A stretch of DNA of 62,586 nucleotides, filler included, from Pseudomonadota bacterium (GTDB taxonomy: Bacteria; Bdellovibrionota_F; JAHFAK01; JBDREC01), in the NCBI GenBank assembly GCA_043820105.1. It is 8 parts of 8 records of this genome, joined end to end, with 100 filler letters (N's around TTAATTAATTAA, not from the genome) between each part and the next. Parts side by side here need not be neighbours in the genome. Positions count along the whole stretch, not along the records: positions 26,369 to 49,437 come from JBDREC010000043.1; 7 more parts are not named here. One strand, given 5' to 3'. Of the stretch, positions 1 through 62,586 are shown piece by piece; the first letter of the stretch is position 1; every line of letters starts with the position of its first letter. The notes beneath the pieces are model-generated. The model worked only from the letters and a program-made list of their open reading frames with translations, was not told the origin of the DNA and ran no database searches. Both the position numbers and the translations under genes were made by a program.

Positions 1-41
1 ACAAGAGAACAAGGCGAGTTCAGGATCTCTTGGGCTGAAAT

Positions 42-118
42 TGGTATTCAGTATTCGGTATTTAGTATTCAGTTTCTTTTCCATACTGAATACTGTATAC
101 TGAATACCGAATACTAAA
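42..118. repeat. Inverted degenerate heptamer arrays (GTATTCA-type / TACTGAA-type) in pilin 5' leader
   Basis: ggtattc-agtattc-ggtattt-agtattc (about 42-72) followed by near reverse-complement tactgaa-tactgta-tactgaa-taccgaa-tact (about 86-118). Confidence 0.85.
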
Positions 119-165
119 TAGGCTAATAGCCCAATTATTAAAAACTTTTTCCAAAGGAGACCACA

Positions 166-681
166 ATGAAAAAGAAAGGCTTTACACTAGTCGAACTAAT
201 GATCGTAGTTGCCATCATCGGCATCTTGGCAGCAATCGCTATTCCGTCTTTTATGGCTTATATTAAGAAATCAAAAAAGTCTGAGCTCGCCATAATGGCA
301 AATGGAATTTTTTCCTGTGAAGCAGATTACAATATAGATAATGCCAAGTTTCATGGTGTTGCAACCGCAGTTCCAACAGAAGCTCCAAACGTATTAAGTG
401 GCAACAAACAACCAGGTTCTCAACAGGCTTTTATAAATGATACAAATGGTTTTGCAATAATAGGCTATGTCCCTGACCAAGATGTTTACACAGGAGTTAA
501 AATAGATTGTGTAAATGGTCCCCATGATCCAACTGAAACTTGTATGATATTATTATTCCAAGACCTTGATGATGATGGAACTGTAGGTAACTATACCTTG
601 TCAATCTGGAGAGATAAAATGGGTTCTGGAGATGCTAAAAAAGTAGGGGAATTAGCAGAAAACCCAGGAATGATAGATTAA
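166..681 (+). CDS. pilA: Type IV pilin (paralogue 1)
   Basis: Prepilin motif [33 protein letters not shown]. Confidence 0.9.
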
Positions 682-782
682 TTTATATTATTTAAATTAA
701 TCTTGAAAATACTTTTCAAAAAACACAAGACGAACTTGCACGGAAAGACAATGAGACAATGATATCAGAAAGATATCAAAAT

Positions 783-845
783 GGCTAACAGCCTTCCGCC
801 TTCAGCCCTCAGCTTCTTTTGCTGATTGTTGATTGCTGATAGCCC
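783..845. repeat. Inverted heptamer arrays (CAGCCTT-type / GCTGATT-type) upstream of pilin 2
   Basis: cagcctt-ccgcctt-cagccct-cagc ... gctgatt-gttgatt-gctgata-gcc. Confidence 0.75.
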
Positions 846-878
846 AATTTATTAATTTTTTTAAAAGAGGAGAACAAA

Positions 879-1376
879 ATGAAAAAAAAAGGCTTTACAC
901 TAGTTGAACTAATGATCGTTGTTGCCATTATCGGCATACTCGCAGCGATTGCGATTCCATCTTTTATGGCTTATATTAAGAAGTCAAAGAAGTCTGAAGT
1001 TGGTAGCTTGATAAATGGGATATTCGCAGCAGAGGCTGACTACAATATTGACAATGCAAAATTTCACAAAATTGGGACTGCTGTACCAACTAATAACGTT
1101 GGAACATTGGATGGGAATAAGCAACCTGGATCTCAGAATGATTTTGCAACTGACACAAATGGTTTTGCAATTATTGGATTTGTACCGGATCAAGATGTTT
1201 ATTCAGGTGCTGATGTTGACTCAACTGATGTTACTGAAGAAGCAAATGTAGGGATTTTTCAAGATTTAGACGATGATGGAACTTTAGCCATATATGCCCA
1301 AATTTTTAAAAGAGATAAAGCTGGTTCAGGAGATGCCTATAAAAGCGGAAGCCTATTGGTTGGACAGGAAGATTAG
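879..1376 (+). CDS. pilA: Type IV pilin (paralogue 2)
   Basis: First 40 aa identical to 166..681; conserved [28 protein letters not shown] blocks. Confidence 0.9.
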
Positions 1377-1541
1377 TTATTAAAAATACAGCTATCAGCA
1401 AGGAATGTTATGAATAGGAGCGCAAGGGAAAAGACGAAAGCGCAAGACGGATATTTGAAGTTGGTAGTCAATAAATAAATCTTTACTATTCATTAAAAAA
1501 CAGATCGAACTTATTTTTTAACTACCAGACAACCGTTATAC

Positions 1542-1806
1542 GTAAGCACCTAACAAACCCATCTTGCAAACCGTATTTTCATGTAACCATATCGCGGTGC
1601 TTTGATTTAAAATAGAATTTACCAAATTGTCTATGATAGCTAAAGAAGTGATTTTATTTTGTGAGGTAGTAAGGCTTCAATATCTTCCAAGGTCTTTGCC
1701 TTTGGAAGCTCTTCTAGTATCTTTCTGAAATATTCATTTACATCAAGATTATTGGCCTTTGCTGTTTGCATTATGCTGTAAATTGTTGCTGATGCTTATG
1801 GGCCAT
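1542..1806 (-). mobile_element. IS66-family remnant (TnpC C-terminus plus right end)
   Basis: Minus-strand translation GP*ASATIYSIMQTAKANNLDVNEYFRKILEELPKAKTLEDIEALLPHK matches the IS66 TnpC C-terminal pattern; GTAAGC-type terminus at 1542. Confidence 0.8.
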
Positions 1807-2209
1807 TTATTTGTCCTGGCTATTTATATTTAGCTTAGTGGAAATTATATGGTTTTTAGATTTATGCGCAAGAGGGGCTTGCAAGGTGCTTACTATATAA
1901 TTAAGAGTAGATGGACATGATTCTAAATTGTTTTCTAGTTCATTAAAATAAAATATTGTGTCGTAAGCTCCCTCCATATAAAGAGAATTCTCAAATAAAG
2001 ACCATAAAACATACCCAGAATTACCACTTATGCTTTCACAATATGAATGCTGAAGCCCTACAACTTCATTATTCAGAAAAAAGGAATTTTTATGTACTAC
2101 AAAGAATACAGTACGGAGGTAAAAACATTTTTGAAAATATCGCCGCAAAATTCTTGCCCCCCCCCCACTTTATTGAGTAATTACAAATTTAGGAATAAAC
2201 TTATTGAAA

Positions 2210-3091
2210 TTATTTAGAATTCAGCCTGAGTTTTATAAACTCACTATATTCAGGAAGGTGTTTTAATGTTTCGTGCATTGGCATCTCAGAATGGCATTGT
2301 ATGCATAAAGCTCGAAGCTTGTCGAAGGAATTGTCAGCCTTACTTGCTAAATGATGAACGTGTAAAAAATTTGGATGATTTTTTAATTCAATATTGCACT
2401 TTTCGCATATCCAGCTTTTAGATTCTCTATATTTTTTGGAGATTTCACGAAAATTCTCTGGATAGACATCAAGTGGTGCAGTGTTTTCCGAATAATTTGG
2501 ACTTGATATGAAGTTAACATTCTTATATTTTTTAAAGAAATCCTCTAACTTAAAAGCTTTAAAAATTTGGTCATTTTCTTTTTTCGTTTTTCTAACTATG
2601 TCGAAATCATTAAAGTTAAACTTATCAAGACAATATCTACACACATCTAAATGCTTATTATTATCAATTTCAATAACTTTTTTAGAGTCTCTATCAATAA
2701 TGTTTACCTTAAATTTGCCACTAGTTCTTCTGGATGCAACATATCTATAAAATCTGCCCCTTTTATTCATTTCATTTAAGGTTCTACAAAAGTTTAAATG
2801 GTATTTACGTGGTTTACTAATTCCTCTCTCATCGTAATATTTTTTGTCCACAGGCCAATCTCTGATGTAAACTAAGACTTTATGGCCATGATATTCAAAA
2901 GTTTCATCGTCAGTTACAAGGCTTAAAATATCTTCAACTTCTATACCATCTACAGACTGGAGCTTTTCATATATGTCTTTTGCACTTGCATAGTTCCACT
3001 TAGCTTTAATGTCCCAGAACTTATACTCTGCTTTCATTTCTTGTCTTAGTTTGTTGAATTTAGAACATAAACTGAAGTCTGGAAGCTTCAT
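2210..3091 (-). CDS. zorE: HNH nuclease, Zorya type II effector ZorE-like
   Basis: C-terminal CEKC...LHVHH...LCIQCH HNH motif; overlaps the MotB-like gene upstream by 4 bp. Confidence 0.8.
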   Translation of the reverse strand: MKLPDFSLCSKFNKLRQEMKAEYKFWDIKAKWNYASAKDIYEKLQSVDGIEVEDILSLVTDDETFEYHGHKVLVYIRDWPVDKKYYDERGISKPRKYHLNFCRTLNEMNKRGRFYRYVASRRTSGKFKVNIIDRDSKKVIEIDNNKHLDVCRYCLDKFNFNDFDIVRKTKKENDQIFKAFKLEDFFKKYKNVNFISSPNYSENTAPLDVYPENFREISKKYRESKSWICEKCNIELKNHPNFLHVHHLASKADNSFDKLRALCIQCHSEMPMHETLKHLPEYSEFIKLRLNSK

Positions 3092-3768
3092 AAAGATCTC
3101 GATGCAATTTTTTTAATTCTTTTCTCAGCATTTGTTTTGACCCGGAATTCAACTCTTCTAGACAGGGTTCTGTCTTCTATGTTTTCCTCATTATAAATAA
3201 CCTTGCTTGATGATAAACCATTTGCTGTTAAGTGTTTTTTTAGCCAAGCCTTTTTATTATCAATTTCATCTAGGTTCAAAACATATTTTAAAACACTTCT
3301 AGTTCTATCTTGTGATAATTTCATATTATAAAAATAAGCTTCATTTTCATCTTGGTTTTTTAAACCAGGACTTGAAGTGTGTCCCTCCACTCTAATCTCA
3401 TCAATTTCTTTTTTGAACTTATCTTTTGTAACGACCCTAATATATCTTGGAAAGAAATCCTTTAAAATATTTTGGAATTTATTATTCACATCACATTTCC
3501 CCCTATCAAACAATATGTCCGGCTCCTTAAATCTAATTGAAAGTGTATCTTCATCGATAATAGCTTTCCATTTTGGCAGATCATTTTTAAATTCCTTAGC
3601 TAAAGCTTCATAGATTTCATTTTGTATTTTTGTGTATGTTGTTGCTACCTCTTTAACTTTTATCATGTAGCTTATTGCTATAAATAAAAATACAATCATT
3701 AAGCCTGCCATTAAATCTGATACCGAAATCCAGTGACCTTCTTCTGATCGTTTATTCTGTAATTTCAC
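3088..3768 (-). CDS. zorB: Zorya ZorB (MotB/OmpA-like)
   Basis: WISVSDLMAGLMIVFLFIAI TM with conserved Asp; VEGHTSS, NMKLSQDRTRSV, SRRVEF OmpA-like motifs. Confidence 0.88.
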   Translation of the reverse strand: MKLQNKRSEEGHWISVSDLMAGLMIVFLFIAISYMIKVKEVATTYTKIQNEIYEALAKEFKNDLPKWKAIIDEDTLSIRFKEPDILFDRGKCDVNNKFQNILKDFFPRYIRVVTKDKFKKEIDEIRVEGHTSSPGLKNQDENEAYFYNMKLSQDRTRSVLKYVLNLDEIDNKKAWLKKHLTANGLSSSKVIYNEENIEDRTLSRRVEFRVKTNAEKRIKKIASRSL

Positions 3769-3774
3769 TATGTT

Positions 3775-4032
3775 CTACTCCACATTTTTAGCTATTTCTA
3801 ATACACGTTGAAGTTTATCTGTAAGAGGAGAATAGTCTTGCACAAATTTGTTTGATAGAGAAGTTAATTGTGAGCCCAAAGTTTGCAATGATTTTTCTAA
3901 TTCTTCACCCAAGGATTTATCAAGTTCAGTGATTTGTTTTGAAGTTCTTTCTATATTGCTAGATATTAATTTGTCAATTTGAGAATTGGCATTTGAAATG
4001 GATCTATTTATTTGTTCTAGCAATTGTGCTTG
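3775..4032 (-). pseudogene. zorA: ZorA C-terminal fragment, 5' part replaced by a transposon end
   Basis: ELDKSLGEELEKSLQTLGSQLTSLSNKFVQDYSPLTDKL resembles the type II ZorA tail; similarity stops at about 4032. Confidence 0.75.
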
Positions 4033-4174
4033 GGGGCGAAGGGTCAGGCCTTGACATTCGACAACAAATTCCCTTTTATGCAAAGTATTCTTTCCTTTAA
4101 TTCTTTTTCTTTCTCCATTTTCAAGACAAATCTATAAATACATTGAGCTACTGAAGCTTTATTACCTGTTTTTA
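4033..4174 (-). mobile_element. 3' end of a Y1 (IS200/RAYT-like) transposase element inserted in zorA
   Basis: Minus strand reads ENGEEKELKERILCIKGNLLSNVKA* followed by CCC (plus strand GGGTCAGGCCTTGACATTCGACA), resembling deltaproteobacterial Y1 transposase ends; runs into the contig edge. Confidence 0.55.
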
Positions 4175-4274
4175 NNNNNNNNNNNNNNNNNNNNNNNNNN
4201 NNNNNNNNNNNNNNNNNNTTAATTAATTAANNNNNNNNNNNNNNNNNNNNNNNNNNNNNNNNNNNNNNNNNNNN

Positions 4275-4321
4275 GCTTGTCCCCTCCCTAAAATTCAGGA
4301 GGGGACAAGCCCCTCCACTAC
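4275..4321 (-). repeat. GTAG-type REP doublet
   Basis: Minus strand GTAGTGGAGGGGCTTGTCCCCTCC-tgaattttag-GGAGGGGACAAGC; palindromic, downstream of preTA, at contig edge. Confidence 0.75.
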
Positions 4322-4323
4322 AT

Positions 4324-6822
4324 TTAATCTTCTTTTAATACTTTAAGCTCTTCTTCAGTTCTCTCTCTTAGATGTAAAGAACCTGAAAAGCACTTTAATG
4401 CACATATTCCACAACCAATGCATTTTGTTGCATCAGTAACTGGGATTTTGTCGTCATTTAATTCAATAGCTAAATATGGACAGCGAGAGCAGTTTCCGCA
4501 ATGTTCACAAAGTTCATCATTGACCTGTGAAATCTTTTTAACAGGTGATAGCTCCATAAAACCAGTAATCGGGCCGTTTTCTTTTTTTGAAATATTTATT
4601 AATTCAGCAATTGAATTGATTCCTCTTGTAGCCATTAAATAGGAAAGGCCTGATGAGATTTCATCAATTACTCCATAGCCATATTTTGTTGGTAAGGTGC
4701 AGAACTGAACATTCTTAACCCCAAGAGATAAGAAGTTCGCAGCTGCTTTATAGTCCATTGGTCCGCCATTTCCTGATATCGCTACTCCAAGATTTTGAAC
4801 AGATGCTAAGGATAAATAGGAAATTGGTAAAACTCCTTCTCCTGACATTCCAAATAAAATGCCTTCATCCCATGATTTTTTTGTACCAGGTCTAAAATCC
4901 ATTACAGGAAAAGTGTTGGCTAAAGTTATTCCTGCTTTTTTGTTTGGATATCTATCAAAAACTTCTTTTATTGCTTTAACAATAACAGCAATTGAAGTAA
5001 CAGCGCCAGTTAGTTTGAAAAATTTAGGAACTTCTGGGTCAGATACTTCCATAACCCAATCAACAATTTTTTGGGTTAGGGCCGCATTTTGTGAAACAAT
5101 GTCACCTTCTGTTCCATCACCACCCTGAGGGCAAGATAATGAATATTCAATTCCCATTGCTCCTGCTTCTTCTAATCTTTTTGTATTTCCCTGCCACCCA
5201 GCTTTATCCGATTCATCGTTTCCTGTAACTGGTCCGCCTGTAGATCCCATTGTCAATCTATCTGGATATTCTTTAACTAACATTTGGATTTCTTCTGTAA
5301 CTCTATTTAACAGGTGACCTGAAACATTGTCACAGTTTCCATAAGTCTTTTCATCAAATACATGCATGTATCTTTCTGGAATATGAATTGGGCCAGCTGA
5401 AAAACTTGTTTTCATGATTCCACCAGCCCAGCCAGCTTCATAGGCTTTTTTCATTTGTTCATAGCCGTCTGAAGGAGGGGCAGCTGAAAGTAAAAACGGA
5501 GAAATAATTTTTCTGCCAAAGAAATCTGTTTCTAATGAAACAGGTAATTTATTGAAACCAACTAATTCAGCATTTGATCTTTTGTGATCTTTAATTTCAG
5601 GCTTATCAAGTCCTTTTAAAAATGCTTCAACTTGCATTCCAGCATTTTTACCACTAGCTACTGCTTCAACCACTGTAGCTGGGCCTGTGAACATATCACC
5701 CGCGTAAAAAAGGCCTGGTTTTTCTTGCTTTGAAAATTCAGACCTGTTTCCAATGGCCATAATTATATAATCAAAATCAATTCTTGAAATCTCTGTTCCG
5801 GATTTTTCAATAATATTTTCTAAGGCAAATGTTGTTCCTTCTTTGAGGCCGACTTTAACTGTTTTTATGGCTGCTACCTTGCCTTCAGCTGAAATAATTT
5901 CTTTTATTTTGGTTCTTTGATTAAGTTCAATATTAAATTCCAAAAGTTCTGCTCTTTCAGCATTTGTTAGCGGCATTTCAGCGTAGCTTTCAAGAAAGAA
6001 AAGCTCTACGTTTTTAGCCCCAAGACGTTTTGCTTCTGTTGCGCAATCAATTGCAATAGCTCCACCACCGTAAACTGCAACATTGCCAGAGACACTTGGT
6101 TTTTTTGTTAAAAAGGCATTTCCATAAAATGCTTCAGCTTCTCCTGGCACTCCTGGTTTTATTGGAACATGTAGGCCACAAGAATTTATGACAGCATCAT
6201 ATTCTGATAGCAGGGAATCTTCATTTTCAACATTTGCTGCATTTTTAATATTGAAACCATCTATTGATTTCCAAAAATTAATATCTGAGTTTAAGACTTC
6301 TTTATCAAGTCTATGATCAGGAATAAGCCAGCAAGCACCACCTGCTTTTTCATTCTTTTCATATACATCTACAGTGAAGCCTTTTTGGACTAAGTAAGTA
6401 GCAGCTCCAAGTCCTGCTGGGCCTGCTCCAATTACAGCAACTTTTTTATCAAGCTTTTGGGCTTGCTTGAATTCTGGCATTACTCCTAGCTCTTTTGCTT
6501 TTTGAACTATCGTTGCTTGCACTGCTGGAATATTAACTGAACAGTCAAAATCTTTTCTAGAACATCCTGACATGCAGTGTGTATCTGGACAAGTTTGACC
6601 ACAAATTCCCCCAAGTGGATTGTTTTTATAAATTAAACCTGCAGCTCGCTTGTAATCAGAGGGATTACCCATTTTAGCGGCCATGATAAATTCAAATGGT
6701 GAACAGTCAACAGGACACTTTTCCTGACAACCCTTTTCCTTGCAGTATTCACATTTTATGATTTCAGTTTTTAGTTGGGCATCTGTTAAAAAGAGGCCTT
6801 TTTTGTTGAGTTTACTTTCCAT
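4324..6822 (-). CDS. Dihydropyrimidine dehydrogenase, single-chain PreT-PreA fusion
   Basis: N-terminal Fe-S region (CEYC..CQEKCP), GAGPAG FAD site, GGGAIAID, DHOD-like barrel with LSCPQ, C-terminal 2x[4Fe-4S] (CEHCGNC, CIGCGIC). Confidence 0.85.
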   Translation of the reverse strand: MESKLNKKGLFLTDAQLKTEIIKCEYCKEKGCQEKCPVDCSPFEFIMAAKMGNPSDYKRAAGLIYKNNPLGGICGQTCPDTHCMSGCSRKDFDCSVNIPAVQATIVQKAKELGVMPEFKQAQKLDKKVAVIGAGPAGLGAATYLVQKGFTVDVYEKNEKAGGACWLIPDHRLDKEVLNSDINFWKSIDGFNIKNAANVENEDSLLSEYDAVINSCGLHVPIKPGVPGEAEAFYGNAFLTKKPSVSGNVAVYGGGAIAIDCATEAKRLGAKNVELFFLESYAEMPLTNAERAELLEFNIELNQRTKIKEIISAEGKVAAIKTVKVGLKEGTTFALENIIEKSGTEISRIDFDYIIMAIGNRSEFSKQEKPGLFYAGDMFTGPATVVEAVASGKNAGMQVEAFLKGLDKPEIKDHKRSNAELVGFNKLPVSLETDFFGRKIISPFLLSAAPPSDGYEQMKKAYEAGWAGGIMKTSFSAGPIHIPERYMHVFDEKTYGNCDNVSGHLLNRVTEEIQMLVKEYPDRLTMGSTGGPVTGNDESDKAGWQGNTKRLEEAGAMGIEYSLSCPQGGDGTEGDIVSQNAALTQKIVDWVMEVSDPEVPKFFKLTGAVTSIAVIVKAIKEVFDRYPNKKAGITLANTFPVMDFRPGTKKSWDEGILFGMSGEGVLPISYLSLASVQNLGVAISGNGGPMDYKAAANFLSLGVKNVQFCTLPTKYGYGVIDEISSGLSYLMATRGINSIAELINISKKENGPITGFMELSPVKKISQVNDELCEHCGNCSRCPYLAIELNDDKIPVTDATKCIGCGICALKCFSGSLHLRERTEEELKVLKED

Positions 6823-6835
6823 TTAGACTCCTTGT

Positions 6836-6905
6836 TAAGGTGGTAAGCTGTAAGTGGTAAGCTGTAAGAGTTAGTACAGCGTACAGAGTACAGCGTACGG
6901 CGTAT
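6836..6905. repeat. Two adjacent heptamer arrays (GTAAG[TG/CT] and GTACAG[C/A]) directly upstream of the preTA RBS
   Basis: tggtaag-ctgtaag-tggtaag-ctgtaag then gtacagc-gtacaga-gtacagc-gtacggc-gta. Confidence 0.85.
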
Positions 6906-6935
6906 CGTCATCCTGAACTTGTTTCAGGATCCCCT
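6905..6935 (+). repeat. GTCAT-type REP-like palindrome
   Basis: TCGTCATCCTGA-acttgtt-TCAGGATCCC; inverted sibling at 10288-10317. Confidence 0.8.
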
Positions 6936-7132
6936 GTTTAAATTAGAGTTTTATTTAATGCAGATTTTGCTTAGCAAAAGAAAAATAAGGTGTCAAATTT
7001 ACAATTGGTGTGTATTCTAATGTATAATTAATGATCTATTGATTTCCATTTAGAGTGAGAGTTTAAATTCTTACAATTTGAATTAGATTTAATTAACGAT
7101 AACGAGCAAGTTAAGCAAAATAGGGATTTTAT

Positions 7133-7477
7133 ATGAGTAAAAAAATGAAAATTAAATTAAAATATCAACAACCTGTTTTATGTAACATGCAGATGAATGC
7201 TTATAATCTGTGTTACAGTGTTGGAAGTGGTGCTTCTACAGATCCCTCCTCTTGTGATTTAGGAAGTGGAATTGCAGACGTCTTTAATTGTCGAAATGGT
7301 TCTGGAGATTCTAGTGGTTGTGGTGCTGGAAATTCCCCATTTAATAACTGTGGAACAGGCTCAGTTCCTCCACCTTCTGGTGAATTTGATCCTGATGGAT
7401 GCTTGTCAGGTACTGGAAATCCAGGTTGTGGCACAGGGAATAGTCATTTGGATTGTATTAGTGGAAGCGGATTTTAA
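7133..7477 (+). CDS. Cys/Gly-rich CxxG-repeat RiPP-like precursor peptide
   Basis: Leader KYQQPVL (YxxP) followed by 7 CxxG motifs; similar to 12635..12898. Confidence 0.75.
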   Translation: MSKKMKIKLKYQQPVLCNMQMNAYNLCYSVGSGASTDPSSCDLGSGIADVFNCRNGSGDSSGCGAGNSPFNNCGTGSVPPPSGEFDPDGCLSGTGNPGCGTGNSHLDCISGSGF

Positions 7478-7500
7478 AGATTTTAATTAAACTAATCTTA

Positions 7501-8003
7501 TTAGGCCGTTACAATGCTACTTTCTTTATATGCATCCGCTTTGTCAGTATCTCTAAGAAATCTTAATTCCATTTTATCGCCTTCAGCATCTTCTTGTAAA
7601 TGACAATATTTCAAAAGTTGATTTGCAACTAGATTTTCAAATCTGTAACCTTTTTCCTCAACCAGTGACCAGTCCCATAAGTATAATTTTTGCTCTTTTT
7701 TTACTGCCCGAATTTTGGGTGATCCAAATGGAGGGATCCTATAACAAAAATACATTCTTTCTAATATTGTAATCCATCTCTCAATAGTGTAAGAGGAATT
7801 TCACCTTTAATTAATTTGTTCCTTGTTTGCAGGTTATCCCAATTTAAATAGGCAGGGTGATTTTCATCAAAAGTATTTAAAAGTCCAAGGGCAAAAGTTG
7901 TTTTCCCCACTTGGCCAGGACCTCCAATAAACACCATCTTTTCTTTTAAGTCAGGTGCGATTGGTTTTTTTTAATATCTTGATATTATTTTTGACTTTAA
8001 CAT
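7501..8003 (-). pseudogene. AAA_14/DUF4143 ATPase remnant with internal deletion
   Basis: 5' piece KMVFIGGPGQVGKTTFA...YLNWD (Walker A) joined to 3' piece KEQKLYLWDWS...FENLVA...FLRDTDK. Confidence 0.75.
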
Positions 8004-8158
8004 AATAACATCCATATAACTTAACTCATGGGTATAATTATATATACATTACTTTACTAATAAAGTCTAAATGTTTTTTTGGTTCTCATAATCTCAATAT
8101 TGACATATCACGAAGCATTTAGTAGCTTAAAGTAACACTTTTTAAAGGAGCTTAAAAG

Positions 8159-8449
8159 ATGACAAAACAAATGACAGAAGAACAAATTTATGAGGAAGCC
8201 CAAAAAAGGGTTAAAGACAGGCAACGTTTTTATAAAGGTCTTGCTACATATTTAGTTGTAAATACTGTACTAATAGTTGTTTGGGCTTTGTCTGGTCAGG
8301 GAGATATGTGGTTTCTATGGTCACTTGGTATATGGGGTGTCTTTGTCCTTGGTGATTATCTGCGTATCTTTGTTTTTAGAAAAAGATCTGATGTGCAAGC
8401 AATTGAGAAAGAGGTAGAAAAAATAAAAGAAGGACAGTCACATATATAG
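8159..8449 (+). CDS. 2TM-domain membrane protein
   Basis: YEEAQKRVK..FYKGLATYLVVN..WFLW..GIWG pattern; AGGAG RBS. Confidence 0.85.
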   Translation: MTKQMTEEQIYEEAQKRVKDRQRFYKGLATYLVVNTVLIVVWALSGQGDMWFLWSLGIWGVFVLGDYLRIFVFRKRSDVQAIEKEVEKIKEGQSHI

Positions 8450-8778
8450 AGAATACAAATCACCTTGAAAATGCAATCAGGTATCTTTACCAAAATCCAG
8501 TAAGAGCTAAAATTGTCGAGAATGTTTTCGACTATCCATATTCAAGTTTATCTTTTTATTTTGCTAACGGTAATAACGGACTTATGATTCATCCTGAATT
8601 TTATACTCAATAACTCATAAAACAAGGAATCCCAAGTCTTGACGCTTTTAAAAACCTTATTAAGGCAAACTTCAATGATAATGACACTAATATAATGAAT
8701 AAATGTTACACAAGACCCAAGTTCCGATTCACTGTTCGCGAATTGCAATCATTGCACTCAACTTGGGCTCCGCTATAG
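8446..8778 (+). pseudogene. RAYT/Y1 tyrosine transposase C-terminal remnant
   Basis: HLENAIRYLYQNPVRAKIVENVFDYPYSS matches the RAYT Y-x-x-x-NPV motif region; in-frame TAA at 8611; no start codon. Confidence 0.75.
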
Positions 8779-8843
8779 ATATCTTGATCTGGGACAAAGG
8801 CAATAATTTTAAAACCAGTTGTATCAGAAGCAAAAATGTTTGA
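8754..8843 (-). pseudogene. Start-less internal pilin fragment
   Basis: Translates SNIFASDTTGFKIIAFVPDQDIYSGAQVEC, versus pilin 2 [28 protein letters not shown]. Confidence 0.85.
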
Positions 8844-9054
8844 AAATAAAAAAAGATTCAATCTTTAACAATGGCTGCTATAAAAGCCCTTGTAAAAACT
8901 GAGAACATAATTATGTTTTTTGATACTTTAATAGACCATGATAGAGGATATAATCCACGATATGGATTGCTTGACAAAAGGTATAACCTAAATTCAAGGT
9001 AATCTGTCAAAGAATTTAGTATAAAAGAGCATCCAATTTTATTAAGGAATTGCC

Positions 9055-9564
9055 ATGTCTAATGAATTTGATCAATTACTAGAGAATAAAAATTTAACAG
9101 AAAGCAGCGAGAATGTTTTAACCCATCATAGCGAGGATTCCAATGGTTTTGTTTTGAAAGTAAAGGGGCATGTAATTAAATCAGTTGAAGAACTTCCGAT
9201 TTGTCCAATAATAAGAGAAGTTGTTAATTCAAGTTATGAAATTTCAAGACGAGCAACTTTTGTGAAAGATTCAATTTTGGTTGAAGACGTTCGCAGGACT
9301 TCTATAAAAATGCCCGGATCCCTGGTTTCAGGTTTTGATATGGGTGCAAAACTAGTCTTAGTAGATCATTTGATTAAGGTAAAGGGGTATTGCGGAGAGC
9401 TTAAAGCTTATTACACACTCGCCTTGGATCAAAGATATATTGATGACGAAATGTATATTGATATGCTAGAAAAATGTAAAAAGATTACTTTGTTTGCTGA
9501 TAAAATGATTCTTTGTCTAAAGGGTAATAAAATTAAGCAGATGATGACTAAGAAGTTAGGGTGA
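9055..9564 (+). CDS. Divergent four-helix-bundle (23S rRNA IVS-like) protein with N-terminal extension
   Basis: IKSVEEL...FVKDSILVEDVRRTS...SGFD...KGYCGEL...ALDQRYI follows the family pattern in degenerate form. Confidence 0.65.
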   Translation: MSNEFDQLLENKNLTESSENVLTHHSEDSNGFVLKVKGHVIKSVEELPICPIIREVVNSSYEISRRATFVKDSILVEDVRRTSIKMPGSLVSGFDMGAKLVLVDHLIKVKGYCGELKAYYTLALDQRYIDDEMYIDMLEKCKKITLFADKMILCLKGNKIKQMMTKKLG

Positions 9565-9679
9565 CCATTCTAATAATTTCTAATGTTATAGAGTATAGCT
9601 TGCATGATAAATATTTGCAATTGTGGTTTGATTTTTAGATTATATAAAAATTTGATTGAGAAAAAAATGAGTTGAATTA

Positions 9680-10201
9680 TTAATCTTCAACTTCAGTCAC
9701 TAGACCTTGATCTTTTGTTGCATCGCCGGTTCCCATTTTATCTCTTACGATATGTTGTTGATATCTGCCTAATGTATCATCATCATCTAGATCTTGCCAA
9801 ACAAATATCGCGCATTCAGTAATAGGATCTCCACAATCAACCTCAACGGTTCCATATAAGTCACCATCAGGAACAAAACCAATTATTTTCGCGTCAGTAT
9901 TATTTGCCACAATGCTTTGTGATCCAGGAGTTTTACTTCCAGTAAGTTTGGCAAATTGTCCTGTGTTCCATGGTGTTGCTGCTGCGCCTGCACCATTAGC
10001 TCCTGTAAATTTATGAAATTTTGCATTGTCAATGTTGTAATCTGCTTGAGCAGCAAATACGCCATTTACAACCATTCCTACTTCACTTCTTTTTGACTTT
10101 TTAATATAAGCCATAAAAGATGGGATCGCAATAGCTGCCAAAATGCCGATAATGGCAACAACGATCATTAGTTCGACCAGTGTAAAACCTTTCTTTTTCA
10201 T
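9680..10201 (-). CDS. pilA: Type IV pilin (paralogue 3, sigma-54 driven)
   Basis: Same prepilin N-terminus; upstream sigma-54 promoter, IHF site and enhancer palindromes. Confidence 0.9.
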
Positions 10202-10220
10202 AGTGTTCTCCTTGTTTTTT

Positions 10221-10357
10221 TTGTTGCTAGTTGCTGGTAAATTCCTTGAGAAACTAACAACAATAATTTAATTATAATTTCCAACTCAAGGGATCCTGAT
10301 TTTCATCAGGATGACGAAAAACTTATTTTCTTGTTCCCTTGCGCTCCTGTTCTCTTT
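10221..10357. repeat. Pilin leader built from an octamer array, a GTCAT REP and inverted heptamers
   Basis: cttgttcc-cttgcgct-cctgttct (10330-10355); GGGATCCTGA-ttttca-TCAGGATGACGA (10290-10317); gttgcta-gttgctg ... aactaacaacaa (10223-10263). Confidence 0.75.
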
Positions 10358-10361
10358 TTAA

Positions 10362-10376
10362 GCAAGTTCCATGCCA
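10362..10376 (-). promoter_or_regulatory. Sigma-54 -24/-12 promoter of pilin 3
   Basis: Minus strand TGGCAT-GGAAC-TTGC. Confidence 0.85.
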
Positions 10377-10391
10377 AAATAGGTGATTTTA

Positions 10392-10404
10392 TAAGTGTTT
10401 GATT
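10392..10404 (-). promoter_or_regulatory. IHF site
   Basis: AATCAA-ACAC-TTA matches WATCAANNNNTTR, between promoter and enhancer sites. Confidence 0.7.
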
Positions 10405-10447
10405 TCATTGGAAAGTCAAAATGGGAAAAGCTTTGAAAAAGCAAAAA

Positions 10448-10550
10448 GTGACAAAAATTGTCAGGCGAGGTGACGAAAATTGTCACCTGATTTTTAAGTG
10501 TTTGAAAAGATAGCAAAAATGCGCTGCAGCATGGTGACGAAAATTGTCAC
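10448..10550. promoter_or_regulatory. Three palindromic enhancer sites (PilR-type activator)
   Basis: GTGACAAAAATTGTCA (10448), GGTGACGAAAATTGTCACC (10469), GGTGACGAAAATTGTCAC (10533). Confidence 0.75.
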
Positions 10551-11452
10551 TTGGCTGAAGCTCTGAGTAATCGGGGGGGGGGGGGGGGGGGNNNNNNNNN
10601 NNNNNNNNNNNNNNNNNNNNNNNNNNNNNNNNNNNTTAATTAATTAANNNNNNNNNNNNNNNNNNNNNNNNNNNNNNNNNNNNNNNNNNNNCAATAAATA
10701 TAAGAGAAAATACTTAAAGCAAAGATTAAATGGATTGTCTGAAAGTTCGAGCATCTTAACGGCGTCAAGGATGATATCAACTGATTTGTGGGGTATATTT
10801 AAGTATGTGAATAAACAATAAGCTTTAACCCAGTAGGCATAAATTTTTATTATAATCTTTTAAAATTATAAGTTCTGCTGGATTTTCCAGTGATGTATCC
10901 ATCTGCTCTGTATTATAGATTGTGATAATCTAGTGCCATTTATACACATTGGAAGGCAATTATCCAAATAATAATTTAAACAGGCTGATTTTTAAATGGC
11001 TAAAAAATATTAAAATAAGACCCATTTAAAAGCTATGTTTCAGATAGACAGATGAAGCTTAAAGCTTATATTGTTTTTGATGAACTGTTATATAATTTAG
11101 AAAAGAGAAAATAATTATTATGTGTACAGGTATCCAATTATGATTGATCGCTCGAGGCAAAGTAAAAAAACGTTATTCTGCCTAGTTGTATACTATTATT
11201 TGTTGACTTTGCTTTTCATAGACAATTCTTGGTCAAATGCAAATAGAGAAAAATAATTTAATAATAGGAAAAAAGATAAAAATAATATGATATAACGATG
11301 AATGTTTTTTTTCACAATGTAAACCCCAGTTTAAAGAAGATACGCTAAAGTCGAAAATATTCATAGAACATCTAATGCGATAGGTCAAATAATTTGTGAC
11401 CCATCTTTAACACTTGGGGAATAAGCACAATAATATTAGGTGGTTAGAAAGA

Positions 11453-11900
11453 GGGTTTCGGTACTTAATTAGAATTTAGCTAATAATTTCGAAGGCTTAA
11501 GTAGTTGAGATATTCCCAGTTTTGTCAGTGTTGATTTTATGGCTTTGCTTGGTTTTGCAAGATCTGACTTTTTCAATTTCCCTAGTTTCATTTTTCCTAT
11601 CACTGTTTCTGCAAGCTCATCCAATAAGACCCTAAAAGTATAGCCTACATTTTTTAAACCTAGATCAGATAATTTTTCGTCTATTACCTTTTCTATAAAA
11701 TATGCAATTACACATATTGAATAATGTGCAAAAACATGTTCTTCCTTGTAGACATACCATGGCCTTAATTTTATTAATGACTTCATTGTCCTAAATGCTT
11801 CTTCTATTTTTGATTTTTCCCTATAATGATATATCATCTCTTCTACTGATAAATCAGAACTTGGGGAGCTTATTAATGCATATAAACCATCTAGTTTTTC
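11453..11900 (-). mobile_element. IS1634-family transposase C-terminal remnant
   Basis: DGLYALISS..LSVEEMIYHY..KIEEAFRTMKS.IKLRPWY..EEHVFAHYSICVIAY; upstream part degenerate. Confidence 0.8.
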
Positions 11901-12634
11901 AAATGGTTCAAATCTAAATTTAATTTTAAATGTCTTTACTTTTTTATAATAACCTTGCGAAGGAAATGGATTGTTCTTTTTTCTTTGAAATATCTTATTA
12001 TCATTTTTGTATTCAAAAAGTTCATAAGCAATATGGTTTTTTTAGTTAAGTCTTTTGAGCTCTGTTTCAACATCTTTTGCTATTGCAACTTTTGTTGCAT
12101 CCTTTTTAATGGAACTCAATATGACGAATATTTTTCCTTGCCTAGTAATTTCATTTCCAATATGTGATTCTGTATCTCCCATGTTAATAGGAACTAAACT
12201 TGTAAAATCATCGAACTCTGAAGTATTCATATGCTTTCTTATTTTTAACTTCTTCTTCCAATATAAAAACTTCTTGTAATCAAGATTATGCTTTCTGCAA
12301 TAACTTGCTATTTATTTTTTTTATACTTCTTGTACGATGTAACATGATTCTTCCAAAAATCCTTGTTTTGATTCTCTTCTTCTATAAATGAATCTATAGA
12401 AACTTGTCCATCCATTTTTCATGCCTGCTTATTTCAATGACTAATGATTGATTTCTTACATATTTATTGAGCTTGAGCAAGACGGGTTCCCTAGTCGCTT
12501 ACCTAGCAAATATAGAAGTCTTTTTCATCTACTCATATCTATTCCCATCTATTTGATATTATTGAGTTTCACTATAAGTCCGGCTGACTCTTCTTTAATT
12601 AAGTAAACAAACTTGAAAAATGCGTTTAAATTTC

Positions 12635-12898
12635 CTACCACCAAGGAGAATTGCCGTCATCACATCCCCCGAATGGACTGTTGCCAGAATAGCACGCAGA
12701 AAATGAAGTTGCCGAACCACCACTGATGCAACTATAGTTTCCGCTATCTCCTGAACCACCATTACAATAACCAATTGCATCACCGCCAGTGGAGCAATAA
12801 CCCGGGTCCCAAGATTTTGAAGCACCCGAACCATCAGCACACCATGATTTCGTGTTATCAGAAACAAATAAATTAACAACTGGTTTTTGATATTTCAT
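12635..12898 (-). CDS. Cys/Gly-rich CxxG-repeat RiPP-like precursor peptide
   Basis: Leader MKYQKPVV (YxxP) and 6 CxxG motifs; shares GSGAS, GSGDS, GNSPF and CISG with 7133..7477. Confidence 0.75.
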   Translation of the reverse strand: MKYQKPVVNLFVSDNTKSWCADGSGASKSWDPGYCSTGGDAIGYCNGGSGDSGNYSCISGGSATSFSACYSGNSPFGGCDDGNSPWW

Positions 12899-13005
12899 GC
12901 TATTTCATTCTTCCTTTGAATTGCGTTTTTACAAGTATAATAAATTTTTATTGAAATTAAATCAAGTAAATATTCTATCATTGTTGCCAAACAATCATAT
13001 GGGGC

Positions 13006-14227
13006 CTAGTGTCATGTCAAGCGTCTAATGTCGGATAAAGGCGAGCTAATTTTATCCTAGCGTTATCAGAAGTAAATTGCCAGTTTACTTTTGCATTTTT
13101 ATTATTTCTAACTTCTTGCCATGCTTTAACCTCTTTTTTTACAAGCTCAATATCATCAAGCCTTCTTTTTAGGCACTGCCCAGGGAGTACATTCAATTCA
13201 ATTTCTGCCATATTCAACCAACTGCCATGCTTAGGTGTGTATATAAATTCGAACCTATCCCAAAGTTTCTTTGCTTTTTCAGGATTAAATGTTTCGTAAA
13301 ATGCCCCAGGATCATGTGTATTTAGATTGTCCATAACCAATGTTATTTTTTTTGAATCTTCATATCGATCACTAATATCTTCTAAAAAATGTGCCCAGTC
13401 TTTTTTTGTTTTTCTTTCGGTGATCGATACCATTCTTTTTCCCGCCAATGGCTCACAAGCAAGGAATATATTACAAACACCACAACGCCTATATTCGTAA
13501 TCATATTTTGCAGATTGCCCAGCTGATGCTGCAATCGGAGCCTTTGTTTCAGCAATAAGTTGCTTCGGTGATTCATCCATACATACAACAGGAAAGTCTT
13601 GGTTATAAGAACGCTTGTAAACGTCCAATACCATTTCCATCCTTGCAACAAAACTGCCATTTTCTTTTGGCGGAATCACCCAACCTTTTTTTTGCCAGGG
13701 TTTAATTTCGTTTTTTTTAATATATTACGAATCGATTCATGGGAAATATTATCAATGTATTCAAGTTCAACAACTTTGTCTGCCAATAGTCGTAACGACC
13801 ATCTTGCAAAACCTTCCGGCGGTTCGCTGCAACTCAATGCAACTAAATGGGCTTCAAAATCGCCATCTGCTTTTTTTGAATAAACTCGACTGCCCTTATT
13901 TCCATTTAAAGCGACATCAATGCTCTTTTCTACAAAACGCCTCTTAACTCGATCGATCCTTTTCATGCTTATATTTAGAACTCGGGAAATTTCTTTATTT
14001 AACGACCGTTCGTCTTGAAATTCTCCTTCATCGCATCCAAGTAAAATCAACGCATTGATTACTTTCTGCGATCTATGTTGGCCTCGAGTGGTCAGTGATT
14101 CCAAGGTTTCTCGTTCCTCTTCCGTTAAGGTTATAATATATTTCTTCACGATCAATCCTCCTTGTGTTGATTATGAAGAAATTAGTATCACATTTTATGC
14201 GACATTGCAAGCTTGACATGACACTAG
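13006..14227 (-). mobile_element. Complete IS630-family element
   Basis: Perfect inverted ends CTAGTGTCATGTCAAGC (13006) / GCTTGACATGACACTAG (14227); HTH and DDE ORFs inside. Confidence 0.93.
13017..14155 (-). CDS. IS630 transposase, two ORFs (13676..14155 HTH, 13017..13679 DDE) joined by a probable -1 frameshift
   Basis: A8 run at 13711-13718 gives LKKNEIKPWQKKGWVIPP; VCMDE, VMDNLNTH and SWLNMAEIE DDE motifs. Confidence 0.9.
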
Positions 14228-14795
14228 ATTCAATATAACCATTTTGAATCGTAAAACCACTTATCAAGAAATAAAGTGCTTCATCTTCATAAATTGCATA
14301 ATCATACGTATTTATTTCAATAACAGAACCCAAGGATCTTCCATCAATTATTGTGTTTTCAGCTCCTTCGGTACTTAATAATTCAACAGACACATCGCCC
14401 ATAATAATATTTTCATAATAAACACCTGGAACTACAGCAATTGAATCATATTCTTCTGCTTCATCTGCTTGGTCTTCTGTAACTTCAGATTCTTCGATTT
14501 CTTCTTCAGGTTCTTCGACTTCTTCAGAAGGTGCTTCTTCATTAATGTTTGTTTGTGGATTTTCATCTGTATCTGGTTCTTCAAAAATTACTTCTTCCAC
14601 AGGCGAAACATCTCCTTCTGTTTCCTGCACTGGAGCTCCCTCATTATCAAGTGAATCATCAAGGTCTGAATTCTCAACATTAGAATTTACAGCAATTTCT
14701 AAATTTGAAAGTTCTTCTAAATTTCCACATGAAACTACTAAAAATAAACTTGGAATTGCCATTACTACTATAAATATTTTACATGAATTTAACAT
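14228..14795 (-). pseudogene. Lipoprotein with acidic linker and start of a parallel beta-helix, truncated by IS630
   Basis: Lipobox-like LVVSC; VVPGVYYENI..TIIDG..GSVI..ISGFTIQNG beta-helix entry; reading frame then enters the IS end. Confidence 0.75.
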
Positions 14796-14846
14796 TATTT
14801 CTCCTCCTTAAAATTTCTCTTTTTAATAAGCTAATATTTAGCAGTT

Positions 14847-14861
14847 GCGAATCTTGTGCCA
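14847..14861 (-). promoter_or_regulatory. Sigma-54-like promoter
   Basis: TGGCAC-AAGAT-TCGC about 50 bp upstream of the 14795 start. Confidence 0.6.
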
Positions 14862-15095
14862 ATTTTGCCAGCACCGAAGAAGTCGAGTCATATAAGGATG
14901 TTACGCGATCAAGCAAGGTTTTTATAAATACAACAGAGGAATAAATAACACATTTATTAATTTTGAATCTTGAATTTTGAATTATTAATGCTGCTGGGCT
15001 CAAAAATACTATAGCTACACAAGCCTATTGACATATTGAGCCAATTCTATTATTAATTATTTCTATTTCTTAATTGCATAAAATTAGGACTTATC

Positions 15096-16706
15096 ATGAA
15101 GAAAACCATACTATTTTCTTTTATTTTTCTTTTTACTTCAATGACATTTGCTATACAAGACCTAACATTTGAACAAAAATTAAACAAAATAAATAAAAGG
15201 GCCTTTGTTAAAGAGCTCTTAGAAAAGCTTGAAAGATATGATGGAGAAATATTAGAAAGTAAAAAAAATAGAACTACAAGTTGGATTGAAATTAAAAGAA
15301 TTTTTAATGCAGACATAAAAAATGCAAAAACTAATCAAGATTTTGGGTATGCGATTTTAAAGCTAGCAAACTATTATAAAGCTTTTCATACAACCATTGA
15401 TGGTAACAAAAAGCTACGGCCTGAAAACTATGCTAAATGGCGTTATCCAGCAATTAAGTTTGTTCCAAGAACCGTTTGCAATGAAAATAAAAAAGTTGAA
15501 TATTTTGTGAACTGGATTTCTAGTAATTTTCATACCAATGAAAAAATTAAACCTCAGCTTAATGATATTTTATTAGGAATAGATGGCCAAAGCATTGAAT
15601 ATTGGCAAGATATCAGCTTTCTTTATTCAGCATATGCATTTAAATACCACAGTGACCTTGATTTTTTTGATAATTTTATAAAGGGCAAAGTATTTTCAAG
15701 GCATTTTTCTGCAAATGGTTTTAAGGCAAAATTCAAAAGAGCTGATATTGAATATGAAACATGGATTCCCTTTTCAAGGCAATATCATGACATTGAAATT
15801 AATCTGCCAAAAACTTTTAAAAATAAATATTGCAGTTCTGAAACAGCAAGATATTCTGATTTTAAACTAAAATATTCAGGACAATCAACCTGCATTTATG
15901 AAAAAATTGACAACCCCAAAATAGCACTCTTGCGAATCTCAACTTTTTTGCATTTAGAAAATAGCAGTGGAAATAAAGTAAGCGACATTGATGAAGTTGA
16001 ACATTTACGTGATTTTTGGATTAGTCAGTCAAATTCTTGGTCAAAATTAATTATTGATGTTTCAGACAATGGCGGTGGAAATGAATTTGTTGAATTATTT
16101 AAAATCCTTTTGACTACAGATTTTCAAGATCAATACTATACACTAAAAAAAGATCATGACCTTGAAGCTTTATTTTATGGCAAACTCCCATATCTACAGA
16201 AATATCTGTCAAGCCCATCATATTTAAACCTTCCATATGGTAAGTTTATAATGCCAGTCCCACAATTTCCTGTTAAAGGCTCTAAAGATCCCTTAAATGA
16301 AAGACATAAACCATTTGAACATGCTTTTAAAGGAAAAATAAAACTAATTATAAACCATAATTGCATTTCATCATGCAGTGGCTTTGCCTGGGTATTGAAA
16401 AAATATTTACTAGAGGATCAATTAGAAATTATTGGAATTGAAGATGCAGCTGACACAACTTATTTAAGGGGATTTTTAAGTGCTACTTTTAGTTCAAATA
16501 AGAATGCTTACACTATACAGCTAAAAGATCAACCAACTGAAACTAATGACTTAATCTTTGACTGGTATATTGCTCTAAGCCAAACGAGCGATGAAAAAGG
16601 TAATTTTCAAAGCTTCATACCCACCCCTGTTGATGTTTATGTTCCATATATGGGTAATTATAAGAGCTGGCTTAGTAAATCATTAGATGTTGCTCTAAGT
16701 AATTAG
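15096..16706 (+). CDS. Secreted S41-family peptidase-like protein
   Basis: Signal peptide; IALLRISTF, LIIDVSDNGGG, LIINHNCISSC motifs. Confidence 0.7.
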   Translation: MKKTILFSFIFLFTSMTFAIQDLTFEQKLNKINKRAFVKELLEKLERYDGEILESKKNRTTSWIEIKRIFNADIKNAKTNQDFGYAILKLANYYKAFHTTIDGNKKLRPENYAKWRYPAIKFVPRTVCNENKKVEYFVNWISSNFHTNEKIKPQLNDILLGIDGQSIEYWQDISFLYSAYAFKYHSDLDFFDNFIKGKVFSRHFSANGFKAKFKRADIEYETWIPFSRQYHDIEINLPKTFKNKYCSSETARYSDFKLKYSGQSTCIYEKIDNPKIALLRISTFLHLENSSGNKVSDIDEVEHLRDFWISQSNSWSKLIIDVSDNGGGNEFVELFKILLTTDFQDQYYTLKKDHDLEALFYGKLPYLQKYLSSPSYLNLPYGKFIMPVPQFPVKGSKDPLNERHKPFEHAFKGKIKLIINHNCISSCSGFAWVLKKYLLEDQLEIIGIEDAADTTYLRGFLSATFSSNKNAYTIQLKDQPTETNDLIFDWYIALSQTSDEKGNFQSFIPTPVDVYVPYMGNYKSWLSKSLDVALSN

Positions 16707-16738
16707 AAGTAAAACATAGTGCCAGGCTCAAATATCTA

Positions 16739-17290
16739 TTAGTTAATTTCACTTAACTCATTAATGAAGCTTTGTAATTCTTCGCTTGAAATAGCTTCAA
16801 TAATATTTCCAATAGGTCTTAAATAGATAGAATCTCTATAGATATCAAGTCTGCGCTGCTCATCCAGCCTATTATAGCTTTTGGCAACAATACTAATTCT
16901 AATATCACTTTTAATACTGCAAGCATTATCTAAAGATTCAACAACTGTTGTAAGCAATAGATATGATGAGGTGTATTTTTGTCTATCAAACCTGCCAATT
17001 ACTTCAAGTATCTCTTGACATGCCCTTTGTGGAGAATTTAGGAGATTTGGATTTTCAGCTGTTCGCCTTGTATCCATTATAAAGCTTTCTGCTAATAATT
17101 TTGTTAAACCATCACCAATATTTACTTTACAACCATCATTTGTGTTTGCTTTTAAATAAGCCCTTATTTGATTTTGGGTAAATGACAAAATAGCATTTTC
17201 GTTTTTAGCTTCATAATCATAACCAGCTCCATCTGCAAAGATAAATGTAGAAATTGATAAAATTGACAAAATAATAAGTTTTTTAAGCAT
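16739..17290 (-). CDS. Secreted hypothetical protein
   Basis: Signal peptide, GGAG RBS; sigma-54-like TGGCAT-CAACT-TTGT at 17331-17345. Confidence 0.7.
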   Translation of the reverse strand: MLKKLIILSILSISTFIFADGAGYDYEAKNENAILSFTQNQIRAYLKANTNDGCKVNIGDGLTKLLAESFIMDTRRTAENPNLLNSPQRACQEILEVIGRFDRQKYTSSYLLLTTVVESLDNACSIKSDIRISIVAKSYNRLDEQRRLDIYRDSIYLRPIGNIIEAISSEELQSFINELSEIN

Positions 17291-17485
17291 AAGAAGACTC
17301 CATTATTAATACTAATATCTTTTCTAATATACAAAGTTGATGCCATTTAAAATTATTATATTTTTATCTTTAATTATAGACACTTATTCTTATATTGCTA
17401 AAAATTATATATACAATTACCGGAAAAAATCATTAAAAACTAAGATATTGGGACATTTTAGCTTGTTCATGCTTTGGCACCAGGC

Positions 17486-18679
17486 TTAATTGAAATTAGT
17501 TTTAAAATACTCTAACCTTTCTTCATAAAAGGGGATTTTTTCTCCATTTCCATTTGTTGACATAACTTCTTTGCCACCTGATATTTGGAATAATCTATAA
17601 TCTTCTGCAAATATTTCTGGGGAATCATCGTGAATTGGTATACCAATATTTTCATAAGCTGCTTCTCCCCCAACTCTTTTATCACTCAAATGACCTAATT
17701 CGTGTGTTAAGAGATGTTCAAAATAGACTTCTTTTGGGGCAGTTAGGCTAAGTTGTCTGAAATCTTCTGAATAAGTGGCACCTACTCCTCCCGCAGGGTT
17801 TATGGCAGCAAATGGAGAATCTAGCTCAATGCCATTTTTAGAATAGGTTTCATAGCCTTTTCTTAATGCCTGTCCCCCTCCTCTTGTTTCATTTTTAGCA
17901 CCTCTGAAGAAGATAAAATCAAGTTCTTCAAAATCTTCAGGGGCGTTTTTTCTTAGCTTGGCAAGTGTTTGGTCTAAAATTTCAAGATCTTCATTTGATA
18001 AAACAACTCCAATATCTCTGCGAATATCTATTCCATATTTTGCTTCAATTTCATTGATTTTAGCGCTTTCAGTCTCCTCTTGAAATTGTGTATATGCATA
18101 ATCCAGCTGATGAAGGCTTGCTTTATCAACTTTATGAGGGAAATAGAGGCCTGAAAGTCTAAAAATGATATCAAAATCAATATCATCATTATTCATTTGC
18201 ATTAAATACAAGCCTTTCATACCAGCAATGAAATTGTCTTTATCCTGAATAGCTCCTGGGAATTCACTTTCATACATTTTTGTTAAGTAGTTTGCGAAAA
18301 TTCCAGCTTCATCAATTTCCTTTTGCCAATCTTGAGATGAAGGACAGTTTCTTAATTTGTTCATATGTTCTTGAGTTAATCTTGCTGCTTCATTTATCAT
18401 TTCTTTTAATTTTAGATCAGCTTCATCTGACAGAGCCTTTATTAAAATTTCCATGGAAGAAATGTCATTTTCTTTAATTGACTGTTTTATTCTATCAAAA
18501 CAAGCCCTTGCAGCAGTTTTTCCAAAACGAACTGCAAAATCATCTTCACATAAGAGGCCATCTTGGCTAACATCTTGTTCTAAAATAGTAGTATACACAT
18601 TGGTATCTGACTTATAATTGGAGGTATCAATACAATTATCCAAAGAATATAAATTAATCATTAAAAATACGGGAAAAAA
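17486..18679 (-). CDS. Putative secreted zincin-motif protein, native N-terminus lost to an IS21-like end
   Basis: LLTHELGH (HExxH) and downstream EIFAE; residual hydrophobic signal FFPVFLMINLYS. Confidence 0.6.
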   Translation of the reverse strand, partial: FFPVFLMINLYSLDNCIDTSNYKSDTNVYTTILEQDVSQDGLLCEDDFAVRFGKTAARACFDRIKQSIKENDISSMEILIKALSDEADLKLKEMINEAARLTQEHMNKLRNCPSSQDWQKEIDEAGIFANYLTKMYESEFPGAIQDKDNFIAGMKGLYLMQMNNDDIDFDIIFRLSGLYFPHKVDKASLHQLDYAYTQFQEETESAKINEIEAKYGIDIRRDIGVVLSNEDLEILDQTLAKLRKNAPEDFEELDFIFFRGAKNETRGGGQALRKGYETYSKNGIELDSPFAAINPAGGVGATYSEDFRQLSLTAPKEVYFEHLLTHELGHLSDKRVGGEAAYENIGIPIHDDSPEIFAEDYRLFQISGGKEVMSTNGNGEKIPFYEERLEYFKTNFN

Positions 18680-18816
18680 TGCAAATCGGACGATAAACTG
18701 GTCCAGTAATCGGACGCAAAAGTGGTCCACCTACCAAAGTAAAAATAATAAAATATTGAAGGAAGCCAAAATTAAGTATTTATAAAAGGGATATTTGGGA
18801 AGTAAATTTATAATAA
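18680..18816. mobile_element. IS21-like terminal repeat region
   Basis: Begins with TG; 24-bp-period repeats AATCGGACGATAAACTGGTCCA (18684) and AATCGGACGCAAAAGTGGTCCA (18708); runs to the contig end. Confidence 0.6.
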
Positions 18817-18916
18817 NNNNNNNNNNNNNNNNNNNNNNNNNNNNNNNNNNNNNNNNNNNNTTAATTAATTAANNNNNNNNNNNNNNNNNNNNNNNNNNNN
18901 NNNNNNNNNNNNNNNN

Positions 18917-19184
18917 TATTTAATGCCAGCAAATAAGTTGTTTTTATTTTTTCTTCTTTTATTTTTTTTATTAAAGGGCAGTTTATTCCTTTTTTTTTCA
19001 GGTGATTGCATTTGGTTCTTCCCTGAAGCAATGAAAGTTGTTTTCCTATTGTATAAATACTTGAATTAGTCCTTCTGCTTATTTCATTTAAAGTCAATGG
19101 CCCTGATTTTAATTCAATAACGATTTTTTGCTGTAAAGGAGACAGTTTATCCAGAATTTCTGCTTCAGCAAAACCTTTTTCCAC
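18917..19184 (-). CDS. Small winged-HTH protein (3' end at contig edge)
   Basis: LSPLQQKIVIELKSGPLTLNEISRRTNSSIYTIGKQLSLL HTH pattern. Confidence 0.55.
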
Positions 19185-19387
19185 TCAAAATCATCCTTTA
19201 ACTCTCTAATATATAATAGCATAATTAGAAAAATGTTTTTAAACTCTTTAGTGAAAACAAACTCAATGACTTCAACATAATTTTTTTGACTAAAACTTAA
19301 AGTATTTAAAGAAGTATTGCTTAATTATTATCAGAAAACATTTTTTTAATAAAATAAAAAAATTTTAATCATTTAAGGGGGGATTTA

Positions 19388-22300
19388 ATGATTGGAATAA
19401 ATAATCAAACTTTTTTATCAACTTTAGGAGGAAAACTTTCACTTCTTTTCATTTTCACAATCTTATTCGCAACAATGGCTTTTGCTGCGCACACTTCAAC
19501 TGTTGACCTTCAACCTGAATGGTCAAGTGCTGATTCTGATATTGATTATACAGTAACTTTTTGTAAGACAAGCGGCGAAACAGTTAACGAAGTAAGAATT
19601 TACAAGAATTATGACGGTTCAATTTTTTACACTGGTTTTCAATGTGATGACAAATTAGGATGGGAAAAATTATATATTGGAACTTATCCTGCATGTTTTT
19701 ACGTCTCTGATGGGTCAAATCCAATAGATGTTGACGGAGAATGTCAGGACTTTACTTTTTCTGCCCACACCCCCCCAGCAGGAGAACAATATTGTGACCT
19801 TAACTGGAGATTTGAAACAAGAGACATAGATGAATATTGGCAATTTTTATATGATACAACAAGTGTTGATAATGCAGTTCCATTAATAACTAAAGATTTG
19901 GTTGGCGGAACCCAGTCAGGTCCTTGCCCTCCAGGAGCAGGAGAAGAATGCTGGATGACACAAGACACTCAAATAATTGTTTCTGTTATTGACCAAGGAG
20001 ATTGTGGGATAAGCCAGTTAGATTACTGCACTTATTCTTATACTGTTGACGGTGTGCCTCACTTTGAACACACTTTTGACCCAGAAGAACCTTCGCAAGG
20101 AATTTCATGGGAAATTTACTTTGATGAAGATTCAGTTCACGAACTTTATATTGAATGTGCAGACGAAGCAGGAAACACGGTGGAAGACACTGAAGTTTTC
20201 AGAGTAGATTCAACCCCCCCAGAAACAGAAAAAGTTTATGGAGCACCTCATTTCCCTGACCCTATAGTGGAAAATGAATATCCTCATTGGATTAACACTA
20301 ACACTCCGATTACAATGAGTGCAGTTGACCCAGACCCAACAGGATATGAATGCAATATTGGAGTAACAGAAACTTATTACAGGAATATTTTTTATGGTCC
20401 TGGAGAATTAGATAATTATTGTGCAAGTTATGAAGCTTGCCAAACTTGGGAACCTTGTGTAATTAATCCAATAAAAAGTGATTGTGATGGGGATTGCCCT
20501 TCACCATGTGAAGAATGGATTCCTTATACAGGAGAATTTTATAAACAAGAAGAATCATGCCATATCATAGAGTATTACAGTGTTGATGAATTAGGAAACA
20601 CAGAACCAATTAACTGGCAGTGTGTTTATGTTGACAACAGGGCACCGACAGTATGGAAAGAGCATGGAGAAGGAATGATTTGGGATTATGATGAAGTATT
20701 AGGTGAATTCCATTGGATGACACAGGAAACTCCAATTGATTTGTATTGTAAAGACAATGACCCTCATCCAGTAGATAATGTTTCTTTATGGTATAGGACA
20801 TGGAATGACTTAACAGGAACTTGGACTGAATGGCAGGACCCGACAGATTATGCTGAAGTCCAAAAAACAATTTATTTCACTGAAGATTCAGTGCACAAAT
20901 TACAGTATTATTGTGTTGATGCATTAGGCAACTCAGACGGAACACAAGAAGAACCTTATGAACAGACTTACAGAGTAGATTCAACTCCTCCAATAATTGA
21001 AAAAACAATGATTGGAGATAACCATTTAGGAGAATGCCCTCCGGTTAATCCAGAGGATGAATGCTTTGTTGCAGACAACGGAGAAAACGGTGTTCATGTT
21101 GCAGTTTATGACCCTGACCCGACAGACATGGGTTGTAATGTAGATGAAGTGTCATGTGAGTTCACTTTAATCTGGGATGCAACAGAAGAAGAATGCAAGG
21201 AAGCACAAGGTGAATATTTAGGAGACAATGAATGCCTTGTTAATGCAGGAGAATTTGGAGAAGAAGGAAAAGACATTATTTTCACAGAAGATTCAATGCA
21301 TACTTTAACAGTCACTTGTGAAGATGCATTAGAAAATTCAGTTGAAGACATTGAAGTCTTTTTAGTTGATTCAACCCCCCCGGTAACAACCAAAACTTAT
21401 GGTAAACCAACTGTTGTTGCAGGAGATTACAGATGGATTAAAACAAGCACTCCAATTACTTTGACTGCAGAAGACGAAAAAGTCGGAGTTAACACAATCA
21501 ACTGGAGAGTAACTTTGTTAGAGGATATCCCTGACGAATTATGTTATGAAACTTGCCAGTACGAAGGATATGATGGATTTAATTCAGTTGAATCAGATAC
21601 AACAGAATTCAATATTGGCGAAGAATCATGCCATTTGATTGAATTTTATAGTGATGACTTGTTAGGAAACACAGAGATAATGAAAAGACAGTGTGTTTTT
21701 GTTGATGATTCTCCTCCTTTGGTTTGGAAAACAATTGGTGAACCAAAATATGGAGGAAACGAATTCGTTGTTAACGGCGGATTTGAATCAGGAGACACTA
21801 CAGGATGGACTGTTTCTGACGGCCATGTTTATGCAACAGAAGAAGCAGCACACACAGGAACTTATGGAATTAACTTTGAAGAAATTGGCAACTGCCACAC
21901 TGATTCTATTTCACAGGAAATTGTGATTCCTGCAGAAGCAACTGATACAATATTGTCTTTTTGGTTAAGGACTCCTTTCTTTGACGAAGGATTTGACTAT
22001 ATTGCAATTTATTTCAACGGAGACCTGTTATTGCAGGAATGGTATCCTCCTACAAACTGGACTTATTATTCCTTTGATGTAGGAAGTTATGCAGGACAAG
22101 AAGGAACTCTGACTTTGCAGTTTGTTAAGTCAGAAACAACTGACTGCATTATTGGTTCTAATTTGCAGTTAGATGATGTTTCAGTTAGTTCTGGTTCAAG
22201 CGGAGACCTGTATATTACACAAAAGACACCAATTACTTTAACTTGTGAGGATGTAATGCCTCATCCGGTTAACCAGGTTTCATTAAAATACAGATACAGA

Positions 22301-23311
22301 ATAAGCGATGATTGTGAATCATGGGGTGACTGGACTGAATGGTATGACCCGGAAGGAACAGAAGTAGAAAAAATAATTTTCTTCGGGGAAGATTCATGCC
22401 ATGAATTAGAATACAAATGTGAAGATGCATTAGGAAATGCAACAGAAACTTTTAGTGAAATAGACATTGTTGATACAATGGCACCGGAAATTTCAAGGGA
22501 AATTGTCGGCCCGCAAATTGAATTGCCATGCGAGGATAAAGAAGAAACATGCACTTTTATTGACGGAGTAACAGTGATTGAAATAACAGCAACTGACCCA
22601 GCACCACATCCAGTCAATGAAGTAGAATGCAAATGGGGTTATTACCTTGATGCAGGAGAATTCTACGGATGGTATACAGAATTCCCAATAAACTTTCCAG
22701 AAGAAACACAGCATGACCTTGTTGTTGAATGCTGGGATGCATTAGGCAATACAAGTGACTATTCTGAAACATTCTATGTGGACAAAACTCCTCCGGTAAC
22801 AGACCATGAATTAGGAATTCCTTTCTATGCAGAAAACGGAAAGGAATGGATGACTACTGCAACTCCAGTGACTTTATCAGTAGATGATGCAGGACCACAT
22901 AAAACAGGAATTAAAGAAACAAAATACAGAATAACCAAATTAGACAACGAAGGTTATTGTGATACAGAAAATCAGGAGTATATATGTGAAGATGCAGTAA
23001 GTGAAGGAGAATGGATGAATTATTCATCAGAGCCATTCTTTGCAGGAGAAGAATCCTGTCACTTAATTGAATATTATAGTATAGACAATGTCAACAAAAC
23101 AGAGGAAATAAAAAAGAAATGCATTTATGTTGACGAAACAGGACCAGAAACAGTCAAGACAGTCGGTGAACCAAGCGATGTCTGGGATGGAGCAGATTCA
23201 GCTTATTACCCAGAGATTGTAGACCACTGCGGAATTGATTTGGATTGCTGGAAAGTAACTTTATTGACTCCGATTACATTAGACTGTAATGATCCATTGC
23301 CACATCCGGTT
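19388..23311 (+). CDS. Large secreted Cys-rich repeat surface protein (Ig-like repeats plus a CBM-like insert), truncated by contig end
   Basis: Signal peptide; recurring VDSTPP, EESCHLIEYYS.D.LGN and EDS.H.L...C.D.LGN units; VNGGFESGDTTGWT CBM-like motif. Confidence 0.8.
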
Positions 23312-23535
23312 NNNNNNNNNNNNNNNNNNNNNNNNNNNNNNNNNNNNNNNNNNNNTTAATTAATTAANNNNNNNNNNNNNNNNNNNNNNNNNNNNNNNNN
23401 NNNNNNNNNNNATAATATAAATAAATAATTGAAATAAATTTATTTTAGGTATTAACAATTTATTCCAAAACTGGGCAATAAAAGTAAAAGCAAAGCATAA
23501 AATGTATGAAGTAATTTTCTCAAATTGTGATACCT

Positions 23536-24504
23536 TTATTTTTTTCCCCAAATCCTTCGATTTAAATTAAAATCTTCAATAAGAGATATGGCAAGGTTTA
23601 GATCTTGAAAGTAATCATTCATTCTGTATAAATTAGATAATTCCATATCAAGACGCGGTTCAAAGAATTTTTTATCATCTGGAATAGCGATATAAATTTT
23701 GTCATCAATAAAGGAAAGCAAAATATCTTTCTTGGTCTTTTGATTATATTCTAAAATCTTTTCCATAAAATTCGTTGATAAAATATAGCGGGCTTCAACT
23801 TGGTCTTCTGAATAAACAACAAAGGATTTTTCAAATTCTGGATTTTCAAGTTTTACAAGGTCAGGTCTTGTAAAATTTTTTGATTGCATGAATTTTCCAA
23901 TAATGCCCAAGTATTTCTCAGCTTTATCTGGTAAAACAAAGGTCTTTGAGTCAAATTTTTTATTAAAATCAGCAATAAATAATAAGCCATCAAAAATAGG
24001 ATAAACTTGTCTGTTTTTTCCACTGCCTTTTTCGACTTTTGCGTGAAGCTCTGAAAATATAAAACTGGTTTTACCAAGCTTTCCTTTAACAAGGTCATCA
24101 CCAGAATAAATATTAGGTCTTTCTTTAAAAAGTTCACTTCTTTCAAAGGTTGATTTTGATAAATAGCCATAGGCTTGATATTCAAAGCCTGGATCAACAA
24201 ATTCAATAATCGGTTTTATAATTTGATTTTTAAATTTCCTTGCGAACTTTTTAATTCTGCTTCTATGCACTCTGATACCAAAGACAATTCCTAAAAATAT
24301 TGGTGCGGCTATAATAGCACCATGCCAGTGATATTTCAAAAATACATATAAGCCAAAAGCTGAGATACTTCCGGTAATGAGCACAGTAGCAATTATTATA
24401 AAAACAGCATCCTTGCGCGCGTCTTTTCTTTCTTCTTCTAGGGCCAGGCACTTTTGTTTAAGGTCATTTTCATAAAAAGTTTTGAATTCTTGAAATGTTT
24501 TCAT
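23536..24504 (-). CDS. DUF3137-family membrane protein
   Basis: 2 TM; FDGLLFIADFNKKF, VKLENPEFEKSFVVYSEDQVEARYILS; lies downstream of lemA. Confidence 0.85.
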   Translation of the reverse strand: MKTFQEFKTFYENDLKQKCLALEEERKDARKDAVFIIIATVLITGSISAFGLYVFLKYHWHGAIIAAPIFLGIVFGIRVHRSRIKKFARKFKNQIIKPIIEFVDPGFEYQAYGYLSKSTFERSELFKERPNIYSGDDLVKGKLGKTSFIFSELHAKVEKGSGKNRQVYPIFDGLLFIADFNKKFDSKTFVLPDKAEKYLGIIGKFMQSKNFTRPDLVKLENPEFEKSFVVYSEDQVEARYILSTNFMEKILEYNQKTKKDILLSFIDDKIYIAIPDDKKFFEPRLDMELSNLYRMNDYFQDLNLAISLIEDFNLNRRIWGKK

Positions 24505-24518
24505 CTTAGACTTTCAAA

Positions 24519-25088
24519 TTAACTTGCAAACATCTTTTTAACATCAACATTTTTTCGTTCAGCTTCTTCAATTTCTATCCAAGTTGCTTCTTTTAGATTC
24601 ATCCTGCTAGCGATAATATTTGAAGGAAACATTTGAAGGGCATTGTTAAAGTCAGTAACACAAGCATTGTACGTTCTGCGACCTGCTGATATTTTTTCTT
24701 CAACTTCATTTAAAGCTTGCTGGAGTTGAATGAAATTATTACTTGCTTTCAAATCTGGATAATTTTCAACTGCAACCATGATGCCACCAAGAGCCCTTGA
24801 AAGCTCATTGTCAATTTTTATTTTTTCATTATCATCAATACTAGGATTAATTGCTTTTGCACGAAGTTCAGTTATCTTAGTTAAAACACCTGCTTCATGC
24901 TTCATATATTCCTGAACTGATGAAATAAGGTTTGGAATTAGATCATATCTCATCTTCAACAAAACATCGATTGTTGAAAATGCGTTTTTCACATTATTTT
25001 TCTTTGAGATAAGACTGTTATAAATAAAAACAATACCAAGAATTGAAAACACGATGATAGCAAGAATTATCCATGCTACAGTTGACAT
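24519..25088 (-). CDS. lemA: LemA family protein
   Basis: YNSLI..NAFSTIDVLLKMRYDLIPNL; AVENYPDLKASNNFIQLQ. Confidence 0.93.
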   Translation of the reverse strand: MSTVAWIILAIIVFSILGIVFIYNSLISKKNNVKNAFSTIDVLLKMRYDLIPNLISSVQEYMKHEAGVLTKITELRAKAINPSIDDNEKIKIDNELSRALGGIMVAVENYPDLKASNNFIQLQQALNEVEEKISAGRRTYNACVTDFNNALQMFPSNIIASRMNLKEATWIEIEEAERKNVDVKKMFAS

Positions 25089-25325
25089 AGAAACCTCCTA
25101 AAAAGATATAAGGAAAAATTTATGAAATATATAATAGATAAAAACCTGGTAGTGGCAAGATAATAATTAAGCACCTCACATTGTGTCAGAGCAAATCAAT
25201 TAGCAAATCAAAGCATTTTTTCTGTATTCTGAATATAGGATCTTGGTTGTTGCAAAGTAATTTGGCAAATTTGTAAATTTAAATAATATTTTTCAGGAGA
25301 GGTGTTTTTTCTCTTGACCGTACCT

Positions 25326-26039
25326 TTAATGGGCAACCCCTATAATTTTGGAGGATCTAAATAAAAGATTTAGATTGCAATAACTACCATCTCCACACTG
25401 TGCATAAGATGGGTAACTAGAACAATTATCTACAATTTCCAAGTTATCAGTTGCATGATTAGCAGACCAAGTGTTACAGCAATACCTTTCTTCATTAACA
25501 CTCCACATTATTTGACATTGACCTGAATTTTCAACACCACATTCACATGAAATCTCAGCTCCAGGTTTAAAATATTTAAAAATATCTTGTTGCAGTTCAG
25601 TTAGAGCATACTCATAACTTGAAGCATGGTCAAATTCTGTTTGAGAATCATCTTTTTCATAAGCACTTTCAGCTTCATAAATCCGATTTCTTATATCAGC
25701 AATCTCATCATCTTTTCCCTGCAAATACTCATGCATTTTAGCAGTTTCATAAAAATATACTATATTGCCACTTGGGACAGGAATCAAATCTCCGTCTTTC
25801 TGCTTTTTAAGGATATCCTTAATAGATTCTATTTGATTTTGATCAGACTCACTTGAATCATCATCGACTTGAAAGCTCTCTAAAACTTTACTGCTTTTTA
25901 AGCTTTGATCGCCATCTGCTGTTTCATCAAACTCTCCTCCACAACCACTTGATTCATCAACAACTACACCAGAGGAGAAAGTCAGAATTAGTATAGATAA
26001 AATTATAAGAAATATTGTTTTAGACGTTTTTTTTAGCAT
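25326..26039 (-). CDS. Secreted hypothetical protein with Cys-rich C-terminus
   Basis: Signal peptide, AGGAGG RBS, 8 Cys in the C-terminal third. Confidence 0.7.
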   Translation of the reverse strand: MLKKTSKTIFLIILSILILTFSSGVVVDESSGCGGEFDETADGDQSLKSSKVLESFQVDDDSSESDQNQIESIKDILKKQKDGDLIPVPSGNIVYFYETAKMHEYLQGKDDEIADIRNRIYEAESAYEKDDSQTEFDHASSYEYALTELQQDIFKYFKPGAEISCECGVENSGQCQIMWSVNEERYCCNTWSANHATDNLEIVDNCSSYPSYAQCGDGSYCNLNLLFRSSKIIGVAH

Positions 26040-26369
26040 GGCCCCTCCTTAAAATAAGTTACTTTTTTATTATAACATAAAAAATAAAAAATAAAAAATA
26101 AAAAATAAAAATAGATAAAAAAGATCACTGCAATTCAGACACTATATTTTTAATAATTTAGGCCGGCATCCAATTGATGGTATTATAAACATGATCAATG
26201 GAGTATCTTTGCTGCAAGTAATTTTTAGTACATTATTTTCTTGTTGAATTAAAGGTGGTGGGTATACCNNNNNNNNNNNNNNNNNNNNNNNNNNNNNNNN
26301 NNNNNNNNNNNNTTAATTAATTAANNNNNNNNNNNNNNNNNNNNNNNNNNNNNNNNNNNNNNNNNNNNT

Positions 26370-27566
26370 AGATATGGTGAAATTGAAGTTGACTACACAA
26401 TTGAACTACCTTACGAATATCCTCTATATACACCAGCTGATCTTCCCGAAGAATATCCATTTTATTTTGGAGATGATTATGAACTCGGTGAGCAAGACTA
26501 TCCTTATCAAAGTCATGATAACCAACCAGAATTTATTATTTTACCTGATCCTAACAAAGATCCGAATATAGGAAAACCTCTAATTATTGAACCAAGTCCT
26601 GAAAGGGAAGATGAAAATAAAAAACAAATAATTAGATCATTTGAAATAATAGCTTCAGGTGAAAATGAGGGAGATAGTGAAGTGATAGACAATGAAAATC
26701 AGGATATTGGGAATGTAGAACATACAGAGAAATCGACACAAGGGTCGAGTGGAATGCTAGAAAGAAAGTTGGATACTGATACAGTACAGAAATGGGATGA
26801 AAAATTAAAATTTCAAGTAGAAGTGTCTTTTGATAGGCAATACAACTTTATGATGGAGAATGGCTTAGATGAATGTGATGAAATTTTGGATGTTGGAACA
26901 GGTAACGGTTACTTCTTGGGGTTATTAGCAGTTAATAAGCCATATGTGTCTTTTACTGGATTAGACTCTAATGAAACTATGCTTGGGCGTGCAGAAGACA
27001 TAGTCCAGGGATTGGGAGTTGATAATGTTACACTATTAAGTGGAGACATAGATCAGGATCCATTTGGAGATAAAGAACCTCAATTTGATGGGATATTATT
27101 GAGATATACTGATGTTCATATAAGTGATTTTGAACATACATTATCTATACTATCAAAATATCTAAAACCAGGGGGTAGAATTTGGATTTTTTCCGTTGAA
27201 ATAGATAATATGGGGAGTACTCCTGAGCATGAAGTCTATAAATTATATATTGAAGGAATTCAAAGGTTTTACCATACATTTGGCATAGATGGACATAGAG
27301 CTACTATTCTTACATCCTTGCTTGATATTGCAGGGTTTTCTGAAGTAGTAAGTGTTCCTGATTTAATTTCAACTAAAGATCTTGGTGCTAAAATGTTTGG
27401 TGACTTTATGATAAATCAGGCTGAAGTGTTCAGACATTTTGATAGTACATCCTTTTCCGAAGAGGATGTTGAAATAATAAGAGATTTTGCTCATACTTAT
27501 TTATCATCTCAAGAGTTTAATGGCACTCACGGTGCAGTGATGGTTACGGCTGTTAAAAGCGAATAA
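26370..27566 (+). CDS. Class I SAM methyltransferase with long acidic Pro/Tyr-rich N-terminal region (5' partial)
   Basis: Frame is open from the contig start (RYGEIEVDYTIELPYEYP...) into ILDVGTGNG...LKPGG. Confidence 0.8.
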   Translation, partial: RYGEIEVDYTIELPYEYPLYTPADLPEEYPFYFGDDYELGEQDYPYQSHDNQPEFIILPDPNKDPNIGKPLIIEPSPEREDENKKQIIRSFEIIASGENEGDSEVIDNENQDIGNVEHTEKSTQGSSGMLERKLDTDTVQKWDEKLKFQVEVSFDRQYNFMMENGLDECDEILDVGTGNGYFLGLLAVNKPYVSFTGLDSNETMLGRAEDIVQGLGVDNVTLLSGDIDQDPFGDKEPQFDGILLRYTDVHISDFEHTLSILSKYLKPGGRIWIFSVEIDNMGSTPEHEVYKLYIEGIQRFYHTFGIDGHRATILTSLLDIAGFSEVVSVPDLISTKDLGAKMFGDFMINQAEVFRHFDSTSFSEEDVEIIRDFAHTYLSSQEFNGTHGAVMVTAVKSE

Positions 27567-27577
27567 ATATCACAAAT

Positions 27578-29551
27578 ATGGTGTGTGAAATGAAAAATAA
27601 AAAAATATGTTTAATTAATCCACCAACTTCTAATAAAATGGAACCAGCAGGTTTGCCAGCAGGATTACTCGCCATAGGTTCTATTTTAAAGAAAAGTTAT
27701 AAAAACGTTTGGATTTCTGATATTGATGTTAAATCGAGAAAAGAAAAAAGGAAACCACATCAAACTTTTTATACTAATTTAATTGAAGATATTGTAAAGA
27801 CAGAACCGAATATAATTGGATTTACATCATACTGTAATAACTTACCAGTTGTGATACATATGGCAATGGAAATAAAAAAATTAAATAAGGACATTACGAT
27901 TATATTAGGTGGCCCTCAACCGACTTTTACAGCCTCAGAAATTATGAAAAATTTCAACTGTTTTGATGTGATAAGCAGAGGAGAATCAGAAAGTCATATT
28001 AATAAATTAATATTTAAAATAAACAATAATGATTCTTTGGAATTTATACCTAATATCACTTATAAAAAATCTAATAAAGTAATAAATACAGAACCAGGAA
28101 TGCTGATTGAAGACTTAGATTGTCTTCCCGAAACAGATTATTCGTTGTTGGAATTAACCGAATATAATCCCAATAAAGAAAATATTAATATTTCTATTGA
28201 AGCAGGTAGAGGATGCCCATTTAGTTGCACATTTTGCTCAACCTCTTTGATGTGGCAAAGAAAATGTCGAATGAAGTCAATTCCAAGGTTGTATAGTGAT
28301 ATGACAAAAGCAGCAAAGACCTTTGATTATAAACATCTAGCATTAATTCATGATAACTTCACTGTAAACAAATCATACCTAATTGATTTTTGCAATTATC
28401 TAATAATGAAAAACACACCTTTTACATGGGCTTGTAGTTCTAGAGCTGATCAACTAGATGAAGAAACACTTAATATTATGAAGGAGGCAGGTTGTTGCGA
28501 GATTTATTTTGGAATTGAAAGTGGTTCAGCGAGAATCCAAAAACAAACGAAAAAGAATTTGAACATTTCTAAAGTAAAAAATGTATTAAAAAAAGTAGCG
28601 ACATCTGATATTAACTGTATATCATCTTTCATTATTGGGCATATTGAAGAGACAAAAATTGACTTAGATCAAACTTTAGAATTAATATTATATTTGAAAC
28701 TTAATGGTATTAACTTAATCCAAATGCATTTGCTAGCAGCCCATAGTGGAACTAAAGTATATGAAGAAGTCAAAGACCATTTATTTTTAAAAGCACATTC
28801 ATCTCATTTAGGTCCAATTGAAAGTTTGGAATGGAGTAGTAAATTATATGACATTGTCAAAGCGTTTCCAGAAATCTTTCCTGCTTTTTATCATTTCCAT
28901 CGTAAAAATATTGATTCAAAATTCTTAGAATTCATTCAAAATTCAGGTTTTATATTGATTAATAGTTTTTTCAGGTCAATTTATACAATATCATGTCTTA
29001 TATCTATTTCTCCAGTTGAATTGCTTTATAGGTTATATAAAAATCAATTTAAGATAACTAATGAAAATATTTCTTCAAATGATATTGAAAAGGCATTCCA
29101 CTGCATACTCGAAATTATAAGGTCTGAGAAAAAAGATTATATTAATGATATTTTAGAATATGAATTAGCAATTTATAAGCTCTCCGTTTTAGAAAATAGC
29201 GCCATTATTTTAAAAAAGCATACTAAGATAATAATAGATGGAAAGACTTTTAAATTAAAGTCTAAATTATTATTACGAAAGCTTCGTTATGAGATCGAAA
29301 ATGATAAGTTGGCAAATATGATTAAACGTGATGCATATTATTTGTTTGTTTCTGATGAGTTTAAATTTAATGAATATGAATCTTCTGTTGTTGTATTTGA
29401 GATAGAGGAGGAATTGTATCATTTTCTGGAGATCATTTCTTCAAAAGACTACTATTCATTTGATACTATTGATTTGGCGCTTTTAAGATTATCTATTTCC
29501 AAAATGAATTTAGATGATTTGGTTAAAAATAATATTTTAAATCTTACCTAA
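27578..29551 (+). CDS. Cobalamin-binding radical SAM enzyme
   Basis: N-terminal B12-binding region (LINPP..P.GLL.IGS, IGFTSY, ILGGPQPT, RGESE); GRGCPFSCTFC CxxxCxxC; YFGIESGS; long C-terminal extension. Confidence 0.9.
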   Translation: MVCEMKNKKICLINPPTSNKMEPAGLPAGLLAIGSILKKSYKNVWISDIDVKSRKEKRKPHQTFYTNLIEDIVKTEPNIIGFTSYCNNLPVVIHMAMEIKKLNKDITIILGGPQPTFTASEIMKNFNCFDVISRGESESHINKLIFKINNNDSLEFIPNITYKKSNKVINTEPGMLIEDLDCLPETDYSLLELTEYNPNKENINISIEAGRGCPFSCTFCSTSLMWQRKCRMKSIPRLYSDMTKAAKTFDYKHLALIHDNFTVNKSYLIDFCNYLIMKNTPFTWACSSRADQLDEETLNIMKEAGCCEIYFGIESGSARIQKQTKKNLNISKVKNVLKKVATSDINCISSFIIGHIEETKIDLDQTLELILYLKLNGINLIQMHLLAAHSGTKVYEEVKDHLFLKAHSSHLGPIESLEWSSKLYDIVKAFPEIFPAFYHFHRKNIDSKFLEFIQNSGFILINSFFRSIYTISCLISISPVELLYRLYKNQFKITNENISSNDIEKAFHCILEIIRSEKKDYINDILEYELAIYKLSVLENSAIILKKHTKIIIDGKTFKLKSKLLLRKLRYEIENDKLANMIKRDAYYLFVSDEFKFNEYESSVVVFEIEEELYHFLEIISSKDYYSFDTIDLALLRLSISKMNLDDLVKNNILNLT

Positions 29552-29577
29552 TTTATAAAACTGAAAGGAGATTTTTT

Positions 29578-29631
29578 ATGAAAAAAAAGGAGACTATTAA
29601 GATTATTCGAAAACCTTTTTGTCAGGGCTAG
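29578..29631 (+). CDS. 17-aa peptide MKKKETIKIIRKPFCQG, candidate radical SAM substrate
   Basis: Strong RBS AAAGGAG 7 nt before ATG; 26 bp after the rSAM stop; followed by a hairpin; below the ORF-track length cutoff. Confidence 0.7.
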   Translation: MKKKETIKIIRKPFCQG

Positions 29632-29668
29632 TTGATTTAATCTTATATTGGAAGTTAACTAGTTTAAT

Positions 29669-29720
29669 CTTGGGAGGAAAACTAATATGCTTTTTTTGTT
29701 TTCCTCTCAAGTTAGTTTTT
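29669..29720 (+). terminator. Hairpin after the micro-peptide
   Basis: 14-bp stem CTTGGGAGGAAAAC / GTTTTCCTCTCAAG followed by a T-rich tract. Confidence 0.65.
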
Positions 29721-29731
29721 ATTAAAAAAAC

Positions 29732-31300
29732 ATGAAGATTGAAATTCTTTTAAAATTTAGAATATTAGAAATAATTTTTTGCCTGAATTTTATTCTTTTA
29801 TCGAATATATATAGTAATAATGAAAAAAAATATGAAACAGCAATAATTTCAAATCCAGGCTCTATTGATCCAAAAGATATAAGAAATCTATATGCAACAC
29901 TAATCGGATCACAAATTTTTGAAGGATTAGTAAAAGTTGATGAGAACCTGAACATAGTTCCAGCTATAGCTAAAAGTTGGGAGATTAGTGGTAACGGTAA
30001 AGTTACCACCTTCGTATTAAGAAAAGGAGTTCGTTTTCATAATGGGAAAGAAGTTACTTCGGATGATTTTGTTTATTCATTGAGTAGAATTATTAAAAAA
30101 GAAGAAGATAACCTCTATTTTAAATCCTTTGATAATATTGTAGGAGCTAGAGAGTATAAATTAAATAAAGCAAAAACAGTAAAAGGGATATTTTCAAAAG
30201 ATAGATATACTCTTGAAATCAATTTAATTAAACCGAATCCTTCGTTTTATAAAATTCTTGCTGCTGTAAATTGCGGTGTAATTCCATTTGCATTTGCTGA
30301 AATTAAATCAAACAATATTAAATATTTTCCTGTTAGTGCGGGACCATTTAAAGTTGAAAAATGGGAATTAAATAAAAAAATATTACTGACACGACATGAT
30401 CAATATTATGATACTTTGCCTAATATAAATAAATTAGTTTTTAATATTACAACTGAGAAGCAATTGCTTGAAGATTTTAATTCAGGGAAAATCTACGATA
30501 CGTTTAGCTTAAGTCTTTATAAAGATATTAATGTAAAATATTTAAATAGCTATTTAATTGAAGAAAAACTTCCCTTACTACATTTTATTGCAATAAATAA
30601 TAAGATAGAACCTTTTAATAATATATATTATCGCAGAGCTTTGCATTATGGATTAGATAAGAAAAGACTTGTGTCAGAGGTTTTTGGTAAAGAAAATATA
30701 ACTAATAGCTCTATACCTTATGGAATCGGCGGCTATTCTTCAGAAATGAAAACCTATGAATATTCTACAATAAAAGCAAAAAAAATGCTATCAAAGTCAA
30801 GTTTATCGATAGATGATTTGTCTAAAAAAATAATAATTTGGGGGAGAAATTCCTTGCCCAACAAGGATAAATTTAAGGATATTATTGAAAATAATTATAG
30901 GACCATAGGTTTAAATCCTGAAGTTCGTTTCATATCAACTAATCTTTTTCTAAAAAAATTTTATGCAGGAGAGATGGGAATGTTCTATGCTATGCATAAT
31001 ATCAATATGAATGACGCGGGATTCATCCTTGCTTGGTATGAGTCAAAAAACAAATTGAATTTTACTGGATTGAATAATAAGAAGTTTGATCTTTTAATGG
31101 AAATGGCACGCGAAGAATCGGATGATTATATAAAATTTAGATTATATTCAAAAGCTGATTATATTATTAATGATGAAGCAGTACAGATTAATTTATTTAA
31201 TAAAGTCTTTAAAATGTATGTGAATAATAAAGTTAGTAATTTTAAATTATTTAAAATTGGTCCAATTGTACAATATAAATTAATTTATATTGAAGAATAG
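29732..31300 (+). CDS. Family 5 (OppA/DppA-like) solute-binding protein, no permease adjacent
   Basis: SIDP..QIFEGLV..IVPAIAKSWEIS..F.LRKGVRFHNG..TSDDFVYS; AGPFK; RRAL.YGLD. Confidence 0.9.
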   Translation: MKIEILLKFRILEIIFCLNFILLSNIYSNNEKKYETAIISNPGSIDPKDIRNLYATLIGSQIFEGLVKVDENLNIVPAIAKSWEISGNGKVTTFVLRKGVRFHNGKEVTSDDFVYSLSRIIKKEEDNLYFKSFDNIVGAREYKLNKAKTVKGIFSKDRYTLEINLIKPNPSFYKILAAVNCGVIPFAFAEIKSNNIKYFPVSAGPFKVEKWELNKKILLTRHDQYYDTLPNINKLVFNITTEKQLLEDFNSGKIYDTFSLSLYKDINVKYLNSYLIEEKLPLLHFIAINNKIEPFNNIYYRRALHYGLDKKRLVSEVFGKENITNSSIPYGIGGYSSEMKTYEYSTIKAKKMLSKSSLSIDDLSKKIIIWGRNSLPNKDKFKDIIENNYRTIGLNPEVRFISTNLFLKKFYAGEMGMFYAMHNINMNDAGFILAWYESKNKLNFTGLNNKKFDLLMEMAREESDDYIKFRLYSKADYIINDEAVQINLFNKVFKMYVNNKVSNFKLFKIGPIVQYKLIYIEE

Positions 31301-31332
31301 ACCTGTTACTTTATAACAACATTAGGGAATTA

Positions 31333-34299
31333 ATGAACTTTAAACTTAAACAGTTATTAACATTATCTTCATTATTAATTGTTGCGATATGTTGGATTGT
31401 AGCTTCAATTAATATCTATTTTTATACTAAATCATTAATTTTAAAGAGTTATAAAAATCATCATGTTGAAAAAACAAAAAATTTACATTCAGTATTAAAG
31501 AATGATATAATAACCGGAAACTATATAAAAGTTAAAATTCAATTAGAGCTATTCGTAAGGCAAACAAATGCAGATATTGCTATTGTATTTGATAAAAATG
31601 AAGTTATCTTAGAATCAGCCACTAAAGATATCTCATTAAATATTTCAACTTTTAACAATAATTTCAGTAATTCAAATCTTAATGAGAATGAAGTAATAGA
31701 ATATGCCTTCTTGAAACATAAGTCTGAAAACATTTTTATATGTTCTTCTCCAATTTTATTTCAAGGGCTGAAAGGCGATTACTTTGGAAAGTTATATATT
31801 GTTTATAATACTAAAGCATTAAATACTCAATTGATAAATTTGATTGTTTTTTTCGCTAGTGTTGTGATTATAGCACTTATTTGCCAATTTTTTATAATTA
31901 ATCTGGTTGCCAATAAAATAATAAACTCAATTTTGTCATTAATATATTCTATAAAAAAATCTGATAATAAGGGGTATTTAACTCCTGTTAAAATTGACAC
32001 GGATATTTTAGAATTAAAAGAACTCTCAATAGAGTATAATAAAATGGTAAAAAAGGTAAGAGAAGCTCACAAGACAATAAAAAACATTACTGCACTTGCT
32101 GCTATTGGTCAAACAACCTCAATGCTTGCTCATGACGTACGCAAACCTTTCACCAGCATGAAATCCATTCTTTCTATGATCGATAAAATTAAGGATAATC
32201 CTAGCTCTTTAAAAAAAGCAAAAAAAACAGTTAATGAAACGATCGCTCATGTTGAGAGCATGATATCTGATATTTTAAATTTTTCTAGAGAAGTAAAAGT
32301 CGAAGTAAATCCAGAGGGAGCTTCTGGTCTAATTGATTTCTCTGTTAGACAAGCTGTCCAAGGACACAAGAATATTTCAGTTGATTTTGAATATGATTTA
32401 AAAAATGATTTGAAACCACTTGTAGATGATGAAAGAATGGCTAGAGTTTTCGTTAATATCATTGGAAATGGCATTGAAGCTCTGAAAAGCCATCAGCCTT
32501 CAGCTATCAGCATTCACCTGGAAAATTCAAGGAGTACTACAAGCTACAAGCCACAAGCTACAAGCTTAATTTGGCTTAAAACTAGAAACTTTATGAAAGA
32601 TGAAAAGGAATTTGTTGAAATAATAATTGGCAATAATGGTCCTAAAATAGCAGAAGAGGATCTAAAAAATTTATTCGAATCATTTTTTACCAAAGGCAAG
32701 AAAGCTGGTACAGGTTTAGGTTTAGCATCAGCACATAAGATTGTTACATTACATGGTGGAACTATTGAGGCAAGGAATGTTGTAGAGAACAAGAGAACAA
32801 GAGCACAGGAGAACAAGAGCGCTAGAGCACCAGAGCACCGGTGCACCAGTATGACAGACACTGAATACCAAACACTGAATACCGAATACAAATCCGGAGT
32901 AGAGTTTGTAATTACAATCCCTGCTTCAAATGAAATTGATAAACATAATTTGGGTATTCTTCCAAAAAACACAGATGAAATACTTTTTGTTGAATATGAA
33001 CCCTTGCAAGAAGACACGGACGAAAAACTAAGTTTTTTATTGAAACAAGAAAAAATAAAAGTAGTTTTATTAGAAGATGAAACGCTTTATAGAGCCTTTG
33101 TTAGAAACACTATTGAAAGCAATGAGGTTCTAAATAAAATAATTACCTTATATGATGCAGATAAAGTTGATGAATGTATAGATCTAGTAAAAAAAGAGTC
33201 CATTGGTTTTGCAATTGTAGATATAGACTTAAATGAAGAAAAAAATGGATATGATTTTCTTAAAGAAATTAAGGATCAGAAAATAAAACTTAATTCAATT
33301 GTTCATTCTAACCGGTATTTAGATGAGGAAATTCAGCATGCATACGACTTGGGTGCTAAATCATATGCGAGCAAACCTTTTTCAACTGAACAGCTTGTAG
33401 ATTTTCTCTATATTAATTTGGGTGGTAAGGTTAAGGAATCCAGAAGGGATAATCAAGACGATCAGGTGCCTAATGATCTTGCTAAAAAGAGCAAGGAAGG
33501 CAAAAAACTAATATGTTTTGTTATTGATGATAACTTTATTACTAGAGAAAATATTGCTATGATGCTGAAAGAACCTTTAGAAGGTTATAATTATGAAATT
33601 AAAAAATATGAGTCGCCATTTGATGCTGAAAAAGAATTTGATGAAATAAAACCAGATCTTGTTATTAGCGATAACCACTTAGGTTGTGATGATGAAATTC
33701 TTGGAGAGGATCTATTAAAGAAATTTCGCGATAAGGAAGATAAGGTTTTATTATATCTTTGTTCTGATGCTGTTGAGGAGTCTTTAAAAGAAAAGGCAAA
33801 GAAGAGTAAAGCAAATGGCTTTTTTCCACCAAATGTAACAAAAGAAGAGTTTAACAATATTATATTATCAGACTTAGAAAAATACTTGAATAAAATAAAA
33901 TCAGCTGACTCAATAACTCGTGAAGAGAAAAAAGCTTTATCAAAATACTTCCATGACATTAATAAACCGATTTTAAATGCATCAATTGTTTTTAAATTGT
34001 TTATAAATTCAAAAGAGGAAGTTTCTATTGAAGAAAAGAATAAACAACTAGAGGCTTTAAAAAATGCATATTCTACATATTCTAAAGTATATGAAAATAG
34101 CAGCAACTTATTTGTTGACTACAAGAACCTTATACATGTAGGGATAAAAGATAATTATTCAAAACAATTTATATTTATGAAAACGCTTCTTGAGTTAGAT
34201 TTATTAGAAGTATTTACTGAGGCTAATTTAAACAGTATAAATGAATTTTCAAAGATGAATAGGGAATATGGGAAAGAAGTTAGAAAAGCTTTATCATAG
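31333..34299 (+). CDS. Membrane hybrid histidine kinase (sensor-HAMP-HisKA-HATPase-REC-REC plus C-terminal H-box-like helix)
   Basis: 2 TM; AHDVRKP H-box; NIIGNG, NNGP, FFTKG, GTGLGL; LLEDE..VDID; VIDDN..ISDNHL; C-terminal HDINKP. Confidence 0.9.
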   Translation: MNFKLKQLLTLSSLLIVAICWIVASINIYFYTKSLILKSYKNHHVEKTKNLHSVLKNDIITGNYIKVKIQLELFVRQTNADIAIVFDKNEVILESATKDISLNISTFNNNFSNSNLNENEVIEYAFLKHKSENIFICSSPILFQGLKGDYFGKLYIVYNTKALNTQLINLIVFFASVVIIALICQFFIINLVANKIINSILSLIYSIKKSDNKGYLTPVKIDTDILELKELSIEYNKMVKKVREAHKTIKNITALAAIGQTTSMLAHDVRKPFTSMKSILSMIDKIKDNPSSLKKAKKTVNETIAHVESMISDILNFSREVKVEVNPEGASGLIDFSVRQAVQGHKNISVDFEYDLKNDLKPLVDDERMARVFVNIIGNGIEALKSHQPSAISIHLENSRSTTSYKPQATSLIWLKTRNFMKDEKEFVEIIIGNNGPKIAEEDLKNLFESFFTKGKKAGTGLGLASAHKIVTLHGGTIEARNVVENKRTRAQENKSARAPEHRCTSMTDTEYQTLNTEYKSGVEFVITIPASNEIDKHNLGILPKNTDEILFVEYEPLQEDTDEKLSFLLKQEKIKVVLLEDETLYRAFVRNTIESNEVLNKIITLYDADKVDECIDLVKKESIGFAIVDIDLNEEKNGYDFLKEIKDQKIKLNSIVHSNRYLDEEIQHAYDLGAKSYASKPFSTEQLVDFLYINLGGKVKESRRDNQDDQVPNDLAKKSKEGKKLICFVIDDNFITRENIAMMLKEPLEGYNYEIKKYESPFDAEKEFDEIKPDLVISDNHLGCDDEILGEDLLKKFRDKEDKVLLYLCSDAVEESLKEKAKKSKANGFFPPNVTKEEFNNIILSDLEKYLNKIKSADSITREEKKALSKYFHDINKPILNASIVFKLFINSKEEVSIEEKNKQLEALKNAYSTYSKVYENSSNLFVDYKNLIHVGIKDNYSKQFIFMKTLLELDLLEVFTEANLNSINEFSKMNREYGKEVRKALS

Positions 34300-34327
34300 G
34301 TTTTAGACATGGTTGAAAGGAGAGTTT

Positions 34328-35371
<1,044 letters not shown>

Positions 35372-35429
35372 TAATTTGAAGGTTGTGTAGAAAAATTAGC
35401 AAATAATTAGCAAAAAAAATATCCAAATA

Positions 35430-35464
35430 AAAAGGACTTGCCAATAATCTTAGCAAGTCCTTTA
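35430..35464. terminator. Hairpin at the tRNA 3' side
   Basis: AAAGGACTTGC-caataatctta-GCAAGTCCTTT. Confidence 0.7.
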
Positions 35465-35473
35465 ATGTCAATA

Positions 35474-35557
35474 TGCCGAGGGCCGGAATCGAACCGGCAC
35501 GCCCTTGCGGACGCGGGATTTTGAATCCCGTGCGTCTACCAATTTCACCACCCCGGC
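35474..35557 (-). tRNA. tRNA-Leu(CAA)
   Basis: GCCGGGG acceptor stem, TGGTAGAC D-arm, CGGGA-TTCAAAA-TCCCG anticodon arm, long variable arm, GGTTCGATTCC T-arm; CCA not encoded. Confidence 0.95.
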
Positions 35558-35560
35558 TAG

Positions 35561-35716
35561 GGGAAATTACAAATAACAAATTCCAAATTACAAAAAAGGA
35601 GAATAAATTCACCCTTATTATGGGAAATTACAAATAACAAATTCCAAATTACAAAAAAGGAGAATAAATTCACCCTTATTATGGGAAATTACAAATAACA
35701 AATTCCAAATTACAAA
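35561..35716. repeat. 61-bp tandem repeat (about 2.5 copies) carrying an AAATTAC-type heptamer array
   Basis: Unit gggaaattacaaataacaaattccaaattacaaaaaaggagaataaattcacccttattat starts at 35561, 35622 and 35683. Confidence 0.9.
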
Positions 35717-35739
35717 TAAAAATTCGATGAATCAAGAAA

Positions 35740-36099
35740 TTATTCGGATTTTTTTATTATTGATGAAAGAATATTTCTTAGTTCTTTTGATTCTGTTATA
35801 AATTCATCAGCATCACCTGAATAATTTTGATTTGCTTCTTTTAAAAGTTCCAGCCAATATGTGCTTTCTTTGCATTCTTTCCTAGAGATTTTCATTCTGT
35901 ATAAAAAATCTTTCTTGCTAATAGCATCATTAGCTTCTCTATAATTGGCACCAACTGATCCAGATGCATTTACAAGTTGACCTATTAACTTGATGTTGAT
36001 CGTGCTATTAGGAATTTTCTTGCATAAACGAATAATTCCCTTTGCATACTCTAATGTTCTTTCCTCTAGGTCGTATGGCTTAATATTTTTTGATACCAT
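35740..36099 (-). CDS. Four-helix-bundle protein (TIGR02436-like)
   Basis: YDLEERT..QLVNASGSVGANYREANDAISKKDF..ISRKECKESTYWL; likely start MVSKN at 36099. Confidence 0.9.
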   Translation of the reverse strand: MVSKNIKPYDLEERTLEYAKGIIRLCKKIPNSTINIKLIGQLVNASGSVGANYREANDAISKKDFLYRMKISRKECKESTYWLELLKEANQNYSGDADEFITESKELRNILSSIIKKSE

Positions 36100-36148
36100 T
36101 GTAATTTGTGTATTATTTGTCATTTGTTATTTGAAATTTGTGATTTTC
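36098..36148. repeat. Heptamer array inverted relative to 35561-35716
   Basis: atttgtc-atttgtt-atttgaa-atttgtg-att. Confidence 0.8.
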
Positions 36149-36150
36149 TC

Positions 36151-37467
36151 CTACTCCTCGTAATATTCCATCCCAAGATGCGTAATAAGCTCTTCACCCA
36201 TTACATATCTCATAGTATTTTTAAGCTTTGTCATTTGAATGAATAAATCATGTTCTGGATACAGGCCTTCAGCGTGTTGAGGGCTTTTCCAGTAAAATGA
36301 AAGCCATTCTTGAATGCCCTTCATTCCTGCTCTTTTTGCAAAGTCAGTGAGTAAAACTAAATCAAGAACTAAGGGAGCTGCTAAGATTGAATCTTTACAT
36401 AGGAAATCAATCTTGATTTGCATGTTATGATTTAGCCATCCAAAGATATCAATATTATCCCAACCTTCTTTATTATCGCCTCTTGGAGGATAGTAATTAA
36501 TTCTTACTTTATGATAATAATTTCCATAAAGATCTGGATAATTATGTGGTTCTAAAATTTGATCAAGAACTGATAATTTTGAAACTTCTTTTGTTTTAAA
36601 AGCATCAGGATCATCAAGGACTTCACCATCTCTGTTACCTAAGATGTTTGTTGAAAACCATCCGTTTAGTCCTAGCATTCTTGCTTTTAAGCCAGGTGCT
36701 ATGATTGTTTTCAGTAAAGTTTGGCCTGTTTTGAAATCTTTTCCGCCAACTGGAACTTGATTTTTATTTGCAAGTTCTAGTAAAGCAGGAGTATCAACTG
36801 TTAAATTGGGGGCTCCATTTAGATAAGGAATGCCTAATTTTAAAGCAGCATAAGCATAAATCATGCTAGGGCTGATTGCTGGATCACTTTCAGCTAAGCC
36901 CTTTTCAAAACTTTCAAGACTTGAGTGAACTGCTGATTTCTCAATGTAAACTTCTGTTGATCCACACCAAATCATAACAAATCTAGAAATGTTTTTTTCT
37001 TTTTTTACATTTTCAATATCTTGCATTAGCTGCTCTGCAAGTTCCATTTTATTCTTGCCTTCTTTTATCCATGTTCCATTTAGATTTTTAACATATTTGT
37101 GATCAAAAACAGCTTTCATTGGTTTAATGCAATCTATTTCTTCTTTTACTGATTCAATAATTGATGGTTGAATAACATGATTTTTCTTTGCTGTTTCATA
37201 AACTGAATCTTCGAAAATATCCCAACCTGCAAACTCAATATCACTTAAGTTTGCTAAAGGTAAAAAATCTTTTATAAGAGGGGTATTTTTATCTGTTCTT
37301 TTGCCAAGTCTAATTGTTCCCATTTGTGTAAGTGAGCCAATTGGCTTTCCAATGCCTTTTTGAATTGCCTTACAACCAATAATAAAAGTAGTACTAACAG
37401 CACCAAGGCCTGGTATTAAAACACCAAGTTTTCCTTCAGCTTTTTCAACGTTGAATTTTTTTTCCAT
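36151..37467 (-). CDS. ino1: Myo-inositol-1-phosphate synthase
   Basis: GLGAVSTT, WCGSTE, NGAPN, GKDFKTGQT, STNILGNRDG, CKDSILAAPL. Confidence 0.93.
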   Translation of the reverse strand: MEKKFNVEKAEGKLGVLIPGLGAVSTTFIIGCKAIQKGIGKPIGSLTQMGTIRLGKRTDKNTPLIKDFLPLANLSDIEFAGWDIFEDSVYETAKKNHVIQPSIIESVKEEIDCIKPMKAVFDHKYVKNLNGTWIKEGKNKMELAEQLMQDIENVKKEKNISRFVMIWCGSTEVYIEKSAVHSSLESFEKGLAESDPAISPSMIYAYAALKLGIPYLNGAPNLTVDTPALLELANKNQVPVGGKDFKTGQTLLKTIIAPGLKARMLGLNGWFSTNILGNRDGEVLDDPDAFKTKEVSKLSVLDQILEPHNYPDLYGNYYHKVRINYYPPRGDNKEGWDNIDIFGWLNHNMQIKIDFLCKDSILAAPLVLDLVLLTDFAKRAGMKGIQEWLSFYWKSPQHAEGLYPEHDLFIQMTKLKNTMRYVMGEELITHLGMEYYEE

Positions 37468-37494
37468 TTAAATGTACTCCTTAATTTTAATAAG

Positions 37495-37556
37495 TGATGA
37501 GTTGTGAGTTGTGAGTTATTTTTAAGCTTACAGCTTACAGCTTATAACTTATAGCT
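37495..37556. repeat. Inverted heptamer arrays upstream of ino1
   Basis: tgagttg-tgagttg-tgagtta ... agcttac-agcttac-agcttat-aacttat-agc. Confidence 0.85.
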
Positions 37557-37707
37557 TTTTTAATAAGGATTAGTTGACTATAATAATCAAAATCTAAAAT
37601 CAAGATAAATTGGATACGTTTTTCAATAATTAATATAAATATGTTGATTAACAAATTTTCCTTTACTATAATTTATAAAATTTCAAAATAAAATTGAGGT
37701 ATTTCAA

Positions 37708-38964
37708 TTGAGTATTGAAGACGAAAAATTATTGGTCGATTTTCTCACTGGCGATTATAAACTTGAAGAACCTGAAAAAAGAAGAATATCATCATTGATC
37801 ATTACATCTCCTAAAAGTGCGAGCAGGTCTTTGTTTGAAGCCGCACAAAAAAACGAAGATTATTCTGAAAAAATTGAGAATCTATCGAGTCAAATCGCGG
37901 GTTTATTAACGGTAATTATTGCACTTTTTGAAGATGTTGGCAAGATTTGGCATCAACATATTGATGAATTTAAAGATCTAATTATTAATTTTGATCTAAA
38001 ATATCATCCAATTTTATTTAGAGAAGGATTAGATGATATTAATGATGGTGAATTTGTTAAGGAAATTGCCAGCAACTTAAGTGATACAGAAATTACAAAA
38101 ATTTTAGTTCAATCCATTGTTGGTGAAGATTCTCATGACGATATTAGATCATTAACACTTTTTCTTGCTTCAACAATTGAAAAAAGAAAGCAGCTTTATC
38201 CAATTTTAATTAAAGAATTAAAGGCAAGTGGCATTTCTGGAGAAGCTCTTTCTAGAATTACAGATGATCCACTTTGGAGTGAACTATCTTTTTCTGATAA
38301 AACAACTTTACTGTTAAAAGATGATGTCTCAGGATTTGGTGATATTGATGAAGTTAGATCAGTATTAAAAGAACTTCTCTCCCAAAAAGAAGTCGAAAAA
38401 GCAGATGTTATTATTAATAAGGTTATTGCCTTGCTTGTTTCAACAAATCCCCACATTAGAATTACTGCGATTCAAGCATTGTCAGAAGCATTAGATTTAT
38501 TTCAATATTATGATATCCCTGAAGGCACGATAACAAGAATTATTAATCTTGTTACAGATCGCCTGGAAGATCCTGATCGTGAAGTTCGTTTTTTGGCTTT
38601 AGAAGTTGTTGAAAATCATGGCACGAACTATGCTTTGGATTATCTTATGAGAATGTTAAAGAAGAAGGGAATGTTTTCAAAAACAGAAGATGATGAAATA
38701 AGAAAAAAAGCGATCATGGTTGTAGGTCGTTTAGGTAAACCTGATATGGTGATTCCAGAGCTTTCAAAACTGGTTAAAGCTAAAAGTTTTTTAACGGTTT
38801 TAGAAAATACAGATATTAGAATTTGTGCTGTTAAGGCACTTGCTAAAATTGGCACAGAAGCGGCTCGAGATATCTTAACTGTGGTTGCAAAAAACGATTC
38901 TCGTGAAATCGTTAGAAAAGAAGCACAAAAGGGTCTTGAGTCCATAGAAGAAGAAATTTGGTAA
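37708..38964 (+). CDS. HEAT-repeat protein
   Basis: LEDPDREVRFLALEVV, EIRKKAIMVVGRLG, DIRICAVKALAKIG repeats. Confidence 0.8.
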   Translation: MSIEDEKLLVDFLTGDYKLEEPEKRRISSLIITSPKSASRSLFEAAQKNEDYSEKIENLSSQIAGLLTVIIALFEDVGKIWHQHIDEFKDLIINFDLKYHPILFREGLDDINDGEFVKEIASNLSDTEITKILVQSIVGEDSHDDIRSLTLFLASTIEKRKQLYPILIKELKASGISGEALSRITDDPLWSELSFSDKTTLLLKDDVSGFGDIDEVRSVLKELLSQKEVEKADVIINKVIALLVSTNPHIRITAIQALSEALDLFQYYDIPEGTITRIINLVTDRLEDPDREVRFLALEVVENHGTNYALDYLMRMLKKKGMFSKTEDDEIRKKAIMVVGRLGKPDMVIPELSKLVKAKSFLTVLENTDIRICAVKALAKIGTEAARDILTVVAKNDSREIVRKEAQKGLESIEEEIW

Positions 38965-39004
38965 AAAATTATTTATAAGTATAAGTAAATATAAGGGAGA
39001 TTAA

Positions 39005-39487
39005 ATGTCAGTAAAAGAAATTATTGAAAACCTATCCTTGTTTAATGGTTTAAGAGATGAAGAATTAAATACTATGGTTAAAATATCACAAGTTACAAAC
39101 TATCCTCCTGGAAGTGTTATTATTGAAGAGGGTTCAGAAGGTGATTCTCTAATGATTATTAACAAAGGTTCGGTTGATGTTATTCAAAAACTAGATAATG
39201 ATGATCATAATATTAAGCTTGCTACTTTAGGCAAGGGAACCTTCTTTGGGGAAATGGCTTTAATTGATGTTGCCACTAGATCAGCTACAGTTGTTGCTAA
39301 AGAAGAAACAGAAGTTATTACCATTATGCAAGAAGATGTTAGTGCATTGCTTGAAGGTGAAGAAGGCTTAAAATACATCCCTATACTTGTAAATATTGCC
39401 AGAGGAATGAGCACAAAACTCAGAAAAGCAAATGAGTCTTTAAGTGCTATTTCAGATATTTTAAAGAAATATTATTATTCAATCTAG
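39005..39487 (+). CDS. Stand-alone cyclic nucleotide-binding domain protein
   Basis: IIEEGSEGD..GSVDV..FFGEMALID..RSATVVA. Confidence 0.9.
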   Translation: MSVKEIIENLSLFNGLRDEELNTMVKISQVTNYPPGSVIIEEGSEGDSLMIINKGSVDVIQKLDNDDHNIKLATLGKGTFFGEMALIDVATRSATVVAKEETEVITIMQEDVSALLEGEEGLKYIPILVNIARGMSTKLRKANESLSAISDILKKYYYSI

Positions 39488-39496
39488 GAGATTCTG

Positions 39497-40339
39497 TTGG
39501 CTAGTATATTAGGTTTACTTGCTGCTTCTGCTATATTTTTTGTAGCATTATATTATGGCACTGATAAAAATTATAAAGTTTTTTGGAATCCGGCTGGGCT
39601 TGCTATTGTTCTTGGAGGAACTTTTGCCGCGACCATGGTCTGTTTTCCATTAAATGAGCTTTTCAAGGCATCAAAGGTTTTGCTATTAATTTTTAAGAAA
39701 GAAACCTTTAAATTCGCTGATTACATTCATGAAATCACATCACTTGCCAAGCAGGTCAGAGAAGTTAAGAGTTATGAAAGCATTGATATGAGCCATATTT
39801 CTGATGTTTTCTTAAAAGATGGTATTCAAATGTTGAAAGATGGTATTCATAACTCTGATGAAATTCGTGAAATAATGGAAACTCGGGTTGCTTACAAAAA
39901 AAGCAGAGAAAATGCTGAAGCTCACATATTTCTTACCATGGGAAAACTTGCCCCTGCTTTTGGGATGGTTGGAACTCTGATTGGTTTGATTGATATGCTG
40001 CAAAAAATGGGAGGGCAACTTGATAAGCTTGGCGCTGGTATGGCTGTTGCTTTGATTACAACCTTTTATGGAGTTGTGCTAGCAAACCTTTGCTTTTTGC
40101 CCATTGCAGAAAAACTAAAGCGGCGTACTGAAGAAGACGTAATTTTTAAAATGATGATTATTGAAGGAATTATTCTTTTAAATGAATTTCAACATCCATT
40201 TGTTGTTGAGGACAGATTGAATTCATATGTTCCTCCTAAGAAAAGACAAGATTCTACATCCCTAGATGGTCTCCATATTACCTTGGGTGATGGATCTGAT
40301 GATGATGACGATAAAGAAGCAGAAGAGGGCGAAGAATAA
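39497..40339 (+). CDS. motA: MotA/PomA-family stator subunit
   Basis: IVLGGT, APAFGMVGTLIGL, MAVALITTFYG..ANL. Confidence 0.88.
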   Translation: MASILGLLAASAIFFVALYYGTDKNYKVFWNPAGLAIVLGGTFAATMVCFPLNELFKASKVLLLIFKKETFKFADYIHEITSLAKQVREVKSYESIDMSHISDVFLKDGIQMLKDGIHNSDEIREIMETRVAYKKSRENAEAHIFLTMGKLAPAFGMVGTLIGLIDMLQKMGGQLDKLGAGMAVALITTFYGVVLANLCFLPIAEKLKRRTEEDVIFKMMIIEGIILLNEFQHPFVVEDRLNSYVPPKKRQDSTSLDGLHITLGDGSDDDDDKEAEEGEE

Positions 40340-40362
40340 TTTATATATTTTAGGTAATTTAA

Positions 40363-41046
40363 ATGTCCGAACATAAGAGAAAAAATAGATTCACTGAAAT
40401 GACCCAAGAAGGTGATGATTCAGGTAGCTGGGCACTTTCCTACGGTGATATGATGACCCTCTTGCTTTGTTTCTTTATTTTAATTGTATCTGTTTCAACT
40501 ATTAATCAACAAAAATTCGAAGAAGTAGCAGCTTCTATGGCAAAGGGTATGAGTAAGAAAAAAGCAAAACCTCTTGATGAAACAGTTAGAAAAGTTCAGG
40601 AAATGATTGTTGAAGACAAGCTTGAAAATCAGGTTGATACTGAGATGTCACCAGAAGGGGCTAAAATTAGTCTTTTAGGAAAAACTTTATTTAATACAGG
40701 ACAGGCAAAAATTAATGAGGCAGCCTATCCAATTCTAGATAAGATAATTGGCATTTTAAAAGCAGATCAGTTTAATCACTATATAGTTGTTGAAGGTCAT
40801 ACAGATAATGTGCCCATTAACACAGATCAGTTTCCCTCTAATTGGGAGTTGTCAGCAGCTAGATCTAGTACAATAATTAGATATTTATCAACAAATGGTT
40901 TAGATCCATATAAATGCAAAGCTGTAGGCTACGCAGATACTTTGCCAAAAGTTCCTAACGAAGACACTGAAGGAAATGCTATCCCCGAAAATCAAGCTAT
41001 CAATCGAAGAGTTATCATTAAATTAACAAAGAATTTAAAGGAGTAA
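40363..41046 (+). CDS. motB: MotB-family stator subunit
   Basis: WALSYGDMMTLLLCFFIL; VEGHTDNVPI; NWELSAAR; NRRV. Confidence 0.9.
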   Translation: MSEHKRKNRFTEMTQEGDDSGSWALSYGDMMTLLLCFFILIVSVSTINQQKFEEVAASMAKGMSKKKAKPLDETVRKVQEMIVEDKLENQVDTEMSPEGAKISLLGKTLFNTGQAKINEAAYPILDKIIGILKADQFNHYIVVEGHTDNVPINTDQFPSNWELSAARSSTIIRYLSTNGLDPYKCKAVGYADTLPKVPNEDTEGNAIPENQAINRRVIIKLTKNLKE

Positions 41047-41067
41047 AACTCCGGAATTAGAACCGCT

Positions 41068-41568
41068 CTATATAAAATATCGTTTCATTTCCTTGATTCT
41101 AAAATCCTTATCTAAAATGGTTATGCAGAATTGCTTATCTTCTATTTCTAAAATTCCAAATGTAGCAATTTGATCTCTGTGAAATTTATCTTTTAAGTGA
41201 CCCGGGTTTATAAAAAACATACCATTTTCTTTTCCAACATAATATTTATGAGTGTGTCCAAAAAGAAGAATTTGTGTTGAATCTATATCTTCATCTAATA
41301 ATATTTCTTTATTATGAACAAGGCAAATATTCGCTGAAAATAATTTGTCATATGCAATCTTTGCTATGCTTAAATCATCATACTCAGGGCAATAAAGTCC
41401 AGGTACTTTGATAATTTGAGCATCTGTTTTGATTTTATCAGGATCAGAAAAATTATCACCAAGATGATACAATTTATCAATTTTAATTGTATCATTTAAA
41501 TACACCATAATTTCAGAAAAAAGTCCTATATTGCCATGTGTATCGCTAATTATTCCTGCTTTGATCAT
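41068..41568 (-). CDS. YfcE-like metallophosphoesterase
   Basis: IISDTHGN, HLGD, FGHTH, INPG; likely start at 41568. Confidence 0.85.
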   Translation of the reverse strand: MIKAGIISDTHGNIGLFSEIMVYLNDTIKIDKLYHLGDNFSDPDKIKTDAQIIKVPGLYCPEYDDLSIAKIAYDKLFSANICLVHNKEILLDEDIDSTQILLFGHTHKYYVGKENGMFFINPGHLKDKFHRDQIATFGILEIEDKQFCITILDKDFRIKEMKRYFI

Positions 41569-41732
41569 TGTTTTGCCTAATAAAGTTCTTATTGATAAAA
41601 ATATTATTTTATTTGGAATATTTTTACAAGCTACTTTTACAGAAATTTCAACTTTTACCTGTTGACATGTTGCGCTAAATATGAGAAAAACCAATCCAAA
41701 TGAAGCAAACATGTTACTGCTTGGGAGATATT

Positions 41733-44267
41733 ATGAACAAAAAGGTTTTGCTAAAGAAAAACATTAGCATTTTTTTTCTTATTTCAATAAATCTTTTCCT
41801 ATTTAAAACTGTGAATCTTAAAGCCCAAATACCTGATAATATTTCCATAGTAGACATTATCGGGCTTGAAGAAATTACAGCACAAGAACTTTATAAATTT
41901 TCATCTTTGGATAGGTTTGAAAAATATTTAAATGAGCAATCTAAAAGCCGTGATTCTGTAATTAATATTACATTTAGTAGTGCCTTAAATGTTTTTAATT
42001 TTATTAAATATAAATTAGGGGCTACTGATATAGAAAGCTTCAATTCAGAGTTATATGATTTAAAGCAATATGTGTTATTAATTGATTTCATTAAAAACCC
42101 AGACACTTTAAGTGATAATTTCAAGTTCATTAATTTGGCGAAAATGTTATCAAATGGGAAAATAGAGATACTGGGCTCTGAAAACAATTTATACTTATGT
42201 GCAATTACCAGAGCTGAAAAACTTCTTGGTAGGGTTATTTCATTTAAAGAATTTGAATTTTCTATGTTCCGTAATTATTCCCCTCAAAAGGATAAAAAGT
42301 TAGAAGAGACTATTCGTATACTTTTAAATTTTTTATCATTTTATTCTGTTAATGATATTGAGAATGAATTAACTCAGAGTTCAAATTATTCAATTATAAA
42401 ATTTAATAAATTAGCTTCTTTGGGAAGCCTCGAAATTCTGATTGAAATCATTAAAAATTATCCTGAAATATTTTTCTTTATACAAAAAAAACTATTAAAA
42501 AATATCAAAGAAATTAATAATAGTTCATTAAACGCTCTATTAATCGCACGCAAGGTTTTGCAGGATATCGGATCAATTGAGGATTATACAAATTTAAGAG
42601 AATCTGCGATGACTATCCTTGAAAAAGCCCTCAGAAATAATTTTACCAGGGAATTTGCAATAATACAATTCAACGAACTTGGCATGTTTTATTCAAATCT
42701 TTTTGATGTGCCTGTTGATGAAGGCAGAGTAAAAAGCACCTTAAGACTTTTTAAAAGGATTCGGAATATAAAGCAAAACAAAGAAATAAAAGAAATGAAG
42801 CAGTTTGAGTTGAGATTACTGCTTGATAGAAGTTTTGATAATGTGGATAATATTTTAATGGAATTAAACGGTGAAGCAAAATATATAGATGAAATCTTTG
42901 CAAAGATTGATTCACCAAGTCAAGAAATTAGAGAGATTGCCATCAATATAATTAGCAATATTGCTTTGAAATTTCCAAATCAAATTCTTGCTAAAATTGA
43001 AGCCAGAGCATTAGAAGGATCTGAAAGTGCGCAAATTGTATCAGAAAATATTTATAGAATTATTAAAAGCAGGAGGCATCCTTCAGAAACTCAATCAGGC
43101 GAATTTGTAGATAATCTTGATAGAACAATAAAATTGATTGAAAGTGGAAATGATTTGAGACCTGAGCTTGAGATGTCAGGTTCGCTTTCTGATAGAAAGA
43201 TTTTTGAACAACTTTCTGTAATCCTGGAATACTATCATATAGACCCCATAAATGAAGTTGCCTTGTTTGATTCTGCTTCTCTTAATAATAGAGTAAGACA
43301 AATTGTTGGGGTTCTTGTTAGAGAGGATGATGCTCTAAGAAGAGCTGATTTGCTTAATTTTATTGGCATATTATTAAATACAGTTTCAAGTGAATTCAAT
43401 TTAGAAGAAGATACTTTCATAGAATTATTTGATGCAATGAATAGGCATTTTTCAATTGTTTTCAAAGGTGAAACTATCAATGAATTGCATGAAGTTTATT
43501 CAAGGATTGCTTTGGAGATTATTTCAGTATTTGTTTCTAATAATAATTACAAGGAAGTCTTTGTGGAGCCTCGAGTTGTGCATGAATTTTCAATGCTTAT
43601 AAATAATATAATTGGCCACTTAAATCCTGGTGCTTCAATTGAACTGCTTGATGAGATAATAAGTCTATTAAATAAAGTTTTAGAAAAAAAAGAATTAGCA
43701 AGGATTCTTACAAGCGAAAGCAACCCTTTTGAAATTGATTTATTGATGCTTACTAAAAAAATTAGCATTCTATTTCTAAGTTTAAATAATCAGATAACAG
43801 CCAATGAAGCCCTGGGTAAACTAATTGTTCTAACTCAAATTACATTTGCACTCTCAAAAAACAAAATTTCGGATCTTGAAGATTCTGAGCTAAGCCATTT
43901 TAAAGCAATTACAAAAATTATAGTCGAAACATTAAAGAAACAATATCAATACAGTCTTGTACAAGTTGAAACAAAGAAAAGATTAGCAATATTTGAATCA
44001 TTTATAGAAATTTTTAATACATTAGCATCGAAATCACTAAGACAAACAATTTACAATTTCATTTCTTCAGTGCAAAATTATGAAAAGAAAAACCCTGAAA
44101 TTATCTCATTGATTGCTGCGTTTTTAGAGGAAAATATAGATATAGTAAAAAGCTCAAGAAAATCAAATTTTGCTACACAAACAGGAATTTATGCACTGCC
44201 TATACTAACTACAACCTTAGAAATAGAAATACCAATGAAACAAAGCCTTTGCCTGTCTTTATTCTAA
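41733..44267 (+). CDS. Large secreted alpha-helical hypothetical protein
   Basis: GGGAG RBS, signal peptide, one HEAT-like segment; ends SLCLSLF. Confidence 0.65.
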   Translation: MNKKVLLKKNISIFFLISINLFLFKTVNLKAQIPDNISIVDIIGLEEITAQELYKFSSLDRFEKYLNEQSKSRDSVINITFSSALNVFNFIKYKLGATDIESFNSELYDLKQYVLLIDFIKNPDTLSDNFKFINLAKMLSNGKIEILGSENNLYLCAITRAEKLLGRVISFKEFEFSMFRNYSPQKDKKLEETIRILLNFLSFYSVNDIENELTQSSNYSIIKFNKLASLGSLEILIEIIKNYPEIFFFIQKKLLKNIKEINNSSLNALLIARKVLQDIGSIEDYTNLRESAMTILEKALRNNFTREFAIIQFNELGMFYSNLFDVPVDEGRVKSTLRLFKRIRNIKQNKEIKEMKQFELRLLLDRSFDNVDNILMELNGEAKYIDEIFAKIDSPSQEIREIAINIISNIALKFPNQILAKIEARALEGSESAQIVSENIYRIIKSRRHPSETQSGEFVDNLDRTIKLIESGNDLRPELEMSGSLSDRKIFEQLSVILEYYHIDPINEVALFDSASLNNRVRQIVGVLVREDDALRRADLLNFIGILLNTVSSEFNLEEDTFIELFDAMNRHFSIVFKGETINELHEVYSRIALEIISVFVSNNNYKEVFVEPRVVHEFSMLINNIIGHLNPGASIELLDEIISLLNKVLEKKELARILTSESNPFEIDLLMLTKKISILFLSLNNQITANEALGKLIVLTQITFALSKNKISDLEDSELSHFKAITKIIVETLKKQYQYSLVQVETKKRLAIFESFIEIFNTLASKSLRQTIYNFISSVQNYEKKNPEIISLIAAFLEENIDIVKSSRKSNFATQTGIYALPILTTTLEIEIPMKQSLCLSLF

Positions 44268-44350
44268 TTAAAAGCGCTTTTTAACTTTGACATAATGAGA
44301 ATTTACTTCTAGTCTATGCCAAAATTTAATTATATAAGCAAAAATTAATT

Positions 44351-45451
44351 ATGGATGAAAATATTTCCTTTAGTTTTCAAAATTTTGCTCATTTAAAAAA
44401 CCTATCATTAAATGATCTTGAGGCTATTCGTCTAATTTTAAGAGGTGGTTCTGTTGTTGATTGGCGCAGGTTGAATTTTGATAGTAGAAATGAAATTGAT
44501 AATTTTTTATCTATTAATGGATATAATATTAATAATCCAAAAGATACAGATAGACTTTATACATTGCATAGAAAGGCCTTGAATTACATTGAGGAAAATT
44601 TTCAATATAATATGCCTGGAAAAGTGAGTAATATTGATTCTGTTTATGATTTGTTTGAAATGGCCTCAGACTGGAAAAATTTTAATAGAGATCAGGTTCT
44701 TTCCTGTGTTGTGCTTAAGGTAATGAATATTATTAATCATCTTGAAGGTCGTGAACTTTTATATACCCTTCCAATTAGTTTTAGGAGTTTTTCTCATATT
44801 GTTACTGAAAGAGTAATATCTAGAATTAATGAACTCAAACAGCATCATTGTCCAATTGTTGAAATATCTGGTGGAGAGAAAACCAAAAATTCACTTATTA
44901 CTAAATTGCTTTTAAAAAAAGATACTATTGCTGCAACCGTTTTTGATCGCTTGAGATTTAGACTTGTTGTAGAAAAAAAATCAAACATTATCCCAATGCT
45001 TTACCATCTGACCAGAGAGCTTTTTCCTTTTAATTACATAATTCCAGGTGAATCTCAAAATGATTTGATTGATTATATAGAATTTTTACAAGGTGATTCT
45101 TATGCACAAAAGTATATTAAAGATCTTCAAGTAAATATTGGTTTAGAAGAGGAATCTAAAGTTATCAGACTTAAAGAAATTATGAAAAAGAATCCTTTTT
45201 CAGCAAAAAATTTTAGAACAATGAATTTTGTCTTTGATTTGCCAATAAAAATTTTAGATTACTTTCCTGAGTTTGAAGATCGTCTTGATGAAGAAACCGG
45301 ATATTTGGTCTTTGCTCTGGCTGAAATACAGCTTATTGATGCAAAAACTTCAGATGAAAATGAAAGAGGAGAGGCAAACCATGATAAATATTCTGAGAGG
45401 AAATTAGAAAAAGCATGGAATAGGCTTGTTAAAGGAACTAAGGAAATATGA
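44351..45451 (+). CDS. TIGR04552-like conserved protein
   Basis: LRGGSVVDWRRL, LKVMNIINHLEGREL, KTKNSLITKLL, FPFNYIIPGESQN, ENERGEANH. Confidence 0.8.
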   Translation: MDENISFSFQNFAHLKNLSLNDLEAIRLILRGGSVVDWRRLNFDSRNEIDNFLSINGYNINNPKDTDRLYTLHRKALNYIEENFQYNMPGKVSNIDSVYDLFEMASDWKNFNRDQVLSCVVLKVMNIINHLEGRELLYTLPISFRSFSHIVTERVISRINELKQHHCPIVEISGGEKTKNSLITKLLLKKDTIAATVFDRLRFRLVVEKKSNIIPMLYHLTRELFPFNYIIPGESQNDLIDYIEFLQGDSYAQKYIKDLQVNIGLEEESKVIRLKEIMKKNPFSAKNFRTMNFVFDLPIKILDYFPEFEDRLDEETGYLVFALAEIQLIDAKTSDENERGEANHDKYSERKLEKAWNRLVKGTKEI

Positions 45452-45526
45452 TTGGTATTCGGTATTTAGTATTTAGTATTCGGTAAAAGATTAAAGACAT
45501 TATCTTTCTTGCGCTCTTGTCCTCTT
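45452..45526. repeat. GTATT[CT][AG] heptamer array plus octamer remnant between convergent genes
   Basis: ggtattc-ggtattt-agtattt-agtattc-ggta; cttgcgct-cttgtcct. Confidence 0.8.
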
Positions 45527-46371
45527 TACTGTGCTATCATAATTGGTTTTTGTCCTTCTTTAATCAAGAATTTGTTTAATTTTCCAACATTAAAATTGAT
45601 TAGACCGCTTTTTGAGTGTGCACCCAAAACAAAGAATTCTGCTTCTTCATAATATTTTTCTTCAAATGCATTTACAATGTCCTGACTTGTCCATTTGGTT
45701 TTAACGTCTTTAAAACCATGGGCTTCTAAATACTGTTTTGCTTCATTTAATGCAAATTCTGCTAATTCCATTTCCTTATTAGACATTAAGATTGTAAGGT
45801 CATAGTTTGCCTTGCAAGCAAGTTGTGCAAATTTCTGTAGAGCCCTGGCAGAAGGCAAGGTATTATTAAAAGCTAAAATTGTCTTGGTTTTTTCATTTTC
45901 ATTAAAAACAACTGGTGTTTCAGGAACTGCAATAATTGGTGTTACTGAATGATCTAGCACTTTATCTAAAGAATCACCTGGTTCATTATCTGTTTCAAAA
46001 TGAAAAAATGTTCTGAGTCCCATAACTACAATATCATAAAAAATAGATTCAAGGATAATATTTTTGGCAGGTACACCTTGTCTTTCAGATTTTTCAAAAA
46101 GAATGTTTTCATCCCTACATCTTTTTTCAAAAGCCTCTAATAAAGAATCAATTCTTTTGTGAGCTTGTTTTGCTTTTTCTTTTTCTAATTTTTCTGCATA
46201 ATGAAATCCACCAATTGGAACAGGGCCAATAGATTTTTCAATTCCAGGTATATCAAGAACTACTAAACCAGTAATACTTGCTCCATGACGTTTAGCCAAA
46301 TTACAGGCATAATCAAGTGCTGACTTTGAATATTCCGAAGGATCAAGTGGAAGTAATATTCTTTTTATCAT
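45526..46371 (-). CDS. Tandem universal stress protein
   Basis: KRILLPLDPSEYSKSALDYA; DIVVMG; ILAFN..SARAL; VLGAHS. Confidence 0.9.
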   Translation of the reverse strand: MIKRILLPLDPSEYSKSALDYACNLAKRHGASITGLVVLDIPGIEKSIGPVPIGGFHYAEKLEKEKAKQAHKRIDSLLEAFEKRCRDENILFEKSERQGVPAKNIILESIFYDIVVMGLRTFFHFETDNEPGDSLDKVLDHSVTPIIAVPETPVVFNENEKTKTILAFNNTLPSARALQKFAQLACKANYDLTILMSNKEMELAEFALNEAKQYLEAHGFKDVKTKWTSQDIVNAFEEKYYEEAEFFVLGAHSKSGLINFNVGKLNKFLIKEGQKPIMIAQ

Positions 46372-46511
46372 AAAAAACCTCTTTCATTAGTAATAAGTGG
46401 TATTTTGGTAAGTGGTAATTAAAAAACCTGATAGTAAAAATCAACTGAAAAATTTTATAGTGACATAAAATAATCAATAATAAATAAATAATAATTTATT
46501 TTCAATGGTGT

Positions 46512-47750
46512 TTACTGCCTAGTCCATAATTTTAGGAGCTCCACAAGAGCCAGGAAATTGGTTTCCATCCATTCGACACAGCAGAACTCATCTCTCATAT
46601 GTCCATTTGCTCCACCGCAGGAAATATCAGGGCATGGCAAACCCATTAAGGTTAAATCTGAGCCGTCTAAACCACCCCTGGAAAGGCGTTTTTTTGCCTT
46701 AACTCCAACTTTATCAAAAGCCTCATATGCAAGCTCATAAACCAGTGGGGTTTTATCAAGGTATTCTTTCATGTTTCGATATTGTTCTTTAATATCTAGT
46801 ACAATTTTTGTTTTTGGAAACATTTCCTTAACTTCTGCATATATTGAGTTAAGAATTTCTTCTTTTTCTTTTAATTTGGAATAATCATGGTCTCTTACAA
46901 GTACTTTTAATTTCGTTGTTTCTACTCCACCTTCAATTTCATATGGGTGTAAATATCCTGTTCTATCATCGGTCATTTCAGGTGAGATTTCATATGGGAT
47001 TTTATTGATGATTTCATTAACAACTCTTATAGAGTTCATCATTTTGCCTTTTGCTTGGCCTGGATGAGTATTTATTCCTTCAACTGTAAATTTTGCTAAA
47101 GAAGCGTTAAAAGTTTCATCGCAAATTTCAGCGACAGCATGACCATCAAGAGTATAAGCAAAGTCACATCCAAAAGCCTTAACATCAAAAAATTCAACTC
47201 CACGGCTAACTTCTTCATCAAGGGTAAATGCAATTTTCATTGTTCCATGTTTTATTTCAGGATTGCTTATAAGATATTCAGCCAAAGTAACAATCATCGC
47301 TATTCCTGCTTTATCATCAGCGCCTAATAGTGTTGAACCATCAGATGTAATAATGGTTTTGCCAACAAGTTCTTTTAGAATAGGGGAGTTATCAACAGTT
47401 AAGTTTAGACCATTGCCCTTTGGCAGGATAATATCATTTCCATCATAGTTTGCATGGATTATTGGATTAACATTTTTCCCAGGCGTTTCAGGAGAAGTGT
47501 CTACATGAGCCAAAAAGCCAATAACAGGCAGATTTTCTTTTTCACAATTAGCTGGTATTTCACCTGTTAAATAGCCATAATTATCAATTTTTACATTACT
47601 AAGGCCAATTTCCTCAAGTTCAGGTTTTAATATCTTTTGAAATGCAAGCTGACAATCAGTTGAAGGATATTTTTCGACACCTTCTTTTGAAGTTGTATCT
47701 ATTTTAACGTATCTTGTGAGTCGTTCAATTAGTTTTGCTCTTATATCCAT
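46512..47750 (-). CDS. pepT: Peptidase T
   Basis: GFLAHVDTSP, LLGADDKAG, FTLDEE, ETFNA, RGGLDG; likely start MDIRAK after AGGAG RBS. Confidence 0.92.
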   Translation of the reverse strand: MDIRAKLIERLTRYVKIDTTSKEGVEKYPSTDCQLAFQKILKPELEEIGLSNVKIDNYGYLTGEIPANCEKENLPVIGFLAHVDTSPETPGKNVNPIIHANYDGNDIILPKGNGLNLTVDNSPILKELVGKTIITSDGSTLLGADDKAGIAMIVTLAEYLISNPEIKHGTMKIAFTLDEEVSRGVEFFDVKAFGCDFAYTLDGHAVAEICDETFNASLAKFTVEGINTHPGQAKGKMMNSIRVVNEIINKIPYEISPEMTDDRTGYLHPYEIEGGVETTKLKVLVRDHDYSKLKEKEEILNSIYAEVKEMFPKTKIVLDIKEQYRNMKEYLDKTPLVYELAYEAFDKVGVKAKKRLSRGGLDGSDLTLMGLPCPDISCGGANGHMRDEFCCVEWMETNFLALVELLKLWTRQ

Positions 47751-47764
47751 TGTTACTCCTTGTT

Positions 47765-47796
47765 TAAGTGGTAAGTGGTATGTGGTAAGTGGTAAG
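47765..47796. repeat. TAAGTGG heptamer array directly upstream of the pepT RBS
   Basis: taagtgg-taagtgg-tatgtgg-taagtgg-taag; same family as 6836 and 46395. Confidence 0.85.
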
Positions 47797-48077
47797 ATAA
47801 AGAAAAAGGTTTGTCCAATGGAAAAATATTGTTTGGAAATTAAATTGGCCAATTGATTATTGAAAATATTACTTTTTGTGATTTTTTTTTTTCAGATGTG
47901 CATTTTTAGAATAATCAATAATTAACAATCAATTTTCAATTTTCAATTTTTTAAGAGGTGGGAAGAAGATAACCCATGAAATTTAGGAAAAAGAATAGAT
48001 TTTTTGCACTTGAACATAAAAAAACATAAACCTATTCATAAGCAATTGTTTTAATAGGCTAATCTGAGAATCTTGTT

Positions 48078-48092
48078 TGGCATAAAAATTGT
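48078..48092 (+). promoter_or_regulatory. Sigma-54-like promoter
   Basis: TGGCAT-AAAAA-TTGT just upstream of 48109. Confidence 0.55.
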
Positions 48093-48108
48093 ATATATTT
48101 AAGCTACT

Positions 48109-49080
48109 ATGCTGAAAAATAATTTACTTATAAATATAATCATCTTGTTGATTTCATGTTCATTGTTAATTTCTGGATCTCTTGAAATTACTGATCACTT
48201 GAATATGGAGTTTACTAACCTTGAAAATGGCACAGTTGAAATGAAAGTAAGTGCAATTCAAAAACTAACTAAAATTTATAGACAAACAAATGATCCAATA
48301 ATTCAAGTAAGAATTGTTTTTGCTTTTAAAAGAGCCTTAAGTGATACTCGTTTATCTGCAGGTGATAAATTAAATTTGCAAGCAAGAGTAAATCAATGGG
48401 AGCCCAAAATTGATCCTGTTTTAATTGAAAGGTATTATAAATTAACTCTTGATAAATTTGAAGATAAATTTTTAAGGATTAGTACAATTATGGATATGCT
48501 TGAAGCTGGTTTAGAAGTTGAGCAACTGCTTAAGCTTGATTTGCCTGAAAAACACCGTGAGCGTTTATTTAAAATAATTTTAAGAAATAAAGAAAAGCTA
48601 CCTCATAATGTTTCCTTAAATGCAATGAGAAATATGTTAAGTTTTGGGGCTAAGTTAGATTCAGCTTATCTTGAAGAAGTTATAACAACAACCCAAAGTT
48701 CTTTGCCTAGCAGACTTCCTCCAACAGAATCTGATAGACTTCTTGCAATGGTCCTTTATTTGCATATAAATCCAAATGAAGATGCTGTTTTAAAAATAAG
48801 CCAAATAATAAGAAGTAATGATCAGTTAATAGAATGTGCAATAATTGAATTTCAATATAATAGGTTGCCTGTTTCATCGACAACAAATGGACCAGATTTT
48901 TCCCTGGCCTCACAAAGATTATTTAACATCCTATATGCAATTGTAAATCCCAAAGAACCAGGAAATAGTGGAAATAGGAGACTTGATCATTTATCACATG
49001 AATTATTTAGGGCCACAAGACTTGAAAGAACTGAAGATATTTTAACTAGGCCATGCTCAAGACTATTGGCTGATTTATAA
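48109..49080 (+). CDS. Secreted hypothetical protein
   Basis: Signal peptide; ends PCSRLLADL. Confidence 0.7.
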   Translation: MLKNNLLINIIILLISCSLLISGSLEITDHLNMEFTNLENGTVEMKVSAIQKLTKIYRQTNDPIIQVRIVFAFKRALSDTRLSAGDKLNLQARVNQWEPKIDPVLIERYYKLTLDKFEDKFLRISTIMDMLEAGLEVEQLLKLDLPEKHRERLFKIILRNKEKLPHNVSLNAMRNMLSFGAKLDSAYLEEVITTTQSSLPSRLPPTESDRLLAMVLYLHINPNEDAVLKISQIIRSNDQLIECAIIEFQYNRLPVSSTTNGPDFSLASQRLFNILYAIVNPKEPGNSGNRRLDHLSHELFRATRLERTEDILTRPCSRLLADL

Positions 49081-49537
49081 AATAAAAAACATATTGTTTA
49101 AAGCATTGACAATTTTGATTAAAGTGAAAATATCAGTGCATGACTATCCTTTATTTAATTCTATCAATGCTTGGCTTTGGTCTAACAACAGCCATAACTA
49201 AAATTCCTTCAAAAAAAATTGGAACCATAAAAACGATTTGTATAAGAAATCTTTTTATTATACCTAAATTAGGCGATTTTATTTTGGCTGCATAATAAAT
49301 AGGCATAAAAGTTAAAAAAAGATGTTAATCGATGAGAATTTTTCATTAGAGCAATAATTATTCAAAAGCCGGCAATCAATTTTTTAAACTTTCCCTGAAA
49401 ATTTAAAAAAGCGTTAATTTTAGGTGCACCTTTCCTANNNNNNNNNNNNNNNNNNNNNNNNNNNNNNNNNNNNNNNNNNNNTTAATTAATTAANNNNNNN
49501 NNNNNNNNNNNNNNNNNNNNNNNNNNNNNNNNNNNNN

Positions 49538-49856
49538 TAGATAGCACTTGAAACAGCTATCCCAAATGGCCAACATTGATTAATTAACCTTGCTTTAATA
49601 ATCTCAAATATTTTTTTGATGGAATACTGGAATCCCTTGAAATGTGTGCTTGGCCGAAAGGTTAATACAATCCCACAAGACGAACATCGCATTCTTTTTA
49701 AGTAAAGAGCTTTTTCATATCCATTGAAATAACTTGCTCGATACTCATGTCCCCAAAGCTTCCCCTTACATTTTGGACATTCTCTTTTTATTTTCCACTT
49801 GAATTTTTTTTTAATTCTGATACTTCTTTCAAACAGATAGTAAAATATAATATCAT
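49538..49856 (-). pseudogene. Zn-finger (DUF6431-like) transposon accessory gene, frameshifted in an A9 run, partial
   Basis: MILYFTICLKEVSELKK / KWKIKRECPKCKGKLWGHEY..LYLKRMRCSSCGIVLTFRP..FQYS; homopolymer at 49804-49812. Confidence 0.6.
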
Positions 49857-50145
49857 AATAGAGCCTTTTTTTGTTTGTAATACTTTTGGCTCTATTTTTT
49901 TGCCTAAAAATCCAAGTAAATTCTTATCTTTTGTTCAATTTATTTTATTAATATACTATCTGTATTGTTTATTATTATTTGCTAGGGGACATTTAAGCGT
50001 TACCTAATTTCAAATAAAACCAGCTATAAAACAATAATTACTTTAGATTTAATCGAAGAAGCTGCTATCAAAATTGAAATATTGTTTAAATAAGCATCAA
50101 TCTCACATAATGTGCTCTGGCATTAACTTCTTTGCCAAGCACTTA

Positions 50146-53100
50146 TTAATCTTTTGGCATGTATTGTGAATCAAATTTAGAATCAAAACTAGAATTATGA
50201 CTTTCTATCCATTTTATGATATCGCCGATAATCTTTGGTTTTTGAAATCTGAAATGGAAAGTTAGGTCTGCTATGTCTCTTCCTTTTAAATCTGTATGAG
50301 CAACAGGATCTATTTCTAAATAATCACATAGTTCTTGCATTATTGGATCTTCAACTCTTTGGCCTGTCATTGGATCTCTTAAAAGGCCACCTTTCTTCAA
50401 ATAATTAACTAAGATGTTAGTTGTTCTTTCCAATCTGCCGTATAAAATATTCTTTGCCCTTGAAGATGTTTCCCATCTTTGAAGAGTTGGTCTATTTGAT
50501 TGCTTATCAACTGATCTCCAGGTTCTTTTCATAAAATCAAAGGCTTCTTCTATGAGTTCTGGGAAAGTTTCTGGATTTCTTCCTTTTGACTCTATTACAA
50601 TTCCTCTTGTTAAAGGAATAAAGTTATCACCATTTAATTTTGCTTTTGTTGCAGTCTCAAATTCTCTGATAATATCTCTTGATATTTCATCAACTGTTCT
50701 TGGGTCAAGATTTCTTGATCCTTTAATTTCAATTTGGAAAGTATCAGGTCTCATCATATAAACTTCAATATCAACACCACGGCTTTGCCATTTTGCTTTT
50801 ATATTAGCTTCCATAGTCATTATAGCACTTGTCAAACCACCCATAACCACATTCCCACCATCATGCCCATAAACAGTGTTAAAAACATTAAAGTTAATCA
50901 GATCAAGCATTATGGAACCAAAGCCTTTATAGTTTTTCTTTTTTATTGCCTCAATCACCCCTCTCAAAATATCTCGTGAGCCAATCCTCCAAACAACATC
51001 CATAACTAAAACCGGATTTTCATTTTCAGCTATTTGTTTTCTTAATCTTTTCATTTCTTCTTGTGGTTTTTTTGCTTTTGGCTCGTAATGTCCTCTTGCA
51101 TCGATTTCATCGCTTGTTATTCTTTCTGAAAATTCAGCGATGTCTCTATATTCAATTGCTGTACCACTTTTGTAAACTAAAACCTGTCCGACTTCAGCTT
51201 CTTCTGCTGCTGTGTCTGCTTTGAATAAGAATCTATCAATGCTTTCTCCATTTTCTGGAGCAAGTTTTGTAACTCTTCCAAACCAAGCACCACACCTAAA
51301 AGCTTTAGGGGCGATATAAGCTCTTGTAACAGGCGGAAGACTTGAATCAAAACCACTTGTATATTCACCTAAAAATCTATTCATTAATTCAATTTGAACT
51401 GGCTGAGCTAGTCCATGAATAACGATTGCAACTTCATCGCCTCTTGCATTCAAATTAGAAGTCATTGCAAATGCATCTTGATAACCATTTTCTCGGATGT
51501 ATCTATTAAACCTCTGAGAAATTTCATTTAGCACGCCAAAATAGTTTTCAGCTAAAACTCTATCTCCAAAGGCCTCACTTGTTGTTCTATTAATATCTGT
51601 TTGCCCTGATTTATCAAACATGAATAAGCCAATTTCCGCGTTATCAGGGATATTATGTCTTGCTGGTGATAGAATTTCAAAAAGCTCAAAGAACATTCCT
51701 CTCTGAACCATTGTTACACCTACTCTATCTATTGTTTGATCAGCTCTTAGCTTTAAAGCTTCTTCTGAACCAGGACTATCCAGAGCAATTGATTCTGTCA
51801 GTTCGCGCAAACCTTGCCTTTGTTGTATTGTTTCAACACTTCTTTCAAAAAGTCTCAATAGACTTAATTTTTCCATGTAAAATTCTTCAGCTGTTAAAGA
51901 CTGTCTTTTAGAAAGTAATTTTTCAATTCTTTGGGCTTCTGTTTGCGGTCTGCTTGCAATATCATATGTCATTTGACCTGCCGCCATTCCTGCTTTTAGT
52001 GCCATCAAAAATGTGCCTGCTTTCAAGATTTCTCTTCTTAAGTGAAAGTCTTCTTCACTGGTTCCGTGAAACATCTGTTCAAGTGCATTCAAGCCAACCA
52101 TTGTAGTAAGCTCTGTTGCAAAGGATCCAGCTGCATTAGTTAAATATATTCCTGAGTCCTTAACAAGGATCATTTTATTTCTTGTTGAAGCATTTCCAAT
52201 GTTTCTTATTATATTACTTTCAAATCTTATTCCGAGTCTGGCTAGTCTTGTTGTACCAAGCTTATGAAATGTAAGGCCACCTAATTTAAAAGCTCCTAAT
52301 ACTGCCATAGTGTGAGCAAAGTTTCCCCAGGTAAAAACTTCTCTTGGATCATATTTAAAAGAATATATCCCGCTTGTTACTAAAAAGAAAATACTTGATT
52401 CAGCCAGGAAACCAGCTGCCTTTGGCAAAAGCCTTTTAGCTGCCCTTTGAGCTGTTGTATCAAAAACTCCAAGCACTGAACCAATCTCTCTGACCATAAG
52501 TCTTGAAAATCTGGCGACCACATATCTTCCTAAAAATCCTGCTGGATAAGCACCAGCCATCGTAATTAAAACGTCTTTAGGCAAGTTTTCCATGACCTGG
52601 CAAAAATCTGGATAACTTATATTCCAGAAAGTGTAATCGCCAGTTACCATCCTGGCTTCTAAAACTTCTGCTTTTTCCTTCTGTTTTTGCGATCTTTTTA
52701 AAATTTGAATGATTTCTAAAACAGCATTATGTGGGACTTGATTTGGAGGAAAAGGTACTGTTGGTGCTAAATGATTTATAAGCTCAAATAGTTTTTCTTC
52801 TCGTTCAATTAAGTTTTCAAGATTTGTATATTCAACTAGATTTTCATAAGCTTCACTTAAACCAAGATCCTTGATCATTTGCAGAATTCTGTTGCCTTCA
52901 TAGGGTTGCATATCAATTTGGCCTTTTATTGAAGTGATTTCACCAAACCTTTCTATACCTTCTTCTAAACCTGCAATTGCTTGAACATTTAAAGCATAAA
53001 TTAGCTTTTCAAAACCTTTTTCTAAGACTCTTTTCCTTCGCAGTGCAGCTTCTTCATTTTCACCCATAATGTGCTGTATTCTGAGAAAAGATCTTTCAAC

Positions 53101-53580
53101 AACTAGCAAGGTCATTAGATGAAGCGCTTGAATTGAAGCTAGTCTTTTTTGAGTAATTTTTATTTGAGGAAAGGAATCCAAATAATAATTTACATATTCA
53201 CTGATTTCAGGAAACCTCGAATTTTTCAAACCTTGAAAGCAGGTCTCAGCCTCAGTAATATTACCACTATACAAAGCTTCTTCACAAACAAAAAGATTCG
53301 CCATATCAAATTGATTTGAATTTTTATAAATAAGCCTTAAGACATTAAAACCAAAATTTACTTCTTCAATAAAATCATTTTTTATAAGAAAGTCTATTCC
53401 TTCTCTAATGAAAATGGCCTTTAAATCGATATCTTCAATTGTGTGAGAAGCTTCAAGCATGGAATTAAGAAAATTATTTGCATCTTTTTGTAGTGGTGAG
53501 TGAAAAGAAAATGAAAACAGAGGAATAAGTAGAATAAAGCATATTGTTATTATTCTTGTTTTTGATATTAACATTTTCAT
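50146..53580 (-). CDS. Large secreted protein with hydrophobic mid-region and two degenerate GGDEF-like domains
   Basis: Signal peptide; FMFDKSG..DINR..GDRVL..RGDEVAIV and MLDLINFNVFNTVYGHDGGNVVM. Confidence 0.65.
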   Translation of the reverse strand: MKMLISKTRIITICFILLIPLFSFSFHSPLQKDANNFLNSMLEASHTIEDIDLKAIFIREGIDFLIKNDFIEEVNFGFNVLRLIYKNSNQFDMANLFVCEEALYSGNITEAETCFQGLKNSRFPEISEYVNYYLDSFPQIKITQKRLASIQALHLMTLLVVERSFLRIQHIMGENEEAALRRKRVLEKGFEKLIYALNVQAIAGLEEGIERFGEITSIKGQIDMQPYEGNRILQMIKDLGLSEAYENLVEYTNLENLIEREEKLFELINHLAPTVPFPPNQVPHNAVLEIIQILKRSQKQKEKAEVLEARMVTGDYTFWNISYPDFCQVMENLPKDVLITMAGAYPAGFLGRYVVARFSRLMVREIGSVLGVFDTTAQRAAKRLLPKAAGFLAESSIFFLVTSGIYSFKYDPREVFTWGNFAHTMAVLGAFKLGGLTFHKLGTTRLARLGIRFESNIIRNIGNASTRNKMILVKDSGIYLTNAAGSFATELTTMVGLNALEQMFHGTSEEDFHLRREILKAGTFLMALKAGMAAGQMTYDIASRPQTEAQRIEKLLSKRQSLTAEEFYMEKLSLLRLFERSVETIQQRQGLRELTESIALDSPGSEEALKLRADQTIDRVGVTMVQRGMFFELFEILSPARHNIPDNAEIGLFMFDKSGQTDINRTTSEAFGDRVLAENYFGVLNEISQRFNRYIRENGYQDAFAMTSNLNARGDEVAIVIHGLAQPVQIELMNRFLGEYTSGFDSSLPPVTRAYIAPKAFRCGAWFGRVTKLAPENGESIDRFLFKADTAAEEAEVGQVLVYKSGTAIEYRDIAEFSERITSDEIDARGHYEPKAKKPQEEMKRLRKQIAENENPVLVMDVVWRIGSRDILRGVIEAIKKKNYKGFGSIMLDLINFNVFNTVYGHDGGNVVMGGLTSAIMTMEANIKAKWQSRGVDIEVYMMRPDTFQIEIKGSRNLDPRTVDEISRDIIREFETATKAKLNGDNFIPLTRGIVIESKGRNPETFPELIEEAFDFMKRTWRSVDKQSNRPTLQRWETSSRAKNILYGRLERTTNILVNYLKKGGLLRDPMTGQRVEDPIMQELCDYLEIDPVAHTDLKGRDIADLTFHFRFQKPKIIGDIIKWIESHNSSFDSKFDSQYMPKD

Positions 53581-53737
53581 GGTATACGATGTTCCCTATA
53601 ATCTTTTTTACCCTTAATCAGTATATTAAGCAACTTGTATGGCAAAGGCATCTTTTTGCTTTTTCCATATACAATCAACAACTTAAGCCAAACCATCTCA
53701 AAATATTATGTTTAAATAGCAAAAATTGTGCCTTTTT

Positions 53738-55507
53738 CTAATAAACATATTTACTTGCCCAGCCTAGGTCAACTGTCCCATCGCCATCTTCATCATATGC
53801 AGTGCCAATTTCTGTGCCTTCTGAATCATAATCATTTATTATAATATAATCAGCATTACCATCAGCATCATCGTCTTGTTCTCTGTAAATGTTATTTCCA
53901 TTTCCATCATATTCCCAGATTTCAATATAATCTATCGTACCATCAGCATCTGTGTCTTTTGTTTTTCTTATCTTATTATTATCAGAATCATATTCATAGG
54001 TTTCTATTTTATCATTAACACCATCACCATTGGTATCATTTATGCTTGAAGTATTGTTTCCAAATTCATCAAAAGTGTAGTAATTAATATAATCAAAAGA
54101 GCCATCACCATTGCTATCATTTGCTGATGTAATCTTGTTGTTATAAGAGTCGTATTCGTAAAATGATATGCTTTCAGGATTTCCATCCCCATCTTCGTCA
54201 ACCTCGCGCCCAATTACATTTCCAGAAGCATCATAACTTGTGGATTTAATATATTCATATATTCCATCACCATCGTTGTCTCTTAAATAGGCAATTTCCT
54301 TACCACTATTATTTCGCATATAGAGCTGAGAGTATTCATAATCTCCATCTCCATCTCTATCAATTGCATTTCTGATAATTTTGCCATTATAATCATAATC
54401 ATTAACTTCTATTTTATTTGCAACTCCATCGCCATCTGAATCAGTTTCAATTCTGGTTTTATTAGTGTCTGCATTGTATTCAGTTGTCTTAATATAATCT
54501 ACAACTCCATCACCATTTGAATCTTGTTCATATTTAGTTTCATCACCATTTGAATTGTATTCATAAGTTTTTGTCTCATCAACGTTCCCATCAGCATCAG
54601 AATCCAGGTTGTAGTTTAGAATTTGGCCAAATTCATCATGTTCATAGGTTATTATTCTTTCCATAATTCCATCACAATCATAATCTGTTTCACTTTTTGA
54701 ATCATAATTATTAACATCATATTCAAAATAAAAACAGGCATCTAAAGTTCCATCAGCATTGTAATCTTCAGCATGATCAATTGTATTTCCATTTGAATCA
54801 TATGTATAATATTCAATGTAATCAATAACTCCATCCATATCCATGTCCTCAGCAGATACTATTAGATTTCCATCTGAGTCGTATTCTCTAGACCATGTAT
54901 TATCAATAATACCGTCTGCTTCATTATCTTCTTCATAGTTAATCAAATTTCCATTTGAATCATATTCATAAGTTTCAGTAAAATCCAGAATACCATCAAG
55001 ATCATAATCACCACCTGCATACACAATATTATCATTTTCATCATACTCTTCAAAGTCAATACCTGTAACAGTAGTATCATCCAACACAGCACCTTCATAA
55101 GAATAATATACTAGTCTAAAAACACCTTGCTCAAGAATTTGAAATTGCTCAATAAAGCTTGTTTCTAAAATTTCTTCTTCTAGAATTATATCTTCTTCAG
55201 AAGTAGAAGGCTCTTCACTTGATGCTTCAGGCAGTTCTGGTTCAGTTGAAGGATCAGAATCACTAAGATCTTCAGTGCCAGGTTCATCATTTATAACAGC
55301 TTCTTCCTGGCTTGAAATATCTTCTAGTTCATCGCTAGAGGAGGCATTTGTTGCTATCACTTCCTCAGAATCATCGATCGAAGCAACAATAATTTGAACA
55401 TTATCTTGATTATTATCTTGTAAATCTTCACCAAGGCATGACAAAAATAAAACAGGAAGCATAAGATTTATTAGAATTACGATTAGAATGCTCTGAATTT
55501 TCTTCAT
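53738..55507 (-). CDS. Lipoprotein with ~27-aa YD/DxDGD repeats
   Basis: LFLSC lipobox-like; acidic linker; more than 14 units of YxYDxxGN...DxxxDGxxD. Confidence 0.8.
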   Translation of the reverse strand: MKKIQSILIVILINLMLPVLFLSCLGEDLQDNNQDNVQIIVASIDDSEEVIATNASSSDELEDISSQEEAVINDEPGTEDLSDSDPSTEPELPEASSEEPSTSEEDIILEEEILETSFIEQFQILEQGVFRLVYYSYEGAVLDDTTVTGIDFEEYDENDNIVYAGGDYDLDGILDFTETYEYDSNGNLINYEEDNEADGIIDNTWSREYDSDGNLIVSAEDMDMDGVIDYIEYYTYDSNGNTIDHAEDYNADGTLDACFYFEYDVNNYDSKSETDYDCDGIMERIITYEHDEFGQILNYNLDSDADGNVDETKTYEYNSNGDETKYEQDSNGDGVVDYIKTTEYNADTNKTRIETDSDGDGVANKIEVNDYDYNGKIIRNAIDRDGDGDYEYSQLYMRNNSGKEIAYLRDNDGDGIYEYIKSTSYDASGNVIGREVDEDGDGNPESISFYEYDSYNNKITSANDSNGDGSFDYINYYTFDEFGNNTSSINDTNGDGVNDKIETYEYDSDNNKIRKTKDTDADGTIDYIEIWEYDGNGNNIYREQDDDADGNADYIIINDYDSEGTEIGTAYDEDGDGTVDLGWASKYVY

Positions 55508-55552
55508 TTTCTCCTCCAAATATCTTAAAATAAAAATTCATTTTAAGATATA

Positions 55553-55567
55553 GCAAGAGCTATACCA
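55553..55567 (-). promoter_or_regulatory. Sigma-54 promoter
   Basis: TGGTAT-AGCTC-TTGC. Confidence 0.65.
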
Positions 55568-55742
55568 CAAACTCTCCAAGATGTTTTTTCATTTATTATT
55601 AGTCACTTATGATTTGAATAAATTATTTTATAATTACAAGTGTGGTGTTTTTACATTCAGGAAGCTAAAGGTTCGTCTTGTGGTTTTTTTCTTTGAAAGA
55701 AAAAAATAAGTTATTTCCTTTTTGCTATATCAAGCTAGAAAT

Positions 55743-57860
55743 TTAATGCCTATTTGAGAATTCTTCGTCAATTTCTTCAATTGCTTTTTCATAAAACACT
55801 ATTTCATCCTGAGGCACTCGTGTATGCTGGATGATAGCCTCCATGACCCTTCTTCCTTTTGCAAGTTCATCTCTTTGTAGCTTTGGAATCAGCTCAGTAT
55901 AAATCCAACATGCATTAATCTTAAACTCGCTCCTTGATTTCATTAGTTTTCTTAGATCTCTTGCTGCCAAAGCTTGTTCTTCGTTTGAAAAGTTATTTAG
56001 CCGTAATCTGTAAGATTGAAAAATAAGCTGCATGGTATAAAAAGTATATTTTTTACTTCTAAACTTGACCCTCAATTCCTTTGCAATTTTATCGCCTCTT
56101 TCAAAGTCAAAATTCTTTGGATGTTTTTGTATTGCCCATAATGATAAGATTTGCAGTCTTTCATTATCAGAATTAAGCCAATCAAGCCATCTGTCAATTT
56201 CAGTATCAGGCAAAGAGTAGGGAGTGAAAACAAATCCAAAAAGATTTGAGTAAGTAATTTGTGCAAAATATTTAACATTTTCTGAAACCATATTATCATC
56301 AATTAGATTCCCAATTAAAACAACAATTGAATCCTCATCATCATTGAAATAAGAAGAAATCCCTGGATAAGAGTAACTATTTGAGTTAATATATTCAAGC
56401 AATTTTTCCCAAACACCAACAAACTCAACATGCTCAAGCATGAAATCATTAATTGTTACTATGGCTAGATCCCAATTATTTAATAATAGCTCATATAAAA
56501 TTTTTGCAAAGGCCAGGGTTTTTAATAATCTCGCTCCTTGACTATAAAGCCTTAAATTATCACCTTCATTATAAACATCATCAAACAATGATTTGGCTTC
56601 AAAAATCAAAACATCAACAGGCACTTTTTCAATGATCTGCATATATATATTTATAGAATTATTTTTTTCGCATTCTGTTTCTATTTTAAAAAAGTCCTTA
56701 AGCACTTCTAAAAAAGGAATTTGCAATTCAATTGGCAAGGAATCTAGCATTCCCCTGAACATTTTAAGATTTCTAAAGCGCTGATTCAGATCACCTGTTG
56801 ATATTCTTTCCTTTATTATTTCAAGACGATCTTCAATTGGATATGAAAGCTGCGAAATATCATTCATTACTGCATATCGATTTGTTGTTATAAATGAATT
56901 CTTCTGCCAATCAATTATCATTACAGTTGGGAATGCTGGCGCATTCCAAGCTTGCGCAATTTCTTCATTGTGGGTTCTCAAGAAAAGAAATTGTCCTTTT
57001 GAATTTTCAGAAAGATCATCAAAAAAAGGAGCATAATCCTTACAAGGGCCACACCAGGTTGCTGAAAAAGTAACAATTGCATATTGCCCAGGTTTTAAGG
57101 TATCAAGCTGAGAATTAAAATCAGCTTCACTTTCCACTTCAATAACTAAGCGAGAAAAAGCATCTTCACCATTTAATTCATAACCCACATTTGGAACAAA
57201 ACGAGGAAAAGACTGAACCTGTTCCTTTTCAATAACAAAGGCAAATCTTTCCTGCCAATTTATAAGCCCATCATTATTTAAATCAGGCACATCCTCTGAC
57301 CAAAAATAAGGAGTAAAATTATTACAACAAACAGATTCTATTTCACTTCCTGATGAAATAAACAGAGTTCTTTGCTTATTTAAAAAAAGAGGAGCCCAAT
57401 TTCCAGAATAACATTGGTCCATGATTATCGTTCTTTGTTTATAAGAAAATGAATTAAATACTTCTAAAACTTCAAATGAATAAACACCATCTTTTAAAAC
57501 CAGCAAAGGAATGTTTTCATGCAATCGACCATGGCCTGTTGTGTATATCAAAAGCTCATCATTCATTGTTAAGTTTTCTAAGATTTCCTTAGCAACAGTC
57601 CTTAAGCTTTCCAAAGAGTCAGCAAAAAAAATATTAAATCCCAAAGCCCTAAGAACAGATTTTGCCTTATCAATGTTTTCTTGATGCCTCTTTTCCCAAT
57701 CTCCATTAACAAGCAAGGCGTATTTTTTTGATTCAATTAAAGATTCAACTTTTTCTTGCTCATTAACACCAGCAAAAATCGAGTTTTGAAGAAACAATGA
57801 CATGAAAACTAAGATTATAAAAAAATAATAGCTTAATAAATTTGGTTTAATTTTAATCAT
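55743..57860 (-). CDS. Secreted clan CD-like cysteine peptidase-thioredoxin-helical fusion
   Basis: YTTGHG and IMDQCYSG His/Cys motifs; DLNNDGLINWQE loop; FSATWCGPCK. Confidence 0.75.
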   Translation of the reverse strand: MIKIKPNLLSYYFFIILVFMSLFLQNSIFAGVNEQEKVESLIESKKYALLVNGDWEKRHQENIDKAKSVLRALGFNIFFADSLESLRTVAKEILENLTMNDELLIYTTGHGRLHENIPLLVLKDGVYSFEVLEVFNSFSYKQRTIIMDQCYSGNWAPLFLNKQRTLFISSGSEIESVCCNNFTPYFWSEDVPDLNNDGLINWQERFAFVIEKEQVQSFPRFVPNVGYELNGEDAFSRLVIEVESEADFNSQLDTLKPGQYAIVTFSATWCGPCKDYAPFFDDLSENSKGQFLFLRTHNEEIAQAWNAPAFPTVMIIDWQKNSFITTNRYAVMNDISQLSYPIEDRLEIIKERISTGDLNQRFRNLKMFRGMLDSLPIELQIPFLEVLKDFFKIETECEKNNSINIYMQIIEKVPVDVLIFEAKSLFDDVYNEGDNLRLYSQGARLLKTLAFAKILYELLLNNWDLAIVTINDFMLEHVEFVGVWEKLLEYINSNSYSYPGISSYFNDDEDSIVVLIGNLIDDNMVSENVKYFAQITYSNLFGFVFTPYSLPDTEIDRWLDWLNSDNERLQILSLWAIQKHPKNFDFERGDKIAKELRVKFRSKKYTFYTMQLIFQSYRLRLNNFSNEEQALAARDLRKLMKSRSEFKINACWIYTELIPKLQRDELAKGRRVMEAIIQHTRVPQDEIVFYEKAIEEIDEEFSNRH

Positions 57861-57899
57861 CTGGTTCCATAACTATCAATTCAATTGCACTAAAAGCAT

Positions 57900-57914
57900 G
57901 CATAATTCATGCCA
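57900..57914 (-). promoter_or_regulatory. Sigma-54-like promoter
   Basis: TGGCAT-GAATT-ATGC. Confidence 0.55.
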
Positions 57915-58304
57915 TTTAAAAAAAGATCAAAGGCAATGTTTTCAATATATTAGAGAAAAGTACATGTTGTGATAATTATTATTTTGGGACAGTTTTGTCT
58001 TTTTACTTAGATTTGTTTGATATTGATAGAATTCAAGTCTTAATTTTTAAGCATCATTTTACTAAATGCAATTCAATAAACTTTATTATTTGTCATTCCT
58101 TTGAATTTTGAAATAGAATTCATGGGAGATCCTTTATATTTGACCTGGAGTTCTACAAAAAATGGTGTCTTTATTTAATACGGTACTTTTTCTCTTGTAC
58201 CAACTAAAAAGTTTTAGAAACTCAAAAAATAAAATCAATGTTGATATTTCCATTGTTTATATGCTAGTATTCTCCAGTTATTTAATTATTTCCGGGGAAA
58301 TAAT

Positions 58305-58607
58305 ATGCCTGACAAAGTGCCTTTAGATGAAAATATAAATAAAAAGACTTTTAAGCAGACATTTAAAAGAAATGGAATCGATAGAAGAACTCAGCAAAGA
58401 AGAGTGAAGGAACGCAGGAAATTAGATGCTGATCAACTAAATAAAGAAAGAAGAGATAAAGACAGAAGAGCTCAGGATCGCAGAGCTAATGAAAGGCGAG
58501 CTAAAGCCCCTCATTATAATGCAACTGATAAAAATTTCATAATTAAAACAATAACATCATTTTTTTCAGTTTTAGTTGATAATTTCATTTATTTTGCACC
58601 GAAATAA
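58305..58607 (+). CDS. Arg-rich (D/E)RR-repeat protein, in frame with the next ORF
   Basis: DRR..QRR..ERR..ERR..DRR..DRR..ERR; TAA immediately followed by in-frame TTG. Confidence 0.6.
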   Translation: MPDKVPLDENINKKTFKQTFKRNGIDRRTQQRRVKERRKLDADQLNKERRDKDRRAQDRRANERRAKAPHYNATDKNFIIKTITSFFSVLVDNFIYFAPK

Positions 58608-59705
58608 TTGGTTAGATTGCTTTTTGATAATTATACCTATGGTTTTGTGGTTCATCCCCGAAGAATCAGAGATCTTAACAAGCACTTTCCATTATTAAAA
58701 TTCCTTCCAAAATCTCTTTTAGAAAAATGGTATGAATTTCAAGTTCCATTTAGATTCAGCAAAATAGACGGACTCCAAAGCAAAGAAGGAGATAAGATCA
58801 AAGGAATTAGTATATGTATTCCCCTCATACCAACTAAAATGAAAAGAAATGAAACCCTTGCTCAAAAGAAAATAGTTGATGCAATTAAAATGATGGATAA
58901 ATTAGGTGTACAAATAGTGGGCCTTGGAGCTTTTACTTCAATTGTAACAAATGACGGAAAAACTATTGCTGATAAAGTTAATCCCTTTGTTACAACAGGC
59001 AATGCATTCTCAGTTGCTGCTGCTTGCCAAAACATAATATCTTTATCAGAAAACACTGGGATTAATTACAAAGAAAAAATAATGTCCATTGTAGGGGCAG
59101 CAGGATCAGTTGGATCAGGTTGCGTTTGGTTCTTCTCAGATAAAGTTAAACAGTTAAGGCTCATTGATATTAATGAAAAAGAACTCAATAATCTTGAAGA
59201 TAAAATTAAAATTGAAAAACCTGAAAGTAATGTAGCTAAATGCACAATCAAAGATGTAAAAACTTCTGATTTAGTTATAGTAGCAACAAACGCAGCTGGT
59301 ACAATATTGGATATTGATAATTTTAAAAAGGGTGCCCTGGTTGTGGATTGCGCTCAACCCAGAAATGTTTCTTCTTTAATTTCTAATGACAGACCTGATG
59401 TTATTGTCGTAGATTCTGCTTATATCCAAATCCCTGACTTGAATTTTGGATATGACATTGGAAATATAAATCCAAATGAAGTCCCGGGCTGTTTGGGTGA
59501 AGTTATGCTTTTATCAAAATATAATTATAAAAATATTAATGATATAACTATGAAGTGTATAGGAAAACCAGAGTTAAAACAATTTTTAGAAACAATTGAT
59601 ATGGCAGAAGAATCTGGATTTAAATTAGCTTATTACAGAAATGCATCAGGCTATGTTGATGAAAAGCAGTTAAATAATATTAAAGATTTAAATAAAGCTA
59701 AATAG
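58608..59705 (+). CDS. Shikimate dehydrogenase-like / acyl-ACP reductase-like NAD(P) oxidoreductase
   Basis: GFVVHP, VGLGAFTSIV, VTTGNA, VGAAGSVG, VVDCAQPRNV, PGCLGE. Confidence 0.75.
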   Translation: MVRLLFDNYTYGFVVHPRRIRDLNKHFPLLKFLPKSLLEKWYEFQVPFRFSKIDGLQSKEGDKIKGISICIPLIPTKMKRNETLAQKKIVDAIKMMDKLGVQIVGLGAFTSIVTNDGKTIADKVNPFVTTGNAFSVAAACQNIISLSENTGINYKEKIMSIVGAAGSVGSGCVWFFSDKVKQLRLIDINEKELNNLEDKIKIEKPESNVAKCTIKDVKTSDLVIVATNAAGTILDIDNFKKGALVVDCAQPRNVSSLISNDRPDVIVVDSAYIQIPDLNFGYDIGNINPNEVPGCLGEVMLLSKYNYKNINDITMKCIGKPELKQFLETIDMAEESGFKLAYYRNASGYVDEKQLNNIKDLNKAK

Positions 59706-59765
59706 ATTCAAATTATAATAATTACTTTTAAATGAACTAAAAAGACTGTAATAGTTGAGCAATAT

Positions 59766-60245
59766 ATGATAGAAAAAAAAGACCTCACTAAAATGGAATT
59801 AAGCACACGGGTTTTAAAATCCGTTTTTGTTTATATAAGAAGAGAATATGGTGTTGATGAGCTCAGCTCGTTTACCCAAAAACTTTCATTACCCTTTGAT
59901 TATTTAAGAGATGAAAACAATTGGGTTTCCTGGAAGTTTTATAAAGAATTTTTAAATGAACTGGTTTCTTTTACTTCCGATCCTGAAAGCCCTTATAAAG
60001 CTGGACTATATGCTGCTTCCAAGGATGTATGGGGTAGCTTTTTCTTTATTTTTAAGCTTTTAAAATCAACCAGAATTATAGCTTCCCCGAAAAGTGTCTT
60101 TAAAAAGGTAGTTGAAACTAACTCTAAATTTAATAAATCAGCAAGCTGGGATATAATAAATTCAACAGACAAATCGATAAAATTAAAGATATTATGGAAT
60201 AATGATTTCAAAGCTGACAAAAATTGCTGCATAAACAGACAATAG
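59766..60245 (+). pseudogene. N-terminal sensor-like domain truncated next to an IS110 left end
   Basis: YLRDENNWVS motif recalled from signalling-protein N-termini; ORF stops where the IS110-like noncoding end begins. Confidence 0.5.
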
Positions 60246-60390
60246 TTTCATAGTGCCATTATAATGAAAAGCATCTCTCGCTTCTGTATAAATTGTTGTA
60301 TAACAATATTATTATTAAGATACAAGAAGGAGAGACGCAATGAATAGTTATATTGGAGCAGATTTGCATTCAAAGTCAATAACTTTTTCA
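60246..60390 (+). mobile_element. IS110-family left end and transposase start
   Basis: AAGGAG RBS, ATG at 60340: MNSYIGADLHSKSITFS (DEDD N-terminus); long hairpin 60271-60338; TATAAT at 60260. Confidence 0.75.
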
Positions 60391-60490
60391 NNNNNNNNNN
60401 NNNNNNNNNNNNNNNNNNNNNNNNNNNNNNNNNNTTAATTAATTAANNNNNNNNNNNNNNNNNNNNNNNNNNNNNNNNNNNNNNNNNNNN

Positions 60491-62586
60491 ATTATCTTTA
60501 TTAAAAAGAATGCTTGGATTTTCATGTGATAAAAGATCTGAGATGTAATCTAGTTGTGCCTCATAGTGCTTTTTAATATCATCATTCAGGATTTCATCAT
60601 ATTCTGTAAACAAGGCTTTGTTTTCTTCATAGACTTCTTTATATCTTTTATAAGTTTTATCTATTTCATTTAACTTTTTGTAGATATCAGGATCTTTTAT
60701 TGTGTCTTTTTCTTTTAAAAGTAATTTGCAGCTTAAAGCAGTGTTAAGAATTGGTTTGTTTATGTCATGCATGTATTTTGATATAGTCTCTCTTCCCTGT
60801 TTTGATATTGACCGGGATCTTTTCTTGAAGTAGTTTTGAATATCTTTCAAAATCACCTGCTCAAGATCTGTTTTATTGATGTCTGGTGAAAAAGAGCCTG
60901 TTGCCTTGCATTTTGAAGCTTTTTCTAAAAGACTTTCTGAATCCGTATCTGAGCTAAGATATAATAAAGTTTTGTCATTTTTTTCTCTTAATAGTTTTAG
61001 TAAGTCTTCACCCAGCATGCTTTCAGGTTCTAGGTGATTGTCACTGATAACTATATCAGGCTTTTTGAGACTAAATTCCTTTAAAGCCTCATTTGGAGAG
61101 GTATATAGAGAAATTGAATAGGAATAGTCTATTAAGATTTCTTCAAGCAAAGACTGAATATAATTTCCTGTAATGAAATTATCATCAACAATAAAAATGA
61201 TCAGTTCTTCCTTCTTGCTCTTAGGTTTCTTTATATGCTGCCTGCCTTTTTCAAAACCGGCTTTATTTAAACCTTCATATATAAAGTCAATGAGCTGATC
61301 AGTTGAAAGTGGTTTGCTTGCATAAGCTTTTGCTCCAAGATCATAGGCATGCTGAATTTCTTCATCTAGATAACGGTTTGAATGAACCAAGCAGCTTAGC
61401 TTAAGTTTCTGCTTTTTAACTTCCTCAAGAAAATCATAACCATTTTTATCTTCATTTAAATCAATATCAACAATAGCAAATTCAATATTTTCTTTTTTAA
61501 CAAGTTCTATACACTCATCAACTTTGTCAGCATCATACAGTATTAGTAGTTTTGAAAGAGTTTCATTTGTTTCAATGGCGTTTCTTACGAAAGCTCTGTA
61601 AAGAGTTTCATCTTCTAATAATACAACTTTAATTTTAGCATGTGTAGATAGAAAATTTAACTTTTTATCAAGATATTCTTCATTAGGTTCATATTTAACA
61701 AAAAGGATTTCATCAGAGTTTTTAGGCAAGATGTTAATGTTATGCTTTTCTTTTTCAACTGAAGCTGGGATGGTGATTACGAATTCAACACCAGTTTTGT
61801 ATTCAGTATTCGGTGTTTGGTATTCTGTATTTGATTGGTTTACATTTTCTGCTGTATCCATGTTCTCTTGTTCCCTTGTTCCCTTGTTCTCTTCACAATT
61901 CCTTGCCTCTATGGTTCCCTCATGCAAAGTAACAATCTTATTAGCTGATGCAAGCCCAAGTCCAGTTCCAGATTTCTTACCTTTTGTGAAAAATGATTCA
62001 AAAAGGTTTGGGATATCGTCCTCTTTGAAATGTGGACCATTGTTACCAATTACAATTTCAACAAAGCCTTTTTCATCTTTAAATACATCTTTAGTTTTCA
62101 ACCAGATTAAGCTTGTAGCTTGAAGGTGGTGGCTTGTAGGGTTCCCTGTTATTTCTTGCTGATTGCTGAAAGCTAAAGTCTGATAGCTTTTCAAAGCTTC
62201 AATCCCATTCCCAATAATGTTAGCAAAAACTCTTGCCATTCGTTCATCATCTAAAAGGGCTTTATATTTATTATTGAGTTCATATTCAAAGTTTATTGTT
62301 ACATCTTTATATGTTTGTATTGCTTGCCTAATTGAAAAATCAAGCAAGCTTGCAATTGCCTCAGGCTTTGTTTCAAGTTTCACTTCTCTTGAAAAATCAA
62401 GAATATCAGAAATCATCTTTTCAACATGGATTATAGTCTGATCAACAGTGATTTTAGCTTTTTCAAGTGCTTTTGGGTCTTTTTTAAACTTGTCTAGCAT
62501 ATTCAGAAGAGATTTCATGCTTGTAAAGGGCTTGCGAACATCGTGAGCTAACATTTGTGTAGTTTGGCCAATTGCTGCGAGTTTGG
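60491..62586 (-). CDS. Hybrid histidine kinase, paralogue of 31333..34299 (partial at both ends)
   Basis: LAAIGQTTQMLAHDVRKPF; same HATPase-REC-REC-HDINKP layout; frame open beyond the window end. Confidence 0.9.

What the first reader, a model, noticed from the sequence alone, without database searches (positions are those of the whole stretch)
29563..29720. Hidden 17-aa ORF MKKKETIKIIRKPFCQG with RBS and hairpin
Seen: AAAGGAG-N7-ATG, 17 codons, TAG, then a 14-bp stem. The peptide has a Lys/Ile-rich leader-like part and a short PFCQG tail with one Cys. Inference: the hairpin could raise peptide mRNA above that of the downstream receptor genes, as expected for a stoichiometric substrate; it would be a very short RiPP precursor.
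Basis: partly seen in the sequence, partly recalled or inferred. Interest (0 to 1): 0.75.

Follow-up and report, generated by a model that had tools for sequence, protein, structure and literature searches.

The report
Conserved 17-codon gene beside B12 radical-SAM enzyme
A tiny 17-codon gene tucked between a vitamin-B12 radical enzyme and a periplasmic peptide-binding receptor is real and conserved, and is probably the enzyme's substrate peptide in a rare, undescribed make-and-sense peptide circuit.

Summary
AAAGGAG (29564-29570), 7 bases, ATG 29578, 17 codons (MKKKETIKIIRKPFCQG), TAG 29629-29631, then a 14-bp stem (29669-29682 / 29698-29711) and a T-run.

The ORF is not chance. At both orthologous loci with DNA (L031, L128; rSAM 40-41% identical) a gap-free 17-codon frame lies in the same rSAM-to-SBP spacer. 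It ends [I]-[R/K]-K-x-x-[C/S]-Q-x-stop, and conserved residues carry synonymous changes.

The SD and ATG recur in L031. L128 has only TTG without an SD. The Cys is not conserved; Gln16 is.

The rSAM's closest curated family is the RiPP methylase ApyD, but it scores below that family's cutoff. Its conserved C-terminal 228 aa is predicted to fold like TglI/NGO1945, a helical domain plus an RRE peptide-binding domain.

An orphan secreted SBP_bac_5 and a hybrid kinase sensor are co-conserved.

Best reading (about 0.5): a minimal RiPP-type precursor, modified near its C-terminus and probably sensed by the SBP-kinase pair. The hairpin acts as a terminator or mRNA stabiliser.

There is no expression data. 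The upstream part of the cluster is missing in all three loci. One low-depth contig carries a frame-breaking extra A.

Verdict: new variant of a known kind.

The parts
26370..27566 (+). 3' part of a gene for a large protein ending in a class-I SAM methyltransferase domain. The frame is open to the contig start at 26369.
   Evidence: Pfam Methyltransf_31/25/11, E 3e-15. The frame is open from the contig start. Residues 4-118 are 59% and 42% identical to the matching part of 956-aa and 820-aa membrane proteins on C99 and C34.
27521..27536 (+). Sigma-54-like -24/-12 element TGGCACtcacgGTGCA, about 40 nt before the rSAM start.
   Evidence: One mismatch to TGGCAC-N5-TTGCW. The consensus is recalled, and the site could not be checked at other loci. 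Weak, post hoc.
27578..29551 (+). B12-binding radical SAM enzyme, 657 aa. The database copy starts at 27590 and is 653 aa.
   Evidence: PF02310 E 5e-12 and PF04055 E 3.7e-17. CxxxCxxC (C213, C217, C220) is invariant in A1. Best NCBIfam hit is ApyD NF050148 at 289 bits, against a cutoff of 750, over residues 29-440.
28865..29548 (+). C-terminal extension of the rSAM (residues 430-657), predicted as a helical subdomain plus an RRE-like beta/alpha subdomain.
   Evidence: AF2 model pLDDT 73.9, pTM 0.73. VIA: 3dee_A Z 10.6, 8hci_C (TglHI entry) Z 10.5, next row 6.7. RRE chains score Z 4.4-4.8 on residues 123-228. Foldseek: 8hi7_A E 1.1e-3, 3dee E 1.3e-3. Only 8 proteins among 1.84 billion representatives match the domain profile.
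29564..29570 (+). Shine-Dalgarno sequence AAAGGAG, 7 nt before the ATG.
   Evidence: L031 has GAAAGGAGG 5 nt before its ATG.
29578..29631 (+). 17-codon gene MKKKETIKIIRKPFCQG plus TAG: candidate precursor peptide.
   Evidence: Gap-free codon-by-codon alignment with 17-codon frames in L031 and L128. Permutation tests.
29626..29664 (+). Hairpin 1, overlapping the last codon and the stop codon.
   Evidence: -11.4 kcal/mol alone.
29669..29723 (+). Hairpin 2 (14-bp stem, 15-nt loop) plus a T-rich tail: terminator-like. GGGAGG sits in its 5' arm and ATG 29687 in its loop.
   Evidence: -19.9 kcal/mol. Not listed by the terminator scan, which needs a loop of 3-8 nt.
29732..31300 (+). Secreted family-5 (peptide/nickel type) solute-binding protein with no transporter genes beside it.
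   Evidence: PF00496 E 5.7e-63. Opp4A/OppA/DppA are the best NCBIfam hits, all far below cutoff. 50% and 45% identical to the gene after the small ORF in L128 and L031. Four further orthologs at 49-59% identity, then a drop to 33% or less.
31333..34299 (+). Hybrid histidine kinase with a unique N-terminal membrane-flanked sensor region.
   Evidence: HisKA, HATPase_c and REC domains. Sensor residues 1-247 are 30% identical (E 4e-36) to the 3'-open gene in L128. The sensor part has no paralog in the genome, while the transmitter part has at least 6.
34313..35370 (+). Sigma-54-dependent response regulator (REC plus AAA+), interrupted by an in-frame TAA at 35147-35149. No DNA-binding domain was seen.
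   Evidence: Pfam. The same frame continues with the AAA+ motifs after the stop.

Best explanation
The 17-codon ORF is a genuine translated small gene. It most likely encodes the substrate (precursor or scaffold) peptide of the B12-dependent radical SAM enzyme encoded just upstream.

Proposed mechanism:
1. The enzyme's fused C-terminal domain, predicted to be TglI-like (helical subdomain plus RRE), binds the short basic, beta-branched N-terminal half of the peptide (MKKKETIKII).
2. This presents the conserved C-terminal tail I-[R/K]-K-x-x-[C/S]-Q-x to the catalytic domain.
3. By analogy with ApyD, the likely reaction is a cobalamin-dependent C-methylation near the C-terminus. The invariant penultimate Gln is my preferred site.
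4. The stable hairpin with a T-run after the gene acts as a partial terminator and/or 3' stabiliser. The peptide message would then exceed that of the downstream genes.
5. The modified peptide, or a C-terminal fragment of it, reaches the periplasm. There it is bound by the co-conserved orphan Opp/Dpp-type binding protein, which signals through the co-conserved hybrid kinase to a sigma-54 activator.

Shown here: the ORF, its SD, the hairpins, conservation of the ORF and of the gene order, and the domain families.

Inferred: translation, binding to the RRE-like domain, the chemistry, export, and sensing.
For: Conservation of the ORF:
- Only 3 rSAM relatives above 40% identity exist among 5.8 billion proteins. 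For 2 of them DNA could be fetched: L031 and L128.
- In both, the spacer between the rSAM stop and the SBP gene holds a 17-codon frame that aligns without gaps to the window ORF from start to stop. The frames are MKKKETVNKIKKVISQM* in L031 and (TTG)RPKYIIKKIRKVHCQV* in L128.
- Ungapped BLOSUM62 scores of the window peptide against those spacers were tested. L031 scored 35: 0 of 3000 shuffles and 0 of 5000 random own-genome windows reached it. L128 scored 31: 4 of 3000 shuffles and 0 of 5000 windows reached it. In both, the best 17-mer is followed directly by a stop.
- Between the window and L031, 8 of 16 post-Met residues are identical, and 6 of those 8 codons differ only by a synonymous base. 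That is a coding signature.

Translation signals: a strong SD at 7 nt (window) and 5 nt (L031). The chance of such an SD-ORF is about 0.005 per spacer.

The enzyme:
- B12-binding and rSAM domains with CxxxCxxC.
- The best curated family is the RiPP beta-methylase ApyD, followed by other peptide or cofactor methylases.
- ApyD is an RRE-containing B12-rSAM that methylates the penultimate residue of its precursor (PMC10635010, passages read).

The C-terminal 228 aa:
- It is conserved in the family.
- The model has pLDDT 73.9.
- Top fold matches are NGO1945 (3dee_A, Z 10.6, 178 aligned) and a chain of the TglHI entry (8hci_C, Z 10.5, 187 aligned), well above the next row at 6.7. RREs (PqqD, a lasso B1 protein bound to its leader, PbtF, CteB) score Z 4.4-4.8 on the last 105 residues.
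- TglI is described as an N-terminal helical domain plus a C-terminal RRE that binds TglA (PMC10880893, section 6 passage).

Gene order:
- rSAM, small ORF, SBP is found in 3 of 3 loci.
- The kinase sensor is conserved in the 2 of 2 loci that reach that far.
This is inference.
- The same genome holds two more cassettes that pair a small ORF with an rSAM and a paralogous kinase, one of them with an SBP_bac_5.
Against: - No expression or peptide data exist.
- L128 has no ATG and no SD for the 17-codon frame. It has only TTG, or an in-frame ATG 45 codons upstream that overlaps the rSAM gene. The RBS is therefore conserved at 1 of 2 orthologous loci.
- The Cys is Ser in L031, and the last residue varies.
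- A 165-nt contig in run X1 (depth 2) is identical over 29499-29662 except for one extra A in the A8 run after the ATG. That would give MKKKGDY*. At this depth it may be an error, or it may be a real frame-breaking variant.
- The rSAM scores 289 against the ApyD cutoff of 750, and no Pfam RRE/PqqD hit was found in its C-terminus.
- The RRE-like fold rests on a 7-sequence AF2 model. A PDB sequence-profile search found nothing.
- Seventeen residues is short for leader-dependent recognition.
- No exporter or protease gene lies on the contig.
- The contigs of all three loci start inside or just before the rSAM gene, so a conventional precursor upstream cannot be excluded.
- The hairpin is absent in L128 (z -0.26) and lacks a T-run in L031.
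- The response regulator carries an in-frame stop.
Confidence: 0.5

Rival explanations
1. Regulatory leader peptide (uORF). Translation of the 17-codon frame, or ribosome arrest on its conserved C-terminal residues at the stop codon, controls termination at the hairpin or translation of the SD-less SBP gene. The peptide itself is not a substrate.
For: The ORF lies directly upstream of the SBP-kinase genes, and hairpin 1 starts at its last codon. The SBP start codons have no SD of their own. A GGAGG is buried in the hairpin's 5' arm in the window and in L031, with a start codon in the loop. Conservation is concentrated in the last 8 residues, the part that would sit near the peptidyl-transferase centre at termination.
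Against: With the first 14 nt after the stop masked, as under a terminating ribosome, hairpin 2 (-19.9 kcal/mol) still forms and no alternative pairing appears. The same holds in L031. L128 has no significant structure. This reading does not explain why the rSAM carries a peptide-binding-type domain with no other peptide gene in view.
Confidence: 0.15
2. A real small protein that is not modified by the rSAM. It could be an unmodified basic peptide ligand or partner of the SBP-kinase pair, or a small regulator. The rSAM and methyltransferase would act on something else: a peptide encoded in the missing upstream DNA, or a non-peptide substrate.
For: The upstream part of the cluster is missing at all three loci. 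In the paralogous cassettes on C34 and C26, the small ORF (63 and 71 aa) lies upstream of the rSAM, not downstream. Many B12-rSAMs act on non-peptide substrates, as the family list shows. The SBP family binds unmodified peptides.
Against: Only 11 nt separate the methyltransferase gene from the rSAM gene, so no precursor lies between them. The predicted TglI/RRE-like domain argues for a peptide substrate. The small ORF keeps its place right after the rSAM in 3 of 3 loci.
Confidence: 0.18
3. Not a gene: a chance ORF in an AT-rich spacer whose similarity between loci reflects a conserved RNA or DNA element.
For: L128 lacks ATG and an SD. One X1 contig breaks the frame. Lys-rich frames arise easily in A-rich DNA.
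Against: The permutation tests. Synonymous third-base changes under conserved residues. Identical length and stop position in three loci whose flanking rSAMs are only 40-41% identical. No credible Rfam match; the one row is a sub-threshold mir-7 hit taken as chance.
Confidence: 0.07

Closest known systems
ApyA/ApyD of aminopyruvatide biosynthesis (Burkholderia thailandensis; NCBIfam NF050148; PMC10635010)
   Same: A B12-dependent rSAM that carries a peptide-recognition domain and acts next to the C-terminus of a ribosomal peptide; ApyD beta-methylates the penultimate residue. A SAM methyltransferase is in the cluster. ApyD is the best curated hit of the window enzyme.
   Different: The score is 289 against a cutoff of 750, and only the catalytic part (residues 29-440) matches. 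No MNIO, RRE partner or P450 genes are present. The peptide is 17 aa with a different tail (…CQG rather than GYLYD). The cluster is tied to an orphan SBP and a sensor kinase. The methyltransferase here is the C-terminal domain of a large membrane protein.
TglI of TglHI (3-thiaglutamate pathway) and NGO1945/DUF2063 (PDB 8hci, 8hi7, 3dee)
   Same: The predicted two-part fold of the rSAM's C-terminal 228 aa, a helical subdomain followed by an RRE-like subdomain, matches with Z 10.5-10.6. TglI recruits a carrier peptide whose C-terminal residue is modified (PMC10880893).
   Different: Here the domain is fused to a B12-rSAM rather than partnering an MNIO enzyme. Sequence identity is 10-11%. That the matched chain is TglI rather than TglH is my inference from the fold.
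Very short RiPP precursors and C-terminal-residue pathways: MccA, PqqA, MftA with MftC/MftE (recalled, not from a call)
   Same: Small precursors whose C-terminal residues are the reaction site. MftE belongs to the creatininase family, and L128 carries a creatininase-family gene between the SBP and the kinase.
   Different: The rSAM here is B12-class, not SPASM-class. The creatininase gene is absent from the window locus; the only own-genome homolog is unlinked on C76 at 30% identity.
Binding-protein-dependent sensor kinases such as LuxP/LuxQ (recalled)
   Same: A secreted solute-binding protein with no transporter genes, encoded next to a hybrid kinase with a periplasmic sensor region. The pair is co-conserved.
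   Different: The ligand would be a ribosomal peptide product rather than AI-2. No binding data exist.
Earlier notes of this scan e1-2383250 and e1-2383251 (Elusimicrobiales cluster)
   Same: As those notes describe it: a 22-codon ORF, a B12-rSAM nearest to ApyD, an orphan peptide-type SBP and a hybrid kinase.
   Different: In that cluster the ORF is upstream of the rSAM and an M29 aminopeptidase is present. It is not a close sequence relative: the look-up by sequence found nothing. These are AI notes that I did not check.

Membership tests
ApyD-type RiPP B12-rSAM (NF050148) | B12-binding domain plus radical SAM core with CxxxCxxC | tested here: met
   PF02310 E 5e-12 and PF04055 E 3.7e-17. 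C213, C217 and C220 are invariant in A1.
ApyD-type RiPP B12-rSAM (NF050148) | Score at or above the curated cutoff (750 bits) over the full model | tested here: not met
   289.3 bits, covering model positions 27-432 of 645. Not filed as an ApyD member.
ApyD-type RiPP B12-rSAM (NF050148) | Companion MNIO (ApyH), RRE partner (ApyI) and P450 (ApyO) | tested here: not met
   No such Pfam families among the 22 ORFs scanned on and next to contig C43. DNA upstream of the contig start is missing.
RiPP precursor / maturase pair (general) | Peptide-recognition (RRE-type) domain in or beside the maturase | tested here: met
   Predicted fold only: pLDDT 73.9. TglHI chain Z 10.5, NGO1945 Z 10.6, next row 6.7. 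RRE chains Z 4.4-4.8. No Pfam PqqD hit and no PDB sequence-profile hit.
RiPP precursor / maturase pair (general) | Small ORF adjacent to the maturase and co-conserved with it | tested here: met
   3 of 3 loci with DNA.
RiPP precursor / maturase pair (general) | Post-translational modification of the peptide by the enzyme | not testable with these tools
   Needs co-expression and mass spectrometry.
Intrinsic terminator | G+C-rich stem with a short loop (3-8 nt), followed by a U-run | tested here: inconclusive
   Window: 14-bp stem at -19.9 kcal/mol and 9 T in the next 12 nt, but a 15-nt loop; not called by the scan. L031: 13-bp stem without a U-run. L128: no structure.
Leader-peptide attenuator | Mutually exclusive terminator and antiterminator pairings governed by ribosome position | tested here: not met
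   Folding with the 14 nt after the stop masked keeps the hairpin in the window and in L031.
Binding-protein-dependent two-component sensor | Secreted SBP without adjacent permease or ATPase genes, beside a kinase with an extracytoplasmic sensor, co-conserved | tested here: met
   No ABC permease or ATPase family among the neighbours. SBP identity 45-50% across loci. Kinase sensor 30% identical, E 4e-36. Signal peptides were judged by eye from the N-termini.
Binding-protein-dependent two-component sensor | Ligand-dependent SBP-kinase signalling | not testable with these tools
   Needs binding and phosphotransfer assays.
Mycofactocin-like system | SPASM-type rSAM (MftC) plus a creatininase-family peptidase (MftE) beside the precursor | tested here: not met
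   The rSAM is B12-class with no SPASM hit. A creatininase gene is present only in L128. The own-genome homolog is unlinked on C76.

The most novel reading that the evidence does not exclude
A self-contained peptide autoinducer circuit of a new type in a double-membraned bacterium. One of the shortest RiPP precursors (17 aa) would be tailored at its C-terminus by a B12-rSAM with a fused TglI-like recognition domain. It would then be released to the periplasm, perhaps as a small C-terminal fragment; L128 carries an MftE-family hydrolase. There it would be read by a dedicated transporter-less Opp-type binding protein and a hybrid kinase. The kinase would feed a sigma-54 activator acting on the sigma-54-like promoter in front of the rSAM gene, closing a positive loop. 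This genome would hold several such make-and-sense cassettes built on paralogous kinases.
Probability: 0.25. Interest if true: 0.85.

Novelty: new variant of a known kind. Interest (0 to 1): 0.6.

Why it matters
If the reading is right, this would be one of the smallest ribosomal precursor peptides. It also shows a new way of building a RiPP maturase, with a TglI-type recognition domain fused to a cobalamin radical SAM enzyme. The maturase is wired directly to a periplasmic receptor and kinase.

Peptide-based signalling in diderm bacteria is poorly documented, and this gives a compact, testable case: three genes plus a 17-mer.

It also shows that gene callers miss the key gene of such clusters. 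The family is very rare: 8 proteins with the C-terminal domain among 1.84 billion representatives, and 4 SBP orthologs among 5.8 billion proteins. Its general importance is therefore uncertain.

My literature searches found no description of such a system. They cover only the held open-access library.

Tried and rejected
- **Close rSAM relatives.** The search for related loci with the single rSAM protein in genome contigs returned none.
- **Kin genomes.** Among 60 kin and other genomes searched, no ortholog appeared. The best hit was 32% identical over the catalytic part only.
- **SBP profile scan of genome contigs.** 80 loci were kept. All were 38% identical or less, and none is a system member.
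- **P0249 in genome contigs.** P0249 is an SBP ortholog on a 51,695-nt NCBI contig. It was not found, so that context is unseen.
- **SBP, kinase, regulator, methyltransferase and creatininase against the 158 rSAM-based loci.** Only L031 and L128 carry the SBP, and only L128 the kinase.
- **L113.** It matches the rSAM at 31% identity over residues 7-598, but it is a different cluster, with a Frankia_peptide/NHLP-type precursor.
- **RNA evidence.** No RNA holder is listed.
- **Run X1.** Only two pieces at 99% or better could be laid. The parts without cover say nothing.
- **Complex prediction.** I sent the L128 C-terminal domain with the 62-aa in-frame ORF of L128. The verdict was no answer, score 0.00. 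The 17-mer itself is below the tool's 30-residue guidance and was not sent.
- **First AF2 model.** With 4 sequences it reached pLDDT 60.5. Its Foldseek rows had E 0.045 or worse, and it was superseded by the 7-sequence model.
- **Sequence-level searches of the C-terminal domain.** The PDB profile search and Pfam at E up to 1 gave nothing useful.
- **Rfam.** Only a chance mir-7 row.
- **Attenuator-switch idea.** Tested by masked folding and not supported.
- **Post hoc motif [IVLM][RK]K..[CS]Q.-stop.** In six-frame translations it hits only the three spacers in 2.1 Mb of fetched loci, but 6 places in the 3.8-Mb own genome. I derived it from these three sequences, so I do not use it as a test.
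- **The 62-aa reading of L128.** Considered and not preferred. Its first 28 codons overlap the rSAM gene in an A-rich, low-complexity stretch.

Full report
**What is there**

The window is a concatenation of contigs. Positions 26369-49437 are contig C43 of a 3.81-Mb, 113-contig MAG with 32% G+C.

On the + strand lie, in order:
- the 3' part of a gene ending in a SAM methyltransferase domain (26370-27566; the frame is open to the contig start);
- 11 nt later, a B12-binding radical SAM enzyme (27578-29551);
- a 180-nt spacer;
- a family-5 solute-binding protein (29732-31300);
- a hybrid histidine kinase (31333-34299);
- a sigma-54-type response regulator (from 34313).

There is also an earlier hairpin that starts at the last codon.

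**Is it more than chance?**

The two hairpins fold at -33.6 kcal/mol, z -6.1.

This genome uses SD sequences: 42% of starts against 8% of control positions. It has only 32 SD-led ATG ORFs of 10-40 codons in 561 kb of non-coding DNA on both strands. About 0.005 are therefore expected in a spacer of this size. The stretch is unique in the genome.

**Conservation**

The rSAM has no ortholog in 60 other genomes searched. It has only three relatives above 40% identity among 5.8 billion proteins.

DNA could be fetched for two of them:
- L031, a 2,181-nt contig;
- L128, a 4,558-nt contig.

In L031 the rSAM stop is followed by GAAAGGAGG, 5 nt, then ATG and MKKKETVNKIKKVISQM-stop. A 13-bp hairpin and an SBP gene 45% identical to the window's follow.

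In L128 the same spacer holds a frame ending …KYIIKKIRKVHCQV-stop, followed by an SBP that is 50% identical.

MAFFT aligns the three frames codon for codon from start to stop without a gap.

The window peptide scores 35 against the L031 spacer. None of 3000 shuffles and none of 5000 random own-genome windows reached that. It scores 31 against the L128 spacer, reached by 4 of 3000 shuffles and 0 of 5000 windows.

Under conserved residues the third bases differ: AAA/AAG, GAG/GAA, ATT/ATA, TGT/TGC, CAG/CAA. This is the mark of selection on a protein rather than on an RNA.

Against this, three points:
- L128 offers only TTG with no SD. The alternative is an in-frame ATG with an SD 45 codons upstream, inside the rSAM gene.
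- The Cys is Ser in L031.
- One depth-2 contig of run X1, otherwise identical over 164 nt, has a ninth A in the A8 run after the ATG. That would break the frame. At that depth it may be an error.

**The enzyme**

Its best curated family is ApyD (289 bits, cutoff 750, catalytic part only), so I do not file it as ApyD. ApyD is an RRE-containing B12-rSAM that beta-methylates the penultimate residue of ApyA (PMC10635010; passages read).

The last 228 residues are conserved within this small family but hit no Pfam model. A profile of them finds only 8 proteins among 1.84 billion representatives.

A 7-sequence AlphaFold model (pLDDT 73.9, pTM 0.73) shows a helical subdomain followed by strands and three helices. 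Its fold matches are:
- NGO1945 (Z 10.6) and a chain of the TglHI holoenzyme (Z 10.5), clearly above the next row at 6.7;
- several RRE domains at Z 4.4-4.8 on the last 105 residues;
- by Foldseek, E 1.1e-3 and 1.3e-3 for the same two entries.

TglI is described as an N-terminal helical domain plus a C-terminal RRE that binds the carrier peptide (PMC10880893; passage read).

This is a prediction, but it says the enzyme expects a peptide. The 17-codon gene is the only conserved peptide gene in view.

**The receptor side**

The SBP clade is sharply bounded: four orthologs at 49-59% identity, then 33% or less. This is inference.

L128 continues with a creatininase-family gene and then the N-terminal sensor of a kinase. 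That sensor is 30% identical (E 4e-36) to the window kinase's sensor.

In the window genome this sensor part is unique. The transmitter part has at least six paralogs at 49-67% identity.

No permease, ATPase, exporter or protease gene lies nearby.

RpoB is at most 68% identical to anything held. The named best hits are Myxococcota, Bdellovibrionota and Desulfobacterota-type labels. The organism is therefore a deep-branching diderm, and the SBP would be periplasmic.

**How it most likely works**

I read the ORF as a real gene with about 0.85 confidence.

The best explanation (about 0.5) runs as follows:
1. It is a minimal precursor whose N-terminal half is held by the fused RRE-like domain.
2. 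Its conserved tail, I-[R/K]-K-x-x-[C/S]-Q-x, is modified by the B12-rSAM. C-methylation at or near the invariant penultimate Gln is my guess, by analogy with ApyD.
3. The hairpin acts as a partial terminator or stabiliser.
4. The product is the ligand of the SBP-kinase pair.

The sensing step alone I put at about 0.35.

**Rivals**

- *Leader-peptide attenuator.* I tested this by folding the RNA with the ribosome-covered bases masked. The -19.9 kcal/mol hairpin persists and no alternative pairing appears. I keep it at 0.15. The SBP genes lack their own SD, and a GGAGG plus a start codon sit inside the hairpin in two loci.
- *A small protein unrelated to the rSAM* (0.18). This stays open because the DNA upstream of the rSAM is missing at all three loci.
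- *Chance* (0.07).

**Comparison and novelty**

It works like an ApyA/ApyD or TglA/TglI pair joined to a LuxP/LuxQ-style receptor. It fails the membership tests for ApyD (score and partner genes) and for mycofactocin (rSAM class).

Two earlier AI notes of this scan describe an Elusimicrobiales cluster of the same kind: a 22-codon ORF, a B12-rSAM, an orphan SBP, a hybrid kinase and an aminopeptidase. It is not a close sequence relative, and I did not check it.

Five literature searches of the held library found no description of such a system. Supplements were not consulted.

I rate it a new variant of a known kind.

Noticed in passing
window 35147-35149 (regulator gene 34313 to about 35370): The sigma-54-type response regulator has an in-frame TAA. 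The AAA+ motifs (…[10 protein letters not shown]…[11 protein letters not shown]…[11 protein letters not shown]…) continue in the same frame after it, and no DNA-binding domain follows. It could be a pseudogene, an assembly error or read-through.
   Followed up: partly
window 27521-27536 (+): TGGCACtcacgGTGCA is one mismatch from the recalled sigma-54 -24/-12 consensus. It lies about 40 nt before the rSAM start, in a cluster that encodes a sigma-54 activator. Nine sites with one mismatch or fewer occur in the whole window on both strands.
   Followed up: partly
window 29687-29725 (+); L031 1663; L128 1394-1423: The SBP start codons have no SD. About 30-45 nt upstream, each locus has a GGAG-type SD plus a start codon. 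In the window, GGGAGG-N9-ATG opens a 12-codon mini-ORF in frame with the SBP that stops 6 nt before its ATG. In L031, a GTG in frame with the SBP follows the SD. In L128, AAAGGAG-N8-ATG opens a 9-codon ORF. In the window and L031 this SD sits in the hairpin's 5' arm and the start codon in its loop.
   Followed up: partly
window 26370-27566; G000 C99 (L269 3007-5877, minus strand); C34 (L270 3210-5672, minus strand): The methyltransferase ORF is the tail of a paralogous family of about 820-960-aa proteins. Each has a signal/TM segment, a large N-terminal domain, TM helices, a Ser/Pro-rich linker and an acidic Pro/Tyr-rich region. The C-terminal enzyme domain varies: methyltransferase on C99, GNAT on C34. 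Each is followed by a paralogous sensor kinase.
   Followed up: partly
L270 (G000 C34) about 2940-3100, minus strand: A 63-aa ORF with a signal-peptide-like N-terminus and a good SD lies between the GNAT-tailed membrane protein and a 295-aa radical SAM gene, followed by a Cache-domain kinase. It is another small-ORF, rSAM and kinase cassette.
   Followed up: no
L275 (G000 C26) 2117-7190, minus strand: The cassette reads: 71-aa ORF, radical SAM (split into 155-aa and 147-aa frames), SBP_bac_5, GNAT, and a kinase paralogous to the window kinase. It is a second rSAM, orphan SBP and kinase arrangement in the same genome.
   Followed up: no
G000 contigs C48, C73, C7, C26, C72: Kinase transmitter paralogs (49-67% identity) sit on short contigs of 2-10 kb. 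They probably break the assembly, which may be why the DNA upstream of C43 is missing. C73's copy has a fused SBP_bac_3 sensor. C72 carries two more B12-rSAM fragments.
   Followed up: partly
L128 2991-3746: A creatininase-family gene (PF02633, E 7e-56) lies between the SBP and the kinase gene. This is the family of the mycofactocin peptidase MftE (recalled). It is absent from the window locus.
   Followed up: partly
window 29581-29588: An A8 run lies directly after the ATG. One depth-2 contig of run X1 shows A9. It could be slippage-prone on/off variation or a sequencing error.
   Followed up: partly
window 26270-26368: A contig joint is made of N runs around the letters TTAATTAATTAA. Genes to the left (LemA, DUF3137 and others) belong to another contig and are not neighbours of the cluster.
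   Followed up: yes
window 35474-35760 and 35740-36123 (minus strand): tRNA-Leu(CAA) is followed by tandem short repeats, seen as repeating …QITNSKLQ… in translation, next to a 23S_rRNA_IVP-family gene. Earlier notes of this scan on this genome (e1-1427137, e1-1427139) describe such heptamer-flanked cassettes.
   Followed up: no
L113 3536-6782: A more distant B12-rSAM (31% identical) sits beside a 103-aa Frankia_peptide/NHLP-type precursor and a second rSAM. It is a different RiPP cluster within the wider enzyme clade.
   Followed up: no

Follow-up and report, generated by a model that had tools for sequence, protein, structure and literature searches.

Does the small four-helix-bundle (4HB) gene that lies between ino1 and a tRNA-Leu gene, bracketed by inverted arrays of heptamers, form a single element with these arrays, and what kind of element would that be? 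To our knowledge, ORF-bearing intervening sequences (IVSs) of rRNA have been known for three decades, yet what their protein does and how they spread still await explanation, and the abundant intergenic heptanucleotide arrays described by several groups lack a mechanism. Here, we explored the locus within its window, the whole stretch of 62,586 bases of DNA that was analyzed, and at related loci in other genomes. We favor, at a probability of roughly 0.55, a reading in which the locus is a widespread, promoter-less IVS-type cassette of ~0.5 kb, with the arms as terminal inverted repeats enclosing the 4HB ORF. The gene is an Avd/S23p-like four-helix bundle, and the inverted repeats are imperfect and composed of heptamer units. 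No paper linking the 4HB family to flanking heptamer arrays was found in a search that scarcely covered subscription journals, and an earlier description is possible.

A 4HB Gene between ino1 and tRNA-Leu

The locus is composed as follows.
36151..37467, minus strand: ino1, myo-inositol-1-phosphate synthase (PF07994, 6.7e-98; PF01658, 2.4e-31)
36102..36150, minus strand: 5' arm (TRF period 7 at 36115-36146; three pattern matches on the minus strand)
35740..36101, minus strand: 4HB ORF (PF05635, 2e-16; TIGR02436, 1.6e-23; stop codon TAA at 35740-35742)
35680..35739, minus strand: proximal 3' arm, reverse-complementary to the 5' arm (inverted repeats I1, I2, and I7)
35561..35716, no strand: tandem repeat with a 61-nt unit, 2.6 copies at 100% identity (TRF score 312; repeat family D1)
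35474..35557, minus strand: tRNA-Leu(CAA) (ARAGORN; Rfam RF00005, 52.5 bits)
35431..35463, minus strand: terminator-like hairpin past tRNA-Leu, 14 pairs and a T tail (consensus scan; inverted repeat I25)

Both neighbors share the orientation of the cassette: ino1 lies directly upstream, its stop codon TAG (36151-36153) adjoining the 5' arm, and tRNA-Leu(CAA) directly downstream. Since a consensus scan of the minus strand found no promoter-like site in the interval from ino1 to the tRNA and placed a terminator-like hairpin past the latter, ino1, cassette, and tRNA-Leu may constitute one transcription unit; these promoter and terminator calls are consensus matches alone, predicted and no proof of function. 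The best protein matches of ino1 (68-74% identity) are spread over several phyla, the closest named one being from Bdellovibrionota (72%), and are of no help for an argument on horizontal transfer. No rRNA match occurs in the window, where an Rfam gathering search recovered only tRNA-Leu.

The ORF belongs to the 4HB family by both of its matches, PF05635 (60.5 bits, cut-off 33.8) and TIGR02436 (83 bits, cut-off 24). Its longest reading (35740-36123) gives 127 amino acids from ATG 36123, which falls within the heptamer array, and 119 from a second ATG at 36099. Because homologues mostly measure 115-120 amino acids, covering 88% of the query, the second ATG is probably the true start; no Shine-Dalgarno motif is visible before it. 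The AlphaFold2 model (alignment A1; mean pLDDT 90) places helices at residues 19-35, 41-65, 70-97, and 99-126, a predicted four-helix bundle like that of solved S23p members. Its best Foldseek matches are 2RLD (TM-score 0.74-0.89), 2GSC (0.73-0.85), 4DWL, and 8UB7, and phmmer retrieves 2rld_A at 3.2e-14. Both 2RLD and 2GSC contain five chains per entry. Pfam recognizes no transposase family in the 119-residue ORF. A link between the 4HB family and HEPN domains was considered and set aside: no HEPN family appeared in the Pfam search at E<=10, and no paper naming the two together was found. The window holds a second, weak 4HB-like ORF at 9055-9564, with no arrays around it (lag-7 match 0.43 and 0.50; inverted-repeat score 17 vs. 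17.9 shuffled).

Inverted Heptamer Arrays at the Locus

The inverted heptamer arrays that the original prediction placed around this ORF proved real: the pattern AAATNNCAAATNNCAAATNNC, with at most one mismatch, has 10 matches in the window, every one at the cassette locus (seven on the plus strand in 35564-35720 and three on the minus strand in 36112-36146), against a shuffle expectation of 0.08 (100 shuffles, maximum 1). TRF reports period-7 arrays at 35564-35594, 35625-35655, 35686-35717, and 36115-36146 (4.4-4.6 copies, 80-84% matches), with 7-nt units head to tail as in STRR-like arrays, STRR being the name that cyanobacterial heptamer arrays bear. On the minus strand the 5' arm is a series of A/C-rich quasi-heptamers (AAATCAC AAATTTC AAATAAC AAATGAC AAATAAT ..AAATTAC) that reaches the start codon, the array at 36105-36146 running into ATG 36099 in the manner of an IVS; it aligns with the family-wide 5' arm (alignment A2, columns 42-117). 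The array of the proximal 3' arm occupies 35686-35722 on the plus strand, and in the sense orientation the units read CAAATNN upstream and NNATTTG downstream of the gene. The longest inverted pair, I1 (35686-35720 / 36105-36139), joins 35 nt at 80% complementarity over a spacing of 384 nt, providing in silico the complementary termini around an ORF that characterize an IVS. Terminal inverted repeats, as in transposons and MITEs, are found here and among the related loci.

Arrays had been claimed on either side of the gene, and are present on both; the left side comprises more than one. There, a 61-nt unit is repeated 2.6 times at 100% identity, and the downstream arm is therefore present three times: the two extra copies contain arrays at 35564-35597 and 35625-35658, and after each array come 27 nt of non-array sequence. 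Searching the window with a profile of the cassette arm gave four matches, all at the locus itself, that is, one cassette copy in 62.6 kb.

Gene and Arms Recur across Phyla

In a scan of a genome collection, 591 of 595 candidate stretches encode a relative of the 4HB gene. The best 80 were kept, and flank statistics were calculated for the 76 of 81 loci (these 80 and the window) with at least 120 nt on both flanks. Across these 76 loci, from many phyla, period-7 arrays occur on both flanks: the lag-7 match in the best window is 0.66 on the upstream side and 0.64 on the downstream side, compared with 0.40 in 380 control windows and 0.43-0.51 at other lags. Upstream flanks aligned to reverse-complemented downstream flanks score 36.9 for cognate pairs, 27.9 for non-cognate pairs, 18.6 when shuffled, and 15.8 for random window pairs (maximum 23). 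This random maximum is exceeded at 64 of the 76 loci, the other 12 having no inverted repeat above it within 140 nt. At only 10/76 loci does the cognate arm rank first among partners, much of the complementarity being common consensus. Gene and arms travel together across phyla, in unrelated gene contexts, and the idea that ORF and inverted arrays are a recurrent unit is upheld.

Cassettes sit in spacers between co-oriented host genes, short and often within operons, and the operons to which the flanking genes belong vary from genome to genome. The cassette has the same orientation as the upstream ORF at 74/79 loci and as the downstream ORF at 63/71. Neighbors are unrelated housekeeping genes, such as RuvA and RuvB (L058), CydA and CydB (L061), subunits of pyruvate:ferredoxin oxidoreductase (L040), two KAS genes (L006), PAPS_reduct and APS kinase (L035), or ECH and 3HCDH (L072). 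The Pfam-annotated neighbors at other related loci are protein-coding genes, and Rfam recognized a single tRNA and no rRNA at 17 related loci. A tRNA lies within 400 nt at only 2 of 81 loci, and adjacency to tRNA was discarded as a general target. No transposase or integrase is present among the Pfam families (up to five per ORF) of the immediate neighbors. Nor was a target-site duplication detected: in 52 cassettes the longest k-mer shared by the outer flanks averages 3.12 for cognate and 3.04 ± 0.20 for non-cognate flanks, with cassette ends that were taken from the alignment and are possibly imprecise. Likewise dropped was the idea that the element includes the TAA stop of the upstream gene, the signal being too weak (40 of 68 upstream stops vs. 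183 of 390 in background ORFs). With regard to copy number, two 4HB matches occur in L053 and L078.

Do the Arms Pair?

Folding of the region, proposed as a check on the original prediction, agreed with it in silico: MFE folds of both strands of the window locus have the arms closing off the ORF, and the 5' arm forms with the proximal 3' arm an RNA duplex of -22.7 kcal/mol (-19.4 kcal/mol as DNA), against -10.7 ± 3.1 in shuffles (0/200 as low); for each of the two extra 3' arms, the duplex with the 5' arm has -22.0 kcal/mol. Across 52 aligned cassettes, a consensus stem of 46 pairs, of which 34 form in the window sequence, is paired in 72.5% of cells vs. 67.7% after shuffling (0/500 as high), with double changes in 216 cells vs. 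135.7 ± 9.3 in shuffles; these figures are inflated, since 51 of the 72 eligible loci were chosen by eye for visible arms and the stem was drawn by hand from the consensus of the same loci. Some 28% of stem cells are unpaired, and sliding the stem by one column either way lowers pairing to 52.7% and 51.2%. At one position (76-583) 20 sequences carry CG and 20 UA. The two arms co-vary.

That pairing takes place in RNA, as had been proposed, was not borne out: G·U-type mismatches are no more frequent than A·C-type ones (137 vs. 132 of 2370 cells, with 21 sequences leaning each way; 69 vs. 76 in local alignments), and RNAalifold predicts 0 pairs in the 52-cassette alignment. Sense duplexes are slightly stronger than antisense ones (-54.3 vs. 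-51.2 kcal/mol; 47/76 loci, p=0.006). Comparison with non-cognate arms by RNAduplex used 12 sampled partners per locus.

This strand symmetry, which fits a constraint on DNA or on site identity better than an RNA helix, gives weight to another explanation, possible though clearly the less probable: the arms, of roughly 4-6 units each, would serve primarily as binding sites, set in arrays, for the protein that the cassette encodes and not as a stem, which is compatible with mobility. A pentameric, Avd-like ring would read heptamer-spaced units to either side of its gene, on DNA or on a single-stranded nucleic acid, using them to autoregulate or to copy the element itself, and the inverted symmetry would reflect two equivalent sites and owe nothing to base pairing. 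The period stays at seven while the unit sequence varies freely between lineages, as co-evolving pairs of protein and site predict. The fold resembles the five-chain S23p entries (2RLD, 2GSC) and Avd in the ribonucleoprotein of diversity-generating retroelements (DGRs; 4DWL, 8UB7), and the Xanthomonas homologue Xcc0516 is described in the available text of PMC4990558 as a homopentameric toroid. Sequence-specific binding of nucleic acids by the family is, however, putative, and the covariation of the arms is equally expected from pairing. Against a binding role also speak the persistence of ORF-less copies and the case of Coxiella, whose S23p is probably not synthesized and whose ORF decays while the RNA element is kept (PMC4990558, in the sections available).

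ORF-less Arm Pairs and Plasmid Loci

Some genomes contain copies that lack the ORF and have near-identical arms. Arm pairs of this kind were found at 7 of 80 loci within ±4 kb; at L036 the ORF-less arms match those of the ORF-bearing copy on the same contig at 44/49 and 61/68 positions, and at L028 at 36/42 and 50/58. The suggestion that ORF-less derivatives exist therefore stands for other genomes and fails for the window, whose remaining heptamer hairpins (41-120, 789-844, 6840-6905, and 37497-37557) consist of different units, give no match to the arm profile at E<=10, and were rejected as cassette derivatives. Of 12 plasmid loci from cyanobacteria and two other phyla, their 4HB proteins being 34-41% identical, 8 keep the gene-plus-arms architecture with different heptamers (inverted-repeat score at least 54; shuffled maxima at most 29). 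In cyanobacterial plasmids the 4HB gene can oppose its neighbors, lying between cas2 and cas1 (L087, L089). Among phage records, two weak partial matches lie in unannotated records from human faecal samples.

A wider and rather speculative extension, which we consider unlikely, is that 4HB proteins of the S23p/Avd-like kind and heptamer arrays form a two-part system across bacteria, the ring recognizing, and perhaps aiding the copying or expansion of, arrays with a 7-nt step and the ORF-less arrays being its non-autonomous partners. If so, these partners would include the window hairpins, cyanobacterial STRRs, the GGGAATC pairs of Xanthomonas, and the TAACTGA arrays of Beggiatoa; the bacterial excess of heptamers would have been left by a single family of elements that ride on transcripts, and rRNA IVSs would be merely the case noticed first.

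Two further explanations are contradicted. A chance association, in which ordinary heptanucleotide simple-sequence repeats flank an unrelated small gene and no unit exists, draws on the over-representation of heptamer repeats in many bacteria (Rehm et al. 2015, PMC4692102; MacGregor 2015, PMC4679880; text available in part) and on a lag-7 match of at least 0.75 in 8 of 426 non-overlapping 140-nt windows outside the locus vs. 1 of 380 controls from other genomes, but is very improbable given that AAATNNC arrays occur in the window at this locus only, on both strands (10 vs. 0.08), and that gene plus arms recur in dozens of genomes with homologous arms aligning column by column. Still harder to sustain is that the gene is the Avd of a DGR and the repeats remnants of its template and variable regions: PF05635 presumably takes in Avd-like proteins, and Foldseek matches at TM-scores of 0.66-0.79 include Avd (4DWL) and chains of the DGR ribonucleoprotein (8UB7 and others), but stand-alone S23p proteins (2RLD, 2GSC) are closer structural matches, the repeats are inverted 7-nt arrays and a 61-nt tandem unit in place of a ~100-nt template/variable pair, and no reverse transcriptase occurs in the 48 window ORFs scanned or in the Pfam families (up to five per ORF) of 78 upstream and 70 downstream neighbor ORFs, unless a reverse transcriptase and a template/variable pair elsewhere on the genome act in trans.

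A Proposed Transcript-Borne Cassette

Under the IVS-type reading that we favor, the cassette would be transcribed by read-through from its host gene, here ino1, and the G-poor, A/C-rich 5' arm would act as a leader devoid of a Shine-Dalgarno site. Once the 3' arm has been synthesized, the arms may pair and leave the ORF within a long A·U-rich stem, an anatomy that would parallel that of ORF-bearing 23S IVSs, where RNase III cuts. Cutting of the stem would free the cassette RNA, and the host transcript would suffer less. Within a genome, the cassette most plausibly spreads via its arms, one arm pair recombining with another or undergoing gene conversion with it, and ORF-less hairpins would be candidate landing pads for the cassette; such a route fits the absence of both transposase and target-site duplications.

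Overall, the evidence points to the cassette as a little-described but widespread hitch-hiking element, and links the protein family of IVSs with inverted heptamer arrays far outside rRNA, in many phyla and ordinary operons. Should this hold genome-wide, it would represent a very small, broadly distributed element living inside transcripts; the 4HB family would gain a concrete candidate for its nucleic-acid partner, and part of the bacterial heptamer excess a testable origin. In practical terms, cassettes split operons (ruvA|ruvB, cydA|cydB, cas2|cas1), and N-terminal extensions derived from the arrays enter gene calls.

Comparison with Known Systems

With MITEs and REPINs the cassette shares terminal inverted repeats, an intergenic position, and ORF-less copies whose arms are near-identical to those of the ORF-bearing copy. 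Unlike these elements and their parents, it is associated with no transposase family or detected target-site duplication, and it is strongly biased to the orientation of host transcription. Avd, the DGR accessory protein, is likewise a four-helix bundle (TM-scores 0.66-0.79 to 4DWL and 8UB7) and acts inside a complex of nucleic acid and protein; yet sequence identity in the structural alignment is 12%, and the cassette has no reverse transcriptase or template/variable repeats nearby.

Dispersed heptamer arrays, as far as the available text of the two reports describes them, comprise GGGAATC in Xanthomonas and GGGGA(C/T)T in Nostoc (Rehm et al. 2015, PMC4692102), and TAACTGA in Beggiatoaceae, cyanobacteria, and Bacteroidetes (MacGregor 2015, PMC4679880); the Xanthomonas heptamers frequently form convergent, that is, inverted pairs (70-75 cases; PMC4692102). 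Like the cassette arms, these arrays have a period of seven, are intergenic and mostly placed between co-oriented ORFs, lie near an upstream stop or right before start codons, and occur in scattered lineages, no mechanism for their spread being known. The ORF-less hairpins of the window fit this description. G-quadruplexes or binding sites for translational regulators have been proposed for the dispersed arrays (PMC4692102, PMC4679880, in the text available). The 4HB family goes unmentioned in the portions of text searched: PMC4679880 gives 0 occurrences of "helix bundle" or "intervening sequence", and PMC4692102 gives 0 of "S23" or "xcc0516". What sets the cassette apart is that its arrays enclose a conserved gene and that the arm sequence is conserved across phyla.

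Lastly, the original prediction rightly tied the 4HB family to rRNA IVSs: the 23S IVS of Coxiella burnetii bears an ORF encoding S23p, a PF05635 protein, and an ORF-bearing 23S IVS is also cited for Leptospira (both in the available text of PMC4990558). According to the same text, its authors regard the Coxiella IVS as a selfish element, horizontally acquired; its terminal stem measures 28 bp, the first heptamer repeat is where RNase III cuts, two to three tandem GACAGAT units precede the S23p ATG in numbers that differ between strains, and the protein is probably not made in vivo, the ORF decaying with the RNA element retained (PMC4990558). While a 23S IVS resides within an rRNA helix, the window cassette is flanked by ino1 and tRNA-Leu. 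The cassette stem, with 46 consensus positions ~72% paired, is longer and looser than the near-perfect 28 bp of Coxiella, and cutting by RNase III, demonstrated in the latter, is proposed for the cassette by analogy. Common to both, as far as the source text extends, are a PF05635 protein, an ORF within terminal inverted repeats able to form a stem, tandem heptamers before the start codon, and a poor or absent Shine-Dalgarno site.

The Window Locus

The four-helix-bundle (4HB) gene lies between two inverted heptamer arrays, the 5' and 3' arms, on the contig piece 26369–49437 of the window (GC 31.6%). Along the minus strand the order is:

36151–37467, minus: ino1
about 36102–36150, minus: 5' array
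35740–36101 (to 36123 if the first ATG is used), minus: 4HB ORF
35561–35716, minus: 3' array, three copies
35474–35557, minus: tRNA-Leu(CAA)
35431–35463, minus: terminator-like hairpin

Tandem repetition of a 61-nt unit (2.6 copies, 100% identity) puts the 3' array in triplicate; the register of this repeat overlaps tRNA-Leu by 9 nt at its 5' end (35549–35609 and 35610–35670 are 92% identical), and the triplication may therefore have involved the tRNA border. Three consecutive AAATNNC units (at most one mismatch) match the window 10 times, always at the locus (seven on the plus strand left of the ORF, three on the minus strand right of it), against 0.08 in shuffles (largest 1), so that the inverted arrays first noticed are beyond chance. 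The longest inverted pair measures 35 nt with 80% complementarity. In computed folds of 603 nt the arms close the ORF on both strands (−124.7 kcal/mol, z −2.2, minus; −120.0, z −4.2, plus), and the arm–arm RNA duplex reaches −22.7 kcal/mol (−19.4 as DNA) versus −10.7 ± 3.1 in shuffles (0/200 as low).

Elsewhere in the window, which chains eight contigs of a draft assembly, joins (N44-TTAATTAATTAA-N44) lie at 4175–4274, 10592–10691, 18817–18916, 23312–23411, 26269–26368, 49438–49537, and 60391–60490, and features seeming to cross them are artefacts; a run of 19 G closes one contig (10573–10591). A sigma-54-dependent response regulator (34313–35375) has an in-frame TAA at 35147–35149, past which the Sigma54_activat match resumes (profile positions 135–167); a pseudogene, recoding, or an error in sequencing may explain it. 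On another contig, an IS630-like transposase (13017–14155) comprises two overlapping ORFs (DDE_3, 13017–13679; HTH_32/HTH_29, 13676–14155).

The Protein and Its Relatives

The window protein scores 60.5 bits against PF05635 and 83 bits against TIGR02436. Its AlphaFold2 model consists of four helices (mean pLDDT 90), the closest solved structures being 2RLD and 2GSC, both stand-alone S23p proteins, followed by Avd, the accessory protein of a diversity-generating retroelement (DGR). Of 1866 candidates from a word-indexed search, 1859 proved to be relatives at E≤1e-3; the 120 listed are 62–79% identical, with lengths mostly of 115–120 aa. We inspected 17 sequences, namely all 14 listed matches of at least 132 aa and three of 116–119 aa. 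N-terminal extensions (..QITNKLQ.., NHNIQYTNHKQYTNYN and similar) occur in 13 of the 14 long relatives, with a weak trace only in the relative P0038; they are translated heptamer arrays, and gave the first hint of such arrays in other genomes. A weaker 4HB-like ORF in the window (9055–9564, 169 aa; 28 bits with PF05635, under the 33.8 cut-off; 18 bits with TIGR02436) is a counter-example within this genome, since neither heptamer arrays nor an inverted repeat flank it.

Arms across Genomes

A genome-collection scan with an alignment of 36 relatives gave 595 candidate stretches, 591 of them confirmed, and the best 80 (L001–L080) were kept. Represented are Patescibacteria, Desulfobacterales, Bacteroidota, Chloroflexota, Gammaproteobacteria, Omnitrophota, Planctomycetota, and others; none is the genome of the window itself, and identity to the window protein peaks at 70%. 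Flanks were tested in the 76 of 81 loci (window included) with at least 120 nt on both sides. The period-7 self-match (lag-7, best 28-nt window) was 0.66 upstream and 0.64 downstream, against 0.43–0.51 at other lags and 0.40 in 380 control windows of the same loci. Local alignment of the upstream flank with the reverse-complemented downstream flank scored 36.9 for cognate arms (those of one locus), 27.9 for non-cognate arms, 18.6 for shuffled and 19.5 for directly oriented flanks, and 15.8 (maximum 23) for random window pairs 400 nt apart. Inverted 7-mer arrays thus recur around related 4HB genes, with 64 of the 76 loci above the random maximum and 12 not. The cognate arm was top partner in 10 of 76 loci and within the top five in 17. 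RNAduplex energies for cognate arms were −54.3 kcal/mol sense and −51.2 antisense, compared with −43.9 for non-cognate arms (a sample of 12 at each locus) and −36.7 after shuffling; at 26 of 76 loci none of the 12 sampled arms paired as strongly as the cognate one. That heptamer arrays flank the gene by chance is contradicted and very improbable.

The arms of the window and 51 of 72 eligible loci align column by column, 21 having been removed by eye (start mis-set, arm displaced by an insert, arm missing on one side, or duplicate locus, L080). The 5' consensus is TAAATTCCAAAnnnCAAATnACAAATnCCAAACAAATTnCAATGACC, and the 3' consensus is its reverse complement. RNAalifold predicted nothing on this alignment. 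In a 46-pair stem read off the consensus, 72.5% of cells are paired versus 67.7% in shuffles (0/500 as high), with 216 double-change cells versus 135.7 ± 9.3; sliding the stem one column lowers pairing to 52.7% and 51.2%. Pair 76–583 is C-G in 20 sequences and U-A in 20, and the 5' variants CGAAAT and CTAAAT of CAAAT are mirrored by ATTTCG and ATTTAG on the 3' arm. All of these figures are inflated, since the loci were picked by hand and the stem was drawn on the very sequences it is tested with. Complementarity of the arms is therefore maintained in these alignments. The 46 pairs bear no strand signature (T·G plus G·T 137 versus A·C plus C·A 132 of 2370 cells; 21 sequences lean each way), and nothing thus singles out sense RNA as the level of selection. 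Within the A/T-rich 3' arm, short GC-rich palindromes (L021, 4391–4430; L023, 4400–4450; L018, about 4440–4470) look as if a second small element had landed there.

Genomic Context

Co-orientation with the 4HB gene holds for the upstream ORF in 74 of 79 loci and for the downstream one in 63 of 71; L051, whose ORF meets no stop before its contig runs out, is omitted. Upstream stop and 4HB ATG are a median 59.5 nt apart. Unrelated housekeeping genes flank the cassettes, and in several loci these are both halves of a standard operon: RuvA and RuvB (L058), CydA and CydB (L061), pyruvate:ferredoxin oxidoreductase subunits (L040), two ketoacyl synthases (L006), PAPS_reduct and APS-kinase/GTPase (L035), enoyl-CoA hydratase and 3-hydroxyacyl-CoA dehydrogenase (L072), MnhB and antiporter M (L022). 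Up to five Pfam families per ORF were listed for 78 upstream and 70 downstream neighbours, and none is a transposase, integrase, or reverse-transcriptase family; a role for the gene in a DGR is contradicted and exceedingly improbable. No rRNA was found in the 17 related loci searched with Rfam, and no target-site duplication at alignment-defined cassette ends. With a tRNA inside 400 nt at just 2 of 81 loci, tRNA adjacency is rejected as a general site. L003 holds two 4HB genes within a few kb (4001–4336, with an in-frame TAG early in the conserved region, and 4848–5315, a PF05635 ORF), and L053 and L078 have two tblastn 4HB matches each.

On plasmids, tblastn matched 30 records, all below 60% identity and mostly cyanobacterial. 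Among 12 of the 15 matches listed, several closely related so that independent lineages are nearer eight, eight have strong arms (inverted-repeat scores 54–66, shuffled maxima at most 29; lag-7 0.79–1.00 on both sides) and four weak ones (21–25). The units are lineage specific: GTCGGAG/A; CTTGCGA; AATCGTA with AATCCCC; AGTAAAA; AATTCGT with AATTTGG; AATTCAA. Heptamer-armed distant genes sit inside defence or excision-factor clusters on cyanobacterial and Chloroflexota plasmids:

L087, L089: between cas2 and cas1, 4HB opposite to the cas genes
L091: between DISARM helicase DrmD and an MmeI-type enzyme
L086, L088: between a helicase and a methylase (N6-methylase) or hypothetical gene
L081, L082, L092: next to XisH/XisI

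An earlier survey counts 18 genes of the family inside cas loci, e.g. between cmr3 and cmr2 (PMC3936711). Such locations may be a reason for the published "CRISPR association" scores of the domain.

ORF-less Copies and Other Arrays

A 5' arm profile gave 221 matches at E≤10 in the loci and window, 172 of them at central cassettes. In seven loci (L009, L028, L033, L036, L051, L060, L077) a plus arm is followed within about 15–75 nt by a minus arm without a 4HB ORF (−29 to −54 kcal/mol). In L036 these arms share 44/49 and 61/68 positions with the ORF-bearing cassette of the same contig, and the 3' arm of this locus scores 45 while the other 72 loci reach at most 40; in L028 identities are 36/42 and 50/58, and the own 3' arm scores 40 versus a maximum of 30. 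In the window, all four profile matches (E≤10) fall at the cassette, and the other hairpins of inverted heptamer arrays, which lack an ORF and each have a unit of their own, are therefore not recognisable as the derivatives once proposed:

41–120: unit GTATTCA/ATACTGA
789–844: unit CAGCCTT/TTGCTGA
6840–6905: unit GTAAGCT/GTACAGC
37497–37557: unit TGAGTTG/AGCTTAC

Two pilin-like genes (N_methyl motif) have the first and second hairpins just upstream of them; the last folds at −35.2 kcal/mol on the plus strand and at only −12.9 on the minus, a difference due to mismatches that read as G·U on one strand. Two hybrid histidine kinases, paralogues with 59% identity, also contain heptamer and octamer arrays in their HATPase_c region (32488–32566 and 32784–32889; 61799–61893 and 62110–62177). 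The arrays are translated in frame (e.g. ..TEYQTLNTEYK..), and their peptides are conserved between the paralogues, so that insertion came before the kinase duplication. Single, unpaired arrays at gene borders directly follow the stop of ORF 44351–45451 (GGTATTC x4.6, 45452–45486) and, on the minus strand, directly precede AAGGAG and an ATG (CCACTTA-type, 47763–47798) that fall inside the listed M20 peptidase ORF 46512–47852. A few heptamer units recur at several unlinked places, on both strands, in coding and non-coding sequence: GAATACY at 41–120, 32863–32889, 45452–45486, and 61799–61833; AGCTTAC-like at 6843–6868, 32537–32566, 37525–37557, and 62110–62139. Outside the locus, 8 of 426 140-nt stretches reach a lag-7 of at least 0.75, versus 1 of 380 control windows from other genomes.

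Discussion

The original observation is confirmed, and its interpretation is supported in part. Gene and inverted arms make up a unit that recurs in varied contexts and points the way host transcription runs; its arms co-vary, and copies without the ORF exist. Extension of the idea to the window hairpins is not supported. The best-supported reading, to which we assign a probability of about 0.55, is a cassette of the type of the 23S rRNA intervening sequence (IVS). Such a cassette would be transcribed by read-through, its arms would pair within the transcript, and, by analogy with rRNA IVSs, RNase III-type processing might follow; exchange between arm pairs, by recombination or conversion, could account for its spread. 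Initiation can do without a Shine-Dalgarno site on leaders that are G-poor and CA/A-rich, and a leader of this kind would suit an element present in many phyla. The strand-symmetric mismatch spectrum speaks for the main alternative, in which the arrays are heptamer-spaced binding sites for a ring-shaped 4HB protein, as does the persistence of period 7 through changes of unit; we hold it tentatively, as possible though rather unlikely, and it is compatible with an IVS-type cassette.

In a literature search that took in few subscription journals, we found no published account of 4HB genes being enclosed, family-wide and away from rRNA, by inverted heptamer arrays. Heptamer arrays have been described in Xanthomonas and Nostoc (PMC4692102) and in Beggiatoaceae, cyanobacteria, and Bacteroidetes (PMC4679880), in the text searched without a link to the family. 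In CPR bacteria the domain occurs in insertions of 16S and 23S rRNA genes (bioRxiv 10.1101/2024.02.27.582315). The Coxiella IVS spans 428–444 nt in helix 45 of 23S rRNA, has a 28-bp terminal stem cut by RNase III and a poor Shine-Dalgarno site, and carries 2–3 tandem GACAGAT heptamers plus one degenerate immediately before the ATG of S23p, which its authors think is not made in vivo; the 5' cut falls at the start of the first GACAGAT repeat (PMC4990558). We rate the cassette as an rRNA-IVS-like element living in operons and defined by its heptamer-array arms.
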